This document shows, piece by piece, positions 1 through 64,000 of a DNA stretch of 64,000 nt (its first letter is position 1; each line of letters opens with the position of its first letter). This DNA is from Nocardiopsis rhodophaea. Lineage in GTDB: Bacteria > Actinomycetota > Actinomycetes > Streptosporangiales > Streptosporangiaceae. Under the pieces are notes generated by a model. It saw nothing but the letters and a program-made list of their open reading frames with translations. It did not search any database and had not been told where the DNA came from. The stretch lies in the NCBI RefSeq assembly GCF_039530945.1, contig NZ_BAAAPC010000008.1, positions 123,234-187,233 of the forward strand, given 5' to 3'. A program made the position numbers and the translations under genes.

Positions 1-583
1 GCGTGAGCAGGTGCGGGCGTTCGTCGGCCACCGAGTCGCCCGACGCGTAGCCCGGCCGCACCATCTCCGGGTGAGCGTGGAGCAAGATCGAGGTCTCCAG
101 TTCCCCGGCGTGCATGTCGGCGTCGATAGAAGTCTCCAGCCCGGCCGCCTCCCGCGCCGCCTGCCAATCGTGGGGCCCGGGAAAGAGGACCATCGACCCT
201 CGCGCCTCCTGGACGACATTCCCCAGAACGTAGTTCCCGCCGTGGCCATTGATGAGGGCCAGCCCCGCGGATCCCGAGCGCCGCACGGAATCGGCGATAT
301 CGCGCACGACCGCGATCAGTGTTTGCGCGGAGATACTCACGGTTCCCGGCCATGCCTCGTGCTCATGCGAACAGGAGATCGTTACCGGAGGCAACACCTG
401 CACCCGCTGCTCCGCGGCAATCGCGTTCGCGATGGTGCAGGCGATCACCGTGTCCGTGGCCGACGGCAGGTGCGGCCCATGCTGCTCGAAGCTTCCGATG
501 GGAAGAAGCGCGACCCCATCCCGGGAGCGCTCGGACTCGGGAGAGGTGTCCATGGGCAGCAGCGGCGAAGAACGTCCGTCCAT
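1..583 (-). CDS. Creatininase-family amidohydrolase (N-terminal part; C-terminus lies beyond the window start)
   Basis: Reverse-strand translation from ATG at 583 gives MDGRSSPLLPMDTSPESERSRDGVALLPIGSFEQHGPHLPSATDTVIAC..., containing the creatininase-family signature (PIGSxEQHGPHLP..TD). GGGGAGG RBS 4 nt upstream. The ORF runs off the window edge. Confidence 0.55.
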   Translation of the reverse strand, partial: MDGRSSPLLPMDTSPESERSRDGVALLPIGSFEQHGPHLPSATDTVIACTIANAIAAEQRVQVLPPVTISCSHEHEAWPGTVSISAQTLIAVVRDIADSVRRSGSAGLALINGHGGNYVLGNVVQEARGSMVLFPGPHDWQAAREAAGLETSIDADMHAGELETSILLHAHPEMVRPGYASGDSVADERPHLLT

Positions 584-734
584 AACCTCCCCGGCTATCA
601 GCCCGCGGCGGGTCCCCGCAACCAACGGCAAGGGGAGCGCAGGTTGACCTCAACATTGGTTGAGGATGTTGGGTGGGTGATGCCAGCGAGGACCGCCGCT
701 TCGGGCGGGGCACAGCACCGAGAAAGGCAGAGCA

Positions 735-1166
735 TTGACGAACGACATCATTGTGGTGGGGGATATTCCGGCACAGGCGCAGGAGGCCGTGACCGGCGTG
801 GTCGAAGCGTTGGAGAAGGCGTTCAACACTAAGGACCCCATCGCGCTGAGCGAGCAGTTCACCCCGCGGACATCCTGGACCAACGCCGCGGGCACACGCC
901 TGGACGACCGCCAGGCCATCGCCGAGTTCGCCGCTCCCGCGATGAAAGGCGTCCTGCGCGATGCTTACGCTCGCTACGACGTCGTCAAGCTGTTCAACAT
1001 CGCGCCTGGGGTGATCGCCGCGAACGTGGCACAAACCCCCACCGACAGCTCAGGCCACCCCGTCGAGGGACCCCGTGGAGCGGCGGTCTATGTGATGGTC
1101 AGGCAGGACGACGGCTGGAAGATCATGGTCGGCCAGAACACCGCCGTCGAGTCCTCCCCCGCTTGA
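735..1166 (+). CDS. SgcJ/EcaC-type NTF2-like (DUF4440/SnoaL-like) protein
   Basis: 143-aa ORF with high GC3; translation MTNDIIVVGD...AAVYVMVRQDDGWKIMVGQNT is typical of the NTF2-like fold family. Confidence 0.55.
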   Translation: MTNDIIVVGDIPAQAQEAVTGVVEALEKAFNTKDPIALSEQFTPRTSWTNAAGTRLDDRQAIAEFAAPAMKGVLRDAYARYDVVKLFNIAPGVIAANVAQTPTDSSGHPVEGPRGAAVYVMVRQDDGWKIMVGQNTAVESSPA

Positions 1167-1481
1167 TGAAGCCCCGCCACCGGCGCGCGTCCGCGTCGGT
1201 GGCCTGGAGCCGATGCCGATCAGTTCGACGTGGGCGGCGGGACCGGCGGTGAACGTAGGGGGCACCACGTCAGTCTCTGCTCCCCGCTGGGACAGCTGCC
1301 CGACGCTCTGGCTCGGGCAGTGGGCCGGTAGGGCGGGCGTCCGCTGCCTGCTGAGGGACGGCTCAGCATCACGTCGCATGCTCCGCGCGGGAGATGACCA
1401 CTCGAAGCATGTCCCGCTACGGTGATCTCCGCACGGTTTGCCGGGATTGTGACACGAGGACCCCGATGCGAGAGAACCCCG

Positions 1482-3818
1482 ATGAGTGACGCCGAAGACG
1501 CACGGCCGCAATCATCCGACGAAGGGGGGAGCGGACCGGGGAAAGGCGGGTCGGGCGTTGCGGAGTCGGCCGGTTCGGTGGCTCCCCTGCTGAAGGCCGA
1601 CACGTCGCCCATAACGGTGGCTCTAGAGGTAGTCCAATCGGCTTTTCGTTCGTTGGCCGCGGCTGTTCTACTACCGCTCCTCCCCCTCGGGCTCGTGATC
1701 ACCCTCGTCACCCTGCTGTGGGCGAGGGACGGGTCCGCGGTGGTCAACAGTGAACTGGTACTTATCAGGTCGGTCGAGGACCTCCCGCCTCCCTTGCTGT
1801 TCCTTGGGCTGCTGCTGATCTCCATCGGGGTGCTTTACGGGCTTTCCGTCTCGTACACGGCTTCGCTTCAGGTCGCAGCCGGAGCCCTGCTACGTCGCCC
1901 GGTCTCCGCCCGCGCGGCTCTTCGGCGAGCGGCGGTGCGACCGTGGGCGATGCTGCTCGCCCTCATCATGCTTCTGGTCAACGTGGTCATCGCGCTCGCC
2001 GCTTTCCAGTACGCGGCGCTGTACATCGACCCGCCGGTGTCCGACTTCTTCGATGCTGAGGAGCCGCTCCCATTCTCGCTGGTCGTGCCGCTGCTCGTTC
2101 TGCTTCCGGCTGTTCACCTGACATTCGCCGCGGTCAGTTCGGCTCTGGAGGGACTCAATCCGCTTCGTGCCGTGAGGCGCGCGCGGGCTCTGCTCCGAGG
2201 GAATTTCGCCGAACCTACGCTGGACCTTGCACTCGTGCTCCTGCTCGCCGGGGCACTGAACTGGCTGTGGCCCCGCGCCTTGAAGTTCACCGGGCTCACG
2301 GGGATCGCGCAGTTCGCGCTTGGGGGCGTGATCCAGGTCCTGGCCGCGATGTGTGTTTCCGTGTTCCTTGCTGGACTCCTGACCGTTCTTGCCCTACCTG
2401 CTGGCGTGAGCGCCGATCGGCGTGCTGCTGACGGCCGACCCGTCGGTTTGGAGGCCGTCCTGCGGCGGCTACCGGATGCGGATGAGCGCAGGCCGCGGCG
2501 TCATCGCGACACCCTCCTTGGTGTCACCGCGGCCATGGTCTCGGTCCTGCTCCTGCCTGGCACTCTGTGGGCGGCTCCGACGCTCATGCCCACCTATACC
2601 GCCCAGATGGGGATGTTGAACGAGGGGACCGCGACGAACCCGGGCGGAGCCATCGGCCTCTGGGTGGGGGAGAGCGGGGTGCTCCTCCGCGGGGCGCAGG
2701 AAAGTACGACTGCGTGGTGCGACCCGAACTGCCGCGCGGTCGGTACGGAGGCGGATGGCATTTCGGAAACGTCGGAGTTCGTGGTGGCTGACTCCGCATC
2801 AGGAGCCGATGCCGAGCTCGTCCATGTCCGATGGGAGCACAGGGACGAATCACGCTTGCTGGTGTCGAGAGTGTGCCAGGGAAGGGGCATCGCCTGCGGA
2901 GACCAGGCGACCACCACGCTGCGGTCGCATGAGACCGACCTCCTGTACCGAGCAAGCAAGGACGAACAGGCACGTCACTATGGGCCAGCGGCCGTACGCT
3001 TCGTAGCGGCCCAGGGAACCGAGGACGGCATCACCGTGGCCTCTCTAGCCGCGCTCCCCGACGCCGCAGCGTTCGACGTGCAGATTCACCGGTGCGCCGA
3101 CGCACTCTGCCGTGAGCACACGGCGACATCCGTGGGGAAAGTGCCGCTGTTCCACCAACCCGAGGGCTACAACCTCACCGGTCACCCCGTCGACCTGGCC
3201 GTCCGCCCGGACAAGTCAGCTGTCATCAGCGTCTACGACCCCTTCGACGGTTCCGTGACGCTGCTGTCGTGTTCGGACCCGGACTGCTCCGAGAGCACAC
3301 AGCGAACCCTGAAACCCGCACGCTATGTCAGGAGCGAAGATGGTGAATTCCCGGGGAAGTCGCTTGTGAGTGGGTCCCGCATCGAGGTTCGGCCGAATGG
3401 GCGCCCCGTCATCGCCTACCGCGATCCTTCCGACGGCTCCTCGCGGATCCTGGACTGCCAGGACGTGCGGTGTTCCGAGACAGAAGAGCGTGACCTCACC
3501 GGGCCGGGAACGCAGCGCCCGCTGCCGGGGCTGGCAGTCGACGGCGAGGGCCGTCCACAACTCGTGACGACTGATGCCGAGGGGAAGGAACTGATCCTGA
3601 TCTCCTGCGAGGACACGGAGTGCGCGGATACGCGTACGGTTCCGCTGCTTCCGGATGGCGAATCACTGTTCCTCGATGTCGCCCTCGGTTTGGACGGTCA
3701 GGACCGTCCCGTCATCGCGGCCGACTACCTTGCGAACCGCCCTGGCGTCGCGATTCTTGAGGAGGACGGCCCCATTCTGATCCGCTGTGACCGTCCAGCG
3801 TGCGGAGCTACTGGTTGA
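1482..3818 (+). CDS. Polytopic membrane protein with an extracytoplasmic domain built of about 6 tandem Cys-pair modules
   Basis: Long ORF with high GC3. The N-terminal 350 aa contain several hydrophobic helices. The C-terminal half has repeated L-L/I-x-C-x-D-x-x-C motifs (C-x4-C, first pair C-x6-C) every 50-73 aa. ATG at 1482 is preferred over the GTG at 1422. Confidence 0.55.
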   Translation: MSDAEDARPQSSDEGGSGPGKGGSGVAESAGSVAPLLKADTSPITVALEVVQSAFRSLAAAVLLPLLPLGLVITLVTLLWARDGSAVVNSELVLIRSVEDLPPPLLFLGLLLISIGVLYGLSVSYTASLQVAAGALLRRPVSARAALRRAAVRPWAMLLALIMLLVNVVIALAAFQYAALYIDPPVSDFFDAEEPLPFSLVVPLLVLLPAVHLTFAAVSSALEGLNPLRAVRRARALLRGNFAEPTLDLALVLLLAGALNWLWPRALKFTGLTGIAQFALGGVIQVLAAMCVSVFLAGLLTVLALPAGVSADRRAADGRPVGLEAVLRRLPDADERRPRRHRDTLLGVTAAMVSVLLLPGTLWAAPTLMPTYTAQMGMLNEGTATNPGGAIGLWVGESGVLLRGAQESTTAWCDPNCRAVGTEADGISETSEFVVADSASGADAELVHVRWEHRDESRLLVSRVCQGRGIACGDQATTTLRSHETDLLYRASKDEQARHYGPAAVRFVAAQGTEDGITVASLAALPDAAAFDVQIHRCADALCREHTATSVGKVPLFHQPEGYNLTGHPVDLAVRPDKSAVISVYDPFDGSVTLLSCSDPDCSESTQRTLKPARYVRSEDGEFPGKSLVSGSRIEVRPNGRPVIAYRDPSDGSSRILDCQDVRCSETEERDLTGPGTQRPLPGLAVDGEGRPQLVTTDAEGKELILISCEDTECADTRTVPLLPDGESLFLDVALGLDGQDRPVIAADYLANRPGVAILEEDGPILIRCDRPACGATG
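2860..3818 (+). repeat. Six tandem protein-level modules (about 150-220 nt each), each with a paired-cysteine motif, inside the 1482..3818 CDS
   Basis: First Cys codons at 2873, 3093, 3270, 3457, 3606 and 3785. Partner Cys codons are 15-21 nt downstream of each. The flanking hydrophobic/acidic pattern is conserved (LLSCSDPDCSE, ILDCQDVRCSE, ILISCEDTECAD, ILIRCDRPACG). Confidence 0.4.
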
Positions 3819-4998
3819 TCGCGAAGAGCCGCGCGTTGTCGCAGAGCAGAGCGTCGCGGATCGCGGCGGGCTCATCCTGCAACCGCACTGCGTCGGGCGC
3901 GCAGGCGACACCGAGCTGTGCATCGGTGCTGGACCACTCGCCATAGACCGACAAACTGAGGGTCCCAATCCCGGCATGGTCGGCTTCTGAACGCGGTCCG
4001 GGCGGCCAGATGTAGGTGCGAAGGTCGCCTCCGGAATAGCTGATTCGCTCTCCGGTGGAGTCCAACGCCCGTGAGGAGACCTCGTGTGCGTCCCACCGTT
4101 CGGGAGCGTCGGTGCCCTCTCCCGGCAGTCTGTCACCGGTACGGGCATCGAACCGTCGAACCTCGTAGGCCTGCGGCTCTTCGGCGCCGGAGTCCGGGCT
4201 CTTGAAGCCGCGGCGGACATAGAGCACGTCGTCGATCAGAACCTGCGAGAACTCGGCCCACGTCTCGTCTTCGAGGCGCCTGTCGAACTCGACGCTCCAC
4301 TTCTCGTCGCCGGACATCAGATCGTAGGCGGTGTACCTGTACGGCTCGTCCTGTAAGGCGTCATGCCAGGCGATGTATGAGTCGTCGGACGCTCCGACCA
4401 CGACCGTGTCCGCGTCAAGGGGGGTCCGGTTCAGAACACCGCCGTCGTTCCGGTCGAGAAGTACGAGCTCACCCACGTTTCGGAAGTGCTGGTCGCCCGA
4501 ACGGAGCAGCGCGACGATTCCGGCGTCCGACGCGAAGAACGCATGCGTCTCGGCCGGGATGTCCCCCCTAAGGTCGGTACTCCAGGCCACCTCGCCGGTC
4601 TCGGGGTCAAGGGCGCGGACCATGTCGTCCTCGGCGTGGTAGAGGACGCCGGACAGTACCTCGGCCGAGTGTGTTGCCTGTGGAGTGATCCGGCTGTCGG
4701 CGTTGAACAGCTTGTCGCCCCGATCACCGATCCCCACGTAGTGATCCCCTTCCAGAGGGATCGACCAGCGCAGGGTGCCGGCGGCCGTGCAGTCCTCGCC
4801 GTCCCGTCGGCCGTCGATACAAAGGACCGGCTCGACCGGGCTCAGGGAGGACGGCGGATAGTCCACGCGGACGGTTCTTCCGGATCCCTCCGTATCGGAC
4901 TCCGCAGTGAGGGAGGGGAGCGTGTCGGTCACGGGGCTGACGCATCCCGTCAACAGAACAGAGACCGCAGCTAGAGGGACGAATTGGACAGCACGCAT
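3808..4998 (-). CDS. Lipoprotein with PQQ-like/BamB-like beta-propeller repeats
   Basis: N-terminus MRAVQFVPLAAVSVLLTGC (signal peptide plus lipobox). Repeated G-x-VYxx..DG.L.A.D..TG...W motifs follow. Its end converges with the previous gene at 3808-3818. Confidence 0.5.
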   Translation of the reverse strand: MRAVQFVPLAAVSVLLTGCVSPVTDTLPSLTAESDTEGSGRTVRVDYPPSSLSPVEPVLCIDGRRDGEDCTAAGTLRWSIPLEGDHYVGIGDRGDKLFNADSRITPQATHSAEVLSGVLYHAEDDMVRALDPETGEVAWSTDLRGDIPAETHAFFASDAGIVALLRSGDQHFRNVGELVLLDRNDGGVLNRTPLDADTVVVGASDDSYIAWHDALQDEPYRYTAYDLMSGDEKWSVEFDRRLEDETWAEFSQVLIDDVLYVRRGFKSPDSGAEEPQAYEVRRFDARTGDRLPGEGTDAPERWDAHEVSSRALDSTGERISYSGGDLRTYIWPPGPRSEADHAGIGTLSLSVYGEWSSTDAQLGVACAPDAVRLQDEPAAIRDALLCDNARLFAINQ

Positions 4999-5371
4999 GG
5001 TGGGTCAGCGTATCGGCCCCGTGGTGCCTCACTCACGCACGTTGCTCCCGATCCGAGACCATAGGGGCCAGGCCGGGGGCGATTGGGCGACGTTGGCGGT
5101 CAGCTCCACACGATTAAGGCTGCCAGACTCCGTGGGTTCTTCCGCGGCGCCCTCCCTCCCCTGTTCGCTCGAACGTAGGCCGAGCAGACCGGGCCACCCC
5201 TCCTGGTCGCTTGGAAGCCGCCATCTGAACGCAGGTTGCGGCCATTGACAGATGGTTGTGAAGATCAGGGTCCCTTTCGAGGCCACGATGCCCTTGCTGA
5301 GTCTTCGACAATCAGGTCGCGGCGAGAGTCTCGGGGCCGAGGATCTTGGTGTCCTGGGCGGCGGCGATGCG

Positions 5372-5810
5372 TTATTCGCCATCCTTCTTTGCCAGAAGGT
5401 ACAACGGGGTGTGTGGGACCGCGTCGGGATGGTCGGCCACTGACGCGGCCGGATCCTCATGTCCGCGAAACACCCCATCGAGCGGCTGCCCGCCGTGGGT
5501 GACCGGACGCTGGCGGATCTTGACCGCCGCGATATCGGATCGGATGAACAAGATGTACTCGGCCTCGTAGGCAGCGGTCACCGGCTGCTCAATCGTGCCA
5601 GCCAGCACCTTGTGGGCGAATGCGCTGATCTCCGCGAAACCAGTCAGTCGCTTTCCGTGAGCGGTGGTCCAGACGGTGTCCTGGCGGAATGCGGTCATGA
5701 ACGCGTCCGGAAGCGCGTTCTGCTGGGCGCATTCGACTCCAGAGACCAGGGCAATAATGGCGTCCACGTCTTCCTGGGGTTCCGTGACACCGGCGACTTT
5801 GGGCCTCATG
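5372..5810 (-). CDS. SnoaL-like/NTF2-like domain protein
   Basis: Translation from ATG at 5810 (MRPKVAGVTEPQEDVDAIIALVSGVECAQQN...) matches the SgcJ/EcaC/SnoaL-like fold. High GC3. Confidence 0.5.
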
Positions 5811-6207
5811 ATGCGTCTTCTCACCGCGACGGGGGCGCCTGCGTATCGCCCGCGATCTCCGTTCGGCACACGTTCAGCCTCCAACATCAACCAAGGTTGA
5901 GATCAATGCAGTGTGGCGTGACGAGGTGGCAGAGCTTGCCGGCAGAGGTGGACGGCACCTCGCTCGTTCGTGCCGTCGCCACTGAGGCCTCCCACGAACG
6001 GTTGGCCTGAACTGCATTGAATAGGACTGGTCACCTCGCGGAAATGCTGTTTTCCTTCGGCGTTGCAGGAAATAGGTGTGGAGCATCAAGCCTATGAGAG
6101 CTGCCGGTACGCGGGTCAGTTCTTCAAGAACAAACGAGGAGTGTGATTGCCAGTGGATGATGCCGTGGGGAAAATTTATGAACGTTACTATTCCTCGGAT
6201 CTGCCAA

Positions 6208-6591
6208 CTAAACTTTCGTATCTGATGGCCGCTGTCTGCGTGGCCAACTCAGAATCGATATGGTCGTGAACACGCTGGTAGGTATAGCAACCAGGAGAGC
6301 CCAGGAAAGTCGTTCCGTACGTCGAGCATCGCATACGTTGTGCGCGAGGCTGAAGTCGTCCGTTACTGTGCCTCCTCGATCCCATGACTTTATCGCTCCA
6401 CCCTGGGGCGTCTTCGGGGGACCGGAGATGATAAGAGAGCCACACGTCAACTCATTTCCATCTGCTGTCCCAATTCCACGGTATCCGATAGGAGGCACTA
6501 TCAATAGATACGCAAGTGCAATATATCCGAGGGCGGCGAGGACTGCAGATTTTGGTTTTCTTGCTGACTTGTTATCGGTAATTTGCGACAC
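6208..6591 (-). CDS. Small two-TM membrane protein (candidate immunity protein of the island)
   Basis: 127-aa ORF immediately downstream of the 846-aa gene on the same strand. Two hydrophobic helices (AVLAALGYIALAYLLIVPPIG, LSWALLVAIPTSVFTTISIL). Low-GC codon usage like its neighbour. Confidence 0.4.
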   Translation of the reverse strand: MSQITDNKSARKPKSAVLAALGYIALAYLLIVPPIGYRGIGTADGNELTCGSLIISGPPKTPQGGAIKSWDRGGTVTDDFSLAHNVCDARRTERLSWALLVAIPTSVFTTISILSWPRRQRPSDTKV

Positions 6592-6716
6592 CTTCTTAAC
6601 GCGGGCCCTAACGAGGGGGTTCTATGGTTGCCGGGCGTGAATCCACTAACTGCACTTATTCGAATAGCAAGATTGTGAAATTGAGCAGGTGATTTGCCGG
6701 GTTCATGGTCGGGATT

Positions 6717-9257
6717 CTAATCTTCGCCCTTTCTTCTGAGGTCCTCTGACTCCTCATAACCCCCATTGTAAAACTTTACATACTCATTTGCTTCTTCCTT
6801 GAATCCAGTCGCCCCCAGTGATCCATCGATGTTTCCGAATGCTTGGTCGCGGCGCCCTGGCTTTAGTTCCTCAGGTATTTTCGGCAGCCCCTCAAGTCCC
6901 GACACAGAGTATTCTCCGTTCGTAAGATTTTCATGTATTTTATCCTTGCCGATTTCCCCGTTTTCCTTGAGGTGGTTGAGCATTTGCAATTTTATTTCCA
7001 ATTCCGTTCTCATTTCTCCGTCGTTCATGTAGGATGCCTCTCCGCTCTTGAGTGCGTCCTCCACTGCTTCGTACTTTGATGGATTGTGGTCCCAAAAGTA
7101 ATCTGTTCCACCCTTAATCAAAGTTGCCGTTGAGCCTCCAACGTAAGGAATCTCACCGACAAGTTGGTCAACGAAAGCTTGGGTCGACACCTTTCCGATG
7201 GTGTTAAGGTAGTCCTCTGCTGCTCGTTGGTCGCCGAAGCGACGGAAGCCCTCGTTGTAAACTGCGGAGTCGAATAGACCCTTGAGCCTCCCGCTGTTTC
7301 CCCCGGTTACCGCGTGAGGATCGTCCAATTCATCGCTCCCACTGGCTTCGAAGTAAGTTTCGACCATGGTAGCTTGATGATTCTTAATATCTGTATACAT
7401 CTCCTTGGCAGAATCTTCATCGCTCGCTATGAGCTGCATGAAGTTCACTCGATTCTCTGCGGGAATGGAAATATACTCTCCATTATCTGAAAGCGGATCA
7501 TCTTCTTCGCCGCTGTAGAAGTTGAAGTGCTCAGATTCGGAATCTCTGCCAAAGTCGTTTATGTATGATTCGAAGATACTGAGCATGCTCTTAGATAGCT
7601 CTGGATTGGCTTCCCCGAATCCCGAACCAAAGAAATCGCTGAAAGAATCATTGGTTTCGATTGCTTCATGCATCGATTCATCAGTGATCCTCTCGATGAA
7701 TCCTATGGCAGCTTCTGCGGCAATTCGTCGAGTTTTTTCTGCGTCTTCAACCTGGCGATAATTACTTGAGTCAGAGGCCTCTTCATCTGAGTCTTCCGCG
7801 ATCCAGTCGGTAAGCCCGGCTAGGGCCTTCCCATCGTCCTTCCAATTGTAGGAGTAGAGTCCCTTTAGTGCTTTTGTAATATCGTCATCAGTTAGAGATG
7901 AGCTTTCGTAGTTCCCTGTGAGGATGAGGTAGTTCGCGTTCTTGTTGAGTGTGGTCCGTTCAATGACGTTCTGGAACGGTTCACTTCCAGCGTGACTGTC
8001 GAAATGGAGAAAATTTCCCCCGTTTTTCTCAAGTTCTACTCCAATGGTTGTTGTGAGGCCTGCTGAGAATCCAGTTCCTCCTTGTAGTTTTTCGGGGGCA
8101 TGCTGCAGCAGCTGGGAAAGCCTGTAAGTGTCATGCGCCCAGTTGTCGATCTTTCCTGGATATTCGTATCTACCAGACCCCTCCACTGCGTTTTTGACGC
8201 TTGCTGGGACGTCGTCGTAGCCGCCCCCTAGGCGAGTGTCTGATGCTACGAGGATGCCGCCTCCGATGGCACCCAGGATGGCTTTCTGGTCGTCCTCTGG
8301 GACGTCTAGCATTTCCAAATGGTCAGGAAGGGATAGCACGCCAGGTGATCTGTAGATATTGTGTGCTTCTCCTTCTGTGCCTGGTGGTACTGGAACGGGG
8401 TCAAGGGTTTCTAGTTTTGAATTGACGGCATCAATGAACGCTTTCTCGTCCTTGCTGAGGCCCTTTCCAGTACCTTGGTGCTCCGCCGATTTTTTTCCAA
8501 GGGCATTAAGGATGAGGACGAGCTCTTCGTAATCGCAGTCAGCAAGGGTTCCGTCCTCTATTCCTTTTTTGAGCTTTTCGGCGTATTTCTTTCCGCTTTC
8601 CTTGTTTACAGGTAGGGGGATGGGCTGGGTAGGGCCCAGGATGTTGTAGGCGCCCCAGCCAACTACGCCAGCGTCAGTTAGTCGTTTGATGACTTCATCG
8701 TCGACACCAGTCTCCAGGTCGTTTTTGCGTTGCTTTGCTTCCTCCTCAAAGTCTTCTTGGGCCTTCTCTGCTTGCTTAATGAGCTCCCTCAGTTTGTTTT
8801 CTTTAGCGGTGTCATACGAGACCCAGGGAGCCCCAGGCCAGTTGCCTACAGTGGATGAGGAGGAGGGGTATCGAGGGATGCTTGTTGGGTTGTTGGGATC
8901 AGAGGCGGTCGCAGTTGGGCCAGGTCTGGGCGGGAAGGAGTCCCACTCCTTCTGAATTTCGTCCAATTCCTTCCGGAAGTTCTCTACGTTCTTGACCCAT
9001 AGATCCGTGATCCAGGTGCCTACCATGCAGTTCGCAGAGGCGTCTCTCCACTTCTGCTCGTCATATTGCCCTTGTGTCTTGATGTCATCCGCGACAAGTT
9101 CTGAGAACTCGGAGGCGCTTTGTGTTATGGCACTTCTTACATCTCCCCCGTGTCCCGTCATTTTCTGGACAATGTTAGTGAACTGCTTCGAAGCGTCTTT
9201 CAGGTCGTCGACTCGGATTGTGTCGTCGTCGTAGTTATCGCGGAAAAATCTTCCCAT
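6717..9257 (-). CDS. Large (846 aa) low-GC protein, putative secreted effector/polymorphic-toxin-like protein with an N-terminal helical domain
   Basis: Uninterrupted 2.5-kb ORF in the low-GC island. The N-terminal 100 aa are helical with a QKWRDAS stretch, followed by a Pro/Ser-rich linker and a large globular C-terminal region. No recognisable enzyme motif by eye. Confidence 0.6.
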   Translation of the reverse strand: MGRFFRDNYDDDTIRVDDLKDASKQFTNIVQKMTGHGGDVRSAITQSASEFSELVADDIKTQGQYDEQKWRDASANCMVGTWITDLWVKNVENFRKELDEIQKEWDSFPPRPGPTATASDPNNPTSIPRYPSSSSTVGNWPGAPWVSYDTAKENKLRELIKQAEKAQEDFEEEAKQRKNDLETGVDDEVIKRLTDAGVVGWGAYNILGPTQPIPLPVNKESGKKYAEKLKKGIEDGTLADCDYEELVLILNALGKKSAEHQGTGKGLSKDEKAFIDAVNSKLETLDPVPVPPGTEGEAHNIYRSPGVLSLPDHLEMLDVPEDDQKAILGAIGGGILVASDTRLGGGYDDVPASVKNAVEGSGRYEYPGKIDNWAHDTYRLSQLLQHAPEKLQGGTGFSAGLTTTIGVELEKNGGNFLHFDSHAGSEPFQNVIERTTLNKNANYLILTGNYESSSLTDDDITKALKGLYSYNWKDDGKALAGLTDWIAEDSDEEASDSSNYRQVEDAEKTRRIAAEAAIGFIERITDESMHEAIETNDSFSDFFGSGFGEANPELSKSMLSIFESYINDFGRDSESEHFNFYSGEEDDPLSDNGEYISIPAENRVNFMQLIASDEDSAKEMYTDIKNHQATMVETYFEASGSDELDDPHAVTGGNSGRLKGLFDSAVYNEGFRRFGDQRAAEDYLNTIGKVSTQAFVDQLVGEIPYVGGSTATLIKGGTDYFWDHNPSKYEAVEDALKSGEASYMNDGEMRTELEIKLQMLNHLKENGEIGKDKIHENLTNGEYSVSGLEGLPKIPEELKPGRRDQAFGNIDGSLGATGFKEEANEYVKFYNGGYEESEDLRRKGED

Positions 9258-9268
9258 GGAGGGCTCCT

Positions 9269-9607
9269 CTACAGATCGACGTTCGGGTTGCGCTTCAAGA
9301 ATGCGTCGCCGGAACGTTGGAAATTATGAGCATTTTCATCATCAGTTGCTCCGAGGGCGCCTCCTGCGACTTGGATGTTTCCGCCCATCTGCTTTCCGTG
9401 CTCGGCAACCTTCATCATGACCCCGATAGCGTCACCGCGGAAGAGTGAGTAGCCATCACCAACAGCCTGTTTCCCAGAAGCATCTTTTGCATTTTCACAT
9501 GCTTTTTTGAAAATTTGTTCGATATCCTTAAATTGCTCGGAAATTTCTACTGTCTGTTTGCCCTTTTGTTTGGCTGGTTCCGGGTTTCCGGCCGGTCCTT
9601 CGGCCAT
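9269..9607 (-). CDS. Small (112 aa) helical protein, first gene of the island operon (possible export helper/chaperone)
   Basis: ORF ends 12 nt upstream of the 846-aa gene start. Lys/Glu-rich helical sequence. Same strand and low-GC composition. Confidence 0.4.
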   Translation of the reverse strand: MAEGPAGNPEPAKQKGKQTVEISEQFKDIEQIFKKACENAKDASGKQAVGDGYSLFRGDAIGVMMKVAEHGKQMGGNIQVAGGALGATDDENAHNFQRSGDAFLKRNPNVDL

Positions 9608-9921
9608 GGGACTCCTGTCACAGGTGAAGGTAGGGAGGGGCAGGCGTGATCCGCACCGTGGTCACTCTGGGTGATGTCTTGCTGATTGAAGTAGCTAGTA
9701 CGTTTACCACAATCAGGCGGCATACTGCTCATGAAGTCTGCGTTGCGTGTGGTGTCCCTCGTTGACCGGTGTCACAGGGGCCATTAATGTCGCTGTGGGC
9801 GTGGTCCAGGGGGTATGTGGCGGTGTGCCGTCGGCGTTGGCCCGCCTGGGCCTTGGTGAGCGCGCGCGGGGCCAGCCCCCGCGCTTCCCCCAGTCTTGAT
9901 TCTCATTCCGAAGGGATGCAC

Positions 9922-10260
9922 ATGAGTGAACACGTTGGTTTGACTCAGGCAGATGCGCTCTCGAAGGGGGGTGAAGGCCTCGGGGAGTCGTCTGAGGGGC
10001 TGTGGCAGCAGCTTGGGCGGCTAATCGAGGACATGGACAAGGACAGCCAGTCGCTCCAGGGCAACGCGCTGCACAAGTTCCGGCAGGCGCGGGGGGAGCT
10101 GACGCAGCGGTTCGACGAGCTGATGACCTGGTGCTCGAACAACGGCATCAAGTTGAACGAGGGCCAGAAGCAGATCAACACCACCGACACCCAGGCCGGT
10201 GACGACTTCGGCAGCGCGGGCAACCAGCTCGGCGGTCTCTCGCGTCCGGTCAACGGCTAA
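9922..10260 (+). CDS. esxB: WXG100-family (EsxB/CFP-10-like) small secreted protein
   Basis: About 112-aa helical-hairpin protein (MSEHVGLTQADALSKGGEGLGESSEGLWQQLGRLIEDMDKDSQSLQGNALHKF...) directly upstream of a canonical WXG protein. AAGGG RBS. Lacks an exact W-x-G, as many EsxB proteins do. Confidence 0.55.
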   Translation: MSEHVGLTQADALSKGGEGLGESSEGLWQQLGRLIEDMDKDSQSLQGNALHKFRQARGELTQRFDELMTWCSNNGIKLNEGQKQINTTDTQAGDDFGSAGNQLGGLSRPVNG

Positions 10261-10376
10261 GGCAGCCAGTAGGGCTAAGAGCCGCCGGGACGGTTCGGTC
10301 CTGCGGGTGAGCTCGCGCCCCTAACTTCTGTCCCCCTCCCTGGTACAGGGACCCCACTCACGAGTAGGAAAACGTC

Positions 10377-21072: not shown

Positions 21073-21337
21073 TCCCTCTTCCGCGGAGAAGAACCCGGTC
21101 GGGCGGCCGGTGGCGTGCCCGTCGATGGCGCCATGGTGGCACCCGCGCCGGGCCGTCTCCCGGCATTCCGGGGTGGTTGGGCAAGTCCTGTCCGTCGTTT
21201 TGAACGATGTTTTCGCCGACCGGCGGGCGGAACGGCGGAGCGCCCCGTGGCGGGTCCGGCCGAGTCGGCGTGGCTCTCCTCACTGTTGCCGCTTTGGCCT
21301 GGGGAAACGCGCTATGTGCCGGTAGCTTAGATACAAC

Positions 21338-21982
21338 ATGAATACAACGCCCTCCGCGACAGATCGCGCATACGAGTACACGAAGGACGCCATCCTCACC
21401 CGCCGCTACGGGGGCGGCGACCTGGTCAGCGAGGGGGACATCGCGGCCGGGGTCGGGGTCTCCCGCACGCCGGTCCGCGAGGCGCTGCTCCGGCTCCAGG
21501 CCGAAGGGCTGGTCCGGCTCTTCCCCAAGCGTGGAGCGCTCATCGTCCCCGTCTCCCAGCAGGAGATCGACGACGTCATCGAGACCCGCCGCCTCGTCGA
21601 GGGCTTCACGGCCGAATGCGCGGCGGGCCTGGGCGAGGCCGAGCGCACCGCGCTGGTGGACGCCCTCGGCTCCTACCTCGACGTGATGCGCGCGCACGTC
21701 GCCACCGACAAGCGCGCCTTCGTCGTCGCCGACCGCGAATTCCACCGCGCCATCATCCGGGCCGCCGGGAACCAGGTCCTCATCGACCTCTATGAGACCC
21801 TGCGCGACCGGCAGCTGCGCATGATGGAGGAGGGCGCGCGCACCGTCGAGCGGCTGCGCGCCAACATCGACGAGCACGCCGCCATCATGGACGCCCTCCG
21901 CGACGGCGACGCCGCGGCGGCGCGTGAGGCCGTCCGGGTGCACATGGACGCCGCCGGGGCGATGCTCGGGGCGCGCCGGTGA
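21338..21982 (+). CDS. GntR-family (FadR/FCD subfamily) transcriptional regulator
   Basis: N-terminal GntR wHTH (…SEGDIAAGVGVSRTPVREALLRLQAEGLVR…) and a C-terminal FCD-like helical domain. Confidence 0.7.
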   Translation: MNTTPSATDRAYEYTKDAILTRRYGGGDLVSEGDIAAGVGVSRTPVREALLRLQAEGLVRLFPKRGALIVPVSQQEIDDVIETRRLVEGFTAECAAGLGEAERTALVDALGSYLDVMRAHVATDKRAFVVADREFHRAIIRAAGNQVLIDLYETLRDRQLRMMEEGARTVERLRANIDEHAAIMDALRDGDAAAAREAVRVHMDAAGAMLGARR

Positions 21983-23298
21983 GCGTCGACGCCCGGGAAC
22001 GGGCGTGCGACCAGTCATCCTCTGACGGGACATCCGCTGAGCTGATCGGCGGCGGCCACGGTGCGGGGCGGGCCGGGACCGAACCTCCGGGAGGGGCCCG
22101 CGCCTGGCTGGTGTGGGGCGTCGCCGTCGGCGTCTACTTCCTGGCGATGTTCCACCGCAACGGGCTGGGCGTGGCGGCGCTCCAGGCCCAGGAGCGCTTC
22201 CACGTCGGTCCGGCGCTGCTGTCGGTGCTCCCCGTCGTGCAGCTGATCGTCTACGTGGCGCTCCAGGTGCCCACCGGAGTGCTGGCCGACCGGCTCGGGC
22301 CGCGAAAGACGCTGCTGATCGGTCTGGCGGCGATGGCGGCGGGCGTCGCCATGTTCGCCCTCGCTCCGAGTATCGAGGTGGCGATCACCGCCCGGGTGCT
22401 CATCGGCCTCGGTGACGCGGTGACCTTCCTCAACGTCATCCGGCTCGGTGCGCTGTGGTTCCCTCGCCGGCAGTACGCCCTGGTCAGCGCGTTCACCGGG
22501 ACGATCGGCGGCCTCGGCCAGGTGGCCAGCGTGGTCCCCCTCTCGGCGGCGCTTCACCAGCTCGGCTGGACGCCCGCCTTCCTGGCCACGGGCGCGGTGA
22601 CCGCCGTGATGATGCTGCTGGTGCTCCTGGTGGTCCGCGACCGCCCCGAGGGCGTGCGCGCGTCGGACCGTCGGCAGGCGCCTGTCTCGGTTGGGGCGAG
22701 CCTCAGGGAGGCGCTGCGGGCGCGCGGTCCGCGGGTGGGCATGGCCAGCCATGTGGTGCTGCAGGCGCCTTACACGATGCTCGCGGCGCTGTGGGGCTAC
22801 CCGTTCCTGGTCGAGGGGCTGGGCATGGCCCCGGCGGCCGCCGGACTCGTGCTGACCGTCCTGGGGGTCGCCACGCTGTGGGTCTCGCCGGTGCTGGGCG
22901 CGTTCGTCGGCCGCTTCCCCCGGATCCGCGCCGTGTTCGGCGTGGGGCTGGGGACGGTGCTCAGCGTGGGCTGGATCGCGATTGTCGCGTGGCCGGGCGG
23001 ACCGCCCGTTCCGCTGGTCATCGCGCACTTCACCATCGCGTGCGCGGCCATGGCGATGGCGGCGCCGATCTCCTTCGACTTCGCCCGCGACGGCATCCCC
23101 GCGCAGCGCACGGGCGTGGCGTCGAGCCTGGTGAACATGTCCGGGTTCACCGCCGTGGTGGTGACCGTGCTGCTCGCCGGGATGATCCTGGAGTCCGGTG
23201 CCGGTTTCCAGGCGGCGTTCGTGCCGGTCACCGTGACCACGGTGCTCGGTACCGCCGTGTTCGCCGCACTGCTCCGGCGCTACCCGCGCTCGGCCTGA
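21979..23298 (+). CDS. MFS transporter
   Basis: The GTG start overlaps the GntR stop by 4 nt. 12 predicted TM helices and the MFS motif GVLADRLGPRKTLLIG. Confidence 0.65.
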   Translation: MSVDARERACDQSSSDGTSAELIGGGHGAGRAGTEPPGGARAWLVWGVAVGVYFLAMFHRNGLGVAALQAQERFHVGPALLSVLPVVQLIVYVALQVPTGVLADRLGPRKTLLIGLAAMAAGVAMFALAPSIEVAITARVLIGLGDAVTFLNVIRLGALWFPRRQYALVSAFTGTIGGLGQVASVVPLSAALHQLGWTPAFLATGAVTAVMMLLVLLVVRDRPEGVRASDRRQAPVSVGASLREALRARGPRVGMASHVVLQAPYTMLAALWGYPFLVEGLGMAPAAAGLVLTVLGVATLWVSPVLGAFVGRFPRIRAVFGVGLGTVLSVGWIAIVAWPGGPPVPLVIAHFTIACAAMAMAAPISFDFARDGIPAQRTGVASSLVNMSGFTAVVVTVLLAGMILESGAGFQAAFVPVTVTTVLGTAVFAALLRRYPRSA

Positions 23299-23694
23299 CC
23301 GCACGCGGCGGCGCTGTGAGGCCGTCATCGGGGCGGCCGGAGGGTGGAGCGACCGGCCGCGCGGCGCGGGACCAGAAGGAGCGGCGTCAGGACGCAGGTC
23401 GCCCCTGCGCACGCCACCGGGGCGATACCGATGGTGCCGAGGTCCGGCACGGCGGCGCCGAACGCCGTCATCGCGCCGTCAACTCCGAGGATGACGGCCG
23501 TACCGCTACCCATGCGGTGCCTCCGCGACACGTCCCCGGTCCACCCGTCGCGTCTCAGCTTCGCCCGGAGGGGCGGCGGTGGAGGCGGGCTGTCGGCCCC
23601 ACCGGCGCGCGGGACGAACAAAAGCGGGTGAGGGGGGTACTTCCCTCACCCGCTGTGGCGGGACTCGGTCCCGCGTGTCACCCGGACCGACGTG

Positions 23695-25518
23695 TTAGAA
23701 CGCCGATTCGGGGACGTCCATGAGGTCGAGCGTGGTGTTCTCGGCGATCTTGCGCTCGGCGGACAGGCGCGGCAGGACCTGGTCAGCGAAGAAGCGCGCG
23801 GCGGCGATCTTGCCGGTGTAGAAGTCCTTGTCGCTCCCCTCGGCCCCGTCGAGCTTCTCCAGCGCGATCGCGGCCTGGCGGAGCAGCAGCCAGCCCAGCA
23901 CCACGTCGCCGAAGCCCATGAGGAGGCGGGTGGCGTTGAGGCCGACCTTGTAGAGCTCGCGGGTCTCCTCGGCGGAGCGCATGGCGTCGCCGATCATGAT
24001 CTCGACGATCTTCTCGACGTCCGCGGCGGCCTCGGCGAGGAGGGCGCGCTCCTCCTTGAGTCGGCCGTTGCCGTTGTCGCTGCCGGCGAAGGCCTTGATC
24101 TCGCCCATCAGCGCGCCGAACGCCTGACCGTTGTTCTTCACGATCTTGCGGAAGAAGAAGTCCTGCGCCTGGATGGCCGTGGTGCCCTCGTAGAGGGTGT
24201 CGATCTTGGCGTCGCGGATGTACTGCTCGATCGGGTACTCCTGCAGGTACCCGGAGCCGCCCAGGGTCTGCAGCGACTCGGAGAGCAGGGCGTAGGACCG
24301 CTCGGAGCCCACACCCTTGACGATGGGCAGCAGCAGGTCGTTGTAGGCCTCCAGCTGGCTGTGGTCCTCGCCCGTGTGCTGGGCGATCTGGATCGCGTCC
24401 TGCTGGGTGGCGGTGTACATGACCAGCGCGCGCAGTGCCTCGGTGTAGGCCTTCTGCGTCATCAGGCTGCGCCGCACGTCGGGGTGATGGGTGATGGTCA
24501 CCCGGGGCGCGGTCTTGTCCGTCATCTGGGTGAGGTCGGCGCCCTGCTTGCGCTCCTTGGCGTACTCAAGGGCGTTGAGGTAGCCGGTGGACAGCGTGGC
24601 GATCGCCTTCGTGCCGACCATCATCCGGGCGTACTCGATAATGAGGAACATCTGCCGGATGCCGTCGTGCTTGTCGCCGACGAGGTAGCCGACGGCGGGG
24701 TGCTTGGCGCCGAAGGTCAGCTCACAGGTGGTGGACGCCTTCAGGCCCATCTTGTGCTCGACGTTGGTCACGTAGGCGCCGTTGCGCTCGCCGAGCGAGC
24801 CGTCCTCGTTGACCAGGAACTTCGGCACGAGGAAGAGGGAGAGGCCCTTCGTCCCGGGCTGGGCGCCCTCGGGTCGCGCCAAGACCAGGTGGAAGATGTT
24901 CTCGGTCATGTCCTGCTCGGCCGAGGTGATGAAGCGCTTCACACCCTCGATGTGCCAGGTGCCGTCGCCCTGGTCGGTGGCCTTGGTGCGGCCGGCGCCG
25001 ACGTCCGACCCGGCGTCGGGCTCGGTGAGCACCATGGTGGCGCCCCAGCCGCGCTCAATGGCCTGCAGGGCGAACTTCTTCTGCGCTTCGTTGCCCTCCT
25101 GCCAGAGGATGTTGGCGAAGCCCGGACCGGCCGAGTACATGTGGACGGAGGGGTTAGCGCCCAACACGAGCTCGGAGGCGGCCCACACGAGGGAGCGGGG
25201 CGCGCCGAGGCCGCCGAGCTCCTGGGGGAGGTCCAGGTTGTACCAACCGGCGTCCATGTAGGCCTGGTAGGACTTCTTCAGGCTCTCGGGGATGGCGACC
25301 GTGCTGGTCTTGGGGTCGAATACCGGGGGGTTGCGGTCGGCGTCCTCGAACGACTCGGCCACGACGCCGGTGGCGAGCCGGTTGACCTCGTCAAGGATGG
25401 TGCGGGCCGTGTCCTCGTCCAGCTCCTCGAACGGGCCTTTCCCCAGCACGTCCTGGCGCTTGAATACCTCAAAGAGGTTGAACTCGAGGTCACGGAGGTT
25501 GCTCTTGTAATGCGTCAT
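23695..25518 (-). CDS. Long-type acyl-CoA dehydrogenase (FadE5-like, about 608 aa)
   Basis: Translation from ATG at 25518 is [37 protein letters not shown]…, with ACAD N-terminal, middle and C-terminal domain signatures (…[20 protein letters not shown]…). Confidence 0.75.
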
Positions 25519-25542
25519 GGCGCGCGCTCCGCTGTGTCGTGG

Positions 25543-25578
25543 CCGCTGTCGGCGCAGTCCTCTACTGGCTAGTAACAA
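25543..25578. promoter_or_regulatory. 36-bp palindromic operator-like site (TACTGGCTAGTAACA-N6-TGTTACTACCCAGTA) upstream of the acyl-CoA dehydrogenase gene
   Basis: Near-perfect inverted repeat (14/15 arm match) 25-60 nt upstream of the ACAD start. Half-site TACTSGCTAGTAACA recurs at 42857. Confidence 0.45.
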
Positions 25579-25670
25579 TGACATGTTACTACCCAGTAGT
25601 AGTGCTTTGCCAGGGGCTGTCCCAACTGTCGGAATCGCCGCTCCCGCAGGGGCTTGCGCCGGATACGCCA

Positions 25671-25702
25671 CGGGGCGCCGGCCGGAAGCCCGGCCGGCGC
25701 CC
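25671..25702 (-). terminator. Strong GC hairpin (14-bp perfect stem GGGGCGCCGGCCGG/CCGGCCGGCGCCCC, 4-nt loop) downstream of the 1744-aa gene
   Basis: Perfect inverted repeat about 50 nt past the stop codon at 25753. No U-tract, as is common for actinomycete terminators. Confidence 0.5.
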
Positions 25703-25752
25703 CGGTCGTGGAATCGGGGTGATTCCCGTCATGTGTTCGCGCGGGCGGTCTC

Positions 25753-28700
25753 CTAGCGGTGGAACCGCTCCGCCGCCTTCTCGATAGCGGCCTCCACCGC
25801 CCCGACACGGTCGGCCAGCAGGCCGACGGCGCCCACCGCCCGCGTCATCGGGTCGTCCTCGGCTCCGCCCAGGGCCCGCCCGCGCTGGAAGCCCGCCTTC
25901 ACCTCGGCCCAGCGGCGCTCCTGCTCGGGCGTCATCGTCCCGCGCAGCTCGGCCAGCTTGAGCAGGTTGGCCTCCGCACCCGAGGTCAGTGTCTGCGCCT
26001 CCCCCAGGTAGTGGTCGTCGATCACCGCCTCCAGCTCGGCGTCGTTCATCACCGGAACGATCTTCTCCGCCAGCCGGTTCATGTTCCGGTACGACCCCTG
26101 CAGGCGGAACGGCGGCTCGGTGCGCGACTCCTCGGCCTGGGCCGCCGAGGCGATGTAGGCCTGGTTGTTGGCCAGCACCACCTGCCGCGCCCGCAGCAGC
26201 TTGCGCAGCACCGACAGGATCTGCTCCAGTTCCACCGGCGAGTAGGGGTGGGCCAGCTGGTCGGCCCGCACTGACTCGTCGCCCCCGGCCAGCCGCACCA
26301 GCAGCTCGATGTCGCCCCGGTCCCGCGTGGACAGCGGTGCCAGGGTCGGGTTCGAGGTCAGCGCGTTCTCGATGTAGCTCAGCGCGAACAGCTCGTCCTT
26401 GCCCGACATCACATCGCCGAGGTTGTACACATCCGCGCGGTTGGCCAGCATGTCCGGGACGCGGAACCGCTGCCCCTGCTCGGTGTAGGGGTTGCCGGAC
26501 ATGCACACCGCGAACCGCTTGCCGCGCATGTCGTAGGTGCGGGTCTGCCCGCCCCAGACGCCCTCCATCCGCCGCTGACCATCGCACAGCGAGATGAACT
26601 TCTGCAGCAGCTCGGGGTTGGTGTGCTGGATGTCGTCCAGGTAGAGCAGCACGTTGTTGCCCATCTCCAGGGCGAACGAGATCTTCTCGACCTCCTGGCG
26701 GGCGGTGGCGTCCGGCGCGTCGTCCGGGTCCAGCGAGGTGACCGCGTGCCCCAGCGCCGGCCCGTTGACCTTGACGAACACCAGGCCCAGCCGACTCGCC
26801 ACGTACTCCATCAGCGTGGTCTTGCCGTAGCCCGGAGGGGAGATGAGCAGGAGCAGACCGCTCTGGTCGGTGCGCTTGCCATCGCCCGCGGCGCCCAGCT
26901 GCTTGGCGAGGTTGTCGCCGATGAGCGGCAGGTAGGCCTCGTCCAGCAGCCGGTTGCGCACGAACGTGCTCATCACCTTGGGCCTGTACTCGTCCAGCCG
27001 CAGGCGCCGCCGCTCGTGCTCGATCAGTTCGTTGCGCTGCCGCTGGTAGTCCCAGAAGGCGGGCACCTCCTCGACGCGGAAACGGCGGGTGCGGGCCAGC
27101 AGCTCGTCGAGCCGGAACGACAGGGTCCGATCGGCGACGCGCGGGTGTGTCCCGAGCAGCCCCGTCACGGTCGCCGACATCGCCGCCGCGGAGTCGTACC
27201 GGGGCAGGTCCGCGCCGCACAGCTCGACGGCGACCGCTTCGGCCAGGTCGGCCTCGACGGTGGCGGCGTCGGCCTTCCCGTCGGCCGTGGACGCGGTGGC
27301 GGTCGCGGACGCGGCGGCGTTCGCCTCTGCATACGCCCGCAGCCAGGCCGTGACCAGCTGGTGCCGGGCGGCGAGGTCGTCGCCCAGCGCGCGCAGGTCG
27401 TCCTCGAACGACGGACCGGACGCGGAACGCGCGCCGCCGAGCGCGCGGCGGAACCGGTCCAGCAGCGTGCGGGCGCCCGCGCTGGTGACGAATCCGTCGG
27501 GCGCCGACGCCACCTCCTCGAACAGGTACTCCCCGGCGAGCTCCGCTACCCCGGCGTCGATGTCCAGGTGGGAGGAGGCGAGGAAGGACGCGATGGCCTC
27601 CGCCAGCTCGGCGCGCAGCCCCGCGATCGCCGCGGAATCGCGCACCCCGAAGACCTCGCGGGCGCGCGCCAGCGACGACGCCCGCGTCCGCCACGCCGAC
27701 CGCTGCTCCTTCCCGGCGCCGAACGCCCAGAACAGCTGGGCGGCCGACCGCGCCGCGGACGGGTAGCGCAGCAGCCCGGCGTCGGTGCGCAGGCGCAGCA
27801 GGACATCGAGGATCCGGGCGGCGTCGTGGTCGTGGACGCCCCGCTCGTAGCCCTCGTTGTAGCGGGACTCCGCCACCCGGCGGACCAGGGCGAGGAGGCC
27901 GTGCGCGGCGCCGTCGCCCTCGCCCTCGCCCTCGCTCGCGGCCGCGGCCGCGGCGGCGCGCAGCGTGTCGAGGCTCAGCCCCTCCGCGCCCGCCTCGGCC
28001 ATGGCCAGGATGGACGTGGCCAGGTACTCCGCCCGGTACACCTCAGCGGACTCCGAGACGACCAGCCGGTCCCAGAACCGGCGCGTCGCCTGGAACCCCG
28101 CGTCGAGCACGGGTGCGCGGAAGTCGGTCCCGGTGATGCTGACCGCCATGCGGCCGTCGTGCGGGACGAGGGTGAGGTCGATCGGCTGGGTGTTCACCGC
28201 GAAGCGGTGCCGCCCCAGGCGCAGGCTCTCGCCGCCGCCGTCGAACAGGTCGAGCCGGTCGCGCAGGGCCCGCCCGGCCTCCTGGCGGGCCGCCTTGACC
28301 CGGCCCTCCAGCTCCTCGGCGCGGACCTGGTCGCCCAGGCCGCGCAGCTGCTCGATGGTGGAGCGCAGCCGCGCCACCATCGGGTCGGAGGCGAAGTAGG
28401 TGTTGACATCGTCGAGCGAGTCCAGCGAGACGACCCGGCGCTGGACGCTGCCCAGGATCCGGTCGCCGGACTCCACCAGCCGGTCGGCCCGCCGGGCGCG
28501 CTCGTCCAGCAGCGCCTGCTTGCGGGTGGAGAACGCCTCGTAGACGTCCTCGCGCTTGGCGCTCAGCTCGTCGAGGAAGTCGTCGAACTCGCCGAAGCGC
28601 GACTCCAGGTTCTCCAACTGCAGCATGAGCCGCCCCAGCTGCTCGTCGCAGCGGTCCGGGGTGTCGGCGGCGGCCAGCGCTCCCGTGATGGCCTGCCCGA

Positions 28701-30987
28701 GCAGGGCGAACTCGGCCGCGAACTCGGCCCGGCCCTCGGTCTCCAGCAGCTGTTTGCGGCGCGCTTCCAGGGTGGCGCGGGCCCGGTTGATGCCGCCGAG
28801 GACCTCGCCGACGCGTTCCAGGATGCGAGTCCGCGCCTGGGTGTCGGCGATGTCGAGCGTGCTGACGACCTCGGTGACGACCTCCAGCCCCTCGCTCTGC
28901 GCGGCGAGCCGCTCGCCCACGGGCGCCGCGTCGGCCACCGTGGCGATGGACTCGGCCTCGGCGACCAGGCGGTCGACCTCCTCGTGGTACCCCGCGAAGG
29001 CGTTGTCGCCCGCCAGGAACGCCACGGCGCGACGCCCGACGGAGGTGAGCTCGTCCCTCAGGTCGCCGTCGAGCGTGTCGATGCGGCCGGTGTCGATGTA
29101 GCGCATCTCGCGCAGCGTCACCAGGTGGCCCTGGGAGCGGCGCAGCTCGGTGAGGAGCTCCACCCACGCGTCGGCGGACCGGGGCGTCTCGCCGCGCGAC
29201 CGCCGGAGCAGGGAGGCGATGGCGCGCGCCGCCTCGTCCAGTGCCGCGGCGGCCTGGTCGGTGAGCGCCCGCACCTTCTCGAACTCGTCGAGCACCTGCT
29301 CGGCGGTGGCGCGCACCTGCGACACCGGGTCGTGCAGCCCGCCCAGCTCGGTGTCGCCGAGCCAGTGGTAGTGGTCGAACACGCTGCGGCAGGTGGCGAT
29401 GAGCGCTTCGAACACCTCGGTCGACGGCGACATCTCGGCGACCATCCGGGTCACCGACAGGCAGTCGGAGATGCCGCGCACCAGCTCGGCGTTGCCGATC
29501 CGCTCCAGCGGGCCGGTGCCCACCGGCTGCGCGGCGGCATACACGTCGGAGACGTAGGGGGTCTGCCACACCTGCATGGGGTGCACCCGGGTCGGCTCGC
29601 CGCCGCCGTCGCGGAACACCACGAGTGTGCCGTCGTCGAACAGCGAGTAGCCGTGGCAGACGATCGGGGTGGCGACTTCCTTGCGGATCACGTTGTAGGG
29701 CAGCAGGAGGGTGCGCCCGTCGTGACGGGAGTGGAACCCGTAGAGCACGTCCTCGCCGTTGGGAGAGCGGATGACGCGCTCGAACTCCAGGCCGGTGACG
29801 TCGGTGTCGAAGGTCTTGGCCGTGCCGGTGGCCAGGTAGTAGCCGCCGGGGAAGATGATCCCCTGGTCCTCGGGGAGGCGCTGGCAGGCCTGCCCGATGC
29901 CGTCGAGCCGGAGGACGTCCTTGGTGCGGGTGTTGAAGACGAGGTGGCGCCACTCGGCCTCGTTGTAGGGGAGGATCCGCAGCAGGATGAGCGCGCCGAC
30001 CCGCGCGTAGTGCACCTGGGCGTCGGCCAGGCTCTGCAGCGGCTCGGCCACCGGCTCGCTGTAGATGCCCTGCCCGGACTCGGTGTTGTTCTCGATCTTG
30101 ATGGTCAGGTCGCCGCCGACCGTCTCGACGAAGAGCTGGTCGAGGATGGAGATGTGCGGGTGGCGCCCCAGGACGTGGTCGTCGCGGGTGGTCTCGGTCC
30201 ACGCGAAGTCGTGCGAGGGCGGGAAGACGTGGTCGCGCTCGCCCCGGGCGTCGAGGTAGGAGACCTCGCCGCGGGAGCTGACGCTCCAGCGCAGCACCTT
30301 GACGTCCGCGGTGCGCGGGCCGGTCTGGAAGACGGCGAGGAGCTTGCCCTCCACGTGCCGCAGCTGGAGCAGCCGGGTCTCGCGGTAGTAGCGGTACAGC
30401 TCGCCGAAGTCGCGCTCGAAGCGCGGGTCGCGCAGCAGTTCCGGCAGGGTGTCGTCCGCGGCGGGGTCGAACCCGAACGCGGTGGTGTCGCCCGCGCGCT
30501 CAAACCGGTGCAGCGCGAACACGTCGTCGACCCGGGTCTCGGTCTTCAGCCCGATGAAGACGTTGTAGCCGAACAGCATGTGCCCGCCGACGGACACGAT
30601 GTCGCGCGGCACGCAGTTGTGCTCGGTGCGGATGCGCTCGGTGCCGAGCAGCTCCAGCTCACTGCCGCCGAACACCTCCAGGCGGCGGGTGTTGAGCTCT
30701 TCGGCCCGCCGGGCGAGTTCGCCCGCGTGCTCGGCGAGTCGGGAGCGCAGCACCTCGTAGGTGCCGGCGTCGAGGCCGTCGGGGGCCTCGGGCGCGGGCG
30801 GGTGGGTCGTGGGGGCGTCGTTCGCGTCAGTGCCGTCTGCGCGCTCACGCTCCTCACTTGCTGCACCGCCGACGCTGCGGGGCCTTCGGCCGTTCGGCGT
30901 CGACGCTTCCGCTCGTTCGGTCGCGTTCGCTTCGGGGGCGGAGGAGCCCGCCGTGGCGGCGGACTCCTCGTTCACCACATCGGTCAC
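25753..30987 (-). CDS. Giant (1744 aa) protein with N-terminal beta-rich region, long helical/coiled-coil middle and C-terminal MoxR/AAA_5-like P-loop ATPase
   Basis: Continuous 5.2-kb ORF with high GC3. Walker A LLLISPPGYGKTTLMEYV is encoded around 26.83 kb. Walker B-like NVLLYLDDIQHTNPELL and an AAA_5-type sensor FAVCMSGNPY. GTG start 8 nt after the flotillin stop. Confidence 0.7.
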   Translation of the reverse strand: MTDVVNEESAATAGSSAPEANATERAEASTPNGRRPRSVGGAASEERERADGTDANDAPTTHPPAPEAPDGLDAGTYEVLRSRLAEHAGELARRAEELNTRRLEVFGGSELELLGTERIRTEHNCVPRDIVSVGGHMLFGYNVFIGLKTETRVDDVFALHRFERAGDTTAFGFDPAADDTLPELLRDPRFERDFGELYRYYRETRLLQLRHVEGKLLAVFQTGPRTADVKVLRWSVSSRGEVSYLDARGERDHVFPPSHDFAWTETTRDDHVLGRHPHISILDQLFVETVGGDLTIKIENNTESGQGIYSEPVAEPLQSLADAQVHYARVGALILLRILPYNEAEWRHLVFNTRTKDVLRLDGIGQACQRLPEDQGIIFPGGYYLATGTAKTFDTDVTGLEFERVIRSPNGEDVLYGFHSRHDGRTLLLPYNVIRKEVATPIVCHGYSLFDDGTLVVFRDGGGEPTRVHPMQVWQTPYVSDVYAAAQPVGTGPLERIGNAELVRGISDCLSVTRMVAEMSPSTEVFEALIATCRSVFDHYHWLGDTELGGLHDPVSQVRATAEQVLDEFEKVRALTDQAAAALDEAARAIASLLRRSRGETPRSADAWVELLTELRRSQGHLVTLREMRYIDTGRIDTLDGDLRDELTSVGRRAVAFLAGDNAFAGYHEEVDRLVAEAESIATVADAAPVGERLAAQSEGLEVVTEVVSTLDIADTQARTRILERVGEVLGGINRARATLEARRKQLLETEGRAEFAAEFALLGQAITGALAAADTPDRCDEQLGRLMLQLENLESRFGEFDDFLDELSAKREDVYEAFSTRKQALLDERARRADRLVESGDRILGSVQRRVVSLDSLDDVNTYFASDPMVARLRSTIEQLRGLGDQVRAEELEGRVKAARQEAGRALRDRLDLFDGGGESLRLGRHRFAVNTQPIDLTLVPHDGRMAVSITGTDFRAPVLDAGFQATRRFWDRLVVSESAEVYRAEYLATSILAMAEAGAEGLSLDTLRAAAAAAASEGEGEGDGAAHGLLALVRRVAESRYNEGYERGVHDHDAARILDVLLRLRTDAGLLRYPSAARSAAQLFWAFGAGKEQRSAWRTRASSLARAREVFGVRDSAAIAGLRAELAEAIASFLASSHLDIDAGVAELAGEYLFEEVASAPDGFVTSAGARTLLDRFRRALGGARSASGPSFEDDLRALGDDLAARHQLVTAWLRAYAEANAAASATATASTADGKADAATVEADLAEAVAVELCGADLPRYDSAAAMSATVTGLLGTHPRVADRTLSFRLDELLARTRRFRVEEVPAFWDYQRQRNELIEHERRRLRLDEYRPKVMSTFVRNRLLDEAYLPLIGDNLAKQLGAAGDGKRTDQSGLLLLISPPGYGKTTLMEYVASRLGLVFVKVNGPALGHAVTSLDPDDAPDATARQEVEKISFALEMGNNVLLYLDDIQHTNPELLQKFISLCDGQRRMEGVWGGQTRTYDMRGKRFAVCMSGNPYTEQGQRFRVPDMLANRADVYNLGDVMSGKDELFALSYIENALTSNPTLAPLSTRDRGDIELLVRLAGGDESVRADQLAHPYSPVELEQILSVLRKLLRARQVVLANNQAYIASAAQAEESRTEPPFRLQGSYRNMNRLAEKIVPVMNDAELEAVIDDHYLGEAQTLTSGAEANLLKLAELRGTMTPEQERRWAEVKAGFQRGRALGGAEDDPMTRAVGAVGLLADRVGAVEAAIEKAAERFHR

Positions 30988-30995
30988 CGCTTACC

Positions 30996-33005
30996 TCACT
31001 GCTTCGTGCCGTTGAGGGCGGCCAGGGGCGCCTCGGCGACGCCGAGGTCCCGCGCGGTGCCCAGCAGTTCGCGCAGCCGGCCCTCGTCGGGGCCGCCCGC
31101 CTGGATGAGCTTCATGAGCAGCGCGGAGATGGTGAGGTTCTTGACGTCCTCGGTGCCGACGGAGCCGAGCAGCCGGGACATGTCCTTGCTGAAGTCGGAC
31201 GAACCGTCGAGCCACGCGCCGCCCAGCGACTGCGCCACGTCGGAGTTCTGCACGAACCCGTCGACGGCCTTGCCCATGCCGATGGAGTTGACCATCCGAT
31301 CGAAGAACATGCCGTCGCCGCCGACGATGTTGATGTCGGCCTTCTCCAGGCCGGTGGCCAGCACCGTGGCCTGGGCTTCGGCGACCTGGCGGTGCACGTC
31401 GATCCCGGCCATGCGGACCTCCTTCTCGGCCTCCAGCCGCAGGCGGTACTCCTCGTGCTCGCGGCTGACCTGGTCAAGGGCGGCCATGGCGCCGGCCTTG
31501 TCGTTCAGGCCCTCGGCCTCGGCCTTGAGCTTCTCGCGGACGGCCTCGGCCTCGACGGCGGCCTTCTCCTTCATCACGGCGGCCTCGGCGCGACCGGTCT
31601 TCTCGATCACCTCGGCGTCCTGCTCGCGGACCTGGACCTCGGCCAGGCCGGCCGCTGCTGCCTCGGCCTGGACGCCTTCGGCGAGCTTGACCTTGGCGCG
31701 GGTGTCGAGCTCGGCCGCCTGCTCGCGGGCCTCGGCCAGGGTCAGCTCCTCGGCGGCCCTGTGCTTGGCGGCGGCCTCAGCGGCCTCGGCCGCCTTGATG
31801 TCCTTGACCAGGTTCTCCTGCGCCTCGGCCTCGGCGTGGATGATGATGGCCTGGCGCTCGCGCTCGGCCTCCTCGACCGCGCGCAGCTTCTTGATGTTCT
31901 CCTCCTGCTCGGCCACGGTCTTCTCGACCGCGATCCGCTCCCGGATAACCTCGGCGACCTCGCGCTTCTCGCCTTCGAGCTCCTTGTCCTTGGCGATGCG
32001 GGACAGCTCGGTTTCGCGCTCGCGGCCGATGACCTCCAGCATCCGGTCCTTCTCGATGCGCTCGGACTCGATGGAGATGACGCGCTCGCGGTTCTTCTCC
32101 GCGACGGCGATCTCCCGCTGCTGGTTCTGGTGCTGGACGCCCAGCTGCTCGTCGGTGCGCAGGTGCGCCTCCTGCGCCTTGAGCCGCTCCTCGGCCTGGA
32201 CCTTGGCGGTCTCGGCCTCCTCCCGGGCCTTGATGCTCTCGATCTCGCGCTTGGCCTTGGCCTCGGCTTCCTCGCGGCGGCGCTCCAGCTCGGCCAGGGT
32301 CTCCGCGGACTCGGTGTCCTGGCGCTGGATCTCCTTCTGCCGCTCGTTCTCCAGCTCGTTGGTGCGCTTGTGCTGCTCGGCGGTGAGGGCGGTGATCTTG
32401 CTGATGCCCTGCGCGTCGAGGATGTTGTCGCGGTCGAGGCGGTGCAGCGGCGTCTGCTCCAGGAAGTCGATCGCCGCTTTCTCGATGTAGTAGCCGTTCA
32501 GCTCGGTGCCGATGAGCGCGATGATCTGGTCGCGGAACTCATCGCGCTTGGTGTAGAGGTCCACGAAGTCGAACTGCTTGCCGACGGTCTTGACGGCCTC
32601 TGAGAACGTCGCGTTGAACAGCTCCTGCAGGGTCTCCTGGTTGCTGGCGCGCTCCGTGCCGATGGACTGGGCGACCTTCAGGACGTCCTGCGGGGTGGGG
32701 TTGATCCCGACATAGAAGGTGATGCTGATGTCCGCGCGGATGTTGTCGCGGCAGATCAGCCCTTCATTGCCGTCGCGCTCGATGAGCATCGTCTTCTGCG
32801 AGATGTCCATGACCTCGGCCTTGTGCAGGACGGGGAGGACAACCGCTCCGGTGAAGGTCACGTCGACCTTCTTCACCTTGGAGATGATCAGCGCCCGGCC
32901 CTGTTCGACCTTGCGGAACAGCCGGGCGATGGTGAAGAGGAGGCCGAGGACGATGAGGAGGGCGGCGGCGAAGAGGACGCCGACGCCGGCGGTGATGGTT
33001 TCCAT
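30996..33005 (-). CDS. Flotillin-like SPFH/band-7 protein with very long Glu/Ala/Lys/Arg-rich coiled coil (669 aa)
   Basis: N-terminal TM anchor (METITAGVGVLFAAALLIVLGLLFTIARLF). The SPFH core has YqiK/FloT-like motifs (…VLPVLHKAEVMDISQKTMLIERDGNEGLICRDNIRADISITFYVGINP…), then a heptad-rich helical region. Confidence 0.75.
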   Translation of the reverse strand: METITAGVGVLFAAALLIVLGLLFTIARLFRKVEQGRALIISKVKKVDVTFTGAVVLPVLHKAEVMDISQKTMLIERDGNEGLICRDNIRADISITFYVGINPTPQDVLKVAQSIGTERASNQETLQELFNATFSEAVKTVGKQFDFVDLYTKRDEFRDQIIALIGTELNGYYIEKAAIDFLEQTPLHRLDRDNILDAQGISKITALTAEQHKRTNELENERQKEIQRQDTESAETLAELERRREEAEAKAKREIESIKAREEAETAKVQAEERLKAQEAHLRTDEQLGVQHQNQQREIAVAEKNRERVISIESERIEKDRMLEVIGRERETELSRIAKDKELEGEKREVAEVIRERIAVEKTVAEQEENIKKLRAVEEAERERQAIIIHAEAEAQENLVKDIKAAEAAEAAAKHRAAEELTLAEAREQAAELDTRAKVKLAEGVQAEAAAAGLAEVQVREQDAEVIEKTGRAEAAVMKEKAAVEAEAVREKLKAEAEGLNDKAGAMAALDQVSREHEEYRLRLEAEKEVRMAGIDVHRQVAEAQATVLATGLEKADINIVGGDGMFFDRMVNSIGMGKAVDGFVQNSDVAQSLGGAWLDGSSDFSKDMSRLLGSVGTEDVKNLTISALLMKLIQAGGPDEGRLRELLGTARDLGVAEAPLAALNGTKQ

Positions 33006-33222
33006 CCAGTGGTCTCTCTAGCGAGGGCGCGGCTCGGGGAATTCGGGGGCCCTGGCGCGCCGGTCGGGCCGCGACACGGCGGGCGGTGCAGGCCGCTGTC
33101 TGTTATCTCGGACGCTGCCACCGGGATGCCGGTTCCCGGCAGTCAGGGATAAAACGGGTATTTCGGGTGTTCTGGTGTCGGTCCGGTCCGCGGGCGCGGG
33201 GACGAGCGCAAGTCCGAGCGCG

Positions 33223-33876
33223 CTACGCCGAGGCGGATCCCGGATCGAGTGATCGGTCGAACGGGGTGACGAGGTAGACCCCGCTGTCGGCGTCGTAATC
33301 GAAGACGAGAGCGGTGTCGCCGGAGGAGAGGGTCTCCCCGCCGATGGTGCGCACCTGCACGATCGACGCCGTGCCGTTCGCCGCGGTGATCTCCGCCTGC
33401 CCGAACGCCTCGTCGGCCCGGCCGGTGCGGATCACGCAGGTCGAGCCGACGAAGTCGGTGTGCGCGGCGCCGGGCTCGTCGCCGGGCAGGAAACGGCGCA
33501 GGCCCATGACAACGCCGCTGGTGACCAGCCACGCGAACAGCACCGCCGCCACCAGGACCACGAGCCCCAGGGCGATGAGCGCGGGTGTGGACGCCTCGTT
33601 CAGATCAAGCAGCACGGTTCCCACCAGGGTCGCGAACCAGGACAGGGTGATCAGTAGGGACAGCACCACGGTGACCGGGACCCCGCTGAGGCCGGTGGCC
33701 GACAGCAGTCCGGAGAGGCCGCCGGCGGTGCCGGTATCCGCGTCGACGTCGACGTCGAGCGCGTCCATGCCGACGGCACCGAGAACCACGAAGATCCAAT
33801 AGGCGAAGACGACCAGCAGCATGAAGCTGAAGAGCGCCGTGGGGAAGCCGAACGCCGTGCTGATGAATTCACCCAT
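33223..33876 (-). CDS. NfeD-like membrane protein with C-terminal OB-fold
   Basis: From ATG at 33876, several TM helices are followed by GQAEITAANGTASIVQVRTIGGETLSSGDTALVFDYDADSGVYLV, typical of the NfeD short-form beta-barrel. Lies 217 nt upstream of the flotillin gene on the same strand. Confidence 0.55.
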   Translation of the reverse strand: MGEFISTAFGFPTALFSFMLLVVFAYWIFVVLGAVGMDALDVDVDADTGTAGGLSGLLSATGLSGVPVTVVLSLLITLSWFATLVGTVLLDLNEASTPALIALGLVVLVAAVLFAWLVTSGVVMGLRRFLPGDEPGAAHTDFVGSTCVIRTGRADEAFGQAEITAANGTASIVQVRTIGGETLSSGDTALVFDYDADSGVYLVTPFDRSLDPGSASA

Positions 33877-34079
33877 GATCTGCCGCGTCGACCCCCCCGT
33901 CGTGGTTGCACACCGCCAGGCGCCGGTGACTGCGGGATGAACCTTATCGAACGCCAGAGACGTTTTGTGAGGCGACGGGATGAATTGTCCGGTTGTGGTC
34001 AACGTGCCGGGCGAGCCGAACCGGACTCGCCCGGCACACGCCGAAGACTACGAATTCCCGACGACGCACAAGGAGCGAA

Positions 34080-34326
34080 CATGCGGGCAGTGTGTGAGCG
34101 GCAGGAGGGCCACAAGCGGACCGGGCGGCAGCTGAGCTACGAGGAGCGGGCCCTGCAGCAGAACCGGAGGTTCGTCCACTGGGGGTGGCTGCTGCCGGTG
34201 AGCGTCGCGATCGGCGCGGTGGCGACGGTGCTCACCGGCGTGAGTGTGTGGACCTCCGCCGGGTGCGCCGCCGGCATCGCGCTGTGGTTCATCGCCGGCG
34301 GCCTCGCGCTGTGGGCGCGGAGGTGA
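34080..34326 (+). CDS. Small two-TM membrane protein
   Basis: AAGGAG RBS 6 nt upstream of ATG at 34080. Hydrophobic helices WLLPVSVAIGAVATVLTGVSVW and IALWFIAGGLALWA. Confidence 0.4.
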
Positions 34327-34660
34327 CGGTGCCGCGTCGGGCCACCCGGACGGCCGCGGCCAGCGCCGCCAGGGTGAGCGTTCCGAAAACCAGGCCGGTA
34401 CCCGCATAACGTGCGGGGGAGTAAGCGCGAAGTCAGCGTGTTTGACGCCGACCAGAATCGCTCGGTGCGTGCGGCTTTCTCCTCAGGCCTTCTCCCCGAG
34501 GTGTCGAAGCACACCAAGCAGCGTGTCGCGGCGTGGGGTCTCGCGCAGCGAACAGCCGCTGGGCAAACCGTCGCATTCGAGATCGAAAAGCTGGAGCCGT
34601 TGGCAGAGCATCCGATCATGCCGGTGCGCGAGATCGCGGGAATCGCTCCCTAGTGGACCG

Positions 34661-35110
34661 ATGGAGAGGATCCCACCGAGTGGGCGCGGGGGCAGCGTGC
34701 GGGGGGTAGCAAGCGCGTCTATCCCGACTCGGACGTGTTGCCTCAACGTCATCCTCGCGCGTAAGGACACCAACCCGGAGCGCTATGAGACCAGCCTCGG
34801 TGTCTTTGAGAAGGGGCAGCGTGGCGACGACCACATCGTCGCTTCGTCACTGATCCGAGCTGAGGTTGGCTGTTCGGGGAGACGGCGATCTTCTGACATA
34901 GGTGCTGCGCAGCGCGATCGTGCTCGCACGACCATCGATGCGTGGTCCGCGCGATCCGGCATACAGATGGTGGCAGTGGAGCGTTTCGTGGTCGACAAGG
35001 CCATCGAATTCGCGTCGGAATATCGCCTGCGGCCGAATGACGCCGTTCACTCGGCGTCTGCGGTGCTGACCCGCTGCGGCTACTTCTTCTGGAACAAGAA
35101 GGACTTCCCG
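34661..35110 (+). pseudogene. Decayed VapC-like PIN-domain toxin gene (frameshifted, no in-frame stop near the domain end)
   Basis: The C-terminal PIN signature RLRPNDAVHSASAVLTRCGYFFWNKKDF is in one frame. The N-terminal acidic motif KRVYPDSDVL is in another frame about 34712-34738. A 1-nt indel near 34738 would join them. A possible antitoxin-like ORF lies upstream at 34411..34653. Confidence 0.35.
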
Positions 35111-35182
35111 ATGGGGCCCCCGCGCATGGCGATGCCCCGGCTCCTCAGCCGGGGCATCGCCATTGCGGCGGAAAGCGGCGCG

Positions 35183-37801
<2,619 letters not shown>

Positions 37802-38026
37802 CGCTTCGCCGCCCCCTAACAGCAGAGTCAGTCCTTGAGGTGGTGTAATCCGAACGTCCGGCCGAAGCCCGCCGGCCCGGTCGCCGCGAAAAAGGTGGGC
37901 CGGGGCGCCGGGTGGAGTCCCGCGGCCGGTGGGGATCGTGTGACGCCCCCAGGCCCTGCGGATCCCCGCTCGCGAGGTGCGGCGGCCCCTCCCGCGATCA
38001 ACGGGAAACCGTGTGCGCCGCGTGGG

Positions 38027-38464
38027 TCACGCGTCGTCTTCGGGGGGAGGCGCGGTATTGAAGATCGTCACACGTGTGTGCCGGAGCGGCAGCAGCTCGT
38101 TGCCCTGCTCCGGCCCGCTCTGGGCCAGCCGACGCGCGACCGCCGTGCGCGCCGCGTCGAGTTCGTTGCGCAGGTGGAAGAGGTGCTCGCGCAGCTCGTC
38201 GACCTCGCGCTGGAGCTCCAGGATGCGCTTGATGCCGGCGAGGTTGATGCCCTCCTCCTGGGACAGCCTCTGCACCTCGCGCAGCATCTGGACGTCGCGC
38301 ATGGAGTAGCGCCGCCCCCGCCCCGCGGCGCGGCCCGGTGAGACCAGTCCGAGCCGGTCGTACTGGCGCAGCGTCTGCGGGTGGAGCCCGGACAGCTCGG
38401 CGGCGACGGAGATCACGTAGACCGGGATGTCCTCGCCGAACCCTCGCTCAGTCATCGCATTCAC
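38027..38464 (-). CDS. hspR: Heat-shock repressor HspR (MerR family)
   Basis: MerR-type HTH ([29 protein letters not shown]) followed by a coiled-coil. Start overlaps the dnaJ stop (ATGA). Confidence 0.8.
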
Positions 38465-39615
38465 ATTCCCTTCGCCCGCGTCTCCAAGTCACGGCGCGGG
38501 TCCTGGTCCGCCGTGGCCGCCCGGAACTTCTCCAGGGCGGCGCGGGCGTCCTCGCTCAGCGTCTTGGGTACCGACACCTCAACGGTCACGAGCAGGTCGC
38601 CCTTGGTTCCGTCGCGGCGGTCCGCGCCCTTGCCCCGGACCCGGAACGTGCGCCCGTTCGGCGTGCCCGGGGGGATCTTCACCGTCACCGGCATCCCATT
38701 GAGGGTCGGCACGCGCACATCGGCGCCGAGCGCCGCCTCGGGGAAGGTCACCGGGACGGTGATCGTCAGGTTGTCGCCGGTCTTGCCGAACACTGGGTGC
38801 GGCTGCACATGAACCACCACGTAGAGGTCTCCCGCCGGCCCCCCGTGTTCACCCGGCGCGCCTTTGCCCTTGATCCTGATCCGCTGGCCGTCGGAGACCC
38901 CCGCGGGGATCCTCGTCTGGACCGTACGGGTGCTCTTCCCCCGACCGCTGCCGTTGCACACGGGGCAGGGGTCGTCCACGACGAGCCCGCGCCCCTTGCA
39001 CTGACTGCAGGGCTCTGAGAGGGAGAACCCTCCCAGAATGGTGCTGTCGTGCCCGGTGCCGGAGCACGTGGGGCACATGCGGGGCGCGGACCCGGCCCGG
39101 GCCCCCGTCCCCTTGCAGCTGGCGCAGGCGGCGTCACTGGTCAGCTTGAACGACCGGGTGGCGCCGCGCGCCGCCTCGCTGAAGGTCAGCGTGGTCTCGG
39201 TCTCCACGTCGGCACCGCGCCGCGACCGCGTGCTGGTGCGCCCCCGCCCGCCGAACAGGCCGCCGAACAGGTCGCTCAGCCGCTCGCCGCCGACCCCGCC
39301 GCCGGTCGGGCCGTGCCCGAACAGGTCGCCCATGTCGAATCCGCCCGGACCGGTTCCCCCGCCGGGCTGGTAGGCGCCGCCGAACAGCGACCGCGCCTCG
39401 TCGTACTCCTTGCGGCGCTGTTCGTCCGACAGGACGCTGTAGGCCTCGGAGATCTCCTTGAAGCGCTCTTCGGCCTTCGGATCGGCGGTGTTGGCGTCGG
39501 GGTGGTTTGCGCGCGCGAGCTTGCGATAGGCCTGCTTGATCTCGTCCTGCGTGGCCGTCTTTGAGACCCCGAGGACCTTGTAGTAGTCCTTCTCCAGGTA
39601 GTCCTTGGTGCTCAT
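38461..39615 (-). CDS. dnaJ: Chaperone DnaJ
   Basis: J-domain with HPD (…[13 protein letters not shown]…), G/F-rich region, and four CxxCxGxG zinc-finger repeats. Confidence 0.85.
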
Positions 39616-39744
39616 CGACGCTTGCCTACTCCCGCTTCGCGCTCGTTACCGGTGGGGCGGTGCGGTCCGCGCTACCGATCCTGCCCACTGCTCACCTGGT
39701 TCACCGCCCCGGGTGCCACGCGGGCGCCCGGGGCGGTTCACTCG

Positions 39745-40461
39745 CTACTTCTTGTCGTCGCCGTCGGGCCCGGACTCGGCGGCCGGTGTCTCGGCCGCAC
39801 CCTCCGGGGCGGAGGCCGCCTCCGCGCCACCCTCCGGCTCGGTGCCCTCGTCCTCGGCGGGCCCCGCCACGACCACGCGGGCCGGGCGGATCACCCGTTC
39901 TCCGATGACGTACCCGGGCTGGAACACCTCGATCACTGTCGGGGTGGTGGCACCCGGCGTCGGCACCATCGTCAGGGCCTCGTGCACGGTGGGGTCGAAC
40001 TCGTCGCCCTTGTCCCCGTACTTCTTCAACCCCAGCTTGGTGACCGCGGACTCCAGCGCCTCGCCGACGGACTTGAACCCGCCGTTGAGCTCGTCGTGTT
40101 CGCGGGCCCGCCCGATGTCGTCCAGGATCGGCAGCAGCTCACCCAGAACCTGGGCGAGCCCCTGCTCCCGAACCGCCGCCCGGTCGCGCTCGACCCGCTT
40201 GCGGTAGTTGGCGTACTCGGCCTGCAACCGCTTGAGGTCGTTCATCAGCTCGGCGGCCTGCTGCTTGGCCTCGGCGAGTTCCGCGCTGCTGTCCTCGGCA
40301 GCGGGAACCTCCGCCGTGCCCGCCGATTCGGCCGCCTCCGGGGCGACGGTCTCTCCCGCCTCCGGGGCCCGCAGCTCACCGGTCTCGGGATCGATACGAC
40401 GCTTGTCGCGGATCACCGGGCCCTGCTGCTCGTGACCGTTCTCGTTCTCCGGCAGCGCCAT
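39745..40461 (-). CDS. grpE: Nucleotide exchange factor GrpE
   Basis: Preferred start MALPENENGHEQQGP… (ATG at 40461; the upstream in-frame extension is Arg-rich). GrpE core …AEYANYRKRVERDRAAVREQGLAQVL…. Confidence 0.75.
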   Translation of the reverse strand: MALPENENGHEQQGPVIRDKRRIDPETGELRAPEAGETVAPEAAESAGTAEVPAAEDSSAELAEAKQQAAELMNDLKRLQAEYANYRKRVERDRAAVREQGLAQVLGELLPILDDIGRAREHDELNGGFKSVGEALESAVTKLGLKKYGDKGDEFDPTVHEALTMVPTPGATTPTVIEVFQPGYVIGERVIRPARVVVAGPAEDEGTEPEGGAEAASAPEGAAETPAAESGPDGDDKK

Positions 40462-40498
40462 TCGTTTGCGCCTCCTTGCCTTCCGCGTACCGGACGGA

Positions 40499-42385
<1,887 letters not shown>

Positions 42386-42438
42386 AGTTGAGTCTTACAC
42401 ACGAAAGTTTGCTTCGCCAGGGAGCCGTTGTCAAATCA

Positions 42439-42459
42439 CTTGAGTCTGCTCGGCTCAAG
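42439..42459. promoter_or_regulatory. HspR-associated inverted repeat (HAIR) operator upstream of dnaK
   Basis: CTTGAGT-ctgctcg-GCTCAAG about 55 nt upstream of the dnaK start. Matches the CTTGAGT-N7-ACTCAAG consensus at 13/14 positions. Confidence 0.55.
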
Positions 42460-42856
42460 CCCGCTTACATGCCTCTACAACGGCGGAGTCCGCTGTGTTG
42501 TTCCCGGTAGCGGCGTATTTTGGGGGTCATTTTCGGCAAACCGGGGGGAACTCGGGGAAAGCCGTGACCCGGGCCTCGGGGATGTCCCGGAGCCGGCGTG
42601 CGAGATCGGCCAAAGGCGCGGGAGGACCCCGGCTTCCCCGGGGCGGCGGCTGTGCGGGACGCCGTGAGCTGGGCGTTCGCGGTGTGTCGGCGGGAGTGAG
42701 GCGAGCCTTTGTGATGTTCGCTGGGAGGGGGGTCACTACCGTAGAAGGCAGCTGATCGCCTCGAATGCCGCCGGGCACCCGACCCGGGTGCGGACCACCC
42801 GCGCGACCGGGGTGGGACGTTCTTTCGCGGGCCAGGGGGCGGGGCAATGGCCAGCC

Positions 42857-42874
42857 GGGTATTACTCGCTAGTA
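42857..42874. promoter_or_regulatory. Second copy of the TACTSGCTAGTAACA palindromic operator half-site motif, upstream of the Fe-S reductase gene
   Basis: ATTACTCGCTAGTAACAT is 14/15 identical to the arm of the 25543 palindrome and is itself dyad-symmetric (TTACTcGCtAGTAA). Lies about 65 nt upstream of ATG at 42940. Confidence 0.4.
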
Positions 42875-42939
42875 ACATTTGATCGACCTCCGGTGTGTGG
42901 CGCACCGGAGCACGACAGCAGGATGGGAGGCCGCGGGCG

Positions 42940-45129
42940 ATGCTCTACATGATCCTGGGGATCATCACGACCGCCTTCGCCGTGGTCGGGCTGGCCGTGT
43001 TCGCCATTGGCATCCGCCATATGGTGCGCACCGTGGGCATCGGCCGGCCGATCGAAGGCGAGCGCAAGGGACCCTTTGGTCAGCGACTGACGACCACGCT
43101 GATCGAGACCCTCGGGCACACGCGCATGCTCAAGTGGCGCTGGATCGGCGTCGCGCACTGGTTCGTGATGGTCTCGTTCCCGCTTCTGGCGTTCACGGTC
43201 GCCGAGGCACATGGCGAGGTGTGGAACCCGCAGTTCCACCTCCCGATCATCTACGACTGGACCATCTACGGCCTGGCCGTGGAGGCCATCGCCGCGCTCA
43301 GCCTCGCCGGGATCGTCGGCCTGGCGATCTACCGGCAGGTGAAGGGGCCCCGGACGCTCGGCCGCGCGTCCCGCTTCGAGAACTCCCGGCACTGGCAGGC
43401 CTACTACGTCGAGGCCTACATCGTCGGCCTGCTGGTCGCCATCTTCGTGATCCGCGGGTTCAAGGTCGCGCTCGGCGACTTCCCCTTCCCCGTGTGGGCC
43501 ACCCCGGTCTCCCACGCCGTGGGCGCCGTGCTGCCGCCGAGCGAGGCCGGGCTCGCGCTCGTGGCCGCGTTCAAGCTGATCATCTCCTGGATGTTCTTCA
43601 TGGTGCTGGGCTGGATCCTCACCATGGGTATCGGCTGGCACCGGTTCACCGCGCCGGTCAACATCTACTTCAAGCGCTTCACCAACGGCGACGTCGCGCT
43701 CGGCCCGGCCAAGCAGATGATGGACAAGACCGGGGAGAAGCCGCTCGACTTCGAGGAGGCCGACCCCGACGAGGACCCGTTCGGCGTCGGCAAGATCGAG
43801 GACTTCACCTGGAAGGGCCTGCTCGACTTCACCACCTGCACGGAGTGCGGACGGTGCCAGTCGCAGTGCCCCGCGTGGAACACCGGCAAGCCGCTCTCGC
43901 CCAAGAAGCTGGTCATGGACCTGCGGGAGCACGCCTACGCCAAGGCCCCCTACCTGCTGCAGGGCATCACAGAGGAGACCCTCGCCGAGAAGCAGAAGGA
44001 GGACGAGAGCCACGCCGGCGTCGACGTGCTCTCGCTGCTCGGAGCTCCGCTCGTGGGGACCGAGGAGGAGGGCGGCATCATCCACCCCGACGTCCTGTGG
44101 TCCTGCACCAACTGCGGCGCGTGCGTCGAGCAGTGCCCCGTCGACATCGAGCACGTCGACCACATCCTCGACATGCGCCGCTACCAGGTGATGATCGAGT
44201 CGAACTTCCCCTCCGAGGCGAACACCCTGCTCAAGAACCTGGAGAACAAGGGCAACCCGTGGGGGATGGCCGAGGACAAGCGCCTCGACTGGATCTCCGA
44301 GCTCGACTTCGAGGTCCCCGTCGTCGAGGACAAGCTCCCCGAGGGCACCGAGTACCTGTTCTGGGTGGGGTGCGCCGGCGCCCTGGAGGACCGAGCGAAG
44401 AAGACCACCAAGGCCATCGCCGAACTGCTGCACATGGCCGGCGTCAAGTTCGCGGTGCTCGGCGGTATGGAGGCGTGCACCGGTGACCCGGCGCGCCGCC
44501 TGGGTATGGAGTTCATCTTCCAGATGCTCGCCCAGCAGAACGTGGAGACGCTGAACGAGGTCGGCGCCACCAAGATCGTGGCCAGCTGCCCGCACTGCTT
44601 CAACACGCTCGGCAACGAGTACCCGCAGCTCGGCGGTGAATACGACGTCATCCACCACAGCCAGCTGCTGGCCAAGCTGGTGGAGGACGGCCGACTCACG
44701 CCGGTCCAACCGATCGAGGAGAACATCACCTACCACGACCCCTGCTTCCTGGGCCGCCACAACAAGGTCTACACGCCGCCCCGCGACATCATGGCGCAGG
44801 TCCCCGGCATCCAGACCAAGGAGATGCACCGGCACAAGGAGCGCGGGTTCTGCTGTGGCGCGGGTGGTGCCCGGATGTGGATGGAGGAGCGGATCGGCAA
44901 GCGCGTCAACACCGAGCGGGTGGACGAGGCGCTGACGACCAACCCCGACACCGTGTCCACCGCGTGCCCGTTCTGCCAGGTCATGCTGGGCGACGCGATC
45001 AACGAGAAGAAGTCCAAGGGCGAGGCCAAGGAGACCCTGGAGGTCGTGGACGTCTCGCAGCTCCTGCTCCGGTCGGTGAAGGGCGACACGCCCACCAGCG
45101 ACGCCGAACCGGAGAAGGAGAACGCCTAG
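42940..45129 (+). CDS. Membrane-anchored (Fe-S)-binding oxidoreductase (heterodisulfide-reductase-related, Rv0338c-like)
   Basis: GGGAGG RBS precedes ATG at 42940. N-terminal 5-6 TM helices, then two CxxCxxCxxxCP ferredoxin-like clusters (CTECGRCQSQCP, CTNCGACVEQCP) and CCG-type Cys-rich domains (…ASCPHCFNTLG…, …GFCCGAGG…, …STACPFCQ…). Confidence 0.7.
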   Translation: MLYMILGIITTAFAVVGLAVFAIGIRHMVRTVGIGRPIEGERKGPFGQRLTTTLIETLGHTRMLKWRWIGVAHWFVMVSFPLLAFTVAEAHGEVWNPQFHLPIIYDWTIYGLAVEAIAALSLAGIVGLAIYRQVKGPRTLGRASRFENSRHWQAYYVEAYIVGLLVAIFVIRGFKVALGDFPFPVWATPVSHAVGAVLPPSEAGLALVAAFKLIISWMFFMVLGWILTMGIGWHRFTAPVNIYFKRFTNGDVALGPAKQMMDKTGEKPLDFEEADPDEDPFGVGKIEDFTWKGLLDFTTCTECGRCQSQCPAWNTGKPLSPKKLVMDLREHAYAKAPYLLQGITEETLAEKQKEDESHAGVDVLSLLGAPLVGTEEEGGIIHPDVLWSCTNCGACVEQCPVDIEHVDHILDMRRYQVMIESNFPSEANTLLKNLENKGNPWGMAEDKRLDWISELDFEVPVVEDKLPEGTEYLFWVGCAGALEDRAKKTTKAIAELLHMAGVKFAVLGGMEACTGDPARRLGMEFIFQMLAQQNVETLNEVGATKIVASCPHCFNTLGNEYPQLGGEYDVIHHSQLLAKLVEDGRLTPVQPIEENITYHDPCFLGRHNKVYTPPRDIMAQVPGIQTKEMHRHKERGFCCGAGGARMWMEERIGKRVNTERVDEALTTNPDTVSTACPFCQVMLGDAINEKKSKGEAKETLEVVDVSQLLLRSVKGDTPTSDAEPEKENA

Positions 45130-45310
45130 GGGCGCCGAGCCGCGGCTGGCCGCGGGGCCGCCGCACCCGTGCGGCCGCCGTTTACGGCGATGGGGGATCA
45201 GGAGAGTGGTTCGACCGCTCCCTGGTCCCCCTTTTTCTTTCCGCGCGGGAAGCACGGAGCGCGAAAGGACACGGAGATCCGGGTGACGCGTCGCGCGGTG
45301 CGGAGGGCAC

Positions 45311-45556
45311 TCAGCCCCGGCAGGTTCCGTGGGCCTGGTGCGTGAAGCGCGGCCGGGGTGCGGCGCAGGGTGAGGATGTGACGGATGGGGCGGGAGGCAG
45401 CACGGCCGATGGCTCCTGGCCGAGGGCAGCCGGGTGCACACCGAGGACGCGGTCGATCTCGTCCAGGCTGAGTGGGGCCTCGGCGGTGGCCACGGCGCTC
45501 AGCACCTCGGCGTAGAGCTCGATCTCGGCCAGCGCGACATGGTCGTGCAGGCGCAT
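45311..45556 (-). CDS. Small hypothetical protein (uncertain)
   Basis: High GC3 only over the first 45 codons (MRLHDHVALAEIELYAEVLSAVATAEAPLSLDEIDRVLGV…). Confidence 0.25.
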   Translation of the reverse strand: MRLHDHVALAEIELYAEVLSAVATAEAPLSLDEIDRVLGVHPAALGQEPSAVLPPAPSVTSSPCAAPRPRFTHQAHGTCRG

Positions 45557-45982
45557 GTCGATGTCGGAATCCAAGCGCGCGCACCTCCATCGAAAGCGCT
45601 GCGGGAGGACGCGACCCGTCCTGTGCGTACAGCCGGACGCCGTTGCCCGTGCCGTCGGGGTCGTCGCCGGGCAGGACCCCGATCGGGGCCCGATATCCAG
45701 CCTCGAAATATAGGCTACGCGCCGGTAGCCTCGCGTCGCATGACTCGGACGGGCCATTCTGGGGTCACCGCCGATTGAGCCATCGCGACACCCGATTCAC
45801 CCGATCCACGGCCGGGGAATGGGGCGTGTCGGCGGATGCGGCTCCACTATTCCCTATCGTTGCCAAGGGTTGCGAAAGGTCGGACGAATTGGCGCTGATC
45901 TGTCGTATCGTCCCGCTACGGGGCGTCGTCGCCCGGTAGTGAGCTGTCCGTATCCAGGTTTTGCGGATCTCCGAGAATAGGA

Positions 45983-46510
45983 CTAGCGCCAGGTCACCTT
46001 GCGGTGATCGCGTGCGTACCGTTCGTATTTCTCCGGCGTGTCGGCGAAGACCTCGCGGTCGGCGTCGGTGAGTTCGCGGATGACTTTTCCGGGAACGCCC
46101 GCCCACAGGGTGCCGGCGGGAACGGTCTTGCCCGGAGGCACCAGGGCTCCGGCGGCGACAAGCGCTCCCGCCCCGACCCGGGCCCCGCCGAGGACGGTGG
46201 CCCCGATGCCGATCAGCGCGCCGTCCTCGACCACGGCGCCGTGCACCATGGCCTTGTGGCCCAGGCTGACGCGATCGCCCAGTACGGCCGGCTCGCCCGG
46301 ATCGGCGTGAAGTCCGCACTGGTCCTGGATGTTGCACAGCTCGCCCACGACGATCTCCTCGGTGTCGCCCCGCAGCACAGAGCCGTACCAGACGCCGCTG
46401 CGGTCCCCGATCCGAACGCGGCCCACGACGACCGCTCCCGGGGCGATCCAGGCGCCAGGGTGGATATCGGGCGAACCGAACGGGCCATCGCCCACCAGGG
46501 GTCCGTTCAT
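45983..46510 (-). CDS. Gamma-class carbonic anhydrase family protein (hexapeptide-repeat, YrdA/PaaY-like)
   Basis: From ATG at 46510: MNGPLVGDGPFGSPDIHPGAWIAPGAVVVGRVRIGDRSGVWYGSVLRGD…, with left-handed beta-helix hexapeptide repeats. Confidence 0.6.
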   Translation of the reverse strand: MNGPLVGDGPFGSPDIHPGAWIAPGAVVVGRVRIGDRSGVWYGSVLRGDTEEIVVGELCNIQDQCGLHADPGEPAVLGDRVSLGHKAMVHGAVVEDGALIGIGATVLGGARVGAGALVAAGALVPPGKTVPAGTLWAGVPGKVIRELTDADREVFADTPEKYERYARDHRKVTWR

Positions 46511-46874
46511 GTCGTGACTCCTTGCTTGTCGGCGCGGATACGGAGACGAATATGTCCTACTCAGCCCCACGCGTGCGTGATCCGGCATACCTTAGTAGGA
46601 GGATGAGCACGGTGGTCATGATGGGTCGGCACGATCGACTACCCGCCCGGGTTATTGAGGGGGCGGGGACCGGCTACTACCGTGGTCGGTTCCACGGTGT
46701 TCACAACGTCACGCTTCGCACTGGACTCGGGCTCTTGCGCCTCCGTCTCCCGGTACACCTCGAATCCTTGGGACAACGAATGTCACCGACGTGTTCTTGT
46801 GGTTCGGGCGGGAACGTGGGTCAGGCGGTCCGAGCCGCCTACCCCGACTCGCAGCCAACCTGGTTGATTAGGAC

Positions 46875-48041
46875 ATGAACGAACACAGCAACGACATTCT
46901 GCCGAATCTACTCCGCGACGAAGCCTTCCCGACCGTTCGAAAGAACGGTTACGACAAGCGCCAGGTCGACGATTTCGTCGTCCGCAACCACAACCAGATC
47001 CGCGACCTCCAGGAGCGGCTGGCGCGAGCGCACGACGAACTGGAGCAGCTCCGGCGTGAGCTGACCGAGGCCAAGGAGAAGGCCGCGGTCAAGCCCGAGC
47101 ACGAGCAGATCAGCGAGCGCATGGCCACGATCCTGCGGATCGCCGAGGAAGAAGCTAAGGACAAGCGCGCCAAAATCGACGAAGAGGTCAACGAGATCCG
47201 AGAGAAGGCCGAGAAGGAAGCCGAGAAGCGGATCAAGGAGGCCGACGAGCACGCCGAGAGCGTCGTCTCCACCGCCCGCGCCGAGGCCAACGAGATGGTC
47301 AGCACGGCCAAGCAGGAGTCCGAGCAGCTTCGCTCGCAGGCCAAGCAGGACGCCGAGCGGCGCCTGGGCGACGCCGAAGCGCGCGCCAAGACCATCAACG
47401 AGACCGCCGACCGTCGCCTGGCCACCCTGACGGCCACTCACAACGAGGCGGTCCGGCGGCTCAACGACATGCACGAGACGCTGGAGGAGCTGCTCAAGGC
47501 GGAGAAATCCGCCGGGCCGCTGGAAACCGGCATGTCCGAGGAGGAGATCAGGGCGGCGAACGAGAAGGCCGCCGCCGCGGCTCCGTCATCGGGGGGCAAG
47601 TCCGGAGGGGGAGCACAGGCACGGCCCGCCGGCGCCCAGCAGTCGAAGCCCGCTCCGTCGGGCGGCGCCGCCGAGTCGAAGAGCGCCGCGTCCGCGCCGT
47701 CCACGCCGGACTCCGAGTCCGCGGACGACGAGGAGACCATCAAGGTTCCGCAGTCCCAGAACGGCCCGGAGGCGTCCGCCGACCGGGGCCCGTCAGCGGC
47801 GGCCGGCCCGCAGGCGAGTGCGCCCCAGGCGGCGGCCCGTCCCGCCGCCGCGCCGCGTCCGCAGGGCGCGCGTTTCGCGGGCCCCGCGCCGGAGCAGGAA
47901 GCCGCCCCGCCCGTCCCGCCCGCCCCATCCGCCACCCCCGGTGCTCCGGGCGGCGGTATCTACAAGCAGCCGCAGGCACCCGCTCCGCACAAGCCGGAGA
48001 CGGCCGATGGCGCCGAAGGCGTTCGCATCATCAAGCCGTAG
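46875..48041 (+). CDS. DivIVA-domain protein with long coiled coil and Pro/Ala-rich tail
   Basis: N-terminal DivIVA motif FPTVRKNGYDKRQVDDFV, then Glu/Lys/Arg/Ala-rich heptads and a Pro/Ala/Ser-rich C-terminus. Confidence 0.65.
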   Translation: MNEHSNDILPNLLRDEAFPTVRKNGYDKRQVDDFVVRNHNQIRDLQERLARAHDELEQLRRELTEAKEKAAVKPEHEQISERMATILRIAEEEAKDKRAKIDEEVNEIREKAEKEAEKRIKEADEHAESVVSTARAEANEMVSTAKQESEQLRSQAKQDAERRLGDAEARAKTINETADRRLATLTATHNEAVRRLNDMHETLEELLKAEKSAGPLETGMSEEEIRAANEKAAAAAPSSGGKSGGGAQARPAGAQQSKPAPSGGAAESKSAASAPSTPDSESADDEETIKVPQSQNGPEASADRGPSAAAGPQASAPQAAARPAAAPRPQGARFAGPAPEQEAAPPVPPAPSATPGAPGGGIYKQPQAPAPHKPETADGAEGVRIIKP

Positions 48042-48229
48042 AGGCGCATCCCGCCGCCTCGCTTCTGGGGCGCGGGAGCCCAGTACGAAGCGGAGAACAA
48101 AGATCTCAACACCGTTGGTCAGCGGGGCTGTGAGGCGCCGGGGACGAGGGAGTGAGCCCCCTCGCCCCCGGCGCTGTTTCGTCACGTCTTGCGGGGTTAC
48201 GTCGGCCTTGTCATCCCTTGTCGGCTACG

Positions 48230-48691
48230 ATGCCGAAAGCCATGATTATCCGCGCGGCCATCCGGTCTGACCTCGGTGCGATCCTGCGACTCCTGCGGGA
48301 TCTCGGTGACTCGACGCACGCCCAGAGCGGCACGGTCCGTATGTCCTCGGCGGCTGTCCGGGCATGGACGCGCATCGAGAGCGACCCCGACCGCTCCGTC
48401 CTCGTCGCGGAGAGCAGGGGGCAGATCATCGGCACCCTCGACCTGATCGTGGTCGCCAACCTCACGCATGACGCCCAGCCGTGGGCGATCATCGAGAACG
48501 TCGTGGTCGACGCGAGCTGCCGACGGCGGGGGATCGGCCGGGCCCTGATCGAGGACGCCCTGGACCGCGCCGCCCACGTCGGCTGCTACAAGATCGAACT
48601 TCTCTCCCACGAGGACCAGCACGAAGCCCATGGCTTCTACAAAGCCATGGGCTTCGGCAACTCCGCGGAGGGGTTCCGCCGCTACCTGTAG
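48230..48691 (+). CDS. GNAT-family N-acetyltransferase
   Basis: …VVDASCRRRGIGRALIEDALDRAAHVGCYKIELLSHEDQHEAHGFYKAMGF is the GNAT acetyl-CoA-binding core. Confidence 0.6.
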   Translation: MPKAMIIRAAIRSDLGAILRLLRDLGDSTHAQSGTVRMSSAAVRAWTRIESDPDRSVLVAESRGQIIGTLDLIVVANLTHDAQPWAIIENVVVDASCRRRGIGRALIEDALDRAAHVGCYKIELLSHEDQHEAHGFYKAMGFGNSAEGFRRYL

Positions 48692-48748
48692 GGCGACGAC
48701 GGATCCCCGCGCGTTACCGCGCCGACGCCGCGGTCGCCCTGCGGCCGC

Positions 48749-50401
48749 CTACCGCCCCGAACGCAGCGGGACCTGCCGGAAGAACAGCACGGCCACGAAG
48801 CCCACGACGGCGATCGGGAGCCCCAGCAGGAAAACCGTGTGCATCGAGCTGTTGAACGCGGTGATCACCGCGTCATGGGCCGCTGGCGGCAGCGAGTTGA
48901 TGATCGCGGGGGAGCCCATCGCCGAGTCCGAGATGTCGGGCAGGGGAGGCGGCTGCTCCCCCGCCGCCTGGGCCGCTGCTCGGGCCCGCTCCGCCTTCTC
49001 GGCCAGCTGCGCCAGCTCGTCGTGCAACCGGTTGGTCATCACCGCGCCGAAGGCCGACACACCGACCGCTCCGCCGAGGTTGCGGAAGAAGGTGACCGCC
49101 GAGGTCCCCGCGGCCAGGTCCGCCTTTGACAGCGCGTTCTGCGTCGCCAGGATCAGGATCTGCATCGTCAGCCCGATGCCGAGGCCGATCAGTGCGACAC
49201 CGACGCCCACCAGGGTCAGGCTGGAGTCGACCTCCAGCAGGGTCAGCACGTAGAAGCCGAGGCCCACGAGGACCATGCCGACGACCGGGTAGATCTTCCA
49301 CCGGCCGGTGCGGCTGACCACGATGCCCGAGGAGATCGACGCCGTGAGCAGGCCGATCACCAGCGGCAGGGTCATCAGGCCCGACGCCGTGGGGCTCATC
49401 CCCTTGACGATCTGCAGGTACTGCGGGAAGTAGATCATCACGCCGAACATGCCCATGCCGATGGCCATCGAGCCCAGCGAGGACAGGACGAACGTCCGCT
49501 CACGGAAGAGCCGCGGCGGCAGGATCGGGTCGTGCGCGCGCCGTTCGCTGACGATGGCGCCGATGGTCAGCGCGATGGCGGCGGCGATCAGCGCGTACGT
49601 CGGCGCCGAGTTCCACTCGAACGACTTGCCGCCGAGACTGAGCACCAGCATGACCGTGCTCGCCGCGCCGACGATGAAGGTCGCGCCCCACCAGTCGATG
49701 CGCGTGTCGGTGTGCGGACGCACCGGCAACCGGAGCAGCCGCTGGATGACGACGAAGGCGACCACCGCAAGCGGCACGGTGATGAAGAAGCACCAGCGCC
49801 AGCCGAGTGGGCTGTCCACGAGGAAGCCACCGAGCAGCGGACCGGCCACGGTGGACACGCCGAAGACGGCACCGATGAAGCCGGAGTAGCGTCCGCGTTC
49901 ACGCGGCTCCACCACGTCGCCGAGGATGATCTGCGGCAGCGAGGCGAGCCCGCCCGTGCCGATGCCCTGGAAGAGCCGGGCCACGATGAGCCACGTCATG
50001 TCCTGGGCGAAACCGGCGGCCACGGACGACACGATGAAGATGAACAGCGCCAGCTGGAAGCTCAGCTTGCGGCCCCACAGGTCGGAGAGCTTGCCCCAGA
50101 TGGGTGTGGTGGCGGTCATCGTCAGCAGCGCCGAGCTCGCCACCCAGGCCAGCCGGTCCTGGCCGCCCAGTTCACCGACGATCGTCGGCAGGGCGGTACC
50201 GACGATCGAGTTCGTCAGCATTGACGTCAGGACGGCGAGCATCAGTCCGATCAGGACCTCGATGATCTGCCGCTGGGTGTACTGGGGCGTCGGCGCCCCG
50301 CCCGTGTCGACGTCGCTGGTCGGCGACCGCTGGGTCGCCCTCCCGCTGGCTGATTGCTCTGGCCGTTCGTCCGGCCGGCTGTCGACCCTTTGCTGCTCCA
50401 C
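48749..50401 (-). CDS. MFS transporter (DHA2-like, 14-TM drug/H+ antiporter family)
   Basis: Long hydrophobic ORF with MFS motifs (…GKLSDLWGRKLSF…). Probable GTG start near 50401. The upstream in-frame extension is Arg/Pro-rich junk. Confidence 0.6.
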   Translation of the reverse strand: MEQQRVDSRPDERPEQSASGRATQRSPTSDVDTGGAPTPQYTQRQIIEVLIGLMLAVLTSMLTNSIVGTALPTIVGELGGQDRLAWVASSALLTMTATTPIWGKLSDLWGRKLSFQLALFIFIVSSVAAGFAQDMTWLIVARLFQGIGTGGLASLPQIILGDVVEPRERGRYSGFIGAVFGVSTVAGPLLGGFLVDSPLGWRWCFFITVPLAVVAFVVIQRLLRLPVRPHTDTRIDWWGATFIVGAASTVMLVLSLGGKSFEWNSAPTYALIAAAIALTIGAIVSERRAHDPILPPRLFRERTFVLSSLGSMAIGMGMFGVMIYFPQYLQIVKGMSPTASGLMTLPLVIGLLTASISSGIVVSRTGRWKIYPVVGMVLVGLGFYVLTLLEVDSSLTLVGVGVALIGLGIGLTMQILILATQNALSKADLAAGTSAVTFFRNLGGAVGVSAFGAVMTNRLHDELAQLAEKAERARAAAQAAGEQPPPLPDISDSAMGSPAIINSLPPAAHDAVITAFNSSMHTVFLLGLPIAVVGFVAVLFFRQVPLRSGR

Positions 50402-50559
50402 TCCGCGTGTCCCCCAAGCGTGTGCGTGGAAAATCGAAATCCGATGGATCCGCGCCCGCCTCCGCCCGCGCGCAGCACCAGGTGTGGGCATGCGGTAGCG
50501 CCCCCGCTTCTGCGGAGGTGGGTCGACAGGATCACATACTGGTATAAGTAAACACTGTT

Positions 50560-50572
50560 GACTTGTCAAGTC
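50560..50572. promoter_or_regulatory. Perfect 13-bp palindrome GACTTGtCAAGTC in the TetR/MFS divergent intergenic region
   Basis: Lies between the MFS start (50401, minus) and the TetR start (50655, plus), adjacent to a TTGACT hexamer. Typical TetR operator geometry. Confidence 0.4.
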
Positions 50573-50654
50573 GGAACGCTGGATTTCACCCGCCGCAACC
50601 GCCGCCGGTAGGTTGCGACCGTGGCTGTGGCCTGGGCGGTGACGTGTACGGAGG

Positions 50655-51251
50655 ATGGATATGGAACGGCCGGACGACGCCGGTGCGTGCGCGGGCCGGA
50701 TGCGTGACCGAGCGGCCACACGCCAGCGCATCCTCGACAGCGCGCGCGAGCTGTTCACCAGCGAGGGGTACGAGCAGGTGTCCTCGCGGCGGATCGCGGC
50801 GCACGCGGGCGTCAACGTCGCACTCATCAACCGCTACTTCGGGGCCAAGCGCGGACTGCTGGCCGAGGTCATCGCGGAGGACGCGGTGTTCCCCGGCATT
50901 TTCGAGGGCGATCCCGCCACCCTGCCCCAGCGGCTGGCCGAGCATCTGACCGGGCGCGTGCTCGGTCCCGGGACGCCGCTGCAGCGGGCGCTGGAGCACT
51001 CGACGGGCGACCCCGACCTCCGCTCGGTCTACGAGGAGCGGCTGAAAAGCGCCCTGATCGAGCCGCTCGCCGCGCATCTCGGCGGGCCGGACGCCCGAGC
51101 GCGGGCGTCGCTGGTCGCGGGTGTGGTGCTCGGCATGGGCACGCTCAGGCGTGCCGAAGGCGCCACCGCGCTCCTCGAACTCGCCCCCGACGACCTGGCC
51201 GAGCGGCTGACCCGAATCATCGAGCAGTGCCTGGAGCGCTCCGCGGCCTGA
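50655..51251 (+). CDS. TetR-family transcriptional regulator
   Basis: N-terminal TetR HTH (RQRILDSARELFTSEGYEQVSSRRIAAHAGVNVALINRYFGAKRGL), divergent from the MFS pump. Confidence 0.65.
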   Translation: MDMERPDDAGACAGRMRDRAATRQRILDSARELFTSEGYEQVSSRRIAAHAGVNVALINRYFGAKRGLLAEVIAEDAVFPGIFEGDPATLPQRLAEHLTGRVLGPGTPLQRALEHSTGDPDLRSVYEERLKSALIEPLAAHLGGPDARARASLVAGVVLGMGTLRRAEGATALLELAPDDLAERLTRIIEQCLERSAA

Positions 51252-51519
51252 ACGCGGTGGCGCCCGGCGCCGCGGGCGATGCTCCGGACCCCGACCCGGC
51301 CGCGCCGCGCCGTCCTCCGCGCCGTTCGTGTGATCCACCGAACCCCGCTGTCGCCCCCGCGCCGGAGATCGGCGTCTATATCGTGCGCATGCCCGGATCC
51401 GAGTACGACACGCCGAGGAGGCCCGTGGTGCTTTGGATGTATACGTCCTGTGTTTCGCTGGAAATTGCTCCTGGCGCATTTCGGTAATTCGGTAATGAGG
51501 AGCGATAAGAGGGGGGAAA

Positions 51520-52044
51520 GTGACGAATCTCCTAGGCGTTGCCCGTATACCCCGGCGAAAGAGACCCCGGCCCATGACGCGGGCGGCGGTGACCTTATCC
51601 GTTTTCCTGGCGATCGGCACCATGGGCCTGATATCAGCGACGCGCGCCGTCGCCGAGGAGCGCAGCGGCGCCTCCGAGTGGGCGAGCTACACCGCGGAAC
51701 GCGCCGTCGCCCACGCCACGACACAGCTGGGCACGCCGTACCAGTACGGCGGTTCCGGCCCCAGCGGATTCGACTGCTCCGGCCTCGTCCAATGGGCCTA
51801 CAAAAAGGCCGGGAAAGCCATCTCGCGCACCACCTACACCCAGTACCGGGAGGGCAGCGCCGTGCCCCGCTCCCGACTGCGCAGAGGTGATCTGCTGTTC
51901 TTCTACTCCGGCCCGAGCCACGTCGGAATGTACGTCGGAAACGGCCAGATGATCCACGCGCCGCGTACCGGCCGAGCCGTGCAGATTGTCACGATGGCGC
52001 GGTACTACGACCGGAAATTCGTCGGCGCCCGACGCGTCGCCTGA
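51520..52044 (+). CDS. Secreted NlpC/P60 (C40) peptidoglycan endopeptidase
   Basis: Signal peptide, then YQYGGSGPSGFDCSGLVQWAYKKAG…HVGMYVGNGQMIHAP, the C40 catalytic Cys/His signatures. Preceded by a 270-nt leader. Confidence 0.65.
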   Translation: MTNLLGVARIPRRKRPRPMTRAAVTLSVFLAIGTMGLISATRAVAEERSGASEWASYTAERAVAHATTQLGTPYQYGGSGPSGFDCSGLVQWAYKKAGKAISRTTYTQYREGSAVPRSRLRRGDLLFFYSGPSHVGMYVGNGQMIHAPRTGRAVQIVTMARYYDRKFVGARRVA

Positions 52045-52085
52045 CCCGCCGCCGAGCCGCGGCGAGCGCGGCGATCCGGCGTTCC

Positions 52086-52124
52086 CTTTGCCCCGCCGCC
52101 CGCGCAGGCACAGCGGGGCAAAGG
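52086..52124. terminator. Bidirectional terminator hairpin between convergent NlpC/P60 and RidA genes
   Basis: CCTTTGCCCCGC-N15-GCGGGGCAAAGG, a 12-bp perfect stem. Confidence 0.5.
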
Positions 52125-52164
52125 CGTGCGGTCGGCCCGTCAGCGGCCCGCTTCTGTTCGCTGG

Positions 52165-52545
52165 TCACCCGCGCAGCTTCGCGACCACGTCGATCGCGAC
52201 CAGGATGTCCATCAGCTCGGAGCCCACCGTGGTACGCGCGGGCATGGGGTCGGAGAAGAACTCCGAGTAGACCGCGTTGAACTCGTCGAAGTCGTGCTTG
52301 AGGTGATGGAGGTACACCGTGGTCCGCACGACGTCGTGCAGCGTGAGGTCACGCTCGGCCAGCACCGCCTGGATGTTGCGCAGCACCTGGGCCGTCTGCG
52401 CCCCGACGGACGCGGCGACCTCGCCGGTTCGCGGATCCTGCGGGCCGAACCCCGACGTGAAGAGGAATCCCCCCGACACGACGCCCTGGCTGTAGGCGCC
52501 GCTCGGCTGAGGTGCCTGGTCCGTGTGGATCGCCTGCTTGGTCAT
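52165..52545 (-). CDS. RidA (YjgF/TdcF) family reactive-intermediate deaminase
   Basis: From ATG at 52545: MTKQAIHTDQAPQPSGAYSQGVVSGGFLFTSGFGPQDPRTGEV…, the RidA signature. Confidence 0.65.
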   Translation of the reverse strand: MTKQAIHTDQAPQPSGAYSQGVVSGGFLFTSGFGPQDPRTGEVAASVGAQTAQVLRNIQAVLAERDLTLHDVVRTTVYLHHLKHDFDEFNAVYSEFFSDPMPARTTVGSELMDILVAIDVVAKLRG

Positions 52546-52802
52546 CGTGCGCTCTCCTCTGGGTGACGACCGTCGGGACATGGCCAGCTGGAACCTGCGA
52601 CCGGCGCCAACTCCCACCACTACCATCGCCGATTTCCCGCCAGATGGAGGAGCGGAGCTCGGCGTGGGCGCGGCACGGCCTTCGGACACTCGCCCCCACC
52701 GCGGTCCCGTTCGCGGTGAGGACCACTACATTTGCGAAGTGATCCCGTGGGCACCGCGCGCGGTGCGGCGCGAAGGGCGCAGCGACAGTTGGGAGACAGC
52801 GG

Positions 52803-54395
52803 ATGACACGTGTCGTACTCGCCGGGGGCCGCGTCGTCGACGGAACCGGGACACCCGGTCGGGACGCCGACGTCGTCGTCGCGGACGGACGCGTCACTGA
52901 GGTGGCCGACCCGGGACGCGCCGAAGCCACCGGGAGACGCGTCGACGCCACCGGGCTGGTCGTCTCCCCCGGTTTCATCGACATGCACGCGCACTCCGAC
53001 CTCGCCGTCCTGGCCGACCCCGCGCACAAGGCCAAGGCCCTCCAGGGCGTCACCACCGAGGTCCTCGGCCAGGACGGCCTGAGCTACGCGCCCGTCACCG
53101 ACACCACGCTGCCGCAGCTCCGCGCCCAGCTGGCGGGATGGAACGGCACCCCCGACCTCGACTACGGGTGGCGCGGCGTCGGCGAGTACCTGGACCGGAT
53201 CGACGCCGGCACCCCGACCAACGTCGCTTACCTGGTCCCGCACGGCAACGTCCGGATGGCCGTCATGGGCACCGAGGACCGCGCCCCCACCGACGCCGAC
53301 CTGACCGCGATGCGGTCCCTCGTCGCCGAGGGCATGGCCGACGGCGCCATGGGGATGTCGGCCGGACTCACCTACACGCCCGGGATGTACGCCGATGACG
53401 CGGAGATCGTGGCGCTGCTCGAACCGGTGCGCCGGGCCGGCGGCTACTACTGCCCCCACCACCGCAACTACGGCTCCCGCGTGGTGGAGTCCTACCGGGA
53501 GTGCCTGGAGATCGCGCGCCGCGCCGGCGTCGCGCTGCACCTCGCGCACTGCCACGTCAACTTCCCGCGGAACCAGGGGCGCGCCCCGGAGGTGCTCGCC
53601 GCGATCGACGCCGCCGTTCGGGACCACGGGCTCGACGTCACCCTGGACAGCTACCCCTACCTCGCCGCGGCCACCTACCTCGGCGCGCTGCTGCCCAGCC
53701 GCGCGCATTCGGGAGGCACGGCCGCGGCCATCGCGCGGCTGCGCGACCCGGCCGAACGCGCCCGGATCCTCTACGAGGTCGAGGTGGTCGGCACCGACGG
53801 CAACCACGGCATCCCCGTCGACTGGGACACCGTCGTCGTCACCGGCGTCACCCGGCCCGAGCTGTCGTGGGCGGTGGGGTCGTCCATCCGGGAGCTGGCC
53901 GACACGCACGGGCGCGAAGCCGCGGAGGTCTTCGCCGACCTGCTGATCAAAGACGAGATGGGCGCCGGCTGCCTGCTGCGCGTCGGCAACGAGGAGAACG
54001 TCCGAACCATCATGGCCCACCCCGCGCACACCGCCGGGAGCGACGGTATCCTCGTGGGCGCCAAGCCGCACCCGCGCGCCTGGGGCACCTTTCCCCGCTA
54101 CTTCGAGACCTACGTGCGGGAGCTGGGCGTCCTGGGGCTCGAAGAGTGCGTGCGGCACATGACCTCCCGCCCGGCGCGCCGACTCGGGCTGCGGGACCGG
54201 GGCGTCATCCGGCCGGGCGCGGCCGCCGACATCACCGTTTTCGACCCGGAGGCGATCGCGTCGACGGCCACCTACGATAACCCCCGCGGCACCCCGGAAG
54301 GCATCCCGCACGTCCTGGTCAACGGCGAGTTCACGGTGCGCGACGGCGTCCGGACCGGCCACCTGCCGGGCCGGTCCCTGCGCCACCGGGCATGA
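52803..54395 (+). CDS. N-acyl-D-amino-acid deacylase (D-aminoacylase; amidohydrolase superfamily)
   Basis: MTRVVLAGGRVVDGTGTPGRDADVVVADGRVTEVAD…PGFIDMHAHSD… with the metal-binding HxH and downstream motifs of D-aminoacylases. Confidence 0.7.
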   Translation: MTRVVLAGGRVVDGTGTPGRDADVVVADGRVTEVADPGRAEATGRRVDATGLVVSPGFIDMHAHSDLAVLADPAHKAKALQGVTTEVLGQDGLSYAPVTDTTLPQLRAQLAGWNGTPDLDYGWRGVGEYLDRIDAGTPTNVAYLVPHGNVRMAVMGTEDRAPTDADLTAMRSLVAEGMADGAMGMSAGLTYTPGMYADDAEIVALLEPVRRAGGYYCPHHRNYGSRVVESYRECLEIARRAGVALHLAHCHVNFPRNQGRAPEVLAAIDAAVRDHGLDVTLDSYPYLAAATYLGALLPSRAHSGGTAAAIARLRDPAERARILYEVEVVGTDGNHGIPVDWDTVVVTGVTRPELSWAVGSSIRELADTHGREAAEVFADLLIKDEMGAGCLLRVGNEENVRTIMAHPAHTAGSDGILVGAKPHPRAWGTFPRYFETYVRELGVLGLEECVRHMTSRPARRLGLRDRGVIRPGAAADITVFDPEAIASTATYDNPRGTPEGIPHVLVNGEFTVRDGVRTGHLPGRSLRHRA

Positions 54396-54861
54396 CGTCC
54401 TTCGCGGAGGAGCCCGCCACCCGATGCCCTCACCCCCTCCCTCCGCCCTGGGGCGCGGAGGCTCGCGCGCTGACCGGTCCGAACGGACCGACCGACGGCC
54501 TGGGCGTCGGGGAGACCAGGGCCGCCGCCACCCTGCGCGGCGCCGGTGGCGTCGCCGTGCCGCCCGTGCGCGCGAGGCCATGCTCGTCGTGGACGATGGC
54601 GCCTGGCGTCGGCTGCGGTTCCCCGGTGACGCCCCTGGAGCCGCCACCCAGAGCCTCCCGGGCGCCGGTCGGGGGCAGAGCGGATGACCGCCGCCCCCGG
54701 TTTCCGGCCTCACCCCCGCGGGCGCCGCGTGCCGTGAGCGGCGGCTGCCCCGGAGTATCGGGCGGCTGGTTAAGAGCTGTCTAAGAGTCTGCGACCGGAA
54801 GGTGCTTCCCCAGGTGGGCGACGAGTACCGTCGGTCGGGTGGTGAGGAGAGGGGGACACGC

Positions 54862-55581
54862 GTGCCGGGTGGAACGCGGGTGCTCGTCGTCGAGGACGAG
54901 CCGTCGGTGCGCGACGCCGTGGCCGATGCCCTGGAACTGGAGGGGTATGAGGTCACCCGTGCCAGTGATGGCGGCAGCGGGCTGGAGGCGATCCAGCGGT
55001 GGCCGCCGGACGCCATCGTGCTCGACGTGCTGATGCCGTTCATGGACGGCCTCACCATGTGCGAGCGGCTGCGGTCCCGTGGCGACCGCACGCCGATCCT
55101 GATCCTGACCGCGCGCGACGCTGTGGGCGACCGTGTCGAGGGGCTCGATGCCGGGGCCGACGACTACCTGGTCAAACCCTTCGACCTGGACGAACTGCTG
55201 GCCCGGCTGCGCGCGCTGCTGCGCCGTGCCTACCCCGAGGAGAGCGGGACCATCGGCTACGCCGACCTGACCGTCGACACCGACGGCGGCCGGGCGTGGC
55301 GCGGAGACCGGGCCATGGAGCTGAGCCGCACCGAGTTCGCGCTGCTGGAGGTGCTGGCGCGCAATGCCGGGCGGGTGGTGCCGCGTGGTGTCATCGCCGA
55401 TGGAGTGTGGGGCTACGACTTCGGCCCCACCTCCAACTCGCTGGACGTCTACATCGGTTACCTGCGCCGCAAGCTGGAGGCCGGGGGCGAACCCCGGATC
55501 GTGCACACCGTGCGCGGCGTCGGCTACGTCCTGGAGGAGCGGCGGTCGGCCACCGGCGGTGGGGACGCGTCGCGTGGCTGA
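54862..55581 (+). CDS. OmpR/PhoB-family response regulator (MprA-like)
   Basis: Receiver domain (RVLVVEDEPSVRDAVADALELEGYEV…DAIVLDVLMPFMDGL) plus winged-helix domain. A tandem TAAGAG direct repeat lies at 54771-54788 upstream. Confidence 0.7.
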   Translation: MPGGTRVLVVEDEPSVRDAVADALELEGYEVTRASDGGSGLEAIQRWPPDAIVLDVLMPFMDGLTMCERLRSRGDRTPILILTARDAVGDRVEGLDAGADDYLVKPFDLDELLARLRALLRRAYPEESGTIGYADLTVDTDGGRAWRGDRAMELSRTEFALLEVLARNAGRVVPRGVIADGVWGYDFGPTSNSLDVYIGYLRRKLEAGGEPRIVHTVRGVGYVLEERRSATGGGDASRG

Positions 55582-57025
55582 GAGACCCGATCGAGACGGT
55601 CAGCGCAGGGGGCGGGACCAACCCTCACCCGCTGACGCGGCCGCCAGCGGGGGCGCCCCCGGTCGGGGCGGCGCCACGTCCTGGCCGAAACCCGCGGTGT
55701 GGACCCGGTGGCCGTTGCGCGTGCGGCTGGCCGTTTTGACCGCCGTCGTCGTCGCGGGCGCGGTGCTGGCCGGGGCCGGGGTCGCGTTCGTCGTCGTCCG
55801 CCACACCCTCTACGGCGAGCTGGACGGCAGCCTGAGGCGTGAGGCCACCCGCGTCGAGCGGCAGATCGACCGCACCACCTGGCTGGGGTCGGCGGAGTGC
55901 GGGTACGCCACGGCGCCCGCCTGCGTCCAGATCATCGACGCGCGCGGCCGGGTGGAGCCGGAACCGGGGGGTGGGAGCCCGGAGGTGCCCGGGACCGCGG
56001 TCGGGGTCGCCCGGGGCGAACGCGGCGCGCTCTTCGTCGACACACGCATCGGTGAGATCCCGCTGCGCGGCTACATCGCGCCGATCGGGGGCGACCGTGC
56101 CGTGCAGGTCTCGATCCGCTCCGACCGCGTTGAGGCGACCGTCGTCGACGTCGGGGCGCGGCTGGCCCTGGCAGGCGCGGTCGGCGTCGTGCTCGCGGGC
56201 GGGCTCGGCTACCTGGTGGCGCGGACCGGCCTGCGCCCGGTCGCGCGGCTGACCCGCACCGCCGAGACGATCGCCGCCACGCGCGACCCCGGACACCGTA
56301 TCGACGTGTACGGCAGCGATGAGCTCGCCCGGCTCGCCGACAGCTTCAACACCATGCTCGATGAGTTGGAGCGGTCCGTTACCGCGCAGCGGCGGCTGGT
56401 CGCCGATGCCTCCCACGAGCTGCGCACCCCGCTCACCGGGCTGCGCACCAACATCGACCTGCTCGCCCGGGACCTTCCGCCGGAGCGGCGGACGCGGATC
56501 CACCGCACGCTGCGCACGCAGATCACCGAGATGACAGGGCTGGTCAACGACCTCATCGAACTCGCCCGGGACGAGGCTCCCGAGGGGCGGACGGAGGACG
56601 TGCGGCTGGACGAGGTCGTGCGGCACTGCGTCGACTCCGAGCGGCGGAACCGCCCGGGCATCCGCTGTGACGTGCGCGTCGAGCCCACGGTGGTGGTGGG
56701 TGTGCCCGAACGGCTCGCGCGGGCGGTCACCAATCTGCTCGACAACGCCGCGAAGTTCAGTCCGCGGAACGGGCGGGTGGAGGTGGGCCTGGTCGGCGGA
56801 GAGCTGACGGTGCGCGACCATGGGCCCGGCATCGACCCGGTCGATCTGCCCCACGTCTTCGACCGCTTCTACCGGGCCCGGGACGCCCGTGGCCTGCCGG
56901 GATCAGGGCTCGGCCTGGCGATCGTGCGGCAGGTCGCCGAAGGCCACGGGGCAGAACTCCGGGCCGAACCCGCACCGGGTGGCGGGACCGTGTTCCGGAT
57001 GTCGTTCCCCGCGGAGGAGAGATGA
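55574..57025 (+). CDS. Sensor histidine kinase (MprB-like)
   Basis: GTG start overlaps the RR stop. Two TM helices flank a periplasmic loop, then HAMP, H-box (LVADASHELRTPLTGLRTNIDLL) and HATPase (…LLDNAAKFSP…GSGLGLAIV…). Confidence 0.65.
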   Translation: MAERPDRDGQRRGRDQPSPADAAASGGAPGRGGATSWPKPAVWTRWPLRVRLAVLTAVVVAGAVLAGAGVAFVVVRHTLYGELDGSLRREATRVERQIDRTTWLGSAECGYATAPACVQIIDARGRVEPEPGGGSPEVPGTAVGVARGERGALFVDTRIGEIPLRGYIAPIGGDRAVQVSIRSDRVEATVVDVGARLALAGAVGVVLAGGLGYLVARTGLRPVARLTRTAETIAATRDPGHRIDVYGSDELARLADSFNTMLDELERSVTAQRRLVADASHELRTPLTGLRTNIDLLARDLPPERRTRIHRTLRTQITEMTGLVNDLIELARDEAPEGRTEDVRLDEVVRHCVDSERRNRPGIRCDVRVEPTVVVGVPERLARAVTNLLDNAAKFSPRNGRVEVGLVGGELTVRDHGPGIDPVDLPHVFDRFYRARDARGLPGSGLGLAIVRQVAEGHGAELRAEPAPGGGTVFRMSFPAEER

Positions 57026-57731
57026 GCATTCGCCATTGCGCTGATCGCTGGAATCCATAAGGCGGGGGTATGGAGGGGGTCGGCGTCAGCGTCGACAACG
57101 CCGCCGCGAAGATGATCCACAGCCCTGTGGAAATTCCTTTCGCTATGGTCTTTCATGTTTTCCATCTTCTGCTTATAGTGGATTTCAGGTGCAATGATGG
57201 GTTCCGCGCCCCCTGTCCTTCGTCGGTTAGCTCCTTCGGCAGGGGTGCGGAGAAGTCAGCGGCACGCGGGGCTCGCCACCCGTCCAGCGGGTCGGTGTGT
57301 CCGAGCGTCGTCCGCCTAGGCTTTTGGTCCCAAATCCCCAGATCACACGGGTTTTCTTCGGTGGCGGGGGAGATTGGGGCCCCCTACGTTGGCCGCGGCC
57401 AATCCATCGGTCATCCCCCTGTCGTCGCTGGATTCCGCGGTACTCGTGGATACGTGAGTCTCGGCTGTCGCCGCCGTGTGAACCGCTATTACCTGCTTCT
57501 GGCGTGAAGTGCGCGCAGGAGGTCATCGCCGTACTCCCGTCCTGTGTCCAAGGGCCGGATCGGCGAGGCGCGGAGGAGCGAACAAAATCCATGGCCACGC
57601 GGGCGCCACGCCCGCAAAAGAGTGCGCGCTCAATAACTGGGTCGTGCGCTGATCGGTGATTCGACCATCAGCGTTTAGTTGGGCTGCGCTTTTGATCATC
57701 CGTCCTCTGTGCAATTTCGGAAGCATGCCCT

Positions 57732-58280
57732 TTGGGGTTTTGGAGGGAGGAATACATGGGTCTTGGGGAGAGGGGATTCCGGCTCGTTCGGGAGGACATG
57801 GCGCGGCCCACGATGCGTGCGGCGGCGGCCGTCTCCACCGCGCTGGTACTCGTCACACTCGGTCCGGTCTCCGACAGCAACGCCGCAGTTCAGAGCCCTA
57901 TGCACGCCCCGACGCAGGCGAAGGGCGCCGCGTCCGCCGCGGCGTCCCATGCCCTGAACCAGGTCGGAAAGCCCTACCGCTACGGGGCGGCCGGACCGGG
58001 GGCATTCGACTGCTCGGGTCTGGTGCAGTGGTCCTACCGCAAGGCCGGAAAGTCCACCGGGCGCACCACCTACGCCCAGTTCCGACGGGGCACACCGGTT
58101 TCCCGGTCGTCCTTGCGCAAGGGAGATCTGGTGTTCTTCTATTCGGGTCCGGGCCACGTCGGGGTGTATATCGGTAACGGCCGTATGGTCCACGCCCCCC
58201 GCTCCGGCAAGAACGTTCACATCACCAGGATGTCGGCCTACTTCGACCGCTACTTCGTCGGAGCGCGGCGTATCGCCTGA
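57732..58280 (+). CDS. Secreted NlpC/P60 (C40) peptidoglycan endopeptidase, paralogue of 51520..52044
   Basis: Same catalytic core as the 51520 gene (…YRYGAAGPGAFDCSGLVQWSYRKAGK…HVGVYIGNGRMVHAP…) and a near-identical C-terminus. Start may be the internal ATG at 57804 (signal peptide MARPTMRAAAAVSTALVLVTLG). Confidence 0.65.
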   Translation: MGFWREEYMGLGERGFRLVREDMARPTMRAAAAVSTALVLVTLGPVSDSNAAVQSPMHAPTQAKGAASAAASHALNQVGKPYRYGAAGPGAFDCSGLVQWSYRKAGKSTGRTTYAQFRRGTPVSRSSLRKGDLVFFYSGPGHVGVYIGNGRMVHAPRSGKNVHITRMSAYFDRYFVGARRIA

Positions 58281-58768
58281 GCACTGAGGATTCTCCGGAG
58301 GAACCACCCACGTCCCATCGCCGTGTTACCCGTGTACGCCGGATAGCGGGTTCTCCTGGCAAGCACGGCGATGGGTCTCCGGATGTTCGCTTCTTCGTTC
58401 TTCTCTTCTCTGCGGACGCGTCATGTTCTCCCGGAGCCGTTCGCCCTATTGTCCGCGGCCGAACTCGCGCTGCCGTGAAGATGCGCCGTCCTCGTGCTCC
58501 CCTAACCCCGACATTGATTCGCCAACCGGACCCGCGCGCAGCGCCGGGTATTTGAATCCCTCGATGCCACGTCGGCCGCTCCTCAGTTGATGCCGGGACC
58601 GTATCCCGGGGTGCTTCGAGCGTGGCTTGGCGTACGTCCCAATAGGAATATCGATACGCATGGCCCGGTGTCGGGAGGAACCCGTCGCCGCTATTCGGTA
58701 TGCGCGGGGCAGCGGTCGCACGACCGCCGCCCGACATTCGCGCGCCGCGAATGGCGCCGAACGGCTTA

Positions 58769-59056
58769 TCAACCCACGACGATCGCACCGGCCGGGACCG
58801 GATCGCCGAAGGTCACCGAGCCGGAGCCGGTAGCGAGGGCCTGCCCGCCCTGGCAGGAGGTTCCCTCGTACAGCGCGTACCGGGTGGGCGCTTCGGTGCC
58901 GATCGAGACGACCCCGCCCTGGTCGGCGTCGAGGACCCGGCAACCTCCGGCCTCGACCACCTGCTCGTGCCCCGATTCGAAGGTGACCGTCACCGGACGG
59001 ACGTGGCCGGCCGTGCCGGACATACCGGCCAGCGCCCCGGCGATGGTGGCGGACAT
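58769..59056 (-). CDS. Small hypothetical protein (about 95 aa)
   Basis: High-GC3 ORF from ATG at 59056 (MSATIAGALAGMSGTAGHVRPVTVTFESGHEQVVEAGGCRVLD…). Confidence 0.35.
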   Translation of the reverse strand: MSATIAGALAGMSGTAGHVRPVTVTFESGHEQVVEAGGCRVLDADQGGVVSIGTEAPTRYALYEGTSCQGGQALATGSGSVTFGDPVPAGAIVVG

Positions 59057-59289
59057 GGTGGCGAGGTTCGCTGGGCGGATCGGCACGGTTGCCTTCCCTC
59101 TACGGAGCGGGCGGATCACTACTCCCTGTCATTTACCTACATCGGCTGGTCGAGCAGGGGGAACCGCCGCCGGTGTGTCGCGGTCGGATCTGCGCGGGAG
59201 CGCACGGACCGGGGCGGGCGCCGCGCCGCCCGCGCCAACGGATAGTGTGGTGGCGCGCCGCATCGGGTCCAGGATGAGGGAGGACAACC

Positions 59290-59595
59290 GTGGCCTCGGT
59301 CTACGCCCTGTTCCACGTGCTGTTCGCCGGATTCGATGAGCTGTGGTCGCTTGTGCCCACGGCAGCTCCGGCCGGTGCGCTGGCCGTGCTGGCCCTTGTC
59401 GCCGTCGGCGCCGCGCTGAGCTGGATCTCCGTCCGCGGACTGCGCGCGTGGCCCCCGTTCGACGACGGTGAGGTCGACCGGTCCCGCGCCATGCTCTGGC
59501 GCTCCCAGCGCCTCACCCCGCCGCCACTGCGCGACCCCGATGCCCCCGGCAAGCCGCGCCCCCGGGCGCCCGGAGCGGTCCGGGTGGCCGTGTAG
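59290..59595 (+). CDS. Small membrane protein
   Basis: Two hydrophobic helices (VYALFHVLFAGF…, LAVLALVAVGAALSWISV) then a Pro/Arg-rich tail. Precedes the YidC-like gene. Confidence 0.4.
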   Translation: MASVYALFHVLFAGFDELWSLVPTAAPAGALAVLALVAVGAALSWISVRGLRAWPPFDDGEVDRSRAMLWRSQRLTPPPLRDPDAPGKPRPRAPGAVRVAV

Positions 59596-59748
59596 CCCGG
59601 ACGCGGCCGCGGCGTCGGCACCGCGTTTTCCCGCTCTCGCCGCGTACTAGCGTTCCCGCGTCCCTTTTCGCGTTCCCACGCGTGTCCTGCCGCGCGGCCA
59701 CCTCGTCCTGCGTCCGCTGCACCCACCAGACGAGGGGCTTGCTCACCC

Positions 59749-60480
59749 ATGTACACCTTCGGCCCGATCGCGGCCGCTATCGCCGCCGTATCGACCGTCC
59801 TCACCACGCTCACCGCCGCCGCCACCCCGATCGCCGGTGCCGCCGGCGCGGCCGTCGCCGTCGTGTGCCTTACCGTCCTCGTCCGTATGGCGGTCCTGCC
59901 GCTGTCCGTCGCCCAGGTCCGCGGCGAGAAGGCGCGGGCACGCCTCGCTCCCCAACTCATGGCGCTGCGGAAGAAGCACGCCAAGAACCCCGAGCGGATG
60001 CTCGCCGAGCAGCGCCGGGTGTACGCGGAGGAGGGCACGTCGCCGCTGGCCGGAATCCTGCCGATGTTCGTCCAGATGCCCGTGTTCATCGTGCTCAACG
60101 GGGTGTTCACCAGCGCGACCGTCGCCGGCGCCCCGAACGACCTGCTCCTCCACACCCTCTCCGGCATCCCGCTGGGAGCCAGGCTCGGCGACGTCATCGC
60201 TGGCGGCCTCACACCGCAGGTCCTGGTCTACGCCGCGCTGCTCGCCGTCATCGCCGCGGTGGCGTGGGCGTCGCGCCGGTGGCTGACCCTGCCCGCGCTC
60301 AAGGCCGGCGCCGAGTCCGGCGCCCCGCAGCTCCCCGGAACACGGATCATGTCCTACCTGCCGTTCGGCACGGTCGCCATCGCCGCCGTCGTCCCGCTGG
60401 CCGCCGGTCTCTACCTGGCGACGACCACGGCCTGGACGGTAGCCGAGCGCTTGGCGCTGCGCCACCTGATCACCGGCTGA
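59749..60480 (+). CDS. YidC/Oxa1-family membrane protein insertase-like protein (short form)
   Basis: Conserved insertase core …VRMAVLPLSVAQVRGEKARARLAPQLMALRKKHAKNPERMLAEQRRVYAEEGTSPLAGILPMFVQMPVFIVL…. Confidence 0.55.
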   Translation: MYTFGPIAAAIAAVSTVLTTLTAAATPIAGAAGAAVAVVCLTVLVRMAVLPLSVAQVRGEKARARLAPQLMALRKKHAKNPERMLAEQRRVYAEEGTSPLAGILPMFVQMPVFIVLNGVFTSATVAGAPNDLLLHTLSGIPLGARLGDVIAGGLTPQVLVYAALLAVIAAVAWASRRWLTLPALKAGAESGAPQLPGTRIMSYLPFGTVAIAAVVPLAAGLYLATTTAWTVAERLALRHLITG

Positions 60481-60542
60481 CGCCAACCGGACGCGGCGGG
60501 GCGGAAGAAAAGGTCGGCCCCCTCTGCCCCGCCCGCTGCCGC

Positions 60543-61748
60543 CTACGAAGTGCTGAGGCAGTCCGAGCGCTCCTCATCCGTACCCGCCGACACGGACGCT
60601 GTCCCGGCTCCGGAGCCGCGCTGGAACATGTCAGGTAGCAGGCTGAGCAGGCCGAGGACGGCCACTCCGGCACCGAGCCACAGCGGGGCGGTGAGCCCGC
60701 ATCCGGTACTGATCACCATGCCGCCGCCCCAGGAACCGATGACGACCCCGGTGGTGATGACCGACGAGTGCACCGTGTTGACCAGGGCTCCGTCATTGCC
60801 GACGCGCATGACCCGGGCCGCCATGGCCGGGTTCATGGTCACACCCACGAGGCCGATCAGGATCAGGGCGGCGACAGCGAGCACACGGATCTCGGCAAAA
60901 CCGGCGAAGACGACGAGCGCGGCGGTCAGGGCGAGGAGACCGACGGTCAGAACCGGGAGCGTGTAGTTGTCGGCCAGCCGGCCCACGACCGCGTTGCCCA
61001 CGACGGTGGCCAGACCGTAGGCGGCCAGCAGCAGCGGCACGGTCTCGGGCGCGAAGCCGCTGACGTCGGTCAGGATCGGGACGAAGTAGCTGAAAGCGGC
61101 GAACGTGGCGCCAATGATGAGCATGCTGGTGGCGTAGACCGCCCACAGCCGCGCGTTCACGAGCGCCGCCACTTCCGCCCGCACGCTCACCGATTCAGGG
61201 TTGGGGGAGGACGCGAGGAGGCGGAGGATGACCAGTCCGGTCAGCAGAACCAGAACGGCCACCGACCAGAAGCTCGCCCGCCAGCCGAAGTACTGGCTGA
61301 TGAGGGTCGCTGCCGGGAGCCCGGCGACGGTGCCGATCATCAGGCCGCCGATCGCGACCGACACGGCCCGGCCACGCAACTGTGGTCCGACCATCTCGGC
61401 GCACGTCGCGAGCCCGACACCGAAGAATGCGGCCGACGCGACCCCGGTGATGACGCGCGCGGCCATCATCATCCCGTATCCGGTGGAGAGCGCCCCCATG
61501 GCCTGTCCGAGGAAGTACACCGCGATCAGTGTCAGAAGCGCGGTCTTGCGGGACGTCCGGAGTAGTCCGATGGTGAGAAACGGGCCGCCCAGCGTCATGG
61601 CGGCCGCGTAGGCGGTGATCAGGTATCCGACCGCGGCGATCGACACCCCGAACTCCTCTGCGAGCGCGGGCATGAGGCCCGACACCATGAACTCGCTGGT
61701 AGTCATGGAGAACACCCCGAGACCGATCACGTAGACGGCTAACGGCAT
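60543..61748 (-). CDS. MFS transporter (12 TM)
   Basis: From ATG at 61748 with an AAGGAGAGG RBS: MPLAVYVIGLGVFSMTTSEFMVSGLMPALAEEFGVS… The upstream in-frame extension is non-coding-like. Confidence 0.65.
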   Translation of the reverse strand: MPLAVYVIGLGVFSMTTSEFMVSGLMPALAEEFGVSIAAVGYLITAYAAAMTLGGPFLTIGLLRTSRKTALLTLIAVYFLGQAMGALSTGYGMMMAARVITGVASAAFFGVGLATCAEMVGPQLRGRAVSVAIGGLMIGTVAGLPAATLISQYFGWRASFWSVAVLVLLTGLVILRLLASSPNPESVSVRAEVAALVNARLWAVYATSMLIIGATFAAFSYFVPILTDVSGFAPETVPLLLAAYGLATVVGNAVVGRLADNYTLPVLTVGLLALTAALVVFAGFAEIRVLAVAALILIGLVGVTMNPAMAARVMRVGNDGALVNTVHSSVITTGVVIGSWGGGMVISTGCGLTAPLWLGAGVAVLGLLSLLPDMFQRGSGAGTASVSAGTDEERSDCLSTS

Positions 61749-61902
61749 GGGGACAACCTCTCCTTCGTGCGGTCGTCTCGACGACCATTTTTGATCGTTC
61801 AGTACAAAATGAGTGCAGGAAAAAACCAAGGTGCGGCCGCACACGGGCAGGCGATGCCCAGGCAGTGCCTTCAAGGGACGCGGAGGACCTGGGCGAGAGA
61901 AT

Positions 61903-62481
61903 TCAGAGTGCGGAGAGGGTGCCCTCCACGATGTCGTCCAGGGCCGATCGATCCTGGCTGACCTTGCCGAGCACACGAAGTCCGTAGTAGGCGCTGAGCA
62001 CGCACCGCGCCGCCTGGCGTGGATCCCGGTCGGCGGAGATCTCACCAAGCTCCTGGCCGACGACGATCACGTCGCGGATGGCGTCCTCCAGCCGCTTGAA
62101 CGAGCGATCGGCCAGCCGCGCCACGACCTCGTCGCGCCCCGCGGGTTCGACGGCGGCGTTGATCGCCATGCAGCCGCGCCTCCGCGGATCGTCCATGTCG
62201 ATGTCGATGACCCGCGTCATCAGCCTGCGCAGCCGGTCCTTCGCTGTTCCCGAGCCGCTCAGCAGCTCCAGCTGGTCCTGGAATCCGTCCTCGGTATAGC
62301 GACGCAGCGCCTCTTCGTACAGGCGCTGTTTGTTGCCGAAGGCGTTGTAGAGGCTCCCGCGTCCCAGGCCAGTGCCTTCGCACAGGTCGCCCGTGGAGGT
62401 GGCCTCGTAGCCCTTCGACCAGAACACCTCCATCGCGGCTTCGATGGCGGCGGTGTTGTCGAACTCCCTTGGTCTGCCCAC
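61903..62481 (-). CDS. TetR-family transcriptional regulator
   Basis: VGRPREFDNTAAIEAAMEVFWSKGYEATSTGDLCEGTGLGRGSLYNAFGNKQRLYEEAL is a TetR HTH. GTG start at 62481 is preferred. A 10-bp palindrome TCTGTACAGA lies at 62500..62509 just upstream. Confidence 0.6.
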   Translation of the reverse strand: MGRPREFDNTAAIEAAMEVFWSKGYEATSTGDLCEGTGLGRGSLYNAFGNKQRLYEEALRRYTEDGFQDQLELLSGSGTAKDRLRRLMTRVIDIDMDDPRRRGCMAINAAVEPAGRDEVVARLADRSFKRLEDAIRDVIVVGQELGEISADRDPRQAARCVLSAYYGLRVLGKVSQDRSALDDIVEGTLSAL

Positions 62482-62770
62482 GGTACGAGTTCTATCTTTT
62501 CTGTACAGATCGGTCAAATACTGGTGGCGCGAACCTGTCCGCACGAAAGAAGAGGGGGTTCGGGCGGGGGAAGGGCCCCACCCGTCCCCCGCGGTGCGCT
62601 GATACGGGTCTGGCGCTCCGGGGTCGTGAACGCCGATGCGTCCTCTCACCGGCCGTGGTTCCGGTAGGGCGCGGAAAACACGGTCGGGCAGTGGCTGGCC
62701 GACGCGCCAGTCTCATCCGCGGAGGAGGGAGAACGGGTGCGGGTGTGGGGAGTCCCCACACCCCTGTGTC

Positions 62771-63412
62771 CTACATCGGCACGTTCACGCAGCCCAGCCG
62801 ATCCCCGGCCTTGCCGGCCTCGCCGGGTCCCGTCTTTGTGTGGTTCTCGTGGATGACCACCGAGTTCGCCTCGCCCTGCCGTGGCCGGAAGTCGACGGTC
62901 GCTGTGGACTCCGCGTTGCCCTCGCCGTCGGTCGTGAAGTCCAGCCAGACCTCGTTCTCGGGGTTGGCGTAGGCGGGGTTAGTCGATGGACTCCCTTCGG
63001 GGTCGGCGTTGTGCTGGTAGTGCGGTCCGGAGTCGGCCGGGTCCTTGCCGCAGGGCTTGGTGTGGACGTGCGAGCCGTAGTCGCGATCGGGTTCGAGGCC
63101 GCGCACGGTGAGGGTGAACCGGGTACCCGCGTCTCCCTCTGGTTGGACCTCGACGTCGACGGCCTTCCCCTCGGGGACGGCGTCGTCGTAGGTGATGGCG
63201 GTGGCGTCGGGCGAGTAGGGCTCCCATGTTCCCGAGACCTGGATCGGGGAGAATTCCGCCTCGTCTCCGCCGCCGTTTTCCGGTGATGGCGCGGGCTCGG
63301 TGCCGGTCGGCGTTGCGGGGGTGTCGTTCGCGTCTGTTGTGTCGGCTCCGCCGCAACCGGCGAGCAGCAGCGAGGCGAGCGCGGATCCAATGAGGGCGCG
63401 GGGCATGGGCAC
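62771..63412 (-). CDS. sodC: Cu/Zn superoxide dismutase family lipoprotein
   Basis: Lipobox LLLAGCGG, then …HVHTKPCGKDPADSGPHYQHN… and …VVIHENHTKTG…GDRLGCVNVP, the SodC signatures. Confidence 0.7.
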   Translation of the reverse strand: MPMPRALIGSALASLLLAGCGGADTTDANDTPATPTGTEPAPSPENGGGDEAEFSPIQVSGTWEPYSPDATAITYDDAVPEGKAVDVEVQPEGDAGTRFTLTVRGLEPDRDYGSHVHTKPCGKDPADSGPHYQHNADPEGSPSTNPAYANPENEVWLDFTTDGEGNAESTATVDFRPRQGEANSVVIHENHTKTGPGEAGKAGDRLGCVNVPM

Positions 63413-63482
63413 GGGAAAGACTCCTCGGCTCGGGTCGGCGTGCTGGATTGCCCGGGAAACGCTACCTAAGGTGTCCGTCCCA

Positions 63483-63968
63483 TTACAGACTTGTGCTGTC
63501 GGCCGGGGAAAATGTAGGGGGTTTGGGAGGCCCGAAGCTGTCCTTAAAGGTGAACGCCTCGGCCGTGGGTCCGTGATGGCGCAGCAGGGACAGGCGCTCG
63601 CCCGCCTCGTCGAGCGTGGGGATGTGCCCGGCGGGGATCCACCACAGCACCAGGCCCGCGTCCCGCATGTGCCGGAACCACTCGCGTCTGCGGCGGAGCA
63701 GGTCGATGTGGTCGCTGCGGTACGTGAACTCCCACAGCGCCTCCCACGACGCCCACACGGAGAGATTGATCAGGAGGTCGTCCCCGAACGGGCGGGCATC
63801 GGTGGCGTCGTCACTGCCCTCGTCGGTGTAGCGCCACACAAAGCCGGGGCTGGCGTCGGCGAGTGCGTTGATGGGTGCGAGGTTGTCTACGAATCCGGCC
63901 ATCGAGGGGTCGTCGAGGGGAGCGTTGAGGGTGCCCACGTTCAGTTGGGCGAGATGGTGGTCGGCCAT
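63483..63968 (-). CDS. DUF3291-family protein
   Basis: …MADHHLAQLNVGTLNAPLDDPSMAGFVDNLAPINALADASPGFVWRY… is typical of the DUF3291 family. Start at 63968 or 63989. Confidence 0.5.
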   Translation of the reverse strand: MADHHLAQLNVGTLNAPLDDPSMAGFVDNLAPINALADASPGFVWRYTDEGSDDATDARPFGDDLLINLSVWASWEALWEFTYRSDHIDLLRRRREWFRHMRDAGLVLWWIPAGHIPTLDEAGERLSLLRHHGPTAEAFTFKDSFGPPKPPTFSPADSTSL

Positions 63969-64000
63969 GGCCCTCAGCATGGCCCCCACCTGAGCTCTAA

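Follow-up and report, generated by a model that had tools for sequence, protein, structure and literature searches.

The locus raises the question of whether one operator, read by one regulator, governs two separate redox genes of a Nocardiopsaceae genome. The window, i.e. the whole stretch of DNA analysed (64 kb, 68% G+C), contains a gene for a long acyl-CoA dehydrogenase (ACAD) and a gene for a membrane Fe-S reductase, and the original prediction placed the same operator-like palindrome upstream of both. This element belongs to the TAC-N6-GTA fatty-acid motif known from mycobacteria and is most probably the operator of an FdmR-clade repressor. Both the motif (McGuire et al., 2012, PMC3388012) and the regulator, FdmR, have already been described in mycobacteria.

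The two genes and the element upstream of them

The two genes are assigned as follows:

23695..25518, minus strand: fadE5 ortholog, broad-specificity acyl-CoA dehydrogenase, 607 aa (Pfam and alignment to FadE5 structures)
42940..45129, plus strand: etfD ortholog, membrane Fe-S/CCG oxidoreductase, 729 aa (Pfam and match to 9ojn_A)

The ACAD carries the Pfam domains Acyl-CoA_dh_N, Acyl-CoA_dh_M and Acyl-CoA_dh_1, together with the extra domain Acyl-CoA_dh_C (PF12806). Its alignment with the FadE5 structures 6kpt and 6kse spans the full length (858 bits, residues 1-607 versus 1-611), and it is 83-89% identical to the ACADs of Nocardiopsis species. The Fe-S protein comprises a Pfam 4Fe-4S dicluster domain and two CCG stretches, and its residues 4-715 match residues 10-747 of the M. 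smegmatis EtfD cryo-EM chain 9ojn_A with 748 bits. It is 95% identical to the N. mwathae protein and is devoid of the C-terminal extension of about 300 residues present in the 1042-aa M. smegmatis protein. EtfD is a membrane oxidoreductase that oxidises ETF and is essential for β-oxidation in M. tuberculosis (PMC8593149). The proposal that the Fe-S reductase is the electron sink of the ACAD fits this published biochemistry and is supported by the assignment as an EtfD ortholog.

The 36 letters first quoted for the ACAD side are exact, but they were placed at 25543..25578; TACTGGCTAGTAACA-atgaca-TGTTACTACCCAGTA occupies positions 25563..25598, a shift of +20. The sequence ATTACTCGCTAGTAACAT upstream of the Fe-S gene was likewise quoted correctly but misplaced, lying at 42861..42878 instead of 42857..42874 (a shift of +4). 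Because the ATG at 25518 is fixed by the end-to-end FadE5 alignment, the nearest edge of the fadE5 element is 44 nt from the start codon, and the earlier estimate of about 30 nt has to be given up. The distance of about 65 nt to the Fe-S gene stands, as 65 nt separate the end of the ATTACTCGCTAGTAACAT site from the ATG at 42940.

An alignment of 80 FadE5 loci, with one genome per species, reveals that the conserved unit is not a 36-nt palindrome. It is a 12-bp dyad, TACY-N4-RGTA, which is often extended to gtTACY-N4-RGTAac. The reading as an operator survives, but the supposed 36-nt unit consists of two adjacent 12-bp dyads, and the near-perfect palindrome is a local by-product of this adjacency. 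What had been taken for a half-site upstream of the Fe-S gene is in fact one full 12-bp unit, and it is identical in N. mwathae. The ACAT tail common to the 15-mers of the original prediction corresponds to TAACAT, a -10-like hexamer lying partly inside the box. Scored with a weight matrix built from orthologous promoters (308 symmetrised training sites), the boxes of the window are:

25587..25598: distal fadE5 operator box, reading TACTGGGTAGTA on the minus (gene) strand, 15.9 bits
25563..25574: proximal fadE5 operator box, TACTGGCTAGTA, 19.0 bits, start 24 bp from the distal box
42863..42874: single etfD operator box, TACTCGCTAGTA, 18.7 bits
17593..17604: candidate third operator, TACCGGTTGGTA, 17.6 bits, the only further weight-matrix match in the window

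The recurrence of the 15-mer had been judged unlikely to arise by chance. It is real, because the 64-kb window contains four matches with at most three mismatches, as opposed to 0.14 expected, and none of 100 shuffles reaches four. The TAC and GTA arm positions are invariant across the 308 training sites, and all three window sites fit them. At a threshold of at least 14 bits, the weight matrix recovers from the 64 kb only the fadE5 and etfD boxes and the site at 17593..17604, with 0.3 matches expected by shuffling.

The specificity of the matrix is equally apparent in the roughly 1.8 Mb of fetched DNA, where 197 matches of at least 15 bits were found, nearly all of them at fadE5 or etfD promoters. 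Shuffled sequence yields about 6 such matches per 0.78 Mb (about 0.008 per kb). Matches of this strength lie almost exclusively directly upstream of etfD in the metagenomic EtfD loci, and just three occur away from the fadE5 promoter in the FadE5 loci. Two Nocardiopsis genomes carry a box upstream of an MFS transporter gene located downstream of fadE5 (L005:11780 and L007:10764). This gene is homologous to 21979..23298 of the window, where a GntR gene is situated in front of it and no box is present.

The third site has a gene of its own within reach:

17014..17580, minus strand: predicted membrane protein, 188 aa (ORF translation; no Pfam family)

On the minus strand, the box, 12 nt upstream of this ORF, is followed by a -10-like TACGTT, 8 nt and the ATG. 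Given this placement of TACGTT, the transcript of the 188-aa ORF would be leaderless. The ORF may tentatively be regarded as a third member of the regulon. The fetched fadE5 and etfD loci contain no homologs of the ORFs flanking the third site.

Immediately upstream of fadE5, and transcribed in the same direction, lie two further genes: one (25753..30987) encodes a 1744-aa DUF3686/DUF7902/AAA ATPase, and the partner of this giant ATPase (30996..33005) comprises 669 aa and has no Pfam match. Of the fetched loci, only that of Streptomonospora wellingtoniae (L002) shows synteny for this pair.

Transcription of etfD diverges from that of dnaK-grpE-dnaJ-hspR-clpB. A HAIR-type inverted repeat, CTTGAGTCTGCTCGGCTCAAG, at 42439..42459 precedes dnaK by about 55 nt and has one mismatch to CTTGAGT-N7-ACTCAAG; hspR is encoded downstream in the dnaK operon. 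With this repeat and the etfD box, the dnaK-etfD intergenic region therefore has an independent operator at either end. A GC-rich stem-loop of 10 bp (42888..42911) is present in the predicted 5' leader of etfD; it is identical in N. mwathae and has an ordinary folding energy (z = −0.59).

Occurrence of the box and promoter layout

At least one box is present in all 83 FadE5 promoters considered, and 71 of them have two, with a start-to-start spacing of mostly 24-26 bp. This set covers Nocardiopsis, Streptomonospora, Actinomadura, Nonomuraea, Streptomyces, Saccharothrix, Lentzea, Nocardioides and Mycobacterium. The two boxes of the M. smegmatis fadE5 promoter are 26 bp apart, and the fadE5 promoter of a slow-growing Mycobacterium (L166) has one box, gtTACTGGTGGGTAac.

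The EtfD set consists of 81 promoters, of which four come from named genomes, 76 from metagenomes and one from the window; none of the fetched EtfD loci is mycobacterial (best identity 59.6%). A single box precedes 47 of these 81 EtfD orthologs; the other 34 promoters have none. The claim of a common operator at both genes is thus borne out as far as orthologous promoters can tell, the box occurring upstream of FadE5 and EtfD orthologs across the class Actinomycetes.

Most Streptomyces fadE5 promoters (L033-L079) display one more conserved element, GTCACAGAT, about 45-60 nt upstream of the distal box and beyond the −35 region, which may represent a further regulatory site or belong to the end of a divergent gene.

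A strict scan for the E. coli-type sigma-70 consensus found nothing at the fadE5 or etfD promoter, and because of this the following elements were deduced from conservation:

25583..25588, minus strand: -10-like hexamer TAACAT of fadE5, sharing the final two bases of the distal box
25607..25612, minus strand: -35-like hexamer TGGCAA of fadE5, 18 nt upstream of the -10-like hexamer
42873..42878, plus strand: -10-like hexamer TAACAT of etfD, overlapping the 3' end of the etfD box

Box positions 11-16 read TAnnnT in 69 of the 83 FadE5 promoters, mostly as TAGCAT (51) or TAACAT (10), and in 36 of the 47 box-bearing EtfD promoters. A TTGC- or TGGCA-type element is found about 17-18 nt upstream of the FadE5 -10-like hexamer, reading cTGGCa or cTTGGCAaa at the −35-like position of Nocardiopsis loci and GGTTGC in Streptomyces. 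A scan for terminators predicted none at the fadE5 or etfD promoter.

At both promoters, box and -10-like hexamer overlap, and the proximal fadE5 box probably covers the transcription start region. One dyad on the -10 hexamer and a second over the probable start represent the usual layout of repression by a dimeric helix-turn-helix protein, and the expectation of a repressor, already expressed in the original prediction, accords well with it. That the fadE5 and etfD elements are transcription-factor operators can be considered very likely.

The regulatory model that we infer, with respect to binding protein, effector and direction of regulation, is as follows. A dimer of an FdmR-clade TetR repressor, encoded by a gene outside the window, would occupy each 12-bp dyad. 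At fadE5, two dimers would be bound, one covering the -10 hexamer and the other, about 24 bp further downstream, the start site; at etfD, a lone dimer would cover the -10 hexamer. The bound repressor would exclude RNA polymerase from both promoters. When fatty acids become available, long-chain acyl-CoA would bind the repressor and release it from the DNA. This release would jointly switch on the first dehydrogenase of β-oxidation and the membrane enzyme that re-oxidises its carrier, ETF.

The candidate regulator and its competitors

The boxes are quite likely the operators of a TetR repressor of the FdmR (Rv0238) clade that senses long-chain acyl-CoA. In two publications, FdmR, i.e. Rv0238, is presented as a TetR repressor of fatty-acid degradation and modification that responds to long-chain acyl-CoA, and as the key regulator of fadE5 (PMC9262360, PMC12403877). 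The literature accessible for this work provides no operator sequence for FdmR or FasR. Dong et al. (2021, PNAS 118:e2019305118) are said to have investigated FdmR as Rv0238 and as its M. marinum ortholog. Recognition of TAC-N6-GTA by FdmR is proposed here because the boxes co-localise with FdmR-clade genes and fadE5 is a reported target. Rv3249c was also considered as FdmR and was rejected, as it regulates mmpL genes.

A search of representative proteins delineates a compact clade of 31 representatives at E ≤ 1e-30. FdmR-clade genes are found beside box-bearing lipid genes in four loci, and in two of these, boxes occur in the promoter of the regulator gene itself. The fadE5 promoters of the mycobacterial loci L165, L166 and L167 bear boxes; in L166 and L167, a TetR gene at the Rv0238 position lies within the fadE5 cluster, and a weaker box is located between fadA2 and fabG4. 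In the non-mycobacterial loci L170 and L171, paired boxes are situated in the FdmR-clade gene's own divergent promoter, opposite an SCP2 gene (SCP2-ACAD in L170). Locus L171 has, in addition, a perfect 18.5-bit box in the adjacent divergent promoter of a fabG4-like gene and a thiolase gene, at a position as in the mycobacterial loci. No box was found near the FdmR-clade genes of L168, L169 (Nocardiopsis) and L172. Directly upstream of the FdmR-like gene, a box is absent from L166, L167, L168, L169 and L172, so that autoregulation is suggested only by L170 and L171.

The latter two loci stem from uncultured actinobacteria, and in each a purine-biosynthesis cluster (purA/purD … purB/purS/purQ/purL) surrounds the FdmR-clade TetR gene and the lipid genes linked to it (L170:9480..10597, L171:6736..11398). 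Both loci have SCP2 among these lipid genes; L170 adds an ACAD, and L171 adds a MaoC dehydratase, a fabG4-like reductase and a thiolase.

A clade member also exists in Nocardiopsis ganjiahuensis, a species other than that of the window. This protein, P0411 (WP_017586652.1), has a TetR_C_46 domain and matches the FdmR-like protein with 116 bits and 38% identity, and the 6o6p chain with 70 bits. Its gene is not linked to lipid genes.

The window itself contains no FdmR-clade gene, in agreement with the earlier suggestion that the regulator may be encoded elsewhere. The only TetR gene of the window (50655..51251) was rejected as a candidate: it encodes a TetR_C_16 protein that matches the FdmR-like protein over the helix-turn-helix only, and it has no box. 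An MFS efflux gene (48749..about 50370) is transcribed divergently from this TetR_N/TetR_C_16 gene.

A related regulator has to be weighed against the FdmR clade. The fas gene is a target of FasR (Rv3208), and the chains of PDB entries 6o6n, 6o6o and 6o6p are presumably FasR. The boxes might accordingly be read by a FasR (Rv3208-type) paralog that activates fas, or both paralogs might compete for TAC-N6-GTA. Among PDB structures, the FdmR-like protein finds its next-best match in the chains 6o6n and 6o6p, with which it has in common the DNA-reading segment RLPR…SKPxLY. Three TAC-N6-GTA sites are located upstream of fas, Rv2524c (McGuire et al., 2012, PMC3388012). The common DNA-reading segment and the presence of fas among the 2012 motif targets are the reasons why a FasR-type paralog remains a rival. 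However, the targets in the window are catabolic, and a box over the -10 hexamer fits repression and not activation of the FasR type. The literature names FdmR as the regulator of fadE5. Moreover, the TetR proteins encoded next to boxes (L166, L167, L170 and L171) belong to the FdmR clade, with 39-100% identity to the FdmR-like protein, and TetR_C_46 is listed for three of these four. P0411, too, scores higher against the FdmR-like protein than against the presumed FasR chain (116 versus 70 bits). A FasR-type reader of the boxes is, all told, unlikely.

The original prediction had left the choice between a TetR- and a GntR-type regulator. The first part is retained, with the FdmR clade as the best candidate, and the second probably has to be dropped. 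The regulator gene closest to fadE5, at a distance of 1.7 kb, is a GntR/FCD gene of the FadR subfamily (21338..21982), and its group includes E. coli FadR. However, this gene keeps synteny with fadE5 in no more than 3-4 of the 80 loci, all of which have boxes. It forms an operon with the MFS transporter gene and has no box upstream, and in L005 and L007 the related MFS gene carries a box without any GntR gene. Its role as the cognate regulator is very improbable.

That the 36-nt palindrome acts as an RNA or DNA hairpin (a terminator, attenuator or processing site) and not as paired protein sites is hardly credible: the window copy lies between two co-directional genes and folds into a 15-bp stem (−37 kcal/mol, z = −4.8), but box-box complementarity in 71 two-box promoters averages 2.35 of 6 central positions versus 2.43 after random re-pairing, the Streptomyces boxes are unable to pair, the etfD promoter has just one box, the stem is not followed by a T-tract, the terminator scan is empty, no Rfam family reaches its threshold, and the transcript would start inside the palindrome if the -10 hexamer is as deduced.

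Significance and comparison with known systems

With operators of an FdmR-clade repressor as the preferred reading, the present analysis adds three points to what was known: the class-wide conservation of the box at fadE5 and etfD; a box architecture that overlaps the -10 hexamer and comprises two copies at fadE5 and a single copy at etfD; and co-localisation data that relate the 2012 motif to the FdmR clade. It thereby helps to connect a motif that had no regulator with a regulator clade and does not reveal a new mechanism. The link between FadE5 and EtfD is made at the level of their promoters, and EtfD has been proposed as a drug target in M. tuberculosis. In the accessible EtfD literature, the regulation of etfD is linked to IdeR and peroxide only. 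The regulatory logic appears conserved from Mycobacterium through Streptomyces to Nocardiopsis. The 12-bp pattern and its weight matrix can be used to predict the fatty-acid catabolic regulon in any actinobacterial genome, which would be useful for engineering precursor supply in antibiotic producers. A wider proposal combines two parts: that an acyl-CoA sensor co-regulates, as a single unit across the class, FadE5 as the entry dehydrogenase and EtfD as the point where β-oxidation electrons leave for the respiratory chain, with a graded architecture of two operators versus one that is perhaps hitherto unreported, and that the 188-aa protein is a new co-regulated component of this pathway. As a whole, this combination is possible but doubtful.

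Several known regulators of lipid metabolism invite comparison. KstR and KstR2, with the operators TnnAACnnGTTnnA and AnCAAGnnCTTGnT, as well as XNR_0706 and SAV7471, resemble the system discussed here in being TetR-family regulators of lipid catabolism with palindromic operators. The boxes were predicted to differ from those of KstR and KstR2, and indeed neither type occurs at the fadE5 or etfD promoter; the window has no KstR-type match and two KstR2-type matches with one mismatch each, at 16214 and 16832, away from both promoters. The operators of the Streptomyces β-oxidation regulators XNR_0706 (TGCGGGGCGC-N35-GCCCCGCGCT) and SAV7471 (GAGAAC-N3-CGTTCTC) are unrelated to the boxes and absent from both promoters, and these two proteins were rejected as regulators.

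FasR senses long-chain acyl-CoA and, in mycobacteria, activates the biosynthetic operon fas-acpS from upstream sites. It is a relative of FdmR with a similar DNA-reading helix, and the TAC-N6-GTA sites of the fas promoter (PMC3388012) add to the likeness. However, FasR acts upstream of the core promoter, whereas the sites described here overlap the -10-like hexamers of catabolic genes.

FdmR, as portrayed in the literature, agrees with the system proposed here in the control of fadE5, the TetR family, the repressor layout and an effector logic suited to switching on β-oxidation. The co-localisation of FdmR-clade genes with boxes and the full-length FadE5 ortholog encoded in the window are in line with this. 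The difference lies in the Nocardiopsis clade member, whose identity to the FdmR-like protein is only 38% and whose gene has no linkage to lipid genes.

The closest counterpart of the element itself is the TAC-N6-GTA motif predicted upstream of mycobacterial fatty-acid genes by McGuire et al., 2012 (BMC Genomics 13:120, PMC3388012), which occurs in clusters of 2-3 sites and was linked to palmitate-induced genes without a regulator being named. As in the window sites, invariant TAC and GTA arms enclose six less-conserved bases. The copies are clustered in both cases, the fadE5 promoter of the window having two boxes 24 bp apart and etfD only one, and both motifs lie upstream of genes of fatty-acid metabolism, here the FadE5 and EtfD orthologs. 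The targets named in 2012 were desA3 (Rv3229c), Rv3230c and fas (Rv2524c), whereas those described here are fadE5 and etfD. Furthermore, the 2012 motif was confined to Mycobacterium and close relatives, whereas the box is now found in Nocardiopsaceae and at least five further actinobacterial lineages, and the present work adds to the 2012 description where the box lies with respect to the -10 hexamer.

Follow-up and report, generated by a model that had tools for sequence, protein, structure and literature searches.

Pairs of genes encoding a small NfeD-like membrane protein and a flotillin are represented by yqiJ-yqiK in E. coli and yuaF-floT in B. subtilis, and neither operon includes an ATPase gene of the kind considered here. 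MoxR proteins such as NorQ, CbbQ, and RavA are about 300 amino acids in length and usually are paired with a VWA protein. ATPases of this class are not known to take polymers apart or to thread substrates in the manner of Vps4. An operon class that joins the two themes has already been defined by comparative genomics, in which CesT/Tir, PspA, flotillin, YqiJ/YuaF, and AAA+ genes are brought together and ATP-dependent membrane dynamics is proposed (Ravi et al. 2024, mSystems; PMC11237479). The class includes an "abbreviated" form without PspA; operons limited to the flotillin, YqiJ, and AAA+ genes occur widely and might cooperate with a PspA encoded elsewhere (PMC11237479). [quoted passage not shown] That report does not describe the AAA+ clade, its structure, or the regulation of the operon, and a literature search yielded no experimental work on this operon type and no paper that mentions DUF3686 or PF12458.

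The locus analyzed here lies in a 64,000-nucleotide stretch of DNA from Nocardiopsis rhodophaea (hereafter called the window), and it combines genes for a YqiJ-type protein, a flotillin, and an AAA+ ATPase with a beta-propeller and coiled coils in a single operon. Because no CesT/Tir-PspA pair was found in the window, this operon corresponds to the abbreviated form. A first-pass annotation of the locus was confirmed in nearly every detail, but the association of NfeD, flotillin, and ATPase genes is not new, given the operon class described above; the observation that its function is experimentally uncharacterized still stands. What can be added to the published description is the MoxR class of the ATPase, its spectrin-like rods, an unusual DD Walker B motif, an ECF-type promoter-like motif, and counts of conserved synteny. 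The reading favored here, to which a probability of roughly 0.6 can be assigned, is that the locus is an envelope-stress module whose ATPase remodels flotillin or PspA scaffolds.

Layout of the Locus

Three co-oriented open reading frames occupy the minus strand where they were first placed (Table 1), and their GC3 values (0.88-0.96) are of the coding type. The junction between the flotillin and ATPase genes, tgaGGTAAGCGgtg, is exactly as had been reported, and a Shine-Dalgarno-like GAGG overlaps the stop codon of the flotillin gene. The NCBI model of the large protein begins at V79 and comprises 1666 amino acids (the N. rhodophaea entry is 100% identical). However, residues that are conserved throughout the family (L72..G75-T76-Y77-E78) lie on the N-terminal side of V79, and therefore the 1744-residue form is the better gene model. 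The only in-frame start codons 5' of V79 are the GTG codons 1, 4, and 5, and residues 1-62 are not conserved.

A strong terminator-like hairpin begins 48 nt past the stop codon of the ATPase gene, and its stem is 15 bp rather than the 14 bp originally counted. The 88-nt region containing this hairpin folds with a predicted energy of -53 kcal/mol (z = -4.07), and only 1 of 200 shuffled sequences folds as well. A simple terminator scan missed the structure because a T run is absent.

Both the 217-nt gap that separates gene 1 from the flotillin gene and the CCGGGA-N7-TCCCGG repeat within it are present. The repeat had been viewed as a hairpin, and gene 1 accordingly was suspected of being transcribed separately. 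Compared with shuffled sequences, the gap shows no excess folding stability (z = 0.15), and the repeat is better read from the alignment as overlapping a promoter-like motif, GGAAC-N17-CGTC. The suspicion of separate transcription fits the presence of this motif, whereas the hairpin does not qualify as a significant structure. The 5' end of the motif precedes the flotillin ATG by 131 nt, and its nucleotides constitute almost the only invariant columns in an alignment of the gap. In all 11 of the wide-gap loci from the Nocardiopsis/Streptomonospora clade, it lies 147-209 nt ahead of the flotillin gene, compared with a background rate of 0.03 hits per kb; within the window alone, the 5 matches observed versus 2.45 expected are not significant. 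The motif was not found at the corresponding position outside Nocardiopsaceae, and in this family it would appear to be a candidate ECF-type promoter for the flotillin and ATPase genes. Wide gaps are mainly a feature of Nocardiopsaceae, with gaps of ~140-210 nt also present in Micromonospora and Thermomonospora, whereas the two genes abut or overlap in most other genera. An inverted repeat, TGACC-N6-GGTCA, forms an invariant block about 110-125 nt upstream of gene 1 in eight Nocardiopsaceae loci and is a candidate operator.

Table 1. Features of the operon, with positions counted from the first nucleotide of the window
Feature	Position	Strand	Description	Basis
Gene 1, YqiJ/DUF1449-type NfeD-like membrane protein	33223..33876	-	217 aa from ATG	
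Gene 2, YqiK-type flotillin	30996..33005	-	669 aa	
Gene 3, MoxR-class AAA+ ATPase (predicted)	25753..30987	-	1744 aa; soluble; DUF3686 + DUF7902	
N-terminal helix and beta-propeller	29365..30762	-	DUF3686, residues ~76-541	Pfam, AF2, Foldseek
First helical rod	28246..29334	-	residues ~552-914 (start ~492 in AF2); DUF7902 at 662-746	
Small beta domain after first rod	28111..28227	-	residues 921-959	
Second helical region	27004..27837	-	residues ~1051-1328; short beta element; leads into ATPase	AF2
AAA+ module and C-terminal helical lid/extension	25756..26859	-	residues ~1377-1744	
Walker A	26821..26823 (K1389)	-	G1386-T1391, K1389	
Terminator-like hairpin	25671..25704	-	15-bp G+C stem, GCUU loop, no U tail	folding
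ECF-sigma-type promoter-like motif	33111..33136	-	GGAACCGGCATCCCGGTGGCAGCGTC (GGAAC-N17-CGTC)	alignment
Inverted repeat, candidate operator	33986..34001	-	TGACCACAACCGGACA (TGACC-N6-GGTCA)	alignment

Conservation of Gene Order

The flotillin gene is upstream of the ATPase gene in 79 of 80 actinobacterial loci, and the small gene immediately precedes the flotillin gene, in the same orientation, in 77 of the 80, as it does in the window (E. coli yqiJ likewise precedes yqiK); the exceptions are all due to losses at contig ends. The flanking clpB and acyl-CoA dehydrogenase genes are not conserved across these 80 loci. Stop and start codons within the trio overlap or are tens of nucleotides apart in most genera. 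A second set of 80 loci was drawn from metagenomes, where the ATPase is 31-39% identical to P0257, a protein that is itself 28% identical to the window protein. Even at this distance, the flotillin gene is directly upstream in 59 of the 62 loci with sufficient flanking sequence and the small gene in 51 of 55, although L098 and L141 have an ATPase gene with no flotillin gene upstream. The same trio is present in Flavobacterium, Sphingobacterium, Planctomycetota, and Deinococcus, and on the Pseudomonas megaplasmid pQBR103.

These three genes are a tightly coupled and widely conserved operon, as the first-pass annotation had proposed for the window and as its suggested survey of actinobacterial neighborhoods bears out, and their adjacency is not due to chance. 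The idea that the ATPase is simply an accidental neighbor of an ordinary NfeD-flotillin pair could draw on the E. coli yqiJK and B. subtilis yuaF-floT pairs, which work without an ATPase. This view is refuted, and its probability is negligible, given that adjacency, order, and strand are retained in ~140 independent loci from at least five phyla.

The Small Membrane Protein and the Flotillin

The product of gene 1 has three hydrophobic segments followed by a beta-rich C-terminal domain of ~70 amino acids that may resemble the partner-binding domain of NfeD. Its orthologs share a conserved start (MGEF...), and the UniProt name is DUF1449. Membership in the YqiJ family, together with a putative NfeD-like C-terminal domain, agrees with the NfeD-like label given at first, but it becomes visible only at the level of the family. 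The window protein alone has no match in Pfam even at E <= 10, and a profile built from actinobacterial sequences only reaches 22.6% probability against E. coli YqiJ. In contrast, a broad cross-phylum ortholog profile (A8) aligns with YqiJ at 95.6% probability (hhalign, E 1.3e-8). Pfam YqiJ_N is matched by 7 of 31 orthologs, and also by the ortholog from L086, while the Pfam NfeD C-terminal domain, which bears on the OB-fold proposed at first, is matched by 3 of the 31 (best E 0.0025). No match was obtained to the E. coli NfeD protein YbbJ, and no match was found in a PDB sequence search.

The flotillin scores 23.4 bits against Pfam Band_7, which is 0.2 under the 23.6 cut-off, and its ortholog profile aligns with E. 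coli YqiK over the transmembrane, SPFH, and coiled-coil regions (hhalign 99.9%, E 3.5e-34). These comparisons bear out the call of a 669-residue flotillin and point to an SPFH domain of the YqiK type. A single hydrophobic segment (residues 1-33) provides an N-terminal membrane anchor, which is followed by the SPFH domain, the coiled-coil region, and a conserved C-terminal domain. Residues 206-540 are composed of 22% E, 19% A, 10% R, and 8% K, and on this composition they can be read as a long E/A/R/K-rich coiled coil. The protein is longer than its homolog YqiK (553 aa) and shares only ~24% identity with it, whereas identity is 43-54% for the flotillins encoded beside the ATPase in other phyla. 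This unusual conservation in the company of the ATPase suggests direct co-evolution of the two proteins.

A Giant AAA+ ATPase

The large protein matches Pfam DUF3686 (746 bits, E 1.5e-224) and DUF7902 (105.5 bits), both above their cut-offs, and the same architecture recurs in the 1372 clusters that make up the family at 50% identity. AAA_5 is matched at 24.4 bits against a gathering cut-off of 22, and thus the profile search that had been set as a check leaves the AAA_5 identity standing. No transmembrane segment was found. The predicted succession of a beta-rich N terminus, a helical middle, and a C-terminal AAA_5/MoxR-type ATPase is upheld by AF2 models (pLDDT 85) and fold matches. The N-terminal helix and propeller are modeled at residues ~112-475 with pLDDT ~90, and its DSSP string is suggestive of about seven blades with four strands each. 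Foldseek matches for the propeller include IFT-A, the clathrin terminal domain, YncE, paraoxonase, and prolyl oligopeptidase (E 1e-6 to 1e-3). The rods have a spectrin-like fold, and the second helical region, which spans model residues 16-293 of the C-terminal AF2 model, has pLDDT mostly of 85-95.

The AAA+ core is modeled at residues ~1377-1565, and its closest structural similarity is to MoxR, dynein, and midasin, with NorQ and CbbQ as the nearest solved folds. The Walker A lysine is encoded where it had been expected, near 26.83 kb. Other motifs are Walker B (D1451-D1452), sensor-1 (N1499), and a putative arginine finger (R1517), and the AAA+ motifs are invariant across phyla. Walker B is DD, not DE, in every family member, a substitution that may favor slow, switch-like hydrolysis rather than motor activity. 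The models thus place the module in the MoxR class (AAA_5), but the protein differs from described MoxR proteins by its DD Walker B and by the propeller-and-rod extension of ~1370 residues that precedes the module, and no VWA partner was seen among the neighbors in any locus inspected.

Since NorQ and CbbQ are MoxR remodelers that activate other enzymes, the ATPase might serve as a MoxR-type chaperone or maturation factor for a third-party client, with the flotillin acting only as a platform and neither the flotillin nor the PspA scaffold serving as substrate. Such a factor could, for example, assemble or repair a membrane protein complex or insert a cofactor in flotillin microdomains. A propeller on long rods would suit client capture, and the chaperone-like role discussed for band-7 and AAA+ partners (PMC11237479) is in keeping with this explanation. 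However, no client gene is conserved beside the trio in the 80 actinobacterial loci, and neither the lack of a VWA partner nor the cross-phylum conservation of the ATPase-paired flotillins is what this explanation would lead one to expect. It therefore is regarded as rather unlikely.

Databases name the product of gene 3 a "DNA repair ATPase" (Pfam DUF3686 + DUF7902 + AAA/AAA_5), and PF12458 is described as "ATPase involved in DNA repair." This name probably arose from coiled-coil similarity to SbcC/RecN-type proteins. Aside from the names, UvrA and MutL genes reside near the Sphingobacterium copy, but this nearness is not conserved. Domain searches of the protein revealed nothing of the DNA-binding, nuclease, or SMC/RecN type, matches to RuvB and RFC involve the P-loop only and are far below cut-offs, and the conserved neighbors encode membrane proteins rather than repair functions. 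Coupled with the lack of any paper on the family, these findings make a role in DNA repair hardly credible.

Links to PspA and Membrane Stress

Outside Actinobacteria, the trio often is found beside genes for PspA (an ESCRT-III family member), CesT/Tir-like proteins, or TelA. Of 6 non-actinobacterial loci examined, 5 have a PspA gene next to the trio, as do 15 of 49 metagenomic loci. Other recurrent neighbors are CesT/Tir-like, TelA, and DUF350 genes and those for spermine or glutathionylspermidine synthase. Searches by tblastn with six PspA queries and one CesT/Tir query, which are distant and thus of limited sensitivity, found neither gene in the window or within 8 kb on either side of the 80 actinobacterial loci. 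Any link to PspA in these organisms therefore would act in trans. The floA, floT, and pspA genes of B. subtilis belong to the sigma-W (ECF) regulon, and pspA of M. tuberculosis is sigma-E dependent (PMC8144471).

Among the roles put forward at first, membrane remodeling and envelope stress are favored by the linkage to PspA, CesT, and TelA and by the ECF-type motif, whereas nothing was found to sustain the third proposal of a defense-like sensor/effector. As an anti-phage or conflict system, the flotillin and YqiJ-like protein would sense perturbation by phage and the ATPase would act as an effector or abortive-infection switch. PspA first became known as a "phage shock" protein. In addition, TelA and TerB genes, linked to conflict systems by some authors, adjoin the trio in L084 and L088, and one copy is carried by the megaplasmid mentioned above. 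In opposition to these hints, PADLOC returned only weak, P-loop-only IetA matches for the ATPase (E 0.004-0.009) and nothing for the other proteins, there was no match in a phage collection, and the ATPase gene turned up in only 13 of 72,556 plasmid records, mostly megaplasmids or chromids. Nor were domains typical of nucleases, proteases, or toxins identified. Across actinobacterial orders, identity is 68-79% for the ATPase and 66-83% for the flotillin, and values of ~70% at a stable single locus look like vertical inheritance under purifying selection, not like a fast-turnover defense island. A defense function is very improbable.

A Proposed Mechanism

A functional link between the three genes is well supported. 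Beyond this link, we infer a mechanism in which the machine is scaffolded on the flotillin, and with it physical contact between the components, ring formation, the substrate, the direction of remodeling, and induction by stress. Under the envelope-stress reading, and on analogy with other SPFH proteins, the flotillin, anchored by one N-terminal helix, would use its long coiled coil to build a cup-like or cage-like structure on the cytoplasmic side of the membrane. The YqiJ-type protein, with its three transmembrane segments and putative NfeD-like domain, would be its membrane partner. The MoxR-class AAA+ module probably forms a ring, from which each subunit would extend a spectrin-like rod tipped with a beta-propeller. 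The propeller or rod might dock on the coiled coil or C-terminal domain of the flotillin, such that ATP binding and hydrolysis could assemble, reshape, or dismantle the scaffold. Where a neighboring gene encodes PspA, the same action might be exerted on a PspA/ESCRT-III polymer at damaged membrane. In Nocardiopsaceae, the flotillin and ATPase genes would appear to have their own promoter of the ECF-sigma (envelope-stress) type; they are coupled in translation and are followed by a strong terminator-like hairpin.

The role envisioned for the ATPase would be that of Vps4 for ESCRT-III, and it would echo the AAA+ ring and SPFH cage of FtsH-HflK/C. Both comparisons are functional analogies only, based on an AAA+ ATPase that is tied genetically to an SPFH scaffold and, in many genomes, also to PspA as an ESCRT-III homolog. 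Vps4-type proteins combine an MIT domain with a classical-clade AAA module, whereas the product of gene 3 lacks MIT and protease domains as well as a transmembrane anchor, and its AAA+ module is assigned to the MoxR class. A 2025 review has noted that a Vps4-like ATPase appears to be absent from bacteria (PMC7619361). A more speculative and somewhat doubtful proposal is that the DUF3686 protein is the missing bacterial counterpart of Vps4. In this form, a MoxR-class ring with six spectrin-like, propeller-tipped arms would establish a sub-membrane lattice with flotillin cages, and ATP would drive the assembly or disassembly of flotillin and PspA/ESCRT-III polymers during membrane repair. If true, this operon would represent a new class of ATP-driven membrane-remodeling machine that is distributed from Actinobacteria to Bacteroidota and Proteobacteria.

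Conservation of the three-gene unit

The association of a small membrane protein gene (gene 1), a flotillin gene (gene 2), and a giant AAA+ ATPase gene (gene 3) extends far beyond Nocardiopsis rhodophaea. A genome scan returned 80 actinobacterial loci from Nocardiopsis, Streptomonospora, Micromonospora, Phytohabitans, Streptosporangium, Nonomuraea, Saccharothrix, Actinosynnema, Thermomonospora, Lolliginicoccus, and other genera. The ATPase gene has the flotillin gene ahead of it in 79 of these 80 loci, and in 77 the small gene comes before the flotillin gene; each exception is truncated by a contig end. In most of the genera, the genes abut each other or share 1-4 nt. The other neighbors in the window, clpB and the acyl-CoA dehydrogenase gene, are not conserved across these loci.

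The same trio is present in distant members, including Flavobacterium, Sphingobacterium, a Planctomycetota MAG, and other MAGs, as well as on a Deinococcus megaplasmid and on Pseudomonas fluorescens pQBR103, where the flotillins are 43-54% identical to that of the window. A metagenome scan seeded with distant ATPase members added another 80 loci. Among the 62 with 2.3 kb or more of upstream sequence, 59 have flotillin as the immediate upstream gene, and a YqiJ-like gene is present in 51/55. The adjacency that the first-pass annotation had taken to be meaningful is thus kept across Actinobacteria, other phyla, and metagenomes, and this synteny refutes the view that the ATPase gene sits beside the flotillin pair by chance. 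Two metagenomic loci (L098 and L141) carry a full-length ATPase gene and ample upstream sequence with no flotillin or YqiJ-like gene.

Features of the locus, of its surroundings in the window, and of the related plasmid cluster
Feature	Position	Strand	Remarks
Gene 1, small membrane protein	33223..33876	minus	217 aa from conserved ATG
Gene 2, flotillin	30996..33005	minus	669 aa
Gene 3, giant ATPase	25753..30987	minus	1744 aa
Terminator-region hairpin after gene 3 stop	25671..25704		15-bp G+C stem; z = -4.07 vs shuffles
ECF-sigma-type promoter-like motif GGAAC-N17-CGTC	33111..33136	minus	Overlaps inverted repeat of first-pass annotation
Inverted repeat TGACC-N6-GGTCA	33986..34001	minus	~110-125 nt upstream of gene 1; conserved in Nocardiopsaceae
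dnaK, grpE, dnaJ, hspR, then clpB	35183..42385	minus	Heat-shock genes directly upstream of trio
Acyl-CoA dehydrogenase gene	23695..25671	minus	Downstream of repeat at 25570..25591
846-aa ORF in low-GC islet	6717..9257	minus	Sole Pfam match EspA-like TPR
L170, P. fluorescens SBW25 plasmid pQBR103	84437..97641		Ten genes: YjfI, PspA, rhomboid, DUF2491, DUF350, DUF1190, glutathionylspermidine synthase, YqiJ-like gene, SPFH gene, giant ATPase

The gene products

The three open reading frames lie exactly where they had been placed from the sequence alone, all with coding-type GC3 (0.88-0.96; window GC ~0.69). The gene 3 protein shows 100% identity to the N. rhodophaea entry, and the products of genes 1 and 2 match records of this species exactly. 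The 8-nt spacing between the flotillin stop and the GTG of gene 3 (tgaGGTAAGCGgtg) was confirmed, with a Shine-Dalgarno-like GAGG overlapping the flotillin stop codon. The NCBI model of gene 3 starts at V79 and is 1666 aa long. Because residues conserved family-wide (L72..G75-T76-Y77-E78) fall upstream of V79, and are therefore cut off in the public annotation, and because the only in-frame start codons upstream of V79 are GTGs at codons 1, 4, and 5, the longer model originally given is preferable. Residues 1-62 form a non-conserved low-complexity extension.

The gene 3 protein matches the Pfam domains DUF3686 (E 1.5e-224), DUF7902, and AAA/AAA_5. In two AlphaFold models (pLDDT 85.3 and 84.7), an N-terminal helix is followed by a beta-propeller of ~360 residues and ~420 residues of long helical bundles, after which come a small beta domain, another helical stretch, and the AAA+ core, which bears a helical lid and a C-terminal extension. 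These data bear out the layout first described, with a beta-rich N terminus, a helical middle, and an AAA_5/MoxR-type C terminus. Across phyla, the catalytic motifs do not vary. The Walker B motif is of the form hhhhDD (LYLDDIQH), with DD rather than DE (D1451-D1452; 26632..26637, minus strand), and is unchanged from Actinobacteria to Bacteroidota. It resembles the DnaA-type DDIQ motif, and the invariant DD may indicate slow or regulated, switch-like ATP hydrolysis.

No transmembrane segment was found in the gene 3 protein, and an NCBIfam search gave no informative match. The DUF3686/DUF7902 family comprises 1372 clusters at 50% identity that share an architecture of 1600-1900 aa. A 1040-aa relative elsewhere (L087:8001-11123) has DUF3686 and DUF7902 without the AAA+ module; it is encoded among Por_Secre_tail (T9SS cargo) genes of an 8.9-Mb genome, has no flotillin or YqiJ-like neighbors, and may be a truncated or repurposed variant.

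Databases name this protein "DNA repair ATPase," a label that finds no support. Its matches among PDB sequences (Cdc48, Rix7, RuvB) are at P-loop level only, as is the RuvB/RFC resemblance, and with no DNA-related domain detected and no conserved repair neighbors, a DNA repair function is extremely improbable.

The flotillin scores 23.4 bits against Pfam Band_7, just below the 23.6 cut-off, and its ortholog profile matches E. coli YqiK with 99.9% probability. The protein has a single N-terminal hydrophobic anchor and a central E/A/R/K-rich stretch of ~330 residues; as a single sequence it matched no PDB sequence, and as a profile it matched only the QmcA coiled coil. The gene 1 protein alone has no match in Pfam or among PDB sequences, and comparison with the E. 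coli NfeD protein YbbJ revealed no similarity. Gene 1 is nonetheless predicted to encode a YqiJ/DUF1449-type, NfeD-like partner with a putative OB fold, because its cross-phylum ortholog profile matches E. coli YqiJ (95.6%, E 1.3e-8) and because Pfam YqiJ_N and the Pfam NfeD C-terminal partner-binding domain are matched by 7 and 3 of 31 orthologs, respectively.

PspA linkage and genomic context

PspA/IM30, a bacterial ESCRT-III homolog, adjoins the trio in 5/6 non-actinobacterial loci that were looked up and was found in 15/49 metagenomic loci. None turned up in the window or in the 8-kb surroundings of the 80 actinobacterial loci. Other recurrent partners outside Actinobacteria are CesT/Tir- or YjfI-like chaperones, TelA, DUF350, DUF4178, and polyamine-synthesis genes, and a divergent XRE-type regulator accompanies the non-actinobacterial clusters. 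A recent review states that a Vps4-like ATPase appears to be absent from bacteria (2025; PMC7619361).

Operons joining a CesT/Tir-PspA pair with three further genes, one of them encoding a 3TM YqiJ/YuaF protein, have been described (Ravi et al. 2024; PMC11237479), together with more widely distributed abbreviated operons that consist of the last three genes only and may act with PspA encoded elsewhere. The window locus is of this abbreviated form, one ortholog among thousands of a described operon type and not a new discovery. The pQBR103 array unites two PspA operon classes that Ravi et al. defined. No experiment on the ATPase family was found in the literature: searches for DUF3686/PF12458 found no paper naming it or reporting an experiment, and none was found linking "DNA repair ATPase" with flotillin, or YqiK/YqiJ with AAA+.

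A defense-like role had also been put forward. However, the gene 3 family has no match in a phage collection and occurs in 13/72,556 plasmid records, mostly megaplasmids or chromids, and a PADLOC defense-system search returned nothing meaningful, which makes a defense system very unlikely. A heat-shock operon including the trio was rejected because its proximity to dnaK-grpE-dnaJ-hspR/clpB is not conserved in other genera.

Regulatory elements and noncoding sequence

The gap between genes 1 and 2 has the 217-nt length reported earlier, but at the RNA level it shows no structure beyond chance (z = 0.15). The intergenic hairpin proposed there was rejected as a structural element because the gap folds no better than shuffled sequences. 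Gaps of at least 190 nt are largely found in Nocardiopsaceae, with the exception of Thermomonospora echinospora (190 nt), and several Micromonospora loci have gaps of ~140 nt. In the Nocardiopsaceae gap alignment, hardly any columns are invariant apart from those of two blocks, GGAAC (its G, A, and C) and CGTC. In 11/11 related loci of the Nocardiopsis/Streptomonospora clade that have a wide gap, the motif GGAACC-N16/17-(G)CGTC is located 147-209 nt ahead of the flotillin gene, with a background rate of 0.03 hits per kb. GGAAC-N17-CGTC has the shape of an ECF-sigma (SigE/SigW-type) promoter. The motif is not significant in the window taken alone, and the weight of this putative promoter comes from its conserved position. 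The B. subtilis genes floA, floT, and pspA are under sigma-W control, and pspA of M. tuberculosis depends on sigma-E (PMC8144471).

The hairpin 3' of the ATPase gene is real, being far more stable than shuffled controls. The repeat upstream of gene 1 is a candidate operator, with a conserved TAGAGT-like -10 element further downstream. A sigma-70 promoter scan of the locus found no sites, three terminator-like matches in the locus scan are at chance level, and searching the full window for Rfam families and tRNAs gave nothing. Between gene 1 and the clpB stop, ~1.3 kb (33877..35182) lacks Rfam families, tRNAs, and any ORF whose GC3 looks coding; only the upstream motifs of gene 1 are accounted for.

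Two features lie outside the trio. A perfect inverted repeat, TAGTAACA-N6-TGTTACTA (25570..25591), in an A+T-richer patch, looks like a regulator operator, and the true start of the acyl-CoA dehydrogenase gene would then be downstream of the listed GTG at 25671. At 6000..10000, a low-GC islet (GC 0.49-0.54 vs ~0.69 elsewhere) that looks horizontally acquired contains the 846-aa ORF and a second ORF of 112 aa with no match.

Proposed function and significance

An envelope/membrane-stress module is the best-supported reading, and the probability that the locus is a functionally coupled module of this kind can be put at roughly 80%. The first-pass annotation was largely right in this respect, given the recurrent PspA linkage and the conserved promoter-like motif. 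Flotillin assemblies would be built together with the YqiJ-like partner, and the soluble MoxR-class ATPase would be recruited to them via its propeller or rods, with ATP being used to build, remodel, or dismantle the flotillin scaffold, as well as the PspA scaffold where present. The synteny, the folds, the PspA linkage, and the conserved promoter-like motif are observed; contact between the proteins, formation of a ring, the identity of the substrate, and induction by stress are inferred. It is a tentative proposal that the ATPase acts on the flotillin or PspA scaffold itself. A MoxR-type chaperone that acts on a third-party client within flotillin domains is an unlikely alternative.

Flotillins and PspA have a central part in the organization and repair of bacterial membranes, yet the way in which they are assembled and recycled is not settled. 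Among energy-consuming partners of one flotillin subfamily, the gene 3 ATPase, very strongly conserved, present in many phyla, and misnamed in databases, shows the most consistent linkage. A corrected gene model, a domain map with confident structure models, and an assigned AAA+ clade are now available, together with target residues for catalytic mutants and a candidate promoter for envelope stress; they make a published genomic prediction directly testable in a culturable actinomycete.
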